A stretch of 64,000 nucleotides of DNA from Octopus sinensis. Lineage: Eukaryota. The stretch's first letter is position 1. Each line of letters opens with the position of its first letter. A program made the position numbers and the translations under genes. Under the pieces are notes generated by a model. The model was not told the origin of the DNA. It saw nothing but the letters and a program-made list of their open reading frames with translations, and ran no database searches. The stretch covers positions 69,130,001 to 69,194,000 of the forward strand of contig NC_043002.1 in the NCBI RefSeq assembly GCF_006345805.1, written 5' to 3'. Shown in pieces: positions 1 through 64,000 of this stretch.

Positions 1-458
1 ACTTACATGGTCTTTAGTTTAGTCCCTCCAAGTGACATGTTGTGCAAGTGTCTTCTATAACTCTGGGCTGACCAATTTTTTTTTTGTGAGTGAAATTGGT
101 AGACAGGAGTTGTATTTGTATGTTTATGTCTGTCTGTATATTGGCACTGCTTGGTGGGGGAAAAGTGAAATAACAAAAACAGATATCTTTATGTTCTATA
201 ACTTAGTATTGCAAGAAATAGTGATTAAGATCAGTCCCAGACTTGAAAATATATACTGGGATCTGTATGTTCGACAACAAAAATTTCTAGACACTTTAAT
301 AGTATGGTTGGAGTTGAACGACTGAAACATGTTAAAGAATACACTGTTCCAAAGACCAGTTTAACAATGAACTAATGAGGTTATTTTATGAAATCTCTCC
401 GAATATTTCATTATCTCTTGAATTAATTGGAACAAAATCACTGTATTTCATTAGAAAT

Positions 459-618
459 CATCATCATCATTGTTTAGCGTCCGTTTTCCATGCTAGCATG
501 GGTTGGACGGTTCTACTGGGGTCTGTGAAGCCAGAAGGCTTCATCAGGCCCAGTCAAATCTGGCAGTGTTTCTACGGCTGGATGCCCTTCCTAACGGCAA
601 CCACTCCGTGAGTGTAGT
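459..618 (-). mobile_element. RTE-type LINE 3' end with (CAT)n tail, young subfamily
   Basis: (CAT)n followed by gtttagcgtccgttttccatgctagcatgggttggacgg; near-identical to the inverted copy at about 10990-11150. Confidence 0.8.
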
Positions 619-1045
619 CATGAAAGGGTTTAGCAATGAGACTAGGATCAGGCAGCTACTAGGTGGGTTTTGTGAGATCAAACGGCTTTCACACAATGTC
701 TATGTTGGCATTTAATGTCAAAAAGCTGGACAGAAATCACCAAGGCCAAATATTATGCCTCACTGCGATTACATTATAATTGTAGTTTGATGAGCAGACA
801 AAATCAAACTCTTTAATTGATTTCAAATATAGCTGTTGTTTACGGTTTGATTTGATTTTCTTCCTTTGGCTCTTTTGTATTTTTGCTTTTTTTTTTTAAA
901 CTTTTATTTTCATTTAAATGTTTAAATTCTTTCATTTGTCCATTGATTTGTTTTTTTTTTCTTTTTATTCATCAAATTTCTTTGTTTTATATAGAATCTC
1001 TTTGTTTCTTTCTTTTCTTTTTTTCTTTTAACTTTTTAACTTTAA

Positions 1046-1270
1046 CCTTTTTGTTATCAACCCACCTGAGACTGACCCCCTGATTCTATGATACTAACTT
1101 ATTGTTTTAAATCATTTTAAACTAAAAGCTTCCATCAAAAATTTTGTGTTAATTTATGTTCTAACACCAGCTTAATAATGACAGTTTTTTTTACTAAAAT
1201 CTTTGTTATTTTTTAAAATGAAATGAAACAATGGCAGCATATCTCAACAGAAATATATTAACAAAAGAAG
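1046..1270. mobile_element. piggyBac-type MITE, second family, decayed
   Basis: TTAA|cctttttgtta ... taacaaaagaag|TTAA. Confidence 0.55.
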
Positions 1271-1731
1271 TTAATTCCTTCATTCATTCACTCTTTAATT
1301 TCTTTATTCTCTTTAGCTTCTCTATTCATTCTTTTATTAGTTTCTTCATTCTTTGGTTTCATCATTATCCAATTTCTTCATTTTTTTAAATTAACTTTTT
1401 CATTTGTTCTGTCTTCCATTTATTTATCTTTTGCTTTCTCAGTCTTATTTTTTTTCTGCTTTTTTTTTTCTATGTTATTTCTTCATTCTATCTTTCTTTA
1501 ATTTAGTTTATTATTTTTCTCTTTATCTTCATTCTTCCTATATTTATCATCTTCATTCTTTCTATTATTACTTTCTTCACTTTCTCTCTCAATAGTTTTC
1601 ACAAAATTTCTATCTTCAGTTTTTAATTTTTTTTTTCTCTCAGAAGATTTTCTCTTGCTTAATGTCAATGAGACAAAAACTGAATGTTGCTTTAATCTAT
1701 GTTGCTCAAAACGAGTGAATAGACTAATTAG

Positions 1732-1764
<33 letters not shown>

Positions 1765-4700
1765 CCCACTGAATTCACACGTGAGGCAAAATCATATCTT
1801 GTCCTAGTTAAAGTTATATAACTATCTTCACTATTTATTTTATTTACATTTGTTTCTTTGTCTCATCTCTCAATATCTTTGTATATCTTTAATTAAGCCC
1901 TGTTTTTTCTATTTTCTTGATTTCTCTCCCTCTAGTTTACAACAGTTGGTAATGGTATTTGATTCACCAGTCATTGGCGATTGGTAAATCTATACCAACA
2001 AATGCATTACCTGCATTGAAATTTACTTTGTAGGGTTCATTTTTTTAATATTTTAATTTAGTCAAAAGAAAATAGCAAGAGACCTTTGCATGTGCTACCA
2101 AACTGACAAAATCAATGTAGCTCATGTTCATTTAGAATTTGTGTAGATCAGTGTCTACCATGAGGGGTGGGGGGCATGGATAGAAAAGGAATTTATTTGC
2201 AAGGGTTGCAGACCTAAGGAAGAATATTCAGACAATGTGTACTTAGAACTGGATCTGTTGGGGCAGAAATATAGTCTGGGTACAAAAGAAGGAGGGATGT
2301 ATGAGTTAGGATTGTATGGATATGTGATGTAGAGCAGCTATTAGAGGTATAGGAGGCAGTGAAAAGAAACAATGATCTGTGAATCTGTTTTTGTAATGTG
2401 CTAGTGATTGTGGTTTTCCCAATGATCCAAACACCCTAACTGCAGCACTGCTCCATGCATATAATCAGTATTACATAGTGGGATACTCTAAGATTTTGTA
2501 AAGAATTTGCTACTGAATAGAACCAGAAACTTTTTTTTTCCCTAAAGCAGGAGCCTCGTCTTTAGGATATGATTTGAATAGCGCTATATATGTGAAAAAC
2601 TTTTGAGATTGTGGTGCTCAGCATTTTTGTCATAATTTTCATGGTTTATTTATGTGTTGTTTATAAGAAGAGCATGGTATAAGACTTTCATTGGTATATG
2701 TAGTAACTGAGTCTTTGTGCTATTGAAGAGACTAGATCATCATCATATCCCATTTGGAAATTGTTTTGAAATCTCTGTTCCTGGAGGTTGTATAAATGTT
2801 TACATTGTATGTGTATGGCACCAGTGTGTTAAAGGAATAAAGATTGGTATAATTTTTGTAGGAGAAAGAGAGAGTGAGTATGTGGGTAGGTGGGTGGGTT
2901 GTTCTTTTTAAATAAGTCTCCAATCTCGTGCTTTTGTGCCTTTTGTTAAAACATGTCAGTACAACTGATATCATATATGAAGACTTTCTATATTTCACCT
3001 CATTTTGTTTTTTCTCTGTTCATTATTGTGATCCTATTCTTTGCCATATCTTCTGCTCTGAGATTAAAAAATGAATATAAATTAATTAAATTACGATTTA
3101 ATATTAGGATTCAAAGGTAAATTAGGAATTAAAAATTATCTGTTTTAAAGGTCTCTTTAAAAGAATTTAGACCATTTAGTTAATCACTCTAGCAAAATGT
3201 TATAAATAGATTGTAACCATTTATTGTAATTATGATTGACTGATAAAGTCTTGGAATAATCTGAGTAATTGATTTTCTTTCTGAAGATATTCAAGTTCTC
3301 ATTTTTCTTTTTGGTTGTAACACAGTTAAATGATTCAGTATAATGATATATTGAAGTCCTTCTCTTATAAACTCCGAAGAGAAATGAATCTCTAGTGGAA
3401 ATTGAACTCAGCTTCTACAATGTGTGCAAATTTTGCAATTTTAATCTAAATTTATGAACAGTTCCATGATTCAATTTCCTAAATGTAAATATTCATATAA
3501 CTGACTTTTCTACTCTTTTCTCTTGTAATCTACTGAGAGATTTAGTCAGTCTTCAATCATTTTTAGCATGTTTGATTTTTGGGTTAGTCCCAACTGTTAG
3601 TTCAGAGAGTTTCAACCATAACAAAATTCTGCTGCACTTAAAGCTCTCATTAATATTGGAATTACTTAAAACTGATAATTGTGTTGATATTAGATTCATA
3701 TTTAATCAGAGGGAATCCTTGAATTTATTTCAATATGTTTTTATATAAACTGTGCAGTGCATGAATTGTTTGTATCTCTAGATTATTTCATAGACTTTAT
3801 TGGATTGATACTGTATGGTTGAGTTTAAGCTACAAATAATGATAATAAAAATAATCACACTTAGTTGACATTGAGACACCCTATCATGAGATAAGCTTAT
3901 TTAACTGGATTAATCTTTTATCTGAAATGAGAAAGAATAAAGAGGAAAGAAAAATGTGTGTTATTTATTTGAAATTGTGCAAATATCTTTCAGGTTAAAA
4001 AAATACGGATGAAATGTTTAGTTAAATTCTGAGAATATATTTAATATTATTTTAGGGTGATTCATTAATTTTATGTCCAATTTTGCTGTGCTAGAATGAA
4101 TTAGACAAATATCTTACTGAGGCATTGTTTTATAGCCACATGCCTTTCCCAATATTGACCCTTGCAGTGAATGCCATGACTTCCAAATGAATGAATATCA
4201 GTGGTTAATAGACACTGACATGCATGCATGCAGTTGGTTTCTTTTTCAGTTTCTGTGTCCCAGGCTAGTGTAGAAGACATTTGGCCACGGTGCTGTGCAC
4301 TGAGACTGAACCAGAGACCACTTAGTTGAAAAGTGAACTTCTTAACCATACAAACGTCTGCTCCTGTTTATTTAATTAAAACTAGTTAATGTAGGGTTGC
4401 GAAAATCAAATATGTCTCTTTAAAAACTGTAATTCTAATTTTTAGTCCTTTGGTTCCTTTTTAGTCATTATGTTTAAAATCATACTGGAGCACCTTCATT
4501 AACTTTTAGAAATGTGTAATATGGTAAGTGATTTCTTTGTGTTGTTATGATATATCTAAATGAGTAAAGAATTGATTTCTTAAATAGACATAAACACTAA
4601 AACTGCAGAAGTCTTTGTGATGTTCAGGCCATTCTTCATAACATTGACAGTGTGATCTATGCAGCAATTGAAACAGTCATCATGGATCACTGTATTATAA

Positions 4701-5604
4701 GTTTACCTGTTGTTGAAGGAAGATCAATATATCAACACCTGTCTTCCTAATATGGACTTATTTTGTTTTGGAATGATTTTACATCAGATTTCTATGCCAG
4801 CATGAACTTGAATGGTTCTGTTAATTTTGGATTTTTACACACGTTTTGATTGGAGCAAGTCTTTTACATTGAGATGACGCTTTTATCTTAACACTAATGA
4901 TGAAATGCAACTGGTAAAATGTTTACAGAGATGTCATCTGAAGTAAATATAAGTTACATCCATAGATAAGCCAATGGCACAACAAAGGCTGTATTATGCT
5001 TTTATCTTGTGATCTTGTTGTACCTAACAACTTTCCACCTTGATTACACAACCGATTTATTTATTAAAATAAAGTGAACAAACTAATTTGAATTATGTTT
5101 CATTATCTTCCTCAGTAAGTTCTTTTGACTTCTCTCGTTCATTGTTCTATATTGCTATTTCTGCACTTTTAGTACAAAATATTGCATTCAAACTTATTAC
5201 TAGACATATTAATCCTGATCAGTTTTCCAGTATTTTCATAGACAGACCTAACTGCTGGTCAGATTACTTCATAACTGAAACAAGCTTTTTTTTAGTTAGA
5301 CATCTATCCTATTTTCAGCTGTTTACTGCTCTTCATTATTACTGCTTTGCTGTTGTAAACTTTATCTTATATAGTCATGTTTATAAGTCTAATACATTTG
5401 TTAAAATTTGGATTCAGGTTGGCTAGCTGGACTAACTTCCAGATTTTAGTATTTTCCACATGGTTACACAACTGTTTAAGAAGTTCACTTAATGACCATA
5501 TGGTTCTGGGTGTAGGACTTTAAATCAGTATATTTTAGTATAACCATGGATTAACAAATGCTTTGTGAATAGAATTTGGTAAACAGAACGTGCGCACAAC
5601 TCTG

Positions 5605-5646
<42 letters not shown>

Positions 5647-7898
5647 ACATACACACATGTGCGATGGATTCTGTTGTCGGGAACAACAAATTATGTAAAA
5701 TAAAGCGTTAATCATGTTCTATGGACATGAATGTGTCTCTTGAGGCCTGCTGGTGACTTGCAAGCCATTTTTGGCAAAAGGAACAAATTGAGGACTCAAG
5801 CTTGAGTGCTTGTGGATCATTCACTATGTGTCTTTTTGAGTGGATGGCAAGGCCTGCTTTGCTTCATGCTACAAAACCATTATTACTGCTATGCTGTTGT
5901 AACCTTTATTTTATCTATATATCATCATCATCATCATCATATTTTAGTGTTCATTTTTCCATACTCACCTCACCTGTTTTCATATAAGGTAATATTTCCC
6001 CATACCCAAGCATAAATAGCAAACATACACACATATGCATACATGCATGCACACAACGGGCTTCCATACAATTTTCTTTCACTAATTCCAGAAACGTATG
6101 ACCAGTAATATCACTGTTCAGAAAATTGATTTTAAAAGTAATAATAAAGCTGACTTTTGTTAGTACAATGTTAGTTTGCATTTTCACTTGAAACTAGTGT
6201 AAGTCCTGTTTCATTTCATTCACACTTAATTACACAAGCTTCTTTTTTACATTTGTCAAAACATTAGATTTTTATCATTACTTTCTTAACACACCTGTTT
6301 ATTTTCACAATCTACCTGCTCAGAGTATCTTCACACACACATTTGTATATAAAAGATTCTCTGCCGTGTATGTGTATGTTTACTTTTAGCAAAAAACTTT
6401 TGCATCCACCAATACTTTCTGCATTATACATGAACAGTTGAAGTAAGTCTACCCAGTTGTTTTTCAGACATAGCTGTTTTGAAGATGACAACTAAAAATA
6501 AGTCAGTAGCAGTTTATATGATGTTATATAATAAGCCAACCTACTTAAAATTAAATATGTTTGCTGTTCTATATCCCTTGTGTTGTTGCTTACTATAGCT
6601 GAGTGATGACACGCATATAACCTGACAGGCTTTTCTTTCTCACTTACTATTAGATATCAGAAGATACTTTCTACAATTTCTGTAGGTATGCTTTAGAAAA
6701 ACAGAACTCTTATTTATGTTTTCTTTAACGCTCTACTTAGTTCCTCATTGTCATGCTTCTCAACCAGAGCTTTCCTATTATATCAACAATATGGCTGAAG
6801 TGAAATACCTCAGGGAAGAGTTCTGCATACTGAATGCAAAAAACAAAGCAAAACAGGACATACACACACACACTTTGCTTAACAGAAATTATCTACGCAA
6901 TTACTGGATAAAATTTCCGTGTAGTGGTGCCTACAATTTACTTACAGCGAGGGGATAATTCTAGTAAAATCTATTCATTTAAATTATAGAGAGGAAAAAG
7001 AGAAAATGCAGTATAGAAGTAGATCTGCTCTTTAAAAAGGCAACTGGTAAAAGTAACTGAAATGTTTTGGTGTTATTCAGCCTCTTTAGCAAAGCACATC
7101 TTACCATTTATGATCACTTTTAGTCTTACCTTTATAGAAGACCAAATCCTCTCCCTTACTGCATCTTCCTCATCATCATTTTGATGCCCACTTATCCATA
7201 CTTGCATGTGTTAGAAATAATTTATTGAGGCAGATTTTCTAAAGCTTCCAGTTGCCTACTCTCACCTGTTACCAAGTAAGGTAATATTTTCCCATGCCGA
7301 GACATGTTTTTTATGGATGATTGGAAATGAATGACACCTTGAATGAGGATTGTTTACAACCATCATATGATAACAAAGCCAGGAGACAGACAGATAGACA
7401 CTAATTTCAGTTTCTGTCTACCAAATCCACTCACTAGGCCAAGGGCTGTAGTAGAAAACACTTGCTCTAGGTACCCTGCAATGGGACTGAACCTGAGACC
7501 ACATGATTGGGAAGCAAGATTTTTAACTGCATGACCAAGCCTGTCCATTTCCATATTTTCCAAAATTTGCAATTGATGGATCATATTGCAGTTATTATTC
7601 CTTCTTTATTGACTTTAGATTTTAAGCACAACAAGAGGGAGCTTTTAGTCTACTAAATGCATGGGTAATCTCAGTTAACTGAAGTTTTTCTAGTCGTAGT
7701 ACATATATGAAATCTGCATGTTTAACATATGCAGAATGCTCCCCTGAGGTATTGTCCCTTGACCATATTGTTAATATTCATAACCTTCTTCACTACACTC
7801 CCTCTATTTCTTAATATATATGTGTGTGTGTGTGTGTATTTCGTTTTTGGATTTGGTTTGCAAGATTCTTTATGTGAGTTCGTGTATTGAAGCATATT

Positions 7899-8077
7899 CT
7901 GTTGTGTCTGGGGAGAGTCATTTTCTTTTTGTGCCTTATAATTTAACAAGACTATTGAAAAGGTTGCAAGATGCAATGAAAATTTTAGGAAGATAAAAAG
8001 AAATAAGTGGAAATTTTACTGGTGAGTGTGTTAAATTATAAGGCACAAAAGAAAATGACTCTCCCCAGACACAACAG
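7899..8077. repeat. ~50-bp inverted repeat with an 80-bp spacer, abutting the large microsatellite
   Basis: ctgttgtgtctggggagagtcattttc...atttaaca (7899-7948) versus its reverse complement (8029-8077); one 1-bp indel. Confidence 0.9.
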
Positions 8078-8104
8078 TTTATATATATATATATAATATA
8101 TATA

Positions 8105-8147
<43 letters not shown>

Positions 8148-8858
8148 TATATATGTATATGTATATATATGTATATGTATATGTATATATATGTATGTTA
8201 TATATATGTATATGTATATATGTATATGTATATATATGTATATGTATATATGGTATATGTATATGTATATATGTATATGTATATATATGTATATGTATAT
8301 ATGTATATGTATATATATGTATATGTATATATATGTATATGTATATATATATATATGTATATATATGTATATATATGTATATGTATATATATGTATATAT
8401 ATATATATGTATATGTATATATATGTATATGTATATATATGTATATGTATATATGTATATGTATATATATATGTATATATATATGTGTATATGTATATAT
8501 ATATATGTATATGTATATATATATGTATATGTATATATGTATATGTATATATATATGTATATGTATATATATATGTATATATATATATAATATATATATA
8601 TATATATGTATATATATATGTATATATATATATGTAATATATATATATAATGTATATATATATATATGTATGTATATATATATGTATGTATATATATATA
8701 TATATATGTGTATATATATATATATGTATGTATATTATATATATATGTATGTATATATATATATATGTGTATATGTATATATATATATATATGTGTGTAT
8801 ATATATATATATGTTGTAATATATATATATATATATGTGTATATATATATATATATTG

Positions 8859-8891
<33 letters not shown>

Positions 8892-10121
8892 GTGTATATG
8901 TATATATATATATATAGTGTATATGTATATATATATATATGTGTATATGTATATATATATATATGTGTATATGTATATATATATATATATGTGTATATGT
9001 ATATATATATATATATGTGTATATGTATATATATATATATGTGTATATGTATATATATATGTGTATGTGTATATGTATATATATATGTGTATATGTATAT
9101 ATTATATATATGTGTATATGTATATATATATATATGTGTATATGTATATATATATATGTGTATATGTATATATATATATATGTGTATATGTTATATATAT
9201 GTGTATATGTATATATATGTGTATATGTATATATATATATATGTGTATATGTATATATATATATATGTGTATATGTATATATATATATATGTGTATATGT
9301 GTATATATATATATGTGTATATGTATATATATATATATGTGTATATGTATATATATATATATGTGTATATGTATATATATATATATGTGTATATGTATAT
9401 ATATATATATGTGTATATTATATATATATATATGTGTATATGTATATATATATATATGTGTATATGTATATATATATATATATGTGTATATGTATATATA
9501 TATATGTGTATATGTATATATATATATATGTGTATATGTATATATATATATATGTGTATATGTATATATATATATATATGTGTATATGTATATATATATA
9601 TATGTGTATATGTATATATATATATATGTGTATATGTATATATATATATATGTGTATATGTATATATATATATATGTGTATATGTATATATATATATGTG
9701 TATATGTATATATATATATGTGTATATGTATATATATATATGTGTATATGTATATATATATATATGTGTATATGTATATATATATATATGTGTATATGTA
9801 TATATGTATATATATGTATATATGTATATATGTATATATGTATATATATGTATATATGTATATATATGTATATATGTATATATATGTATATATATATATG
9901 TATATATGTATATATGTATATATGTATATATGTATATATATATGTATATATGTATATATATGTATATATATATATATATGTATATATGTATATATATGTA
10001 TATATATGTATATATGTGTATATATGTATATATATGTATATATATGTATATATGTATATATATGTATATATATGTATATATGTATATATATGTATATATA
10101 TATATATAATGTATATATATG

Positions 10122-10152
<31 letters not shown>

Positions 10153-10424
10153 TGTATATATATATATATGTATATATATGTATATATGTATATATATGTA
10201 TATATGTATATATATGTATATATGTATATATGTATATATATATATATGTATATATGTGTATATATGTATATATATATATGTATATGTGTATATGTGTATA
10301 TATGTATATATATATATGTATATATGTATATGTATATATGTATATGTATATATGTATATATGTATATATATATATGTATATATATATATGTATATATGTA
10401 TATATATATATATATGTATATATG

Positions 10425-10475
<51 letters not shown>

Positions 10476-10594
10476 GTGTATATATATGTATATGTATATA
10501 TATATATGTGTATATATATGTATATATATATATTATATATGTATATGGTATAATATATATTATATGTATATGTATATATATATATATGTGTATA

Positions 10595-10659
<65 letters not shown>

Positions 10660-10887
10660 GTGTATATATATGTGTTATATATCTATATATATATGTATAT
10701 GTATATTATATGTTATATATATTATTATATATATATATATATGTATATGTATATATATATATATGGTATATATATGTATATATATATATGTATATGTATA
10801 TATATATATATGTGTATATATATGTATATATATATATATGTGTATATATATATGTATATGTATGTATATATATATATATATATGTAT
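8078..10887. repeat. ~2.8-kb compound (TA)n-derived microsatellite with TATG, TATATG and TATGTG higher-order blocks
   Basis: Read directly; for example ~20-24-bp (TA)n-TGTGTATATG units at about 8870-9790. Confidence 0.97.
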
Positions 10888-11148
10888 CTGGCCCTCGTGC
10901 CGGTGGCACATAAAAAGCACCATCCGTTCGTGGCCGTTTGCCAGCTCTGTCTGGCACCAGTGCGGGTGGCACGTAAAAAGCACCCACTACACTCACGGAG
11001 TGGTTGGCGTTAGGAAGGGCATCCAGCCGTAGAAACACTGCCAGATTTGACTGGGCCTGATGAAGCCTTCTGGCTTCACAGACCCCAGTAGAACCGTCCA
11101 ACCCATGCTAGCATGGAAAACGGACGCTAAATGATGATGATGATGATG

Positions 11149-11150
<2 letters not shown>
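10888..11150 (+). mobile_element. RTE-type LINE 3' UTR fragment with (ATG)n tail, young, inserted in the microsatellite
   Basis: ggtggcacgtaaaaagcacc repeat units and a ccaacccatgctagcatggaaaacggacg-(ATG)n end; CpGs retained. Confidence 0.85.
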
Positions 11151-11240
<90 letters not shown>

Positions 11241-11264
11241 GTATATATATATATATTATATATG

Positions 11265-11317
<53 letters not shown>

Positions 11318-11320
11318 GTG

Positions 11321-11406
<86 letters not shown>

Positions 11407-11715
11407 GTGTAAAAGTTTTTAATTCTCATCTCACTAAATTTATCCAGCTATGTGTATCTAGTACACTCTTCGCCTTGAATGTAATGATATATGTATAATA
11501 TATGGCGTGTACTGGTACACCGGCGATTATAATTAATTTTATTGTATCGCATTTATCTTTGTTTACATATTCTCTCGATAAATTTCTGACCGTTAGAGGA
11601 TATACCACAATCCCCTATTTTGTCGGGTTTGTTCGAGTCTGCGCAGTGTTTTGAATAGTTTAGAAAGAGCATTTCGATAGACGCACATGGATCTATTGGT
11701 ATGGTCTTTCCATCA

Positions 11716-11806
11716 TTAACAGGAATCTTACTGAAGAGCCAGCCTGAGTAAATAAATACTATTTTTATTACTGAATTTGGCGAAACTGCGGTATAAGAAA
11801 AGTTAA
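11716..11806 (+). ncRNA. Type I hammerhead ribozyme, copy 1 (predicted cleavage after GUA at 11793)
   Basis: Stem I TTAAC-aggaa-TCTTA / TAAGA-aaa-GTTAA; core CTGAAGA 11731-11737; stem II GCCAG...TTGGC; GAAA 11782-11785; stem III ACTGCGGT. Confidence 0.85.
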
Positions 11807-12118
11807 GTTTGTAAAAGTTTTTAATTCTCATCTCACTAAATTTATCCAGCTATTTGTATCTAGTACACTCTTCGCCTTGAATGTAATGATATATGTATAA
11901 TATATGGCGTGTACTGGTACACCGGCGATTATAATTAATTTTATTGTATCGCATTTATCTTTGTTTACATATTCTCTCGATAAATTTCTGACCGTTAGAC
12001 GATATACCACAATCCCCTATTTTGTCGGGTTTGTTCGGAGTCTGCGCAGTGTTTTGAATAGTTTAGAAAGAGCATTTCGATAGACGCACATGGATCTATT
12101 GGTATGGTCTTTCCATCA

Positions 12119-12209
12119 TTAACAGGAATCTTACTGAAGAGCCAGCCTGAGTAAATAAATACTATTTTTATTACTGAATTTGGCGAAACTGCGGTATAAG
12201 AAAAGTTAA
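12119..12209 (+). ncRNA. Type I hammerhead ribozyme, copy 2 (predicted cleavage after 12196)
   Basis: Same sequence as copy 1; core CTGAAGA 12134-12140. Confidence 0.85.
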
Positions 12210-12522
12210 GTTTGTAAAAGTTTTTAATTCTCATCTCACTAAATTTATCCAGCTATTGTGTATCTTGTACACTCTTCGCCTTGAATGTAATGATATATGT
12301 ATAATATATGGCGTGTACTGGTACACCGGCGATTATAATTAATTTTATTGTATCGCATTTATCTTTGTTTACATATTCTCTCGATAAATTTCTGACCGTT
12401 AGACGATATACCACAATCCCCTATTTTGTCGGGTTTGTTCGGAGTCTGCGCAGTGTTTTGAATAGTTTAGAAAGAGCATTTCGATAGACGCACATGGATC
12501 TATTGGTATGGTCTTTCCATCA

Positions 12523-12613
12523 TTAACAGGAATCTTACTGAAGAGCCAGCCTGAGTAAATAAATACTATTTTTATTACTGAATTTGGCGAAACTGCGGTA
12601 TAAGAAAAGTTAA
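12523..12613 (+). ncRNA. Type I hammerhead ribozyme, copy 3 (predicted cleavage after 12600)
   Basis: Same sequence as copy 1; core CTGAAGA 12538-12544. Confidence 0.85.
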
Positions 12614-12922
12614 GTTTGTAAAAGTTTTTAATTCTCATCTCACTAAATTTATCCAGCTATTGTGTATCTAGTACACTCTTCCCTTGAATGTAATGATATA
12701 TGTATAATATATGGCGTGTACTGGTACACCGGCGATTATATTAATTTTATTGTATCGCATTTATCTTTGTTTACATATTCTCTCGATAAATTTCTGACCG
12801 TTAGACGATATACCACATCCCCTATTTTGTCGGGTTTGTTCGGAGTCTGCGCAGTGTTTTGAATAGTTTAGAAAGAGCATTTCGATAGACGCACATGGAT
12901 CTATTGTATGGTCTTTCCATCA

Positions 12923-13010
12923 TTAACAGGAATCTTACTGAAGAGCAGCCTGAGTAAATAATACTATTTTTATTACTGAATTTGGCGAAACTGCGGTATA
13001 GAAAAGTTAA
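12923..13010 (+). ncRNA. Type I hammerhead ribozyme, copy 4 (predicted cleavage after 12998), with three 1-bp deletions
   Basis: Core intact; GCAG replaces GCCAG, one A is lost within stem II, and TAGA replaces TAAGA. These may be sequencing errors. Confidence 0.7.
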
Positions 13011-13172
13011 GTTTGTAAAAGTTTTTTATTCTCATCTCACTAAATTTATCCAGCTATTGTGTATCTAGTACACTCTTCGCCTTGATGTAATGATATATGT
13101 ATAATATATGGCGTGTACTGGTACACCGGCGATATAATTAATTTTATTGTATCGCATTTATCTTTGTTTACA

Positions 13173-13186
13173 TATATGTATATATG

Positions 13187-13261
<75 letters not shown>

Positions 13262-13272
13262 ATATGTATATA

Positions 13273-13303
<31 letters not shown>

Positions 13304-13470
13304 GTATATCTTATATATATATATGTAATCTATAATATATATGTAATAATATATATCTATATATGTATATATTAATAATATATATGTATATATATGTATA
13401 TAATATATAAGATATATGTATATATATATACTATATGTTATATATATATATATATTATTATGTATGTATA

Positions 13471-13520
<50 letters not shown>

Positions 13521-13559
13521 GTATATATAATATATATATATGTATATATATATATGTAT

Positions 13560-13595
<36 letters not shown>

Positions 13596-13685
13596 TATTG
13601 TATATATATATATATATATGTATATAATATATATATGTATATATATAATATATGTATATATATATAATATATATATGTATATATG

Positions 13686-13720
<35 letters not shown>

Positions 13721-13732
13721 ATATATGTATAT

Positions 13733-13766
<34 letters not shown>

Positions 13767-13779
13767 AGTGTATAATATA

Positions 13780-13810
<31 letters not shown>

Positions 13811-13811
13811 G

Positions 13812-13873
<62 letters not shown>
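13173..13873. repeat. (TA)n-derived compound microsatellite, right flank of the retrozyme array (left flank 11151-11408)
   Basis: Read directly. Confidence 0.95.
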
Positions 13874-14459
13874 TGTTTGTTTTTATATTCAGTTATAATA
13901 AAAATGATTTTGCATTAATCTGAATGGTTACTCCATACTTTTGTAGAGTACAAATTTCTTCTTCTTCAAGAAGAATAATACTGATAGTGATTTCTGAGTC
14001 TGAATATTCCCATTTCTTTCACCTATTTGCTTTAAGAATGAGGTCCACTCTCATATTACATTCTCTATATTTTTCAAAAGTCTATGGTTGTTAATCCTAT
14101 TGGAGTTATTTCCTTTGTTTGTTAGTATTTAAGCAATCCTGGTGTGAAATTTCATTTACTCATTGCATGATTAAATTAGCCAATCGGTGTTCTTCAATAC
14201 ACCTCAAGTACAGTTTTATATCCTTGTTGCTATATACTCCAGTGGTGTTCATGCAGCTATTTCTGTTCAGTCTTGCACCTACTGTGCAAACCATGAGCTA
14301 AAATATTCAGCATGTACTGTTTCTGTTAGAGTAGGTCACTATTTTATGCATTGTACATTACTTCAGCTTGTTGTTTCTGCTTCACATTTAAATGACTAGC
14401 TGGTTTCAAGTAAAATGCAAATCTCTTGAATTTGTTAACCACACAATTTATGCTAGTAA

Positions 14460-15030
14460 TCATCATTATCACCATTTAATGTTCACTTTCCATGCTGGCA
14501 TGGGTTGGACGGTTTGACTGAGGTCTGGCTGCATCAGGCTCCAATTTGATCAGGCAGGGTTTCTACAGCTGGATGTCCATCCTTAAACCACTCTGAGAAT
14601 ATAGTGGGTGCTTATTATGTGCCACTGGCATGGGGTCCAGCCAGGCGGTACTAGCATCGACCACACTCAAATGGTGCCTTTTACATGCCACCAGCATGGG
14701 GGCCAGTTAGGCAGCACTGGCATTGGTCACAACTATGATTTCACTTGACTCAACAAGTCTTCTCAAGCTAGCATATTGCCTGATGATTGAAGGGTACTTT
14801 TAAACAGGCCGGTTATGCGACACTGGCATCAGCCATGGTTATGATTTCACTTGATTTGCCAGGTCTTCTCAATCACAACATATTTCCAAAGGTCTCGATC
14901 GCTTGTCATTGCCACTGTGAGGCCCAGCATTCAAAGTCGTGCTTTCCCACTTCATCCCATATCTTCCTGAGTCTACCACCTCCACAGGTTCCTTCCACTG
15001 TTAGGGTGTGACACCTCTTCACTCAGCTGT
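14460..15030 (-). mobile_element. RTE-type LINE 3' fragment (RT C-terminus plus 3' UTR)
   Basis: Minus strand encodes CHTLTVEGTCGGGRLRKIWDEV, followed by the same 3' UTR and (CAT)n tail. Confidence 0.8.
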
Positions 15031-18000
15031 CTTCATCCATATGTGGTAATGTAGGTGTAAAATATCTTTGCTTATGCACGTTCAACAAGGATACCACACT
15101 ATCTCTCACCGAGGCATATACACATGTATGTTACAAAGGTTAGTTAATGCGTTTGATTTGTGACTTTTTATTGACAACATCTACCACTGCATCCAGGTTG
15201 TGTTTCAAGGCATGGCATAAATTTGTTTGGCAAGAAAAAAAGAAAAAAAAAGAAAAAGTATTCTTTCAGTGTTAGTATTTAACAGTAAGGAATTATCTGT
15301 TGTGGGAGATATGATATTCAATTATAGAAGGAAAAAATATTGTTCCAACAAAGTTGCAAAATTCAATAGCCTTTCCTAAATTGGAATAATGACTGTAAAA
15401 TAGTACATACATGTGCATGCCTATGGATATATACTTTGGTCTTAAATATGCCAATGTTTCCTGGGTGCTTTGTTTTTCTTAATTTTACATCTAATTTAAT
15501 CTGACAAACTGTTTACTCTCAGATTAAGGATCTGCCCTGAGTGAGCATCACTTCCTTGTCTTTTACCTGGGTATAGCAGAAGCAGGACAACATAATCTGG
15601 TGGATCCTTTTCTAAAACATGATGATGTAATTCAAGAGAGATATGATTGCTACTTCCAGCAGATCAAGTGATTAAGCTACATAGAGACTCTGCTGTTGGC
15701 TTGATACAGTTTCAATTGTCCTATGCCAACAAACCATTTCACTTGCAGACACTGAATTATTTCTTGGGATTAGATTGATTGTTTTGTTATGAATTCTGCA
15801 TTGTGAGCTTAATTGAAGAGTTAACACTAGTTCGGTTTCATGATTGAGCTAACTTTCTGTCTGGAACATGGTTATTTTGGTAAGATAAAACAATTACACC
15901 TGGTATGTTAAAATATATAGTCTTTTGTAATGGTACTAGTGAACTTAACTGGTTCCATTTATGTCAGTCTGCCAAATTTGTTTTGTTCATTTGCTCCTGC
16001 TATTGCCAGTCACTAATAATCTTGACTAATAGTTATTTAATCACCATCTTTCAGGTAATCTTTGACTGTCTATGGCATTAAGTGAATATTTCAATTTTTT
16101 TCAGATTCCTCTTTATGGTGCCCGTATAGCTTAGGTGATGTCAGTCTTTCTTCTTTGGCTTTCATAGTGTTTTAAGGAAGATTTGTGTGAGTAGTCTTTT
16201 AGATAACATTCAAGTTACATGCCCTGTCCAATGTAGGTTTCTGTCTGATGAGATCTTTCATATTAGGCAATCCTGCTTGCCCATGTAGATTACTATTGGA
16301 GAACATGTCACCATGAAATTTTTAGACCTGAGCATAGGAATGGAATTTCTTCATCTAACTTTTTGTATAATGTTCAGGTTTTGACACCATGGAAATTGAA
16401 TGGATAGTTTTACTGCTCCGACCCCCGATTCTTATGTAAACTTGATGATTGTTCCATAATTGTAGATACAGTCATCCAAATACTATTTTTGTATTTTGTC
16501 AACCACTTTTGTAGCTCCTGTGTCAGTACATATCTTTCAAGATATGTAAAATTTTTTCCGCAGTTTTCAGATTAATGCTTACTGATTTGTTGCTTTCAAT
16601 GTATGCTGGCATGAAGTATTTCAGTGTTAATTGTGAGGCCAAACTTTTTAAGATGTAATGCAGAATACCCCACACAATCTTCTGTATGTTGAAGTGTGGT
16701 TTAATAGAGATCCTGTAATATAATATATTTGCTCATCTCTCACTTGATGCAGTAACTCTTGATATGCAGAGCCAGCCACTGAAAGCAACAACTACACAAA
16801 TGAATTAAGTCAGAATTAATTTTTATTTTATTTGCTTGAAATCCCGAGGATTATTTTATTAGAGGTAGGCATTAGATTGAGATTTTCAAGCCTTTTTTTT
16901 TCAGCTGGATTGATGGTCTTTTGAGGTGTTTTACATTTTTAGTTTCCAAACCCAGGTGTTGCTATGCTTAACAGCCAGCATCTGTTAGGTCATCTTTCTT
17001 AGAACTTTCAGTTACCTAGATTTCTTTGAGCACTTCTTTCTGCCTATCTCCCATGAGCTAATCGCACTCTGAGATTCATAACATTGACTTTACAATTTGT
17101 TTCTTGTTTTCACTCTCTCACTCTACCACACCATATCATTTTGAATTTTGTCTCAAACACTGTTTTAATTTTATTTACCTTAAATAAAGAAGAGAGAAAG
17201 GTACTTTCCTATTCTAGTGTAAAAGGACAATCCTTCACTTGCTGCAACTAGCAGTTTTTTTAAGATGCTAGATTTATGGTTTTACACCTGTAAATCTTAT
17301 TTCAAGCATTAATTAGGTTTCAGTCAGTCTACTCCTCCTAATTTATCAGCAAGAAGATAACTCCATTTCATTATATAGTTGTTACTAAGAGGAAGGAGAG
17401 CAAACTGTCTGACAACTTACTTCAAGGACAAACATTCATGGATGGTAAGATTTGCTTGAAGGACAATTAACAAATTTCTTTAGATGAATATGACATGCAT
17501 CCGCAGCTTTTCTCATCTTTTCTGGCAAACATTTGAAAATACACATACACACTGAGACACTAACACGCATGTTGTCTAATCTAATTCTTGGGATTGTAGT
17601 CTTTCCAAAAATCCCTTCCATTATGAAATATTAAATCTGTTGTTTAAATACCCTTGCTCTATGGTGGCTGTTATATTCTTCATTTTGAATTAGCATATGG
17701 AGCATTCATACACAAATATGCACACAAAATTTAATACTCATACCTGGTCCTTAGGTGCATTTGTGACATTTACAAGCATTTGACCAGAGTCTCTATTTCT
17801 TTCTTCTCTAGCTCTCTGCTTTTATTTTCCCTGAAAGACTTGACCTGTAAATGTTCGTTAATTTAGAAAGGTCATAAAAGGTCATGGGCACAATTTCCCT
17901 TCCCTTGATTAATTCATAAATATGCACTGAATAATGTCAGTATACATATACAACACAACCTAGTTTTCTGTATAAATGTTTTATGCTTTGGTATTGCCTG

Positions 18001-18111
18001 CACAAAAGATTGACATTTGCTTAAAGATAAACTGTATTATTTTACCTTCTTGTTTATATTGTTTTTACTTTATTTTTCACAGCTCAGTGGCTCTATTGAA
18101 AATCTAACAGT

Positions 18112-18169
18112 ATGGGTGAGGCATCTGCAGGCAGTTGCAGTCCACAGTACTGTCAACTTCAGGTCACAG
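18112..18169 (+). CDS. Su(dx): NEDD4-family HECT E3 ligase (Su(dx)/ITCH/WWP1/WWP2 group), coding exon 1: MGEASAGSCSPQYCQLQVT-V
   Basis: Acceptor tttttcacAG ends 18082; in-frame TGA at 18097-18099 precedes ATG 18112; donor GTAAGA at 18170 (phase 1). QLQVTV matches the start of the ITCH C2 domain (SQLQITV). Confidence 0.85.
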
Positions 18170-20289
18170 GTAAGAGTCAACATCTAATTAGATATTAAGG
18201 AAATACATATGTGCATGTGTGTGTGTGTGTGTGTGTAGACACAGGTATAGATATTATGTCAACAATGGGTGATAGAATAGTTATGTAAAGAAATTTGCTT
18301 TGCAGCCACATGATTCTGGTTTGATTCTTTGTGTGGTACCTTGGAGAGGTAACTTGTGAGTGAAATTTTATAGACTAGGACAGTACAGAAAATTGTCATG
18401 AGTGCACGTGTGTATGTACTTGTGCAAACCCTCTCTCATGTTATATGCAGGTTAAACTTAAATATTTGATAATGATCATTAAGTACTAGAGTATGTAAGT
18501 ACAGGTGTCAAAATGATTGACTAAAGCCCTTGAAAATGGTACTACAGTATATGGTTGTAGTTCAGTGACTGAAACTCTTAAAAATATTTATTCAGCTGTT
18601 ACCCATTACTTAGTTTGCAATTTTAGTCTTCACAAGATATCTTGTGGTCAGGATTGAATGAAAATATTTAAAACTGTAAACACCAAGTTATTATTAATGT
18701 GCCATGACTGTTTTTTTTTTTTTTTTTGTAAAGTTCTGCTTTAGTTTATTCCTGTTATTTCTTACAGTCAAATTTGAAATGGTTATGATCCTTATTGTTG
18801 TTATTGGGATAAGTGGTTGAATTACTGAGAGAGAGAGAGAGAGAGCTGTTTTTATTTTTTTAATAACAGTGACCTTCAACTGATTTTAACTCGTTGCCCT
18901 CATGATGGCTCTAAAAGCATTCACCACTAAAGTGAACTACACAATACTATATTACAAGAAATTTGAAAGAGGCAATAATAAATCAGTCTTTCCTCATAAT
19001 GTTCTCACTATTAATCCCAACATCCCTACCATGTTTCAATGCACTGTTTGAGAATGACTGATTAATTGCTGTTTGCTTGACTTCACATCTCACTACCAAC
19101 CCCTCATATAATTCTTTCCACTTGTTCTCTTCCTGTTTCTTTCTCTTTAATTCTCTTATTCCTATTATGTCTTTTTGTGCTAGGCTTGTGGATTAGTAGA
19201 ATCATTAGAGCATTGGACAAACTGCTTGGCAATATTTGTTCTGGCACTCTGCATTCTGAGTGCAAGTGCAATCAATGTTACTGTTGTCTTTCATCCTTTA
19301 GGGGTGGGGATGGAGGGGGAGGCAATAGAATAAGTCCTTATCGAGAACTGGAGTGAATATAACCAACTGTTCCCCTTTTTCCAAGTTTGGGTCTTGTGCC
19401 TATGTTAAACAATTATGCCTTTTGTACTGCATAAATTGAAGGGTTTCTGTATAATTTGACCCTTTATTATTATATCTGTGAGAAATAGTTTCTTTTCAGT
19501 TTACTCATAATTATTTATTTTCAGATATAAGATAAAGTACTGATAATACAATGGTAATGAATCAATCAGATGTATTCTCACCCATTTTTCATGACAAATT
19601 GGTCATAGTCAAATGGAATTGTAGACAGTTATTGTTCTTATAATGTCCATGTTCAAGGAAGTTGTTTAAATATCATTTATTCCTTCTTACTTGATGTAAC
19701 AGTATATATTTCCTTGATTGCCCAAAGAAAAGACTAACGTATCCTTTTTATCAGAACAATACACTGCCAGAGATATGGTTTGAAACTGTTAAGTTTCTGA
19801 ACCATAATCAATTTATGCTTCAACAAGATTGCATTATTTGTTTAAAGAAAAATGCTTTTCAATCTGCTTACAGTTGGATACTTTTTCAAACAGTTAATTT
19901 TAGTGGTTGAAAGCTCTTACTGTTGGAAATAACAAGTCTATCATGTTGTGGTTCTGAAATTTATTTTCTCTCTAGCTTTTATGTATTCTGTTTTGTCTTC
20001 TTTACCTTCTGTCTGCATTGGAGCATTGGATCTCAAACAATACTTCCTCTAACTATTTGGAAAATTCTCACCCTATTAGTATCTGATACTGAGTTCATGC
20101 TCCACCCCCATCAATGCAAACTTAATATCTAGAGTACCTCTGCATCATCTTTTCTTCTGATAGAAATAACAACTAAATTCCTTGCTTGCAAAGAAGACAG
20201 GATGGTCATAGATGGAATATTGATTGAATTAAAGAAAATTTGGCATTGACCTGACTGATCAAAATACTAGCAGATCAACAAGGAACCTA

Positions 20290-21325
20290 TATGTGGTTGC
20301 TCCTAGTTGATACCATTGACTCAATACTTGACAGGTACTTTATTTTAATGACATTGAAAAGATGGAAGGCAAAGATGACCCTGGATTTGAACTCAGAACA
20401 TAAAGAGCCAGAAGAAATACTATTCTCTGATGTTGTAATGATACTGTCAAGTTAGTGCTCCAACAACAATAATTATTGTTTTGCATTTTAGCACAAGGCT
20501 AACAGCTTTCTTTTTACTGGAACAGGGTAGTTGATTATATCCAACCGTTGTGCTTGACTGGTACTTCATTTTATCCAACCCAAAACAATGAATGGCAAAG
20601 TCGACTTTGGCAGTATCGGAACTCGGAAAAAGCCAGCAATTTTAAATGGAGGAGGAAGTTGATTTTCAATGATCCCTGTACTTGACTGGTAGTTTACTTT
20701 ATTGATTCTGAAGGATGAAAGGTAGAATCAACCTTGGTGGAATTTAAGCTCAGATGTAAAGAGGTGGAAGAAATGCTGCAATAAGGATTCTGCTAGTTCG
20801 CTGCCTTAACAACAACAACATTGTCTACTGTAGGCACAAAGCCTGAAATTTTGGGGAGAGTGCTTGTCGATTACATCAACCCATGCTTGACTGATACGGA
20901 TTTCATTGACCTCAAAAGGATGAAAGGCAAAGTTGACCGCAGCAGAATTTGAACCCAGAACTTTAAGGCAAATGAAATGCTGCTAAACATTTTGTCCAGT
21001 GTGCTAATGGTTCCAGCAGCTTGCCACTTTAATAATAATGATGATGATGATAATAATCCTTTCTACTATAGGCATAAGGCCGGAAATTTTTACAGAGGCG
21101 GGGGGGGGGGCAGTCAATTAGATCGACCCAGTATGCAACAGGTACCTAATTTATTAACCCTTTAACCCTGAAAGGATGAAAAGCAAAATCGACCTCAGCA
21201 GAACTTGAACTCAGAAAGTAGCAGCAGATGAAATACCGCGAAGCATTTTGCTTGGCGTGCTAACAATTCTGCCAGCTCTCTGCCTTAATTAATTAATTAA
21301 TTAATAATAATAATAATAATAATAA
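20290..21325 (-). mobile_element. Stack of five head-to-tail tRNA-derived SINEs (family C) plus an orphan (AAT)n tail
   Basis: Repeated gaaaggatgaaaggcaaagt(c/t)gacc and ttgaactcagaa motifs at about 20290-20462, 20463-20630, 20630-20806, 20807-21030 and 21031-21284, separated by (AAC)/(AAT) tails. Confidence 0.75.
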
Positions 21326-21809
21326 TCTACAGTTGGATTTACCAATACAAGAATTAAACCTGGTATAGTAACAGTTCTAGGATCAATTAAAATTTATTTA
21401 GATGAGAAGCTGATGTAGCTGATATCTTAGACATGTAGTTCAGAAATATTGACCGTAACCTACAATAGACTCTAGAATGCAATTATTTGTCGCTGTGGAG
21501 TGTTGTTTGTAATACAGGATTCTAGGTTTTGAAATGAGGATTTGTTTATTTGTTATGTCAACAAATTCCTCAGAGGCAAATAAAGATTAGCTGTCTTGTC
21601 TAAAGACAAAATGGTGTGGATATGGTCAGTTATGAACCTATGATCATGCTCTCCATAGGTTATTTCTGTTATTATTTGATGTCCCTTTGGGAATTGCAAT
21701 AAAAAGTAGAAACCTCTTTTTTTGTTTGAAGCCATAAACAATACCAGTATTAAGTTTGACTGGTTTTGGGGTTTTTTCCCCCCTAGAATTAAAATTTTAT
21801 TTATTTTAA

Positions 21810-21997
21810 CCCTTTAGCATTCAGATTATTTTGTTTTGAATTAATTATGAATTATCTTGTAGTTTCAAGATTTTGATGTGATTGTTAATTTTTAGAATGA
21901 CATTGTAGGATTGGTGCAAGAGGCCTGATATGGCCAGTTTGAGCATAAAGCAAGTAAAATGTCTTGGTTAGATGTGGTCGATTTGAATACTAAAGGG
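21810..21997. mobile_element. piggyBac-type MITE (TTAA target)
   Basis: TTAA|CCCTTTAG ... CTAAAGGG|TTAA; same family as 43986-44406 and 51376-51595. Confidence 0.8.
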
Positions 21998-22139
21998 TTA
22001 AATTCAAGATAAACAAATATGACATGAATCCGTCCTAGGTTATGGTCATTATTTCTGAACTATATGTCTGAGATATCAGTTTTGGCATTAGATGTAATAT
22101 TATTATATTTACGTAATTATTATTTTTTCTTTTCTTTAG

Positions 22140-22278
22140 TCCAATCAGCCAGGTTAACTGCAGTAGGTTTATTCAAACCTGATCCATATCTGGAGCTCAG
22201 TGTTGATAGCATGTCACCAAAAAAAACAGAAGTATGTCGAAAATCTACAAATCCAGAATGGAATGAACATTTCACTGT
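22140..22278 (+). CDS. Su(dx): HECT E3 ligase exon 2, C2 domain (VQSARLTAVGLFKPDPYLELSVDSMSPKKTEVCRKSTNPEWNEHFTV)
   Basis: tttctttAG acceptor and GTGAGT donor; 139 bp, phase 1 to 2; C2 motifs PDPY and NPEWNEHF. Confidence 0.95.
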
Positions 22279-22440
22279 GTGAGTTAATGTTTAAAGTATT
22301 TAAAATAATTTATATTTAAAGATCATTTTGGCTATACCCCTTTCTAAAATGATTCTATTTGTTAGAAATGTACCTTTTCTCTTTATATAATTTGTATAAT
22401 TGTGAAGTATATATTTGCTTCTTGTGTTTATATTTTTCAG

Positions 22441-22565
22441 GTTAGTGACACCTTATTCTAAGTTAGATTTCCGTGTCTTAAACCAGAACCACATCCGAGC
22501 TAATTCCTTATTAGGGGAAGTTACACTTGATTTGTACCCACTTTTGAAAGAATATCATGGAAAAT
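22441..22565 (+). CDS. Su(dx): HECT E3 ligase exon 3, C2 domain (LVTPYSKLDFRVLNQNHIRANSLLGEVTLDLYPLLKEYHGK)
   Basis: tttttcAG acceptor and GTAAGT donor; 125 bp, phase 2 to 1; aligns by eye to ITCH IVTPVSKLHFRVW...LLG...LD. Confidence 0.95.
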
Positions 22566-23787
22566 GTAAGTTGCTTAAAAATAGCTTTCCGTAGTTTTAA
22601 TATTTTTAAAACTCTGCTTAACACATTGTATATATTAGAATGGGTTATTAACTTTTTTTTTGTAGTGGTCTGCTTTTAAGTAGTTGTTATATTTAGCACT
22701 TGCCTAAGTGGGAAGTGAGATATCGTGACTAAACTAACTTAACATGGATGATAAATTATAAATTTTACTCTAAAAATGGATTGTATAAGCTTTTAACAGT
22801 GACATGATAAAATGAATAAAGATAAAAGTTGTAAATTTGCTTTATACATTGTAGGTTAATTACTTCCCTGTGCCTGATGAGATCTCATTTTATTTTAATA
22901 ACCATCACTGGTTTTATCATGTATAATATAATTACTACTATAGGTAGAATTTAGTATGTTAATTATGTTACTTCACTGCTCCCTAAAGCATAATGCCCCC
23001 ACCCCCCATGCGCAATGTTCCCTTGAAGGGGCAGTACTGTTGAGAAACTTTGTATTAGAGTAAATTTTTTTCTTATCTAACAAAATTTGTTAATATTAAC
23101 TTAACATCAGCTCAGACATGCCTAACTTCAATTAATAGTAACCATTTGTAAGTGTTGTGTAGTCAGCCACAAGAGTTGACTTGACAAAATGTCTGTCTGT
23201 CTTCTGAAGAGTTGAAAGTTTTTATTCATCACTACTGTTGCATTGCGTCTCTGAGCAAGATACTGAACATTTTTGGTATTAGTTTGTCTTAGGGGGAAAA
23301 AATTGACAATGTAGCATTAGTCACATTGACAATTAATGAATTGTTTATTAGAATACAATACCTACCCAGTCAAAATCTGCAGAGACTAATTTAGTTTTAA
23401 CCCCCTTGGTGCTTTTTATAGATAGTAAAATTGTAATAGAGAATTTCTGAATATCACAAAATCGTCTGTTGACTGACATCTACACAAAGACTGTTGATTC
23501 TGTCAATACACCAATGTGTCCATATTAACAGATTTCCTACTACACAACTTTTTCTCTATATTGAATTTCTGCTTATGGCCATTCTTACTTAATCTCCAGT
23601 GATGTACAAACAACACTAAATTTTTTATAAATGTCAGGATTTTTCTAGAAACTGGATTTTACTTATTTACTTGGGCATGTCTTTTGTCAATGCATCTTTG
23701 CAAATTATATTGTAAGCAGTTTTATTTATTTATTTTTTTTTTTTTGTTAACTGTAATGTCATTGATTTTTATCCTTGTTGTTTCTAG

Positions 23788-23922
23788 TTAATTCTCATTC
23801 AAAAAAGTTGGATTTGAAACACAATGGGAAAGGTAAAATTGGAGATTTGTCTATTGTGCTAAATGGAATGGATGTTAAAATGGAACATCTTCCTCCGAAG
23901 CGACACAGTGCAGCCATCAATG
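23788..23922 (+). CDS. Su(dx): HECT E3 ligase exon 4, end of C2 (FNSHSKKLDLKHNGKGKIGDLSIVLNGMDVKMEHLPPKRHSAAING)
   Basis: tttctAG acceptor and GTAAGT donor; 135 bp, phase 1 to 1; IGDLSIVLNG resembles ITCH IGDLSICLDG. Confidence 0.92.
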
Positions 23923-24430
23923 GTAAGTTGTTGTTGACTGTGCACCTGAATTTTATTTATTCCATCCTTTCATATTTTAAAGCTTCTTTTAATCAAAAAT
24001 GTTGGTATTAATTTTGGTTTATTTATTTTCATTTGGACTCACAAATAAAGATTAATTTTATTGAGTAGAAGCAGTGTAAGTTTGGCAACTGAACAAAAGT
24101 ATGAATGCTTATAGTAAAAAGGAATTTCAAGATCTTAAGTTATAAGAATTCATTTAGTGATATTAAAATTTTGATTAATCTTTTTAAAATAAATATATAA
24201 AGGAGTTTGTATTTGTTTGTAAGTTAGCAAGATACAAAGTTCAATTGATGAAGCTAAAAACTGTTATTTTGGGGGATTCAGTTTTAAAGACATCAAAAAT
24301 AACATTCAAGCATACATATGCATATACTTATTGAAATTTTGTGTATTCAACACACAAATACACACTCAAAAATATACATTTTTAACTGGTTTCAGTCATC
24401 AGGCTATGGTCATGCTGTGATACTATCACC

Positions 24431-24474
<44 letters not shown>

Positions 24475-26913
24475 CATAAAATTTACACACACTTTCAAAT
24501 TCCTATGGTGTGTGTTGTATTTATTACAAAGTTTGAATGGATTTTAAAATTGCATCCAGACCAATAAAGTCTCTGTGACTGTCAAGGTCATATATACAAT
24601 GATTGCAATATATTCTACTGCTTTGCACAAACTTGATCACAAAAAAAATACAGAATTATATCTCATCGTGTTATAGGAACTATGGACCTGTGGCATATTC
24701 CTTACTTTGCACAACCTTCTGTAAATTATTCTAAAAGCATAAGTAAGATATTATTCAAGTTTGTAATTAGATTTTTCATTTACTATGACATGCTAAATCA
24801 TTTGGAAAATATTTTCAACATTTTATTGTACAACAATCTAATACATTCTGGAATGTAATTAATCAATGTTTCTACTAATCTTTAACGCTAACACTAATTT
24901 GGAGTATGTGTTTGTTTTCTTTAATCAACACTAAATCTGGTTATATTTTTATAGCATAATTAATATTCATAGAGTAGAATCTAACTAACCTCCTTGTATG
25001 GACATTAATATGAATGAATGACAAGATGAGTGAACACATCTTCTAAGTTGTTTGTCGGATATGTAACTGATAATAGTAGGCTTATTTAAATTAAGTCTGT
25101 CATTGGACGAAGAAGCATAGAAATATATTGTTGTACAAAACTATTCAACCTATGCCAATTTAATAAAAGGAAAGGAAACTGATAATGATATGAAGATTAG
25201 AAAATAGAGCAGTTTTATAAAAATCTATTAACTATCAATGAATAATATCTAATAATGATCATATGCCAGGGACAGTAGCTGGATAGTAGTAGTGAAGAAA
25301 ATTTTATTCTGAAGAAAGCACTTTTTTCCTATGCAAGCATGCAGGTTTCTTACACAAAAACAATCTAATTTTCATTTTGTATATCTTGTTATTTTATTAA
25401 TGAACATTGTCTATAAAAACATACTGTGTAAAAATGTAATTAGTATATTAGCCTGCATTAAATTTGTCAACTTGAAATAACTTAGCTTGAAGGTGAGGAA
25501 TGAAGTTGCTAATTAAATTCATTTTAGTTTTTCAATTTGGCCTGGCTAGTATTGATTAAAGATATTTGTTTGATTGATATAGTTAATCAAACATTTGTAA
25601 GTTATTTCCAGTCTTGGTATGCAAGATGTGGCCTATTTTTTTTAAGCATTTTTCTGGTGTTACTGGTACTTATTTTATCTGCAATGTAGATGGAAGACTA
25701 AGTCAGCCTCAGCAGGATTTGAAATTAGAAATGTAAGCTAGTGAACATCTCATCAACCAAGTTATGCATTTTATACCAGCATTCTACCTTTGAGCTAGTA
25801 CTTTAATTTTCTTTTTAAACCCAACTTGCTAGTGTACTCAGAACTTTACAAGTGGGTTAGCTTGTCATCACTACTTAGATGTTCTTTGTTACTTGTTTGT
25901 TTTTAAATAAGAATTTATTGAAATGAAGAATTGGCTGCTTTGTTATAAGGAAGCAATTTATGCATAAACTGTCCTGCATAATCATATACATAGAATTAAC
26001 ATTACAGAAAATTACTATTATTTTTAAGGTTTGGAAACTCATTGGAACCAAGTGGATATAATGTTTTCTGTTTAAAAATTATTGCAGTACTGCATAAAAA
26101 ACGCAAGTTGAGGGATTGGAAGTACATCTTTCCAATTATGGCAATGAAATTCTGCCTAAACTAATCTGAATTCTAATAAACTGAGCTAGATGCTTATTTT
26201 TAGTGATAAAGATAAGTTTTTCTCTTTACAGATTTATAGATGTATGTTGAAAGGAGATAGTTCTGTGTAACACCTAGGACAGATAATGTTAACATATATA
26301 TCCTAGAAGATTTACTATTGTTGTTGATTCCTCTAAGGAGAAGAGATTAATACATCTCTTAAGGTCGTGAAATAAAGGAGTTCAAAATCTGTTTATTGTA
26401 TATGCTGCTTGAGTTAACAAATATTGATATCTCTGTCATTTGTGCTTCAACAAATGGCATTGCACACTTCATTACGTTGACAAAATAACATGATATCTAA
26501 CGAAGATAACTAAATCAAGTCATTCAATTACTAAAAGAATTAATTGAAAAAGAGGTCATATATTCATCTATACTTTCGAACCCTATTGACAGAGAGAGCT
26601 TTTTATTATAGTTTTTTTATTTTTGTTTTCCCATGACTTTTTCCATAAACAGTATTGTTACTTAAAATTTATGGCCTACTTGCTCAAATACCATTGTCCT
26701 TCACTTTACACACATTTCTCATGGACATATACAGATATAGACACCTGTTCAAAATGAGGCAAATTGTGTGTGTGTAAATGCAATGTATAAGCAAGACATG
26801 GGCCTCAAACTTGCCCAAGAGGACAGTAATTCTGAATAAAACCTAAATTGAATTGTAGCTGCTGAGCATGGAAAGTCGACATAAAATGATGATGATAGTG
26901 AGATATATATATA

Positions 26914-26927
26914 TCATCATCATATTG

Positions 26928-26968
<41 letters not shown>

Positions 26969-26983
26969 CACCATCATCATATT

Positions 26984-27024
<41 letters not shown>

Positions 27025-27155
27025 CCACCACCACCATCATCATCATATCGTTATATATATAACCATTGTCATCATCATATCGTTATATATATAACCATTG
27101 TCATCATCATATTGTTATATATTACCATCATTATCATCATATTGTTATACATAAC
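26914..27155 (+). repeat. Minisatellite of six catcatatYgtta-(TA)n-acc units with variable (TA)n length
   Basis: Read directly. Confidence 0.75.
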
Positions 27156-27824
27156 CTCTTTCAAGGTAAGAGAAGTGCATATAGACATTTTTGACAAATT
27201 TCAGGAGAGCATTTTCGAAGGTTTTAAAGCTCCCTTAGAAGGCAGTTACAATATCAATATCTTGACATTACAAGATAATGCTTAATTAATTCAAAACAAA
27301 GTGAATAAATGAAAAGTACATAGCAGTCTAAATACTAAAGGGTCAACTGCTATGTTACTGCAGCATAGATTCCCAGTGCAAGAATGCAAAGAAACTAGAT
27401 ATCTCATTGAATTATACATTTCTTCTGTTCATTCTTTCCTATATATGAAAGTTTGAGAAGGATCCACCAAGGACCTTCCATATATATGTACACACACAGG
27501 ATATCAAATCTGTATATTCTACTTAATGCAGATATGTTACTGAAAGTCTGCTAGACTGCAGTATTCATCACAAGAAAACATCTCATATAGACATATAGTA
27601 TTAAAAAATGCAGAAATATATCAGCAGCAGACAAAGTACATCCTTCTGCTGGATGATTTTCACCTATTACTGATATATATTTGTTTTTTGGCAAATGCTT
27701 TCTTGAGACAGATACCACAGTCTAGCAGGTTTTTAACAATATAACTGCTTTAAATATGATATAAAGATTGCTATTTTGAACTAATACCACTTCTATTGTT
27801 AATGAAGATATATATATATATATA

Positions 27825-27869
<45 letters not shown>

Positions 27870-27902
27870 ATTGAGTGTTTGAAGTGGTGTACAAATATTG
27901 TA

Positions 27903-28079
27903 TGTTGAGAAACAGGAGGCAGTCAGAATATTGGTTAACCCTTTATTAGTACTTTTGTTCATTTACGAACTTGCCAAGACAAAATCAAAATGATTTTGAT
28001 TTTGTGTTGGCAAGTTTGTAAATGAACGAAAGCACTAATAAAGGATTATCCAACATTCTGACTGCCTCCTATTTTTCAA

Positions 28080-28081
<2 letters not shown>
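27903..28081. repeat. ~170-bp imperfect palindrome with a 1-nt centre (27992)
   Basis: 78-bp core arms 27914-27991 and 27993-28070 with 7 mismatches; flanked by (TA)/(TG) tracts. Confidence 0.9.
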
Positions 28082-28135
<54 letters not shown>

Positions 28136-28137
<2 letters not shown>

Positions 28138-28823
28138 TGGTGAAGCATGACCTTTGAATGTTGGACCTCACAGATGCAATGACAGGAGACTGAGACCTTT
28201 GGAAATATGCTGTGATTGAGAAGACCTGGCAATTAAAGTGAGATCGCAGCCATGACTGATGCCAGTGTTGCATCTCTGCTCCATTGATGTGGGAGGCAAT
28301 ATGATATGCTTGAGAAGACCTGTGGAGTCAAGTAAAACTAAAATTGTAGCAGTGGCCTATGCCTCCTGACTGGTTCCTGTTCCGGTGGTATGTAAAATGC
28401 ATCATCTGGATGTGGTTGATGCTAGTGTCCCCCGACTGGCTCCCATGCAGTAGCACATAAAAAGCACCATCTGAACATGGTCAATGCCAGTGTCACCTGA
28501 CTGGCTCCTGTGTCGGTAGCACATAAAAAGCACTATCCGAATGTGATCAATGCTGGGACCGTCTGACTGGCTCCTGTGCTGGTGGTATGTAAAAAGCACC
28601 ATCTGAACGAGGTCTATGCCAGTGTCCCCTGACTGGCTCCTGTGCTGGTGGCATGTAAAATGCACTCACTTTACTCTCAGAGTGGTTGGCGTTGGGAGGG
28701 GCATCCAGCTGTAGAAATGTTGCCAGATCAGATTGGAGGCTGGTGCAGCCACTGGCTCTCAAGACCTCAGTCAAACCATCCAACCCATGCCAGCATGGAA
28801 AATGAATGTTAAATGATGATGAT
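28136..28823 (+). mobile_element. RTE-type LINE 3' fragment; 3' UTR holds five ~66-bp tandem units (28367-28680)
   Basis: VVKHDL...LWKYAV RT end; units start at 28367, 28433, 28498, 28564 and 28630; (ATG)n tail. Confidence 0.85.
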
Positions 28824-28905
28824 ATATGTATATATAGTATTCACTCCACTATTCCAGAAAGCAGATGCAATACTGTTGCAGGTGTTCCCAGTAATTCAAA
28901 ACTCT

Positions 28906-29094
28906 GACTTTAATTATGTGTTATTTCTCCAGTTGCTGGAGAAATAATACATAACTGAAGTCTGACAAACTTATCTTAAGAAAGTTAGTTGGACTACTGT
29001 TCTCAACTCTGATATTCTTGGAGCTCAGGATAAGGCTTGGTCTCCTAGGATATCAGAGTTGAGAGCTGTAGTCTAACTAACCTACTTAAGATAA
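28906..29094. repeat. Two adjacent hairpins (28906-28962 and 28971-29094)
   Basis: 27-bp arms with a TTG loop; 53-bp arms with an 18-nt loop. Confidence 0.85.
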
Positions 29095-29744
29095 TGGATT
29101 TGCAGAAGGTTAATGTATGCAAATAAGTTCTCAGAATTCAGTAATTGAACTCTAGATGTGTAGATGTGTTCAGAGGAAGAAGTATCAGCAAGCACAGCCT
29201 TCCCTTGATCTATAATTGGATTTTATCTATTGTTCATTTGTAAAGGGCAAGGTAAAGCATTTTGTTGGAAGTTTTTCTAAATGTAATGGAGAGCATTAAA
29301 TTTTGACAGTATTGAAGGACATATTATTCATAGTTACCCAACTGTAGGTGGAATTTAAGACTTTTCTCAGGCATGAAGATATTTGCAGTTCTCTTGATTG
29401 CTATCATTTTAGTTTTGACTGTTTTGCATAGCTACAAACTTTTTTTGTTTCAATCTGCCAACATACAGCGAGTGTGTGTGTGTGTGTGTGTGTGTTTGTT
29501 TGTGCACGTGTGCATGTGTCCATACACATGTATATGTGTGAATATGTGTGTTTATATAATTTTGAAGCAAACCTGTGAACTACACAATGCTATGCTTGCT
29601 TAGAAGTGTGGAAATATGTAGGTTTGTGTTTGGACATGCAGTAAAACCAGTTGGAGAGGGGAAAACTGCAAGATCAAGCTCCTTCTGACTTGTGGGTATC
29701 CTTTTACTGGAAAGCTCTTCAAACTCTCTACCATAAGTGCCCTG

Positions 29745-30378
29745 AGAGAAATGTTGGACATAAGACGCATCAGATGTGGTGTGCAAGAGAAATGTTTGCG
29801 CTAGTATGGTCATGTACTATGGATTGATGAGGAGAGCTGTGTGAAGAAGTGCCACTCCTAAACAGTTGAAGGAATGGGATGAGGTGGTGAAGCATGACCT
29901 TCGAGTGTTGGGCCTCACAGAGGCAATGACAAAAGACTGAGGCTTCTGTAGATATGCTGTGACTGCGAAGACCTGGCAAATAAAGTGAGTTCACAGCTGT
30001 AACCTACACCAGTGTTGCATAACCAACCCCAGCCCACTCAAAAGTACCAACATGCTGTGCTTGAGAGGGCCTATTGAGTCAAGTACATCAAAATCAAATG
30101 GAAATTGTAGCTGTGATCCCGTGCTGGTGGCACGTAAAAAGCACCAACTGATTGTGGTTGTTGCCAGCCTCCTCTGGCTCCTGTGCCAGTGGCATGTAAA
30201 AGGCACTCACTACACTCTCGGAGTGGTTGGTTTTAGGAAGGGTATCCAGCTATAGAAACACTACCAGATCAGACTGGAGCTTGGTGCAGCCTCCTGGCTT
30301 TCCAGACCCCAGTCAAACTGTCCAGCCCATGCCAGCATGGAAAACGGACATTAAACGATGATGATGATTGTGATGATG
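29745..30378 (+). mobile_element. RTE-type LINE 3' fragment
   Basis: RCGVQE..L..YGHV and WDEVVKHDLRVLGL remnants, followed by the same 3' UTR and (ATG)n tail. Confidence 0.85.
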
Positions 30379-30395
30379 ATCTATATATCTATATG

Positions 30396-30446
<51 letters not shown>

Positions 30447-30450
<4 letters not shown>

Positions 30451-30621
30451 ACACGACGGGCTTCTTTCAGATTCCATCTACCAAATCCACTCACAAGGCT
30501 TTGGTCGACCTGATGCTATAGTAGAAGACACTTGCCTAAGGTACCACACAGTGGGACTGAACCCAGAACCATATGGTTGGGAAGCAAGCTTCCTTTCTAC
30601 CATACAGCCACTCCTGTACCT
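30447..30621 (-). mobile_element. SINE family B, 5' half
   Basis: Reverse complement of the 41907 head and core; further fragments at about 1-110, 4230-4360, 7405-7546, 31382-31490 and 33246-33392. Confidence 0.8.
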
Positions 30622-31693
30622 ATGTACAAGAAAGCTAAACAGATAAAGTTAAATTTAATGGCTGCTTTGAAAATGATGTTAATGTTGTTTTCCCTATCAG
30701 TGATATAAGAATTGTAGAACCAGTTAATTAGGCCTGCAGACAACTGGAAAGAAACATCATTGTCATTTTAACATCCACTTTTCCATTCTTGCATGGGTTA
30801 GATGGAATTTTTTGAGGTGGAGTTTATATAGTTGGATGCTTTTCCTGTCACCAACCTTTTAACTGTTTTCAAGTTGAGTAATTTTACTCCAGACATATTT
30901 TCAAAGATACAGATAGAAAACAGTTATCAGCAATACAAGCAAGATTAGAAAAGTTGTCTTGAATAACCTTGAAACACACATCAGTATGAAAAATATCTCA
31001 GAAAAATTAGGTTTATATATATATGCACATGCATGTGTGCGTGTGTGCTTTCTCCATATGATGAATTTGTCTAAAACTCTGCACTAACTCACTTTCAACA
31101 TACATCTGCATTATTTCTGTAATGCCACTTTTCATCATAAATACATTTGTACATTTATCTTAGATGTCCTGAGAACATTTAGCTGAAGATAAGAATGATG
31201 AGATTGTTTCATAATGGTTCTTAGATGTGTACACACCTTTAGTAACTAATATTGTACAATGTATCAAACATGCCAAGTGCTACCCCTGTTGACCAGTAGT
31301 GATACTTAGAATTTTCTCTGTATTGTGTGTGCATGTTTTTTCATGTACATTGTGTGCCCATGTGTATCCAGATAGATAGCTAGGCACAGGTATGGGTGTG
31401 TGGTTGAGAAGTTTCAGGTTCAGTCCCTGGGCAAGTGTCTTCTACAACAGTCCTGATCTAACCAAGTCTTGTGAGTGAGTTTTGGAGATAAAAACTATAT
31501 ATTTGTTACAGGATTCATTACAATCTAGGTGCATCAATACATAGGATGCCAGGACTGGCTAGGTGCAATGATGCTGAGATAACAGTAAGGTGAAAAATAA
31601 CCATTATAAATGCATAAATAAAATGCTATTGAAACAGCTGTAGTAAATTTTAAACCTTATTTGTGATCTTATATAAATAATAAGTAATAAATA

Positions 31694-31728
<35 letters not shown>

Positions 31729-33960
31729 TGCACATATGGGTACAGGACATTACCAATGGTTCAAATAACATGAAATACGTAAACAATGAGAAAAAATGGA
31801 AAACAGGACAAATAAACACAGAGAAAGAACCCTTCATCAGTTGCCAGCTGTCTATCTATTCCTCATTTCTAAAATAAAATTTAGGATTTATGGAGTTTGA
31901 AAGTTGGGAACCAAAAAAACAACAGTGGTGACATACAAGGAAACCAAACAAAAACAAACATGGAGGTTCATTAGACCAGAATGAGAGGAAAATAGTGTAT
32001 ACTGGGAGAAACATTTTTTGGGAAAGAGAAAAGATAAGAGAGAGAGAGAAACACATCCACTTTTTCAAACATCTGTGGAGGAAAGGAAAGATGGTCACGT
32101 GAGGGAAAGAAAGATGGACAATGGTCACATGTGAGAGAGAGAGAAAGAAAGAGAAAGTGGGGGGAGAGACAGATAGTAAACGGTGGTGAAAAAAGGGTGA
32201 GAAAAAGGGAATTAGAGAAGGATGGAGGAAGAAAACAGTATGTGTATGATAGTTCAAATTTACAGAAAACAAAAGATTAATACAGGTGAGGGAACAACAA
32301 ACAGGTGTATTAGATTAACACCCAGGAAGAATGGAAAAGTCTTGACATTCCAAGCCTACACTTTTCTACAGAAAGGATTGAGAGGGAAAGAATGGAAAGA
32401 GAGAGGAAAAAATGCGTGGGGATGAACAGTTCTACATGATGAAATGACCATGTGTTTGCATCTCTTTGGGATAGTTATAAATAAATGTCACCATCACTCA
32501 AGTAGAATTCTTTTTCTCCAGTCTTCTGCAAAGACATGTCTGACCCTTGCAAGCACTAAAAAGTAGTTAAAACGATGATGATGATATATTTGTATAGATG
32601 TTTCTTTGTATATGTATTGGTGTGTCAGTGTGTGAGTCAGTCACTCACCAAAATTTTTCTTCTTTTCCTTGATGTTTTCTAATCAACTGTAACCACATAT
32701 GGACAGCTTGATCTACACACATGCACACACAAACACATACATTTAATAAACATCTTTAATCTCTTTTTAAAATTGGTTTTTCTTTGGTTAGGCTGCAGAG
32801 CTTATGGTGACTTGGAACGAGGATAAAAACAGTTACTTTTCAAAAGATTTTACATTTCTCTCTTCCTAGATCTTGGAAAGATAGTAGTAACATTGTGAAT
32901 GTCACAGTTCATTTACATAACAGTACAATATTCATGGCCCAATATTAATTACTAGATAAATTCCTGGTGCATTACGTACAATGCTGACCACAGTGTATCA
33001 ATATTATTGAGTACAAGGGAACCAGTTCTGCATAAGAATGTATGTGCACAGTCACATAGCCATATGTTATGATAAATATATTCTTTAGAGTCAACTGAAG
33101 ATCAAGAAAAACAGGAAAAAAAAGAGTAGTGATTCAGCTGAGTGTGAGCGTCTGTCTCTGTATGCACACAGACACACACACACACACTCATCTCTCTCTC
33201 TCTCTCTCTCTCTCCATATATATATATATATATATATGCACACACATAGGTGCAGACATGGTTATGTGGTTGAGAAGTTTGCTCACCCAAATATGTGGGC
33301 TTGGGTTCAGTCCCAGTGCAAGATACCTTGGGCAAGTGTCTTGTTTGTATTATAGTCACGGCCCAACCAAAGTCTTTGGCAGACAGAAAACCAGAAGAAG
33401 CCAATGGCTCAAGGAGAAGGGGATAAATGGCAGTAGAAGAATGGTGAAGAACAGCAGTAAAATAAGCCTGTAGGTAGATCAGAAAATAGTGGTATAATGT
33501 GTGTGGGGAGGGATGGAGAGAGAGAGGGGGGAGTACAGTGACAGAGAAGTCTGAGGTATTTAGGGTTGGTTATGGTGAGTAGAAGACAGTGTGGGAGAAG
33601 GCTGCTGAAGACAGATATGAGAGTGTATTGAGAATGATAGCAAATATGAGAGGGTGTTAAAGAAAAGGTATGGCAGTCCTAAGATGTATCTCAGGGGAGA
33701 GGAAGAGATAACTGAAGGCTTGGAAAAGTGATCAGTAGAAATAGAGTAGGAATGGATGATATTGAAAGGAAGGGATAGTGCAAAAAAAAAAATTTATATA
33801 TATATTACATACCGATGTATGTTAGTTTTGTATGTGTATGATGTCATTGCAATTTTGACCTTTTCTTTTTTGTTTTCACTAGTTAGTCAGAGGAAGAAAG
33901 GTATCTTTGTAGCCTCTCCTAAGCAAGTGAGATTAATACAGTTGATATTCACTTTGAACA

Positions 33961-34013
<53 letters not shown>

Positions 34014-34030
34014 GTGTGCAGTGTCTACAG

Positions 34031-34192
34031 CAACGTTTTCTCAACTGGGGTTCCCTGGAGCCCTAGGGTTCCACAAGAAGGAGTGAGATAAGCTAATGCT
34101 ACTTTCATGATTGTAGTATTACTATACATGCACAACTTATTATTGGTTATTGTAATATATCTAGCCTATTATGTTATCAAAAAAATATAACA

Positions 34193-34231
<39 letters not shown>

Positions 34232-34698
34232 TCATCATCATCGTTTAACATTTGCTTTCCATGCTGGTATGTGTTGGACGGTTTGACTAGGGACTGGTGA
34301 GCCAGATGGCTGCACCAGGCTCCAATCTGATCTGGCTGAGTTTCTACAGCTAGATGCACTTCCTAACGCCAACCACTCTTAGAGTGTAGTGGGTGCTTTT
34401 ACGTGCCACTGGCACAAGGGCCAGCCAGGTGGTACTGGCAACTGCCACGCTCAAGTAGTGTTTTTATGTGTCATCTGCACAGGAGCCACTCCAGCGGCAC
34501 TAGCAATGCCCTCGCTTGAATGTTGTTTTTCACCAGTAAGGCGATGCTGGGTGCTTTTTAGGTGCCACCAGCATGGGGGCCAGTCAGCGGTCCTGGCAAC
34601 AATCATGCTCGTATGGTGCTCTTTGTGCTCCACTACCACAGATGCCAGTCATGCGGTGCTGTCATCGAATTTGATTTCGATTTCACATGCCTCAATAT

Positions 34699-34742
<44 letters not shown>

Positions 34743-35062
34743 TTAGAAATGGAAACCAAAATAATAAAATGAACAATTAAATAATTTAATCATTTAAATG
34801 ATAAATTCAATTCAATTTTATTATTTTATAGAAACAAATGGCACATCTCATAAATTACTCCTGTTTCAACACCATTAATATAAACAAGTTTTTCAAGAAT
34901 AATAAAATACTGTTCATATATATATATGATATTTACCACATGAACTACGATGAGAAAAATATGAAAAAGATATAGCATATAATTTTTTTTTGTACAGGGG
35001 TTCCTTGAGACATGTAATTTATTTTAAGTGTTACACAAGAGTAAAAAGGTTGAGAGACACTG
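34031..35062. mobile_element. hAT-type non-autonomous DNA transposon carrying a nested RTE fragment
   Basis: TIR caacgttttctcaac / gttgagagacactg; 8-bp TSD gtctacag / gtttacag (7 of 8 match). Confidence 0.7.
34229..34690 (-). mobile_element. RTE-type LINE 3' UTR nested inside a hAT-type element
   Basis: (CAT)n tail and gtgcttttacgtgccac units; (TA)n on both sides. Confidence 0.8.
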
Positions 35063-36647
35063 GTTTACAGGGTAAATTGCTAAGCATCCACATTTTCTAG
35101 GACCACTTTATTTTTGTCAGCAGTTACTGAGAATGTGTTTTCTTTGATTCAGCTCTATAATATATGATTGCTGGGGGAGTTGACTGAATAATATATAATG
35201 TCCATGATGTTATTTAACTTCAGTATTTTATTTCAATGATAGTCTGGTTGTGAACTATGAGTATGTGTATGTGTTTGTATCTCTTTCTCTTGACATGTGA
35301 TAATTGTAATGAGTGTCACTGTCATACAAAGCAATGTTATTCATTCCCAATATTCTGCTAGAACATATCTAGTTGTGGGGTACCATTGCCTTGCTTGGAA
35401 ACAGGGGAATGGGCTGGCGACAAGAAGGGCATCTGGCCATTGAAAAACCTGCTCCAGTATACTCTGTCTGGCCCATGTAAGTTTGGAAAAGTATACATTA
35501 AAATGATGTTAATTGTTGATGATCATCCCTATATTGATGAATACAAGACATACAGATTATATGTCTTCTGGTTGATGGATGCAATATATATTGAGTATAT
35601 TTTCATATTGATGGGAACATTATATATGAACTGTATCCTGTTTGATGGGTGTGATAAATGATGAGTCTACATTTGGTTTTGGCAGTGAATTAACAGAGCC
35701 ATTAGAGCATTGGTAAAACTCCTTGAGATATATGTTCCAGCTTTTTGTGCTTGGGGTTCAGATCCTGCTGAGGTCAACTTTGCTTTTCATACTTTTGAGT
35801 ATAAGTCCAGGACAGCGAATTATTTGGGTATGACATGAGATGCCTTGTTCTAATTGTTCTGACCCTTTGAATTCTGAGTTTTTTGGGTAGTAGACATAGT
35901 CCATAGCCTGGTTTGCACCACCACCTGATCATTGAGTACCTTTAGCAGTATTTACTCTGTGGCAAGCCTTCATGACAAGTCTTCAGTTTGCGTATGACTT
36001 CCACCCATCAGAATCCCTGAAGAAATAATGGGTAATGGGTGCTACTGTCTCTCTCTGACTTAGCAGCAAAAAAGAAAGAAAAAGTACAACATATTGAGTA
36101 TATTCTCATACTAACGAAAATACTGTATATTATATCCTTCTGTTGAAAGATACAACACATTAAGTCTATTCTCATTGCATTGGATACAACTATGTTTAAT
36201 TAGATCTTCCTGTTGGTTGTTGTAGAAATAATTTTTATATCTACTTTAAATATATCCTCTTCATTTTTGATAGCTAAGTAGTTTTGTTGATGAGTATAGA
36301 ATAAAGTAGTCTGAGTAGCTCCTGTATTAGATATATTGCAGCTATTCTGTTATTTACTGAAGTTGAGATATATTAACCTTAAGAGAATTCTTTCTGGTGA
36401 TATGGTTATAAAATAAATATGAACAGATTTATATAGAAGGTATACTCTGTACCCTCATCTCTCTCTCTCTCCCCCTCTCAAGTCCTTCTGAGTAAGCAAT
36501 ATGTAATGTTTTATATGATTGTTATTTTTAACTCCACCATCAACATCTTAGCAAATAGACTTTTTCTTGATCCATCAGCCCTCATTGACCAGACATTTAA
36601 AATATCTCTCCAGTTACTCCCATCTCTTCCCTCTTTGCCATTTTCAG

Positions 36648-36947
36648 GTCATCCTAGTGTGCCAAATGGAACTTCTGGTGCTTTAATGTTTTCTTCAGCT
36701 TCCGAGGGCCCAAGCTGTTATCGCAGACCCAGCATGACTCGATCGCCATCCCAGTCCAGTGCCACTGGCACTCCAACGCGGTCGCAGTCTGCCAACATCA
36801 ATGATGCAGTTGCCATGCCAGCTTTGTATTACCCCCCTATTCGACGACCTGTTCCTAAAAATCCCAGGGCCACTTCTTCATCCTCTTCTTGTTGTTCCCA
36901 CAATGCTCTAGCACCAAACCCTGCCTCTACATCCAGCACTTCACAAA
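36648..36947 (+). CDS. Su(dx): HECT E3 ligase exon 5, Ser/Pro/Thr-rich C2-WW linker (GHPSVPNGTSG...ASTSSTSQ)
   Basis: Polypyrimidine tract with ttttcAG, GTAAGC donor; 300 bp open, phase 1 to 1; GC-richer than flanks. No domain homology, so assigned by splice signals and phase. Confidence 0.8.
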
Positions 36948-39749
36948 GTAAGCAGTAGCTGTTGAACAAAATTTCTTCATCTTTATGTGATGCTCATTGT
37001 TTGTTAATGTGTCTTTTCAAATGACTGCTTGTTTAATTATTTTATAATCATTTAACTTTGCATGGTTGTTTTGATGTTGCCAGCTTTTTTATTTTCAATT
37101 AAAAATAGTGCTCTTGTTTGGTTGTTTGCAGAACATATGCACACACATACAGATCATTTTATGTCAATCTTATGTTTTGTATAGACATTGTTATGTTAAA
37201 TCCACTAGTTATGCTAAGTTTATGATTCTCTCTGATTTCTACATGTGTTGAAGAACTTCAGTTGCTCTAGGGTGGTGGAGTCAGTATGTAGAAAAATTTC
37301 ATTAGATCCTCTATACTTTCTAAATTGAGTACCTTGTATTTCTGAGTTCAAATCCTGCTGGGGCTCAATTTTGCCTGTTATCTTACTAGAGTAGAAAGTC
37401 AGATAAAATGAGTACTAGTAATATATGTGGGGATCAAGTCATGCTGCATATATCTTGTGTAAAATATGTCATATTCTAGATTGTTGGCTACATTTTAAAA
37501 TTTCCAATTCAGTTTATTTGAAATTGGTAATGGTTAAGTGTTTTTTCCCTCCCAACCACCTCTGATCATTACGTTATTAAATTTGCAGCAAATTAAGAAT
37601 GGATATATATATATATATATATTGTATGTTTCATAAACATTCTCTGTGTGAATTTGCCTTACCTTTCATTGTGATGGAACATGATAATAAATTATTGAAT
37701 TTAGTTGAAGTTATATCAATTTCTTTTTCTTTTTTCAGGTTTAGTTTATTTGATTTGTTGGGCATTTTAATTGTTCTGTGTTTATCATCCTTGTACAATG
37801 ATGTCTAAATAAATTATAAATATGTCTAGTTTGGATGTTAATGTTTTCTAACATGATTATTCTGTAGCTGATTCTTTTAACATTTATGCATTTCATAATG
37901 GTTTATTGCTGATAATTCACCAGATTAACATATTTGCTCTTTCCTAATGAAGTTTAAATGGATTTAACAACTTTATTTTACTTTTTGAAATTAGAAATTT
38001 TATACTGGATTTGAATGAACCAGAGCCATTACCATCAATTGTGGAGAGATTCTATTGTCTCTAATGTAAACCATCTGGTGTTTTTATGTGCAGATGTTTT
38101 TGGACTGATCAGGTGTTTTTATGTACCTGATCAGTCCAAAGTCAATCAATATTTATAATGATGGGCATTAAATTTGGTAATATTTAAAAACTTATTTTTA
38201 GTAACAGCTTAAAATATTTCTAATACCCATATTTACATGTGCACATACAAACCTGATTCTAGAAATCTTTAGAATTGCTTTTTAAAAATCTATTTTAAAG
38301 CAGTTTTAAAACTGCATTGTTAATATTTTGTTTCTCTTTAGAATATGAATATGTATGTGAGTGTGTGTATGCATGTATATATGTGTTTGTGTATCTGTAT
38401 ATAAAAATGTGAAATAGCTGTTATTTTGTTCCTATTTAGATTGTGCAAAACAAAACCACGAAACAGATATATTATTATTTTCCACCTTACAGCTTTCAGG
38501 GAATATTTTTATAACATTTGAAATATAGCTGCCAAATGTGTCTTTAAGCCACACTCTACTATGTTCAAGGACAGGAGATGGAGAAAAACAGAAAGTTAAA
38601 AGGGAGTGGTAGGAGTAAAAAGCATAAAAGTTAGAAAAGAGTTGTTGCATCAGTAACAGAAAAATTAGAAAATACATTTGTGCGGCATAAAGCTCTGTTT
38701 TTCTGCATTCTTCAGTCTCTCTTTAATATTTCTTTCTCCTTTTCTTGGTCTTTCTTTAGAATAGTAAAATAGATTCAGAGAAAGTGAGATAAAGGAAAAG
38801 AGGGGAATACTGGTGAATCATTAACATAAGCACTTTGTTGCAAAATTCTTCTTGAATGAACTCCCCAAACTCTACAGGCTAGAATAATGTTGATTATGCA
38901 CACTCTTTTAAGTGGCTGGTGAACAAGCAGAAACAAGGTCGGGTCAAAAGGTCTTGTCAAGGATATGACAGCCTCTCTGGGGCTGGTGCCACAATAACAT
39001 GTACCCAGTACACTCTTTACAGTGGTTGTTGTTAAGAAGGATATCGTGTTGCAGACAGCAAACCTAAAATGAAACCAGTGCAATACATGGTCCCCTGATC
39101 CATCTAAAAATGCAATGGTTCTGAATAAGAACTGACTTAAATCTTAATGACCCATTTACTGCATTCTAGCATGGTTGGCATTAGGAAGAACATCCAGCCA
39201 TAGAAACCATGCAAATACAGACTCTGGATCATGAAGTAGTTCTTGGATCCATCGGACCCTGTCAAACTGTCCAACCCATGCCAGCATGGAATATGGGTGT
39301 TAACTGTTGAGGATGATAATGATGATATATATGCACATTTTTATATGTACATGTATGCCTGTATATGTATTTATGTGTGTGTTACTATTTCATTTCTGAA
39401 AGCAACAGCTTCAAATGAATGCACTCTACTGTACCTCCAATCACACACACACACACGCACACACTTATACAAATATATGCATTAATATTTATATATATAT
39501 ATTTATGTGTGTGTACGTATGTATGTATATATGTATGTATATATGCATGTATATCATCATCATCATTTAACGTCCATGTTCCATGCTAACATGGGTAGGA
39601 CGGTACCACAAAAGCTGGCCAGGCTGAAGCCTGCACCAGACTTTTGTGACTGTTTTGGCAGGATTTTTACAGCTGGATGCTCTTCCTAATACCATATATA
39701 TTATTTGGTCATGCTGGAGCACTGCCTTTCAGTGTGTTTGATTTTCTTT

Positions 39750-40494
39750 TCTGTACTATTTTTGGTGATGTAGTGAGTTGGACAGAGTTGCTATTCTTTG
39801 TACCAGTTGCTGTGATGTGGATATCTCAGATAAAAATTTGTCCAGACACTCTTTGTCGACTTCACCATCTACATCACTTAAATCCCTGAGGTTGTTTGGT
39901 AGAATGTTGAACAGTTGTGGACCCTTGAAACCCAGGCTGTTACAGTACTGGATCCTTATTCTAAAGGAAGAAAACAGGTTTTTGGTATTATGCAGTGCTA
40001 TTGGTTTAGCTCTCAATTCCTAAGTTGAGAGCTAGATCTATATGTATCTCACTGCATGCCTTTCACACCTTCTCTCTAGGAAATAGAGATTCAATTCCTT
40101 TAGCCACTCTCAGTCACTCATTTGTTTCACCAAGTCAGTCTTCTTTGTATAGTGGCGCTGGATTGCCTCAAGTTCTGGCACCAGTTTGATATCTTCTGGT
40201 GACCACAGTTTGGAGCAGTAATCCAGATGACTGAGAATTAAAGTTCTTCATAAGAGTAACATGGTATCCTTTTTCCTGGTGTCTGAATGATCTCAGAATC
40301 ATCCAGCTACTCCTCTGCACAATGTTGCCATCTTGTGTAATATGCCCATTGAATGTGGCATCATTACTCATGTAGATTCGCAGGTCATGCACTGACTCTG
40401 ACATTGCACTACCGTCTGGTCCTGTATATTCTGATTGTAGTCTGTTTGTGGGCCAATTGTGGAGTGTTTGAAACTTCTCAACACTGAACTGCAT
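39750..40494 (-). mobile_element. CR1/L2-type LINE 3' fragment (RT C-terminal region), decayed
   Basis: Minus-strand peptides MQF..EKFQ.L..., VHDL.IYMSNDATF and NSLGFKGPQLFNILP..LRDL...LDKFL resemble CR1-group ORF2 ends. Confidence 0.75.
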
Positions 40495-40616
40495 GTTATT
40501 TTCATGTCCATTTGTATATATGCATATCTATATATATATCTGTATGTGTGTGTGATCATCATTTAGTATCCGTTTTTCATGATGGCATGGTTTGAATAGA
40601 GCTGGTAAGGCCAGGG

Positions 40617-40672
<56 letters not shown>

Positions 40673-40806
40673 TAAACATAGTCAGGAGGTATGAGAGGTG
40701 AATATTTATTAATTTAACCACATGACCTGTTTCATGTAGCATTAATTTCAGTATGTAGGAAATTATGTGTACATGTTTGCATTAATATGTATGCTCAGCA
40801 TTAAAC

Positions 40807-41079
40807 CATGGTTGTGGAGTTGAAACAAAAAAAAACATCGGCACTGACTCCATTACTATTGGCACCTCCGACTCCTCTTTATATAATTAAGTGATTGTGG
40901 CCTGCATATCTCATAAGGCACATGCATACGCTTGTACTTTGAATAGGCCTATATGTTATAACTGGTTTATATTAAAGAATAAAGACATTGTGAGTCAGAG
41001 TTGGCATAGTTTTACTGACTCCCAACTTCAACTACTCCTTAATTGTTTCTGACTCTGAGACTCCGACTCCACAGCCCTA
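40807..41079. mobile_element. hAT-type MITE
   Basis: Perfect 8-bp TSD CATTAAAC (40799-40806 and 41080-41087); TIR catggttgtggagt / gactccacagcccta; subterminal GACTCC repeats. Confidence 0.85.
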
Positions 41080-41195
41080 CATTAAACAATAAATTATATA
41101 TTCACAAATCAGTGTAAATAAAGCTAGTTCAGATCACTGCAACATCATCATTACATCAGCAGTTCAACTCTAAATGTCTATACAAAATTCACTCT

Positions 41196-41228
<33 letters not shown>

Positions 41229-41234
41229 TATATA

Positions 41235-41266
<32 letters not shown>

Positions 41267-41906
41267 CACACACACACACACACACACAGTGTGTTTAATG
41301 CCAGAACTAGACAATAATTACATCAATTTGGTCAGTAATATTTAAACATAACAGTAAAGACATATTGTGTTGCTATTATTCTAGAAAAAATTTTCTTTTC
41401 ATAACAGCCTTGTGCCACTTAAGTTAAAGTGCTTGATAGAAATTAAGTAATTAACCATCCTTAATTTAAGCAAAATAATAAGAGATAAAATAATATAATG
41501 TAGAAATAAATAAAAATAGAAAATGCAAATAAATAGAAAAGGATTTTTTTTTACCAAAGTAGTTACATGGATATGTAAGTAGGGGACAAGCTAACTAGTG
41601 ATTTAAAGATTCTATGGAATTCATGGATGAATGCATAAACAGGAAAGTTTAACTAATAGGAAGGAATTGTGTTGTACAACAATAAACGTCTATAGGAAGT
41701 CAACAAGGTCACAAAGTACATGAAAGAAAACATTTGAACTTTCAAGAATTTTACTCATACATCAACCACACCTCAATATAATTTTCAGCATATTAGTCTC
41801 AAATAAACAAAGTACATACATAGAAACATATCTACAGAAGCATTTGTACTAAATATAAATATACACACACATGTAAACACTCACAACCATATATATATAT
41901 AAGTAA

Positions 41907-42283
41907 GGTGCAGGAGTGGCTGTGTGGTAAGTAGCTTGCTTACCAACCACATGGTTCTGGGTTCACCTTGGGCAAGTGTCTTCTACTATAGTCTCGGCTG
42001 ATCAAAGCCTTGTGAGTGGATTTGGTAGGTGTAAACTGAAAGAAGCCCGTTGTATATATGTATATATATGTGTGTGTCTGTGTTTGTCCCCCTAACATTG
42101 CTTGACAGCTGATGGTGGTGTGTTTACATTCCCATAACTTGGTGGTTCGGCAAAAGAGACCGATAGAATAAGTACTAGGCTTCTGAAGAATAAGTCCTGG
42201 GGTCGATTTGCTCGACTAAAAGGTGGTGCTCCAGCATGGCTGCAATCAAATGACTGAAACAAATAGAAGAGTAAAAGAGTAAA
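41907..42283 (+). mobile_element. tRNA-derived SINE (family B), near full length
   Basis: Head ggtgcaggagtggctgtgtggtaag, core ccttgggcaagtgtcttctactatag, internal (TA)/(TG) tract, gagtaaaa tail repeats. Confidence 0.85.
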
Positions 42284-42601
42284 TATATATAAAGAAAACA
42301 AAAAAGTAACAGGTGACAACAAAACGTCCGGACTGTTAGACAATACAAAAAAGGATAGGAAAAAACAAGGACGGGTCATTTGGAGCTTCCTATCCTCAGT
42401 CGAGTTTCTGATTGTCTTTGAAGTTTTGTCCGGTTATACTTGAGACTGCTCCAATCTGACCGGCCCCGAGAAAATCTGAGCTAAGAGCACTAGACTCTTT
42501 GGAAGAAAGCAAGCGAATGTATATGAAAATAAGGATGAAAAGAAACAGAGAAATGGTACACAGTTACAAATACAAACAACAGGACATTAACGTGTGTGCG
42601 C

Positions 42602-42648
<47 letters not shown>

Positions 42649-43985
42649 ATATATATACATACATACATACATATATATATAACAAACTAGCTAGTTGAGA
42701 TAATCTCTATGAAATATACTGATAAGTAGTGTCTAATGCCACCTAAATACGGCTGTTCCCTGGACACCTCTTCCAGCTGGTTAACTAGTGCACTCTGCAC
42801 TCGATATGTGTTGCAAGGTTTGACAGGAGCTGGCAAGCCAGAGGACTGCACCAAGCTCCACTCTCTTTTGGCATGGTTTTTACAGTTGGTGTTTCCCTAA
42901 CACCAACCATTTTACAGTGTGCATCTCTCTCTTTATATATATATTTATCTATCTATCTCCCCCCTCTCTCTCTCTATCTATCTATACACACACACACACA
43001 CACACAGATGTATATGTCTTTCTATATAAATGTGTGTGTACTTTTATGTGTGGCTCTATTTGTTCTGACTTTGTGTTCTGAGGTCATTTTTGCTTTTGAG
43101 GGTTAAAAAATAATAATACCAGTCTTAAATAGTAGATTGGCAGAATTGTCACTTTAAATTACACTCTGTCCTACCCCTAAATGATGACCTTTCTATAAGG
43201 AGTTATAACTGACAGATAGTACCAGCAATGTGAAAAACCAATGGGAGTACTGCTTCAATTGTTTGATTGGATTGGAAAATCAATCAACTGCCACCATGTG
43301 TGTGTGTGTTTTAACACCATTTTGCATCTGCTTTTCCATCCTTGTATGAGTTGGACAAGTTTTGTTTTCACTGTACTATAGTTTCTATTTTTGTCTCATT
43401 TGTACTCTAAGTGCATACACATGTTCACATATATACATTTATAACGATATATTTATGTCTGTGTGTGTATTTTGCCACTTTTGTTTCTTTGTCATCTCCT
43501 TCTTGAGGTTCAGCATTCTTTGTCATTTCTTCTCTGGTTTTCCTCTTCAGTAGATTCCACCTGCTCATATTCCTTGGGGTCATCTGTCATCATCCCTATT
43601 TGTCACATGTCCTTACCAATGCAGACCCTTGTACTCCTCTACAGCTCCCTGCTCCCCACTTTAACTTTAGTTAATATTGCACTCCTATCACAGCATGCTC
43701 ACTTTATTTGCATTTTAATTTTCACATGTCCTTGGTATTCATCTCAAGTGCAGGTATGTTGCCCCCATGTAATGTCATGCTTTATGCAAGCAGCCCTTGT
43801 TTCAAATAGGCAATCTCATTGTTACCAGCAGAGATAATAGCTCCCTGAAATTTTACATGCCATCCTTACTCTTGTTACTGTGCTTCCAACCTGCCCCTCC
43901 AGTGTATCATCCCTTATTTTTCTAATGTCTCTGACCCAAATCATCACATTCCATTTCTCCCCTCTTTCACCTCTTTCTATTTTAA

Positions 43986-44406
43986 CCCTTTAGTATATAA
44001 ACTGGCTATATCCATCCTAAAGTGAAGTTGGCCAAAGAAAATGTGGAGGGGACAGGTGGGGGAGGAGATTGAGAGGGTTGGGTTGAGGAAGGAGGATGCC
44101 CCAAACCAGGCAAGCTGGCATGAGAGTGGTTGCTGTAAGAGTGAGGTAATCCGGCCACCCCCATTAATGGGGACAAAGAAGGATTTAAAATATTTGACAT
44201 TGATATCCAGCCCAAATATTCTACATATTTTATATTCAAACTGGCTAGATCTGGCTTCTCACATCTAGCCTACAAGGTTATTTTAAAAATATACAATCAC
44301 ATCATCAAAATTTCGAAGCTGCGAGATAATGCATGATTAATTAAAAACAGTGTAAATAAATAAGCATTATATTAGCATGCTGAAGGTTAATTTGAATGCT
44401 AATGGG
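43986..44406. mobile_element. piggyBac-type MITE, opposite orientation, with a nested ~170-bp RTE-like 3' fragment
   Basis: TTAA|CCCTT ... AATGGG|TTAA; insert flanked by the imperfect direct repeat tatccatcctaaa / tatccagcccaaa. Confidence 0.7.
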
Positions 44407-44499
44407 TTAAATCATGCCAACAACTAACACATCTTCTTCATTTACAGTTCTTCCTCCCCTACATCATATTTCCCTCTCATATCTTCCCTGCTATTTACC

Positions 44500-44600
44500 C
44501 TTTATTAACATGTGTTGTTTTCTTTCTAACACCACCACCCTCATCAGAAATAACCGCCACACTTTTTACATTAAGGAGTCTTTCTGTTGCACCTCTGTCT
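44500..44600 (+). mobile_element. Possible Penelope GIY-YIG-region remnant
   Basis: Peptide TTLIRNNRHTFYIKESFCCTS resembles the segment preceding GIY-YIG in Penelope ORFs (from memory only). Confidence 0.3.
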
Positions 44601-44853
44601 CCAAGTGCCACATCTCTCACCTCTCACTTTCAGAGTCAAGCAGAGCTTCTCTAGCTATAAGTTCACTAGCGTTCTGTCTCTTTCTCCCTCTCTGTGTGTT
44701 TGTGTGTGTGTGTTTTGGTATTTTGTCCTATACTTATCTCTTGTGTGTTTACGCATTTTTCACTCACTGGTGAGGTCCTTTTTTTTTTATTTATTCATAA
44801 TTGAATGCCACATACCCCTTGTCAACAATAAGTTTATATATATATATATATAT

Positions 44854-45168
44854 CACCGTGATCACCGTGACCGACCAGGCTATCAGATGTTGCTATACAT
44901 CGCTGGTCACAATGCGCTTTGCATTGTTTTAGCCGTCAAGTGAAGCCACCCTGCTGGCTAAGCGAGCAGGCCAACAGAAGAAAGAGTGAGAAAAAGTTGT
45001 GGCGAAAGAGTACAGCAGAGATCGCCCCCCCCCTCCCCCTGGCGGAGCCTTGTGGGGATTTAGGTGTTTTCGCTCAATAAACACCAACAAAGCCCAGTCT
45101 GAGAACCGAAACCGTGATCCTACAACCGCGAATCCGCTGCCCTAACCACTGGGCCATTGCGCCTCCAC
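44854..45168 (-). mobile_element. tRNA-derived SINE (family D), young, inserted in (TA)n
   Basis: Minus-strand head gtggaggcgcaatggcccagtggttagggcagcgg...ggtttcggttc (A and B boxes); many CpGs retained. Confidence 0.85.
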
Positions 45169-45185
45169 ATATATATATATATATA

Positions 45186-45414
45186 TTTACCGGAGTAAAC
45201 ACATAAATGTGAAACAAGGTGGAAAAAAGAGTACTCAAATACCAGTGGTAGAGTAATATGCTTTATTTTAAGCAGCAGAAAATTCAACAAAATCTGTTAC
45301 TCTGAGTTTCTCGTTGCCGTTCATCAGACAGTTTTTGCAAAAACTGTCTGATGAACGGCAACGAGAAACTCAGAGTAACAGATTTTGTTGAATTTTCTGC
45401 TGCTTAAAATAAAG
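45186..45414. mobile_element. Penelope-like terminal fragment with an inverted duplication (perfect 154-bp palindrome 45261-45414) inserted in (TA)n
   Basis: Two 77-bp arms with no spacer, centre TTTTTG|CAAAAA; the left arm has about 75 bp of extra unique extension; (TA)n on both sides. Confidence 0.7.
45344..45381 (+). ncRNA. Minimal Penelope-type hammerhead motif (mirror copy on the - strand at 45294-45331)
   Basis: CTGT-CTGATGA-ACG GCAA CGA-GAAA-CTC A GAG-TA|ACAG: 4-bp stem I, GNRA-capped stem II with an A.A closing mismatch, palindromic stem III, GUA triplet. Confidence 0.7.
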
Positions 45415-46086
45415 TATATATATATATATATATATAAAGCTAAGCACTTTATGGATGCGAGCCTGTTGGTTATTCTATGACCAGACATATATTTAACTTC
45501 ATGTAAATACCTTACTGCTCTTAACTTTTAGAGTGTGCTTCTTTTTTGGATGTGTGATCCACTGACAAGACACACACATACACACACTCTGTCCATTTAC
45601 CTAATCAGCACTCCCCATACTTTCTATGCCAGAATTCCGCTCCTATCTGCCTCTGCTCTCTCCTTCTCTTATTTGACACAATAGCTGCCTCCCACAACCC
45701 ACCCTTTCCTTCCCTACCCTCTCTGATTCACACACCTTTCTATTCATTTTGTTACTTTGACACGCAACTACACATATGCACCAACATGTGAACACTGTTT
45801 ATGTGTGTGTGTGTGTGGGGGGGGCGTTATCAATATGGTGTTAAGAGGAGCATAGTTCAGATGGATATTTGATACATTTTGGGTGAAGTGGATATGTTTA
45901 TTAGTAATTAACCCTATAGATAAGCTCACTTCTCTTCAGTGGGCCATTCTTGTAAGACTGGCCAAATTCAGTACCATCAAGGGCAGTGTACACTTATTGA
46001 CATTTTTAGTTTGCTCAATATAGCTGAGCATCATTGCTTCCACACACATTGCGTGTTTGTGGTGGATGCTGAGATGGTATGTAGAC

Positions 46087-46275
46087 TAGTGCTCCACAAC
46101 CTTTTCTCACTTGTGGTACACTTATATTCTTTTTGAAATCTGGTGGTACACCTGAACTAAAAATATAACTAAAAGTATGGGTGAGGGGAAAGTTATGTTC
46201 AAGTTACATTGTCACATACCTGGCATCATCTTCTGGTACACCAGTGCACCATGGCATACTGGTTGTGGAGCACTG
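46087..46275. mobile_element. hAT-like MITE
   Basis: 15-bp TIR tagtgctccacaacc / ggttgtggagcactg; TSD degenerate. Confidence 0.65.
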
Positions 46276-46689
46276 GTGCACACAGTGCTAAGCAGGTGGT
46301 TGGTTTTGGTTAAAATATGTTGTTGAGTTTCTAACCTGTACTATTATGGTATGTATATGTGTGTGCATGTATAGGTGTTCTTGGCATGATTGCAATCTTA
46401 AATCACACACATACACTATATTCATACAATGTGCATGTTTTGTGTGGATATATATAAGAATATTTGGGTGTTTAGTCATGTCACTGCATATGTGTGTAGG
46501 TGTGTGTAATTTATTAGGTGGTAAAATTTTTTTGTTTAGGCTGAGTGTGTATGTATGTATGTGTTATTAGGTATGTGTAGCTGTGTGCATGTATGTAGTA
46601 TATAATTAATGAGAGAGGTTAGTGTGTGTATGTGTATATTTAGTTTTTTGCTTTGTGGAGATAATGAGTTTATGATGTAAGTTTGGTAG

Positions 46690-47100
46690 TATCATCATCA
46701 ACATAATTTGGCATCCATTCTCCATGCTTGCATGAGTTGGACGGGACTGCACCAAATTCCAATTTGATTTGGCAGTGTTTCTACAGCTGAATGCCCTTCC
46801 TAATGTCAACCACTCCAAGAGTGTAATGGGTGCTTTTATATGTCAGTTGCATGGCACCAATATCTTCCACGACTAGATTTCACTTGGCTTGATAGATCTT
46901 CCTTCTCAAGCACAGCATATTGCCAAAAGTCTTGGCCATTTGTCCATGCCTCTGTGAGGCCCTGCACTCAAAAGGTACTTTTTATGTACCACCAGCATGG
47001 TTGCTAGTTTCACGATACCAGCATTGGTCACATTGCTTCTGCGAGGCTCAATGCTCAAAAGGTGGGTTTTATGTTTCACGGGTTTATATGTCAAGTGGTA
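46690..47100 (-). mobile_element. RTE-type LINE 3' UTR fragment, older
   Basis: catcatc tail, then ccatgcttgcatgagttggacgg and gtttctacagctgaatgcccttcctaatg motifs shared with the other copies. Confidence 0.7.
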
Positions 47101-47204
47101 TGTGAGTGTGTAAGTGGTTATTTCTATGAGATGTCCTGTTCAGTTATATTCTAGTAAACTTAGAAAGAAGAAGGTTAAAGATGATGTTTTTGTTATCACA
47201 CAAT

Positions 47205-47400
47205 TCAGGCTATTGGTCATTAAACGAGGATGTTAGGACAAAATGCTTAGCAGCATTTCGTTTGTCTTCATGTTCTGAATTCAAATTCCACTGAGGTCGA
47301 CTTTGCTTTTCATCCTTTTGAAGTCTTGGGGTTGATGTAATTGACTTACTCTCTCCTCCCAAATTACTGGCCTTATGCCAAAACTTGAAGTCAGAATATG
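47205..47400 (+). mobile_element. SINE family C copy (others at about 19190-19410, 35690-35800, 37260-37420 and 61795-61975)
   Basis: aaatgcttagcagcatttcg...ttcaaattccactgaggtcgactttgcttttcatcctttt motif. Confidence 0.7.
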
Positions 47401-47409
47401 TGTATGAAG

Positions 47410-47448
<39 letters not shown>

Positions 47449-50400
47449 ACTTTTAGATGTTGGCTTGTGTGTGCACACATGTATGTATGTGCATGTGAAT
47501 GTATGTTTATGTGTATTTGTGGATTATGTACTAGAGGCCAGAGTGTTTATTGTGTTTAAGGTTTAGTATAATGATGAAGATGTGTTCATTTATTTTTGGA
47601 GGTATATCTTATGTTGGCATGCGTGTAGATATGTCTGATGTTGAAAGGGGTTTGTTTATATGTATGTTTATGTGTGAGAGTTTTATTCAGGTTAGTTTGG
47701 TTTATATGACGTGTACACTGTATACCTTCAAATTATCTGTCTCTGATGGCTTAACTACTATAAGTAGAGTTACTGAAACTGACTGAGGTCACATGTTTGT
47801 TCATGTACACGTGTGTATGTATGTGTGCACATACACTCCCCCTTATGTGTTTGGGTTTCTCTCTTACCATTGGACAACTGTTGTTGGTTTGTTTATGTCT
47901 TGTAAAAAGATGGCAATACAATTAGTGTAGGCATACATATGATATTGTTTTGTATCTGAAGAGCAACTATGAGATAATTCTATAAAATGATTAATAGTGT
48001 ATCCTGCAAATTATATTATCTCTAATAAATTCTACCAAACTAGCATTGAGTGCTCTCATCTCTTACATATGATCATTACACTTACCATTTGTGTGTCCGT
48101 GTGTGCGTGCATGTGCCAATGTGTGTAAATTAAGTTTTGTTTCTTTGTTGAGAGACCTTGTACATACATGTGTATAACACTTGTATATCTCATTTGACAC
48201 ATGCAAACATGGAAAAGTAGGCATTAGAATAATGACAACAACGGTGATGGTGGTGGTGGTGGTGATACACATTGTATGAACATCCGGGTGTGTAATATAC
48301 TCACTGTGTGTAAGTGTGTTTAATGACATATGCATGTACCTGTGTGTGTGTAACCACAGCAACAGCATTCTTTTTTCTCCAAGCAAGGAAAACAGGAAGA
48401 AATATCCAATCTTCGTTGTCATAGACCTTTAGCCACCCCTTGAACACAGGATTTATTCAGCCACAAGGAAACAAGAGCTCCTGTGTTTGTAGTGTGTGTG
48501 TGTGTATGTTTATATTATTATATGTCTCATAAATGGAATGGGATATGTGAAATGTTTCCATTTAGTCAGTATGTTGGTTACTGTACACATCAGCATATTG
48601 AGAAGAAGCAACTATTCTTTTAAATTTCAATAGCTGCCTTTTCGAATATTCATCATTTACTATTCATAATGCATTATGAAGGTATGTTCTAACTTCTGAC
48701 TGAAGTAAATTCTTTCTTTTGTGTATAGCAACAGTAGCTTGGTAAGATACATTCTTAAATTCTGATGCTCTGTTGATGATGTAATAATAGTAATTTCTCC
48801 TATATCTGTTGATCCCTGAATATATTCTGAAAGTCTCTAGTGTTTTCTGTCTTCATTGAACAGAATATCCTCTTATGCGTGAGCTGACTATTATCATGAA
48901 GTATTCTTTGTATTTATCAATTAGTGTAAAACTCTATATTTTTGCTATTACACATGAATTCTTTTGCTTACAGTAATTTTACATTCACAGTTCAAATATT
49001 TTGCATGCAGCTTTTATTTACATTTATATTGTTACTGAACAGTTGACAAAATTTTCAGTTGTTTTGGAAATATTTTCTGACCTGAGAGAAAATGTTTTGC
49101 ACCATTAACATTTATATAATGATATATATGATGGATTATAACTTAATGCATGCCTCTTAATGGTATTTCTGGGTCAGTTGCTAGTTATTGTTGGGAATTC
49201 TTTAATTCCTTCCTGATATTGGTTAAGGCTCATAGTTCTCTGTTGTCAGTTGCATGGTAAATGTAACTTTGTCAAGGAACAATATACTCGTACTTCTTGC
49301 TGAAAGTTATTGTTATGTTTGTTGTTTGGTCAGTAATTACATTGTATATGGCTAAAGGATGGAATGACGTTATGTTTCTTAATGATTTTGTATTGTTTCA
49401 AGTTTGGTTTAAGCATATGGAAATTTATCATTCTATAGTTTATGTTGACTGTCAATACATAGCCCAAATTCTATCAATATAATTATTTTTGTTTCCTGAT
49501 GACATCAAACTGTTTAGGCTATAAGAAAGTTATAAGCCCATCATCTCTGTATAGGCCCACATTGTTTTTTGCTTCATTGAGCAAGACTAGGCCTACAGGT
49601 TTAGGTTTTTCTTTAGCACAACTGCTTAGTTGTTAGGCAAGAGTCTCTACAATAACCTTGGCTTGACTAGAACTTTGTTAGTGAACTTGGGAAGATGGAA
49701 ATGTTGAGGAAGTTAACCAGATAGACTGTAGATTATGATAGCTTATGATTTTGATTCTCTTGAAGATTGTTAAGGTTACATGTGTCTGTGGAATATTTGG
49801 TCAATAATTACAATAATTATGTAGCTAAACTGATCAAACAAGAATACTTATAAATGAAGCTGACACAAGATCCATTCACATTTATTTACTCTGTGTGTGT
49901 GTACATATGCAATTGTATATATATGTGTGTGTATACATGTACACACATCAATATGTGTATGTCTGTATATAAATATAATTATACAACACTTACACAAATG
50001 AGCACTGTACACAATTATTATTATTATTATTAATTATTTTCATTAAGTTGCAGTTTGTACTTGCTTGCATGTTTTTTTTATGTTGTAAATCTATGTTTAA
50101 CTTTTACTTATTTTTCATTATTTCATCATACTGTTTATCTTATCTTTTAACCGAGTCAACTGTATAATGTATGTATCTCTTTGAACTGTTTCTATTTCAG
50201 GGATTTTAGCTTTTTCAACCATTCTTTAAAATTACCTAGATCTAACCAACTATGTAAAAGAATCATTAGGAGCTTGACTTGTATTTATGGTTATAGGTAG
50301 GATGGCAGAAGTATTTTTAGTACTGACCCACCACTGTGAGTAGCTGTGAAATGGCCATGATGGTTAAAACAGGAGTTTGTGTTTATTCAATTATCTTTTT

Positions 50401-51375
50401 TTGAAATGGTACTGTATTTGGTGAAGTGTTAATTTTCACAATGAACCATATGAATTCAAATTAAAAATTGTGTGAAAGTTGATTTTGGTCTTTCTCCCTT
50501 TTTCAGAAATAGTTATAGAAGTTGTACCAATCTTTCTCTCTCTCCCCATATGATTCTGCCTTGAGTTTGTCCAACCATGACATGACAGATGTGTCTAGGC
50601 TTAGCTCCTAATCCATATGCAGTCCTGTTGCTAGTGTTTCTATGTAATATTGCTTCTCCTGAAGTTTACATCTCTCCTCTTTATACAACCATTCAATGAA
50701 AGAGTGTATGGTTGTAAGATCCCCATATTGTTTATGATTGACCTACAGTAACCAAGGTTGAAAACACTATATTAATTTAAGGGTTATGGTTTTGTCACCT
50801 TGATGCATTGATATAACATACTTGGTTGGAAAAACTAGTTTCCCAAAGTTTTTCACAGGAAATCAAACAAGGAAGTATTAAGTAAATACAAATATAGAAA
50901 TCATTTTAATAACTCTCTTCCTCCCTTGTTCCTTTCCCTATGCATGAGTGTTTATCACTATTGAAATAAAGCAGCTGTTTTGTGACTGTAGCGACCCTGC
51001 ATAACAAACAGCATATTACTTGCTTTCATCAAAAACATAGGTTGTCACATATCCCTGATTTATATGAGTGATTGATTTGTCTTAAGAAAAGTATCCAGCT
51101 ACAAAAAAAAAAACCCAGTTTATATATGTAATCAAATGAAGGTCCCTGTATACGGTGGTTTGCATGGTAGAAATAGCAGTTAGGTTTCTTTTAAATCAAC
51201 ATCTTAAAAAATGGATTCATTGGTTGCAGATAACAAAGAAATTATTACTATTACAGTCAATAAAGTATCTGAGTTTAGGAATAGTTCTAAGAATTGCAAC
51301 TCCTACTGGAATCGTGCTTAAAAGAAACAAATTTATTTTATCTAGAAGTTAGAATGTACCCTCTTAATGTTTTAA

Positions 51376-51595
51376 TCTTTTAGCATTCAAATTACTTTGT
51401 CCAATGTAATGCTTATTTATCATTGTTTTGAATTAATTATGCATTTAATTTTTAGTTTCAAGGTTTCATTGATGTGGTTGTTTATCTTTAGACTGTCATT
51501 GTAGAATAGGTGTGAGAAGCTGGATCTAGTCAGCTTGAATGTAAAAGAGGTAAAACTATTTTGGGCTGGATATAGCTGGTTTAAAGGCTAAAGAG
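51376..51595. mobile_element. piggyBac-type MITE, same family as 21810
   Basis: TTAA-flanked; body aligns by eye with 21810-21997. Confidence 0.7.
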
Positions 51596-52119
51596 TTAAT
51601 ATAATCCTAATCTTTTTTTTCTCTTTCTTTTATGTCCCTTGTATTAAATATGTAAACACTATCCTAGCTATTGTTTTTCATGTAGTCAGTATCTCTGAAT
51701 TATTCATACTCTAAACAGTTCTACTTTTTTTGCCAATCAATGTGATGATGCCTCTTGTTGTAAACAGTAAATGAGGATTCCATAACTTCTTGCTGAACAA
51801 CTTGTTCAGATGATTTGTTTCTGGTGATCAAATGACATTACCAGTGGAGGTGCACGGTGTACCATGTTAAATGTTGAAATGACCATTGAACAACATGAAA
51901 CTGTTTGCTAAGGAACATAACACACCTCCAGTCCAGGAATCAAAACCATGATTTTGCAATTGTGAGTGCAACACTCTAGCCACTAGGCCATGTGCCTTCA
52001 CAACCAGTTTAAAGTCTTGTACATATACTCAAAGATTCTTTCCTAACTGCTTTAGTAAATACAGGAAAGGTTATGTTTCACTGTAGAGGTTGGGATAAGT
52101 TCTAGACATGTCTGGAGTT

Positions 52120-52505
52120 CATTATTTACATTATTTACAATCGACAGATATTTGTCCTCATCTTGTTTGTTGTTAACACAACGTTTCGGCTGATATACCC
52201 TCCAGTCTTCATCTCATATGCCTATGGGCATATGGCGTAGAGGTTAAGAGCGTGGGCTACTAACCCCAAATTCCGAGTTTGGTTCCAGGCAGTGACCTGA
52301 ATAATGAAAATAATAATAATAATAGTAATAATAACAACAACATCAAAAAATACCTTAGAAATGAGAACCCAGGTTCGAAATTTCCCCAAGACACCTGAAT
52401 CAGCCGAAACATGTTAACAACAAACAAGATGAGGACAAATATCTGTCAATTGTAAATAATGTAAATAACGTACATACTTCCTCATCTCTTAAACATAGAA
52501 CAAAA
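52120..52505 (+). mobile_element. tRNA-headed SINE with a hammerhead-derived (Penelope-like) tail and a 5' inverted tail duplication; 12-bp TSD
   Basis: TSD ATGTCTGGAGTT at 52108-52119 and 52506-52517; A-box TGGCGTAGAGG and B-box-like GAGTTTGGTTCC in the head from 52226; inverted arms 52122-52193 and 52399-52468. Confidence 0.8.
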
Positions 52506-53476
52506 ATGTCTGGAGTTGTCTCTTCTTTTCGATGAAAAAAGAAAAGATGAAAATAACATTAAGTATTTACTAATATTGTCTTTTTATTTCTTTGCTAGTT
52601 AATTATTTTCAATTATTTAATACTGCCTAAATTAAATAAAACACTATCTTCACTTGATATACTGTGTATGAAAAGAAAATGGAATACTTAGGACTGAGCT
52701 ACCTTTGATCATAAGTTTGCTCAGTAAAAGCTGACCTGGGATTAAACAGCAGTTTATATGCATACACTCAGTTATAGAATTCTCCATGATATGTCAGTAT
52801 TAAAAATAGGAATGGGGGAAAAATTGTGCTAATGGAAAGAGGAATGATATATGTTTAGCTTTATTTCAAATATTTTCCTTTTTTAATATATCCAAGTCTA
52901 CATTATCCATTGTGACCATCCTTTTCTAAAATGGTTGGGTATAATTTGGGGGAGATTTTGTCGTTATTACTAGCAGCACATGTGACTGTGTTGAGGTTCT
53001 CTTATTAATTAGTTTGTGTAAAAATTTAATTTAAAAATGGTTGACATACTTTTTTCATGAATAATAAAATTACTATTAAAGAAATAATAAAAATGTTGAA
53101 ATGACTGAAAGAGATGTTAATTTTTGGTTGAAAATTTGTGAGCGATTATTTTATAACTGACACAGAGTTTTATCACGTGTCTGAAATGTATCACAGTAGA
53201 GTAGGTAAATAGATTTGGTGCTAGAATGTGGATTTAACTGAAAATCTGAGGCTAAGAACCAGAAAGTGAATTGGTCACAATAAAAATGTGACTCATTTCT
53301 CTCATCTGTTTTATGAATTTTGTTTTCCTCTCAAGTGGAAAAGATAAAATGAAAAAAAGCATGAACCAAGCAAACAAAGCATGTATTGTGGAATGTATCT
53401 CATGTGTAAAACAGAATTACTTTATCATAATGTTTGTTCTTTTGTTGTTAGTATCATTTCACTCGATCTATTGTAG

Positions 53477-53849
53477 ATTCATCCACACCGTCTGGCAGTA
53501 GTAGCGCTGGAGCATCAACATCTAGTGGACGAGGTGCTGAAGGAGGGCACTCACCAAAAGGCATTCAGCTTCAGAACGGTGTGGCTCCAAGTCCAGTGTC
53601 TCCGCTTGCATCGAGTTCATCTCATATGACTAGCGGTGCAACAGCTGGTGCCGTTGGTGGATCCACTGGTGGCGCCTCTGCAGGAGTTGCAGCTGTTGCA
53701 GTACCAGCCCATGTCACATCTGACGGAGCTTGTGGAACTGTCCCAAATTATGCTTCTCAGCAAGCCTCATCTCAAACTCCTCCTACTCAAGCACAGGTTC
53801 AGGCACAAGCACAACAACTGCAGCAGCCCCAGGATCCTTTACCAATTGG
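53477..53849 (+). CDS. Su(dx): HECT E3 ligase exon 6, Ser/Gly/Ala/Gln-rich linker ending QDPLPIG just before WW1
   Basis: ttgtAG acceptor, GTAATT donor; 373 bp open, phase 1 to 2; ends with the DPLPxG lead-in typical of WW domains. Confidence 0.9.
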
Positions 53850-53851
53850 GT

Positions 53852-54048
53852 AATTATCCTATATTTTTAATTATACCATATTTTTTAATTATTCTATATT
53901 TTTTAATTATGCTATATTTTTTAATTATCCTATATTTTTTAATTATCCTATATTTTTTAATTGTCCTATATTTTTAGATTATCCTATATTTTTTAATTAT
54001 GCTATATTTTTTAATTATACTCTATTTTTTAATTATACTCTATTTTTT
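53852..54048 (+). repeat. 18-bp AT-rich minisatellite, about 11 units, beginning at the exon 6 donor
   Basis: Unit AATTATCCTATATTTTTT with variants. Confidence 0.9.
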
Positions 54049-55614
54049 AAAAATAATTTTCTCTTATTTTATCTGAAGTTATGTATATCAAGATGCTCCA
54101 TATCAATGTGCCACTCATGCATATAAATGTGTGTATCCATGTTTTTGTATGCATAAATAATATATGAATAAAGGAAGTATGTTGTATATACACAGACATA
54201 TACACAAACACTTATGTATACAACATTGTAAATGCACATTTGTATTTTGTATGTAATCACGCATATATAATGTCTCGTACATTACTATTGTGTTTATCAC
54301 GTAAATAAAAGCCGAAAAGCATAAATTATTCAAGGCCCTCAGATTTCATGTATAACATTTTTTTCAAGTTTAAAAACTGTTACCCACAAAACTCAAGGTT
54401 ACGGTAATTGCTTGGCCATTTAGATCCAAAAATAATACAATTATATCTCTCCATATAATCTGTTGGTTGGTGACAAGAAGGGCATCAGTCTTAATGTAGT
54501 CTCATGTGACCCATACAAGCATAGAGAAGTAGACGACAAAACAATGATGGTGATGATTACATTTTGTTCACTCACCTCTTAATTCATTTATTACATGCAA
54601 TGTAGCACACGTACATACATGCATATTTTCTCTCTGTAATTGTACTTAATAGAAGAAATTTAATTTCTGATTTTTATGGTGCTTACATTTAGTTCAGTTC
54701 AAAGCTGAGTTTATGACCTGTTTTATTAATCACTTCATATATTAGTATAAACCTTGAACTTGGAAAGGCAGTGGTTATTGTGCTTATTCACATAAATAAA
54801 AGCCTAAAGAAAAGCTTTTTACTGAATTATATACTGACCTCCATGCATTAAATTAGCATTTTTATATTGAAATGGAAATTGTCACCTTGAGCAAGAGTCT
54901 TCTATTGTAGCCTTAGGTTGATCAACAGCTTGTCAGTAAATTTAGTTGATGGAAATGGTACAAAATCCATCATGCCTGTGTATTTGTATACACACACGCA
55001 TTTATATATGTGTATATGTGAGCTGAAGAGTAGTTTTCTCCATTTTGCATCTGTATGTGAATATACAATTGTATTATATAATGCTGAATGTGTGTATATG
55101 CAGATGCATCTATGCATGTAATATGTGTATGTACATGTGTGTTGAAGTTAATGATGCTGCATGGAGGAAATTATGAAACGGCTGTAATCATATGGGGATA
55201 ATAAGTCTGTATTTGCCTCTCACACCTGATTCTGTGTGGTTGGCGTTAGGAATGGCATCCAGCTGTAGAAACCATACCGAATGAGACTGGAGTCAAACCA
55301 TCCAACCTATGCCAGCAGGGACAACGAATATTAAATGATGGTGATGATGATAATTTATATATATGTCTATAGGATATCCCAGAAACAGCTGTAAGACTTT
55401 GAATTTTTTCCAATGATAATAATGTATATGACTTGAGATGTTTGCTTGCCTTAATGTTTATTGTCCCCTTTAACAATTATATATCTGCTATATTGGAAAT
55501 GTACAATGGCTCCATAACTGCCATCTTGGCTATAACCTTGGAGCCCTAGTAATCCGTTACAGAACTTACCTAATGTACCTAGTCGTTTGGATCACCTGTG
55601 AACTAAACCCCCAT

Positions 55615-55709
<95 letters not shown>

Positions 55710-56172
55710 TTACATTCTGCTGCACTGAGCATGAAAGTGTGCTGAACTTTTGGTGAAGTTGTTGTTCCCTTTTAACAAATCAGCCATTAGCTCTACACTT
55801 GCAAAGATATGCATAATAAAAAAAATCTTGCAAAGTAAGTACGAGTTAGTAAAAGAAATGGCCTCCATCTGAGGAGTGGTATGTATTTATGTAACCCATT
55901 CTAGCATTGGGAAATACATAAACCAAACAGATGATTATTAGTAATTTCATAATTTTATTATTGATATTTATAATTCTAGTGTTGTTAGATACTGCTTGTC
56001 TTGCTTTCCCAGATAGATTGATCTTGCCAGAATTGGAATAATTTTGTCTTTGGTCAGAACTAAAGATAATTTATAAGGATTTGTACTAAGTGTTGTAATT
56101 GCAGGTAACTGAGACAGAAATATACTAAAGTCAAATTGAAGTGTAATTATTCAGAAGGATTTAAAGTGATAG

Positions 56173-56610
<438 letters not shown>

Positions 56611-57249
56611 TGAGTTCAAGGAAATGGAAGATTGTGTCAGTCACTAGTTCACAGTTTGCTTAAAGTGAAGGTGACAAGGAAGTATTAGTACATTTAGTTT
56701 TCAAAAGCTTGTATTCTATCCATTGACTCGTTTCATTCAAAAGTTTGTTCCATAAAATTAGATGCTAACCCTGATGTGATTTGAAGTAGCATTTTGATCT
56801 GGAAGTACATTACATTCTGTCTCAGGACCTACTTTATTTGAGGAGATCATTTTGAATGATGTGGCAACCAGATTAGTTACAAAACAAAAAAAAACAAAGA
56901 AAAAATGATTTAGGGAATAGTTTTCTCTAATATTTATCTCCCTTGCTCCTTCGTATAAGATATTTAATTATCTTCACTATGTTTGGTGGATGTGGATTTT
57001 TAAATTAATTTTGCTTTTGTTTGATTAATACTTTTTGTACTAAGCAAAAGCATTAGATATTTGGCCTTATACATATTTTAAGACATCCTCAAAACCTGAC
57101 CATACTAGTTCTTTCTTGGTAGAGCAGTTTTCTCGGCTTAGATGATAGCATTCTCTAGGGCACTGTGAATACCAAAGTATCAGCAGACATTAGTGGAGCA
57201 CTGAAAGTTATTTGGCAAGTAGGTTTATATATTCATTATAAATAAATTA

Positions 57250-57753
57250 CTTGTTGTGACCCCCTTTGGTCATGAATGACCATGGGATTGCACCTAGAAA
57301 GTTACACTCTGAGGCACAAGTCTGGGCAAGGTTGTTTATGGAAGACCAGCAGTCGCCTACGCATACCAGCCTCCTCTCTCCACGCCAAGGGAAAGGCAAA
57401 GGCCGATACAGCTTGGCACCAGTGACGTTGCAGCTCATTTATTAATGTGCAAGTGGCTGAACACTCCACAAACACGTGTACCCTTAACGTAGTTCTCGGG
57501 GAGATTCAGCGTGACACAGTGTGTGGCAAGGCTGGCCCTTTGAAATACAGGTACAACAGAAACAGGAAAAAAGAGTGAGAGAAAGTTGTGGTGAAAGAAT
57601 ACAGCAGGGTTCACCACCACCCCCTGCTGGAGCCTCGTGGAGCTTTAGGTGTTTTCACTCAATAAACACTCACAATGTCCGGTCTGGGAATTGAAACTGC
57701 GATCCTACAACTGCGGGTCCGCTGCCCTAACCACCGGGCCATTGTACCTCCAC
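57250..57753 (-). mobile_element. tRNA-derived SINE with the family D head and core but a different, longer 3' region
   Basis: 57570-57753 aligns with 44980-45168; the remainder is unrelated to 44854-44980. Confidence 0.8.
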
Positions 57754-58702
57754 AAGTTACTACCATGAGTTATTTATAATGAAGGTGATTTTTCACAATA
57801 GGGCGATGATTCTGCTCTGGCAAAGTATTGCTTCATTTGGCAACTGCTGAGAACACTTCCTCTGGCCCTGTGCTGTGGTCAGTTTGTCATTGAGGAAATG
57901 TTTTGGTGTAATTCAGAATTACTTTTTCTTGTGGATTTTGCGTTGTCGCTGCCCTCTTATAAAGAAAAGCATGAAAATAAATGGTATGAATAACAAAAAC
58001 AAATTTTAAATAATCTGATGCAATTGCAATCTTCTCTTGAACATTGATAGAAAAATTAACTACAACAATAACACAAAATATTTCTTAATTGTACCATAGT
58101 AATATCCTTAATAACATAAAAAAAAAAGAAAAAAAAAGACTTGTAGCATGACACCAGCAAAAGAAAACAAGTTGTTCTGCAGCCATTAAAGAAAATGATA
58201 CCAGCTATAGTTTGACAAAACGAAAGTGGGCATCCTATTATTTCCATAAAGAGCTTTCTAAACGATCAAATTTTCAGTGGAATAATAATTTCATTGCCCA
58301 ATAATATGATTTTAAGACTGGTTTCAATCTGAAGCTAGAAATTTACGGCATCATACATTAACAAATAAATATTTCAAGCAGGATAAAAGTAAGTAATCTT
58401 TCTCAAGAAGTTTAATATTATTGACCAGTACCTATTTTATAATGAGCAAGCACAAGCCCCATTGTTAATGCTTTACCATGAGGTTTATAAAGTTACTAAA
58501 AGTTTCCTGGCCTTGGGAATTGATAAATAAAAAGTAAAATTTTACGAGTTTGAATGATTATATATGTTAACACTTTGATTATGGAATACAGTGGTTTTTG
58601 TGATAGTCAGGTAACTATAAACTTTTTAATCCAGTATATGCCATTGAGGCAGTATTAAATTAAAATGACCATATATGTGTACATTGTTAATATATATATA
58701 TA

Positions 58703-58819
58703 CACTAGTGATAGGCCAGTTACTGCAGTATTTGTCCTAAGATAACATGTTTTTAACACAGCATGTCCATAGGAAATGTTATTTCGGGATAAATACTGCA
58801 GTCACTGGCCTATCACCTG
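58703..58819. mobile_element. Tc1/mariner-type MITE with ~50-bp TIRs; partial second copy at about 59031-59110
   Basis: gtgataggccagttactgcagtatttgtcc / ggataaatactgcagtcactggcctatcac; TA flanks. Confidence 0.75.
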
Positions 58820-59248
58820 TATATACATTAAGTATGATACATAGACAACTGTTTTAATTTAATATTGCCCCAATTGCATATATCAGATTTCTATTCAGTC
58901 GAATGGCTATTCTCAACATAAGTAAATGTTTTATTCACTTTTTCTTTCTCTTCTAAGCGTGTGACTGGCTGGTTGAGTTTTTGCCTTCCTCTGATATTCA
59001 TTGTGTTTTTGCCTTCCTCTGATATTCATTGTGTTTTTAACACAGCATGTCCATAAGAGATGTTATCTCAGGACAAATACCGCAACAACTGGCCTATTGA
59101 TAGTGTACATTCATTGCCATACTTAGATGGTTATCTTAAACTTCTTAATTTTTTTTTTATCATACTCACAAATTTTGTGTTGATGATGAATATCAATCAT
59201 GATAAAGTCATTGAATTTAAATACCCTTGTTAATCTTTCCTATTAAAG

Positions 59249-59475
59249 ATGGGAACGTCGAGTGGACAGCCGTAACCGAGTATATTATGTTGACCACAAC
59301 ACTCGCACGACAACATGGCAGAAACCTAGCATGGATATGGTTCTGAACTGGCAGCAATGGCAACAGTGGCGAAACAACAGAAGCATGGAACACCTACAAC
59401 AGCGGTTTCTTTATCCACAGAATCAAATGCTAGCAACTGAAGCAGATACACAGGATGCATTGCCTCAGGGATGGG
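59249..59475 (+). CDS. Su(dx): HECT E3 ligase exon 8, WW2 plus WW2-WW3 linker ([26 protein letters not shown]...QRFLYPQ...DALPQGW)
   Basis: ttaaAG acceptor; GTCTGT donor at 59476 joins G|AG (Glu) to the next exon; 227 bp, phase 2 to 1. Confidence 0.95.
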
Positions 59476-60671
59476 GTCTGTATTCAATTCATTTTCATTG
59501 TTCTCATATATTACCAACAATATTTCATGTGTTTCTAATGTATGATGTGTGTGTTTGTAATGTATATGTATATTGTGAGATGCATCATTATCACTGGCAG
59601 CATCAACATCAGTTCCATCACCAACAGAAGCAGCAGCAGTACCACCACTACCATCACCACATTCTAGTATTCTTTTCATCTTGCTGGTAAATGTTTGGTG
59701 GATCTATTGCTGCTCTGCCATTGAAAGCAGGTTATATATTGTGATGTGATTTCATACAAGATAGAATGAGGAATGTCATGGCTGTACCTAAGTGTTTGAG
59801 TGTGTTCAAGTTGCAGTTTAAAAACCTTTATATGCTATTCTAATATACAAGATCAAAGTACATTTCATTAGAGAAATAAAATTTTGGTAGGAAGTGGTAA
59901 CAACTAATATGAGAGCAATAATTCTTACATTTGGCATGACCTAATTACTGCAAGATATAGAGAGATCTTGTGCAGGAGACTTTTGCTAACAGGGGAAGTA
60001 CAGACAGTTGAAGCAATAATGCAGATGATTTTGACTAGTGGAAATGATAGTTTTAACGAATAATGATCACAGCTAAAATAATTATTGCACAATGTCCGTT
60101 TAAGCCAGCATAATTTATTGGATAAAATATTAAACCATTGAGAAGAATAAGGTTTAGTTTTGGTATATCGCCAAAAATACACTTAAACTAATTTATCAGA
60201 AGTGATATAGAATGACAGAGTGACTGTAACAAAATCTTGTGTCTATGACCTATCACATTAATCTGTGCTTCATGCTATACGTAGTTTAGAGATTTTACGT
60301 ATAATAGGTGAAATACATTGGATAGGTTTTGTTTAAGAAGCACTATAAATTAGCTATTGTTATAACTGAGGATACTAGATGTTAGGAGTTCAGTTCCTGT
60401 ATTTGTTAGGTTGATTTTTTTTTTCACCATGTCAATAAAATAAGTATCAATTATATATTAAGGTTAATTCATTAGACTGTAATAAACCTTAATTCCTCTG
60501 GAATTTGTCTGTGTAGAAATCAATATTTTTTATGTTAAGGATAGAAAAGTCATTATGAGAATGGTTATAGGTAGTTTTCTTTGAACACAAATTTGTTTAG
60601 CACAGTTTTATTTTGACTATAATTGTTAGATGTTTGTTACTGTTCACAGTTGCTAACAATATTTTGTGTGA

Positions 60672-60767
<96 letters not shown>

Positions 60768-61322
60768 TAAATCTTACATATTTGCTACCTAGAATTGGTT
60801 CTTCACTAAATATGAGACATATTAATAAGAGTTTATTAACACTTTTATTATATTTCTGTCAAAATACACTGCCTTTGTTTCAATTAATTATGAAAATAAC
60901 AAAGAATTTTGTAAAATAACTTGTCCTTAATAAGCTGATGTTTGGAAGGTAATTAGAATAAAATTTTACTAGGTTTTTAATGTTGATCACTTTAAAACAG
61001 TAACTTTATATTAAAGGACCAAAGGCAGTCCCAGGTTGGTTGATATCAAAAGGATTAAATCATAAGGCATGATGTAATTTATCACCATCATAATGAGGAT
61101 TTATTTTATTTTATTTTTTAAAAATTGTCTTTGCATAAGGGAATCTCTGACTAAAAATAACATTTTATTGAGTCAACATTAATCTAAATTATCTCATATT
61201 TCTAAGATTGTTCAGAAATTATTAGGTATTCTGTCGCAGAAAAATATTATAAAATGGAGAAGAATAATAAAATTCTATTTTTGTTCCCTCTTACTTAATA
61301 TTACCTATTTACTTTTTCTTGA

Positions 61323-61496
<174 letters not shown>

Positions 61497-62042
61497 TAAG
61501 ATCATTAGTGCTGCTGTTATTGTGTAATCTTTGTGAAGCTTTCAATATATCGTCTCTATCGGGTGATAAATAATTTTATAACTTCTGTGATTTAGTTGGT
61601 ACATAACCATATCATAGATTATTTACTTTAAAGAATGTCAGCCATGTTGTGCATTCTGGAAATATTAACCTCTCAGATAAATGGACAGCTGATGGTGATG
61701 AGATGGTGTTACATAAGCAATATTCAACATCAGTAATGAAATAATTAAAAATATCAAAAACACTACACATATGTTTATCGATACCCATATTAAAATGATA
61801 ATGATTTCAAATTTTGGCATAGGGCTAGCAATTTTCAGAGCAGGGGATAGTTAGTTACATCAGTCCCAGTGCTCAACTAGTATTTATTTTATCCACCCTG
61901 GAAGAATGATGAAACACCACTAAGCATTGTGTCTGATGTGCTAATGATTCTACAAGCTCGCTGCTTTAACCATAGAATGATAATAATAAGTAAAATACTT
62001 TGAGAGAAGTCAGAGATCAGTTATACATTGATGTAAATTATA

Positions 62043-63211
62043 CATGGTTTGATCAATAAGTGGCTGGACTGTTGCCATAGTAACGAAGCTAAAACATGCA
62101 GAGGGAAGCTGCTTGGCTTCACTCTGCACAGATTGATCTTGAACTCTGTTGTGCATGTGCACTAAGTCTTAACGTTCTAGCTCACTTCTGCTGTTTACAG
62201 CAGTGCCTGGAAGGAACGTGTGTAGCGTGTGATTGTTGCATTGATCATGACAGAGAGAGTTGAGCAGAAAATCTGCATTAAATTTTGCCAAAAGCTTGGT
62301 GATATCTACTCAGAGACCTACGCAAAGTTGCAGAAAGTGTATGAGCTGCACAGAAGTGTACGAGTGGTTCAAATGTTTCCAAAATGGCTGAAAAAAATGT
62401 TGATAGTGACAAACGTTGTGGGAGACCCGCAAGCAGCAGAACTGAAAAAAGCATTGCAGATGTGCAATCAACTGTGAGGGGAAATCGTTGAATCACCATC
62501 CATGAGTTATCAGCTATGGTTTAGTTCAGTCCATTGTCACTGAACATTTGGGTATGAGATGTGTGTCTGCCAAGTTTGTGCTAAAACTGCTTTTAACTGA
62601 CCAAAAATATAGTCAGGTTTCAGTTGCATAAGATCTCCTTGATTGTGTCAAGAATGATGTAAACTGTCATAACAGGCGATGGATCGTGGGTTTACTGTTA
62701 TGATCCCGAAACAAAGGCTCAGTCTTCACAGTGGAAAACCCCAAACCCTCCGAGACTGAAGCAATGTAAAGACACTGTTGACCATTTTCTTTGACTACAA
62801 GGGGATTGTTCATCATGAGTATACTCCACCTTGTCAGACCAGTAAATTTGGAGTACTACCTTGACGTTTTGCGGCATTTGTGGGATGCTATTCATTGGAA
62901 AAGTCCGTAATTGCATGCGTCCGATGAGTGGCATTTGCACCATGACAACACACCTACTCATTCAGCACAGGTTGTGCAACAGTTTTTGTCTAGGCACAGC
63001 ATTCCTCAGGTCTGAGAGCCACCATATTCCCCAGATCTCACTCCTTGCAACTTTTTCCTCTTTCCAAAAATCAAATTCTGCTTGAAACAGCACTGGATTA
63101 AGTGTGTAGCTTCTGAAAGGGACTACTTTGAAGGAGATTAAATGCCAAATTGGTACGTGTTGTTGTTTTGTTTTTATAGCACCAGTCTGGATACTTTATG
63201 ATCAAACCTAG
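62043..63211 (+). mobile_element. Decayed full-length mariner (DD34D-type) transposon
   Basis: TA-flanked degenerate TIRs (catggtttgatcaataag / ctttatgatcaaacctag); transposase remnants EQKICIKFCQKLG, ITGDGSWVYCYDPETKAQSSQWK, HLHHDNTPTH, PPYSPDL, with stops and frameshifts. Confidence 0.92.
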
Positions 63212-63330
63212 TATGTATGGTTACAAAAATGTTGATGAAAATTAATTTAAATAATTTCCTTATACAAGTAAATATTGTGTTGTAATTGTTGAAAATAATT
63301 TCTGTATTTTAATTTTATATTTGTTTTCAG

Positions 63331-63484
63331 TCCTAAGGGTCCTTTTGGAGTTCCAATACAATACGAGAGGAGTTTCCGTTGGAAATTGGGTCAGTTCCGT
63401 TACTTATGCCACTCCAATGCACTTCAAGGTCACGTGAAAATCACTGTATCCAGAGATAATCTGTTTGAAGATTCATTTACTCAA
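63331..63484 (+). CDS. Su(dx): HECT E3 ligase exon 11, pre-HECT and HECT start ([51 protein letters not shown]); gene continues beyond the window
   Basis: gttttcAG acceptor, GTAAGT donor; 154 bp, phase 2 to 0. [19 protein letters not shown] is characteristic of Su(dx)/WWP1/WWP2/ITCH rather than NEDD4 or SMURF. Confidence 0.97.
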
Positions 63485-64000
63485 GTAAGTGTGACATAGC
63501 TGATGGAATCTTTAGCAGACCTCCCTATTCATAAAGGTTTCCGCACCTAAGCAGATGTAACATAACTAATTTAAAATTTCAAGACTGTTTGACTCATCTG
63601 TTGTGATTTTACCTCAGTTCTACATTTCAATCTGTAAAGTCGCATGGTCTAGTGGTTAGGTTGTTGCACTCATGATTGTGAGATCATGGTTTCAATTTCT
63701 GAACCAGGTGCTACATTTTGTTCTTGAGCTGATCACTTCATCTCATGTTGCTTTGTGATCACTTCAACACCTGACATGTAGCACACCATACACCTGCTCA
63801 AGTAATTTTGATTTGATGGAATGGGTGAGCTTATATACAGCACATAACATTTGGTCATTATAAACAAATCATTTGTGCTGCTTGTCCAGCAAGAAATTGC
63901 AGAACCAGCTTTCTCAGACTACCATCACACATTTTAACCTGATTGCTCTTTAATCATTATTAGGTGCTCTATTCCTTCAAATGTATACACACCCATAGGC

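Follow-up and report, generated by a model that had tools for sequence, protein, structure and literature searches.

The window, a 64-kb stretch of Octopus sinensis DNA, contains a head-to-tail array of a non-coding 404-bp unit on the forward strand at positions 11408–13175. The array was located by TRF, copy alignment and blastn, and TRF gives the extent and layout originally predicted, with a period of 404, 4.4 copies, 98% matches and 1% indels. It is surrounded by a long (TA)n microsatellite. On the left, a (TA)n/(TATG)n tract occupies 11149–11406, and TGTA is common to the junction and the unit; on the right, a similar (TA)n tract occupies 13172–13873, with ATAT common to the junction and the unit. 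The junction microhomology is therefore 4 nt on either side of the array. The unit has a GC content of 34%, which is under the 50% used as a retrozyme criterion, but the window as a whole has 33%, so the low GC of the unit says little. Elsewhere in the window, ORFs resembling LINE or mariner fragments at 39.8–40.5 kb and 62.2–63.1 kb gave no Pfam match. The best named protein relatives are molluscs (Lottia, Tegillarca and Mya), the similarity of the flanking gene reaches no closer than mollusc level, and searching the literature for the SINE sequence gave no match.

The lengths between the proposed cleavage sites are 386, 403, 404, 398 and 177 nt. Copy 1 (11408–11793, 386 nt) lacks the first 16–17 nt at the 5′ end of the unit and finishes with a GUA cleavage site. 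Copies 2 (11794–12196, 403 nt) and 3 (12197–12600, 404 nt) are monomers bounded by cleavage sites and correspond to the predicted excised RNA. Copy 4 (12601–12998, 398 nt) carries six 1-nt deletions with respect to the consensus, and its 3′ hammerhead is damaged. Copy 5 (12999–13175, 177 nt) is partial and ends at ...TTTGTTTACATAT, after which (TA)n begins. Copy-to-copy identity is 98–99.5% (TRF and blastn), which argues for a young insertion. Private variants at this locus include G at 11468 and T at 12266. Copy alignment shows that the damage in copies 4 and 5 consists almost entirely of 1-nt deletions, which may be assembly error. No ORF spans the unit, in agreement with the original prediction; the longest are 79–92 aa and lie on the minus strand. 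The unit ORFs have no Pfam match, and the 79-aa ORF used as a protein query found no homologue in the protein database. LTR, PBS and PPT are absent, no tRNA-like part was found in the unit, and the units are uniform rather than terminal repeats with an internal region.

Each unit carries one hammerhead, on the plus strand only, and three of the four are intact. All four GUA sites predicted (after 11793, 12196, 12600 and 12998) are present. The accompanying claim of a complete hammerhead in each full copy holds for the copies cleaved after 11793, 12196 and 12600; the copy ending at 12998 fails the descriptor. The intact motifs, at 11716–11806, 12119–12209 and 12523–12613, all match the descriptor and are identical in sequence. 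The third also aligns to Rfam RF00163 (model positions 1–45, same register). In this motif the distal part of helix I pairs UUAAC (12523–12527) with GUUAA (12609–12613), and the proximal part pairs UCUUA (12533–12537) with UAAGA (12601–12605). The core is made up of CUGAAGA (12538–12544) and GAA (12589–12591). Helix II pairs GCCAG (12545–12549) with UUGGC (12584–12588) around a 34-nt internal loop and hairpin, helix III is A-C[UGCG]G-U (12592–12599), and the cleavage site follows A17 at 12600. The core is complete, with C3 U4 G5 A6 N7 G8 A9, the G10.1–C11.1 pair, G12 A13 A14, the A15.1–U16.1 pair and A as H17. Helix I comprises 5 bp, an internal loop and a further 5 bp; helix II has 5 bp (one G·U) and is closed by the hairpin; and helix III has 2 bp and a UGCG loop. 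As helix I is open, the hammerhead is of type I. The fourth hammerhead (12923–13010, plus strand) is defective as assembled, as judged by copy alignment and the descriptor. It too retains the catalytic core, and the failure lies in helices I and II. Helix II has lost one nucleotide (GCCAG to GCAG), its extension another, and helix I a third, on its 3′ strand (UAAGA to UAGA). Helix II here consists of G-C and C-G followed by an A·G mismatch, and the proximal helix I of 3 pairs.

The descriptor gives three matches in 128 kb (both strands of the window), every one of them inside the array. Dinucleotide-shuffled windows predict 0.04 (lax) or 0.01 (strict) matches. Shuffled monomers give 3.5e-4 (lax) or 1e-4 (strict) matches per monomer, a figure that leaves out the second helix I segment, the canonical G10.1–C11.1 pair and the quasi-palindromic helix III. 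The motif exceeds chance. As a control, the descriptor recovers three of four experimentally validated retrozyme hammerheads (PMC7229834, Suppl. Table 2). Elsewhere in the window, no minimal Penelope-type hammerhead was found with the descriptor relaxed for this type. The Rfam search proposed as a check on the original prediction turned out negative, with no hammerhead at the gathering score in the whole window. At E ≤ 10 on 2 kb (11300–13300), there was again no hammerhead, only spurious miRNA-like matches in the (TA)n flanks. When a 111-nt stretch was compared with 4227 Rfam families, the best was RF00163 (Hammerhead_1), aligned from end to end without a shift of register but at a sub-threshold score (16.6 bits, E = 0.11, against a gathering score of 34). 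Helix II has a 38-nt insertion in this alignment, and it is there that the score is lost.

The energetics of the ribozyme fall in the range of validated examples. The native fold of the hammerhead lies 4.0 kcal/mol above the MFE (3.1–7.4 kcal/mol for four validated retrozymes), and the helix III self-duplex is worth −11.7 kcal/mol (−6.0 to −14.8 kcal/mol for validated retrozymes). In the predicted MFE structure of the 113-nt region, UACUG pairs with CGGUA and part of the core is sequestered. The circular monomer has a predicted MFE of −80.1 kcal/mol (z = −0.45) with 59% of its nucleotides paired, no stabler than shuffles. The circular folds of the validated retrozymes have z from −0.87 (mussel) to −2.98 and are 66–71% paired; that of the unit is below all four, with the mussel nearest.

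Searches for relatives were negative. No copy of the monomer outside the array was found in the window by blastn (64 kb), nor were the four unit ORFs found by exact look-ups in public assemblies. By blastn the monomer has no similarity to the validated coral, mussel and axolotl retrozymes. A degenerate hammerhead pattern had 0 matches in viral contigs and 41 in metagenome contigs; none of the 41 is similar to the monomer, and they are therefore chance matches. No earlier description turned up in full-text searches, whether by motif sequence or for papers on cephalopods, octopus or retrozymes. There is no Penelope-like RT or GIY-YIG ORF in or near the array or among the ORFs of the window, and an autonomous Penelope-like element, with an RT and GIY-YIG ORF between pseudo-LTRs, is absent in or near the array.

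Metazoan non-LTR retrozymes are described as having units of about 150–450 bp, a single-polarity type I hammerhead and a GC content below 50% (Cervera & de la Pena 2020, PMC7229834). Units of 51–972 bp, mostly in seven or fewer repeats per locus, are typical of retrozymes (Li et al. 2026, bioRxiv). The array fits the 2020 description: its tandem unit falls within 150–450 bp, has a low GC content and holds a single type I hammerhead, with no LTR, PBS, PPT or ORF. It is probably a non-LTR retrozyme, a further member of the described class. The locus likely represents a non-autonomous element of this kind, a genomic copy inserted as a multimer into the (TA)n microsatellite. Such an element may be active, belong to a family and be mobilised by a Penelope-like RT, and the locus itself may be a source copy or a silent daughter insertion.

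The plus strand would be transcribed as a multimer, by read-through or by Pol II rather than Pol III, which the two TTTTT runs in each unit make less likely. The resemblance of parts of the unit to an A-box and B-box was unconvincing by eye as a Pol III promoter. Every hammerhead would then cut after GUA. Cleavage would probably be best as a double hammerhead between adjacent units, because helix III (ACUGCGGU) is quasi-palindromic and has just 2 bp and a tetraloop. This would free linear monomers of 403–404 nt, with 5′-OH and 2′,3′-cyclic phosphate ends that would be kept together by helix I, and a host RtcB-type RNA ligase could circularise them. A Penelope-like RT/endonuclease acting in trans might carry out rolling-circle reverse transcription of the circle and join the multimeric cDNA at a microsatellite nick. 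Recently active Penelope families have been described in Octopus vulgaris (PMC13282606), and microsatellites, including (TA)n, are reported to be preferred targets of Penelope-like elements (PMC8557442). The insertion into (TA)n and the 4-nt junction microhomologies are the only local hint of Penelope-like mobilisation.

It is quite possible, at somewhat short of an even chance, that the locus, although of genuine retrozyme origin, is a fossil and not an active source, being either not transcribed or producing RNA that does not circularise. A dead daughter copy would be in keeping with the lack of promoter evidence, the one damaged hammerhead and the weak predicted structure of the monomer, and Xenopus retrozymes are mostly scattered monomers or short arrays, which are taken as non-transposing offspring. 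The high identity of the copies points instead to a young insertion and three hammerheads are intact, and the damage in copies 4 and 5 carries less weight if its 1-nt deletions are due to assembly.

An origin as a plain AT-rich minisatellite or satellite, built up inside the microsatellite when slippage or unequal exchange duplicated it locally, is in our view unlikely. The hammerhead-like motif would then be a chance occurrence copied along with the unit; it would lack ribozyme activity, and circular RNA would not be made. The per-monomer probability (1e-4 to 3.5e-4, with further helix features uncounted) speaks against this origin, as does the agreement with validated retrozymes in the size of the unit, its single polarity and the design of helix III. 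The hammerhead consensus is nevertheless short, and the three motifs count as one observation because all copies descend from one unit. The scan of a multi-gigabase genome also tests many tandem repeats. The sub-threshold Rfam score, a fold no better than shuffles and the failure to find relatives (by window blastn, ORF look-ups, protein search and pattern scans) are likewise what a chance satellite would give.

A tandemised fragment (the hammerhead-bearing pseudo-LTR) of an autonomous Penelope-like element, as opposed to an independent non-autonomous family, is very unlikely: Penelope-like elements do insert as partial tandems, have pseudo-LTR hammerheads and prefer microsatellites (PMC8557442, PMC11167929), and Xenopus retrozymes are sister to their pseudo-LTRs, but no RT or GIY-YIG ORF adjoins the array, the 4.4 uniform 404-bp units have no internal coding part and so differ from a pLTR-ORF-pLTR arrangement, and the hammerhead is canonical-sized, not of the minimal type typical of these elements (PMC7229834).

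The favoured reading, a multimeric copy of a non-autonomous retrozyme, can be taken further, to a proposal that we consider doubtful. The array would be the founding locus of an undescribed retrozyme family of cephalopods or other molluscs, in which loop 2 has become an internal loop and a hairpin of roughly 25 nt, with the loop 1–loop 2 tertiary contact made from the internal loop. The family would be currently active and give rise to abundant 404-nt circular RNAs. A WWP1-like ubiquitin-ligase gene would hold the array in the sense orientation in its 5′ region (possibly a 5′-UTR intron), and the ribozyme could cut the nascent transcript of this gene.

Hammerhead satellites became known in 1987, and the animal retrozyme model, molluscs included, dates from 2020. 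The class is already described in many animal phyla, including molluscs, and no new question is opened by the array. If confirmed, it would extend the catalogue of animal retrozymes by a lineage and by a structural variant, the enlarged helix II, and would provide a ready-made 404-nt self-processing circular-RNA scaffold of mollusc origin. As a clear-cut case of multimer insertion into (TA)n with microhomology at the junctions, it is also relevant to the possible Penelope-like integration of rolling-circle cDNA.

Compared with the four validated retrozymes, the helix II insertion (34–38 nt) is found only here, and the proximal helix I has 5 bp here and 6 bp in the others. The mollusc example is Mg353 of Mytilus galloprovincialis (PMC7229834), which likewise is a tandem non-coding unit (350–390 bp, compared with 404 bp here), AT-rich (37% GC, compared with 34%), with one type I hammerhead per unit, confined to one strand. 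In both, helix III has 2 bp and a tetraloop and can be extended to an 8-bp intermolecular helix (ACGCGCGU in Mg353, ACUGCGGU here), and the excess of predicted circular-RNA structure is weak (z = −0.87 and −0.45, respectively). Sequence similarity between the two is undetectable (best blastn E = 0.4). The helix II of Mg353 has 4 bp and a 5-nt loop, whereas here it has 5 bp with an internal loop and hairpin totalling 34 nt, and the cleavage triplet is GUC in Mg353 and GUA here. Mg353 self-cleaves and accumulates as circular RNA in experiments, whereas the present array is known from sequence alone.

Amphibian satellite 2 and the axolotl retrozymes Ax330 and Ax353 also consist of tandem units (330–350 bp) bearing a hammerhead of type I, whose helix III is weak and requires dimeric, double-hammerhead action. 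Ax353 shares the GUA triplet and a helix III of 2 bp and a tetraloop with the octopus motif. These amphibian elements differ in their vertebrate host, their GC-rich sequence (51–58%), a helix II loop that is short, copy numbers in the tens of thousands and a circular RNA with clear structure (z = −1.8 to −2.7). The 45-position RF00163 model (Hammerhead_1) aligns full length with all core positions and the three helices in register; the octopus motif departs from it by an insertion of 38 nt at a point for which the model has about 8 nt. The minimal hammerheads of Penelope pseudo-LTRs (Cervera & de la Pena 2014; Frangieh et al. 2024) reside in 3–4-kb elements encoding RT and GIY-YIG and usually have a very short helix III and reduced helices, whereas the array has no ORF, a canonical-sized motif and an enlarged helix II. 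The array and these hammerheads have in common the type I topology, a tandem or partial-tandem layout, microsatellite targets and, presumably, the reverse transcriptase.

The array occupies 11408–13175 on the forward strand. Tandem Repeats Finder reports a single array there with a period of 404, 4.4 copies, 98% matches and 1% indels; together with the alignment of the copies, this bears out the predicted head-to-tail array of a ~404-bp unit, and the observation stands as genuine and non-random. The pieces delimited by the four proposed GUA cleavage sites (after 11793, 12196, 12600 and 12998) are 386, 403, 404, 398 and 177 nt long and align cleanly. Copies 1–3, counted from the left, vary at about five positions, and copies 4–5 (12601–13175) depart from them in nine deletions of 1 nt and a single substitution. 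The adjoining right-hand microsatellite (13172–13873) shows 6% indels, so assembly consensus errors are a real possibility for the right end of the array, and the pattern suggests that the deletions in copies 4–5 are long-read consensus errors rather than true mutations. The 5′ end of the array lies 16–17 nt past one cleavage site and the 3′ end 177 nt past another. The array ends are thus not ribozyme ends, as would follow from copying of a multimeric or circular template that began at an arbitrary point.

The same plus-strand hammerhead is found in the copies ending at 11793, 12196 and 12600. In copy 3, distal helix I pairs UUAAC (12523–12527) with GUUAA (12609–12613), followed by an internal loop (5′ side AGGAA, 3′ side AAA) and proximal helix I (UCUUA, 12533–12537, with UAAGA, 12601–12605). 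The core CUGAAGA (12538–12544) leads into helix II, in which GCCAG (12545–12549) pairs with UUGGC (12584–12588) around a 34-nt internal loop and hairpin. GAA (12589–12591) and helix III (A-C[UGCG]G-U, 12592–12599) follow, and A17 is at 12600 with the predicted cleavage site directly 3′. All invariant hammerhead positions are there, including the usual G10.1-C11.1 pair, and since helix I is the open helix, the motif is type I. Our own descriptor asks for the core and for minimum lengths of 4 bp in helix I, 3 bp in helix II and 2 bp in helix III. Over both strands of the window it matches exactly these three sites and no other, and allowing a 1-bp helix III brings in no further match. Dinucleotide-preserving shuffles gave 0.04 matches per window-equivalent (0.01 at a stricter setting). 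The three copies count as a single evolutionary observation, and the relevant figure is therefore that for shuffled monomers, which carry the motif at a frequency of 3.5e-4 (strict, 1e-4). The original prediction had a complete hammerhead in every full copy, which holds for three of the four. The site at 12998 keeps the core, is not matched by the descriptor and lacks one base each in helix II itself, in its hairpin and in helix I (3′ strand); if the deletions in copies 4–5 are consensus errors, the animal itself may carry an intact version of this "damaged" hammerhead.

In the Rfam search that had been proposed as a check, no match reached the gathering thresholds in the whole window, and a 2-kb search at E ≤ 10 yielded nothing but spurious miRNA-like matches to the (TA)n flanks. 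With laxer filters on the 111-nt stretch 12515–12625, RF00163 (Hammerhead_1) is the best of 4227 Rfam families; the alignment spans the full model (1–45) in the register of the manual parse and scores 16.6 bits (E = 0.11) against a gathering score of 34. Its helix II loop is 38 nt long, as against about 8 in the model. The architecture is thus borne out by the curated model, which does not certify membership.

As predicted, no reading frame is open across the whole unit. The longest ORFs (79–92 aa, minus strand) have no Pfam match and no homologue in a collection of 5.8 billion proteins. A canonical AAUAAA (12557–12562) occurs at the same place in each unit, within the helix II hairpin, and is probably due to chance (~0.35 expected per unit at 34% GC). 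Each unit has two T5 runs on the plus strand (TTTTT, 12223–12227 and 12573–12577), which count against multimers being made by Pol III read-through.

A single long (TA)n/(TATG)n tract (8080–10887, 11149–11406 and 13172–13873) surrounds the array, and unit and microsatellite are identical at the junctions over TGTA (left) and ATAT (right). A target-site duplication is unreadable within a microsatellite. The imperfect 2.8-kb stretch 8080–10887 (~1400 dinucleotide units, 80% matches) also gives rise to spurious long ORFs and miRNA-like Rfam matches. A SINE-like element of ~240 bp with an (ATG)n tail lies in the same tract (10888–11148), which marks the tract as a repeated insertion target. The element has at least 10 copies in the window (72–99% identity), others being at 474–618, 14487–14706, 28436–28802, 30120–30349, 34256–34633, 39172–39291, 46767–46837 and 55236–55290; its 5′ part is a 66-bp tandem repeat (28365–28665).

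A WWP1/Su(dx)/ITCH-like HECT E3 ubiquitin ligase gene lies downstream on the same strand, its nearest named relatives being molluscan (Lottia 70%, Tegillarca 63%, Mya 56%). This similarity goes no closer than molluscs, and a cephalopod host is plausible from the window's wealth of AT, SINEs and (TA)n. Its exons carry the start codon (~18113–18170), the C2 domain (22115–22279; Pfam, 4.8e-8), further ligase sequence (22406–22591 and ~23766–24008), a Ser/Ala/Gln-rich linker (53452–53850), four WW domains (~56467–56559, 59250–59474, 60681–60767 and 61371–61496; Pfam, 1e-10 to 1e-13) and the start of the HECT domain (63332–63496). An 18-bp tandem repeat (53851–54050; 11 copies, 91% matches) directly follows the linker exon at the presumed splice donor. 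An AG acceptor precedes the ATG exon and implies a non-coding first exon further upstream. The array has the sense orientation and precedes the ATG exon by 4.9 kb; it may lie in a 5′-UTR intron or else upstream of the gene.

Taken together, the likeliest reading, which we consider probable, is a retrozyme-type insertion with a type I hammerhead of unusually long helix II. That this locus actively gives rise to a putative 404-nt circular RNA is much less certain. A silent daughter copy of a retrozyme is a serious alternative, and we regard a plain minisatellite with a chance hammerhead motif as unlikely. The monomer has no second copy elsewhere in the 64-kb window, and no reverse-transcriptase or GIY-YIG ORF was seen anywhere in it. 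(ORFs at 39759–40527, minus strand, and 62226–63082 look by eye like C-terminal LINE reverse-transcriptase sequence and a mariner-type HTH; neither has a Pfam match at E ≤ 1.)

Metazoan non-LTR retrozymes are defined as low-GC tandem repeats of 150–450 bp with a type I hammerhead and without LTR, PBS or PPT, giving RNAs of 170–400 nt in linear and in circular form with a stable self-paired fold and co-occurring with Penelope-like elements; their range is given as "from molluscs to arthropods", and mussel serves as the example treated in detail (Cervera & de la Peña 2020, PMC7229834). Unit lengths run from 51 to 972 bp, loci hold no more than seven repeats in three quarters of families, and by phylogeny retrozymes stand close to Penelope-like pseudo-LTRs (Li, Clavereau & Pollet, bioRxiv 2026). 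Penelope-like elements have a microsatellite insertion bias that includes (TA)n (Craig et al. 2021, PMC8557442), and an Octopus vulgaris repeat annotation holds 30 recently active Penelope families (PMC13282606). Apart from the Rfam score, which falls short, and the self-paired circle, for which the predicted fold is equivocal, the octopus locus shows every structural feature of the class that was tested. Our literature search found no description of retrozymes or hammerheads in cephalopods; should the host be a cephalopod, the element would be new to its lineage. Confirmation would be useful but no surprise to a specialist.

Four cloned retrozymes with proven self-cleavage, Amil224 (coral), Mg353 (mussel), Ax353 and Ax330 (axolotl), served for comparison (PMC7229834, Supplementary Table 2). 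None of them resembles the monomer in sequence, which fits the statement that retrozyme sequences are species-specific (PMC7229834). Our descriptor recovers the octopus unit and three of the four, missing Ax353, which has a U.U at the foot of helix II. The octopus unit, Mg353 and Ax353 share a helix III made of 2 bp and a tetraloop, and Ax353 has the GUA triplet as well; the enlarged helix II occurs in none of the four, and proximal helix I has 5 bp as against 6 bp in all four. The predicted MFE structure of the octopus motif region does not show the hammerhead, which lies 4.0 kcal/mol above it; this is normal here, as the validated hammerheads lie 3.1–7.4 kcal/mol above theirs. The helix III self-duplex of the double-hammerhead mode is predicted at −11.7 kcal/mol (8 bp, two G.U), within the validated range of −6.0 to −14.8 kcal/mol. 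As a predicted self-paired circle the octopus unit ranks below all four (z = −0.45 against shuffles, 59% paired; validated −0.87, −1.82, −2.67 and −2.98, 66–71% paired). It is closest to the mussel element (−0.87), which despite its weak circular fold is an abundant circular RNA in vivo (PMC7229834).
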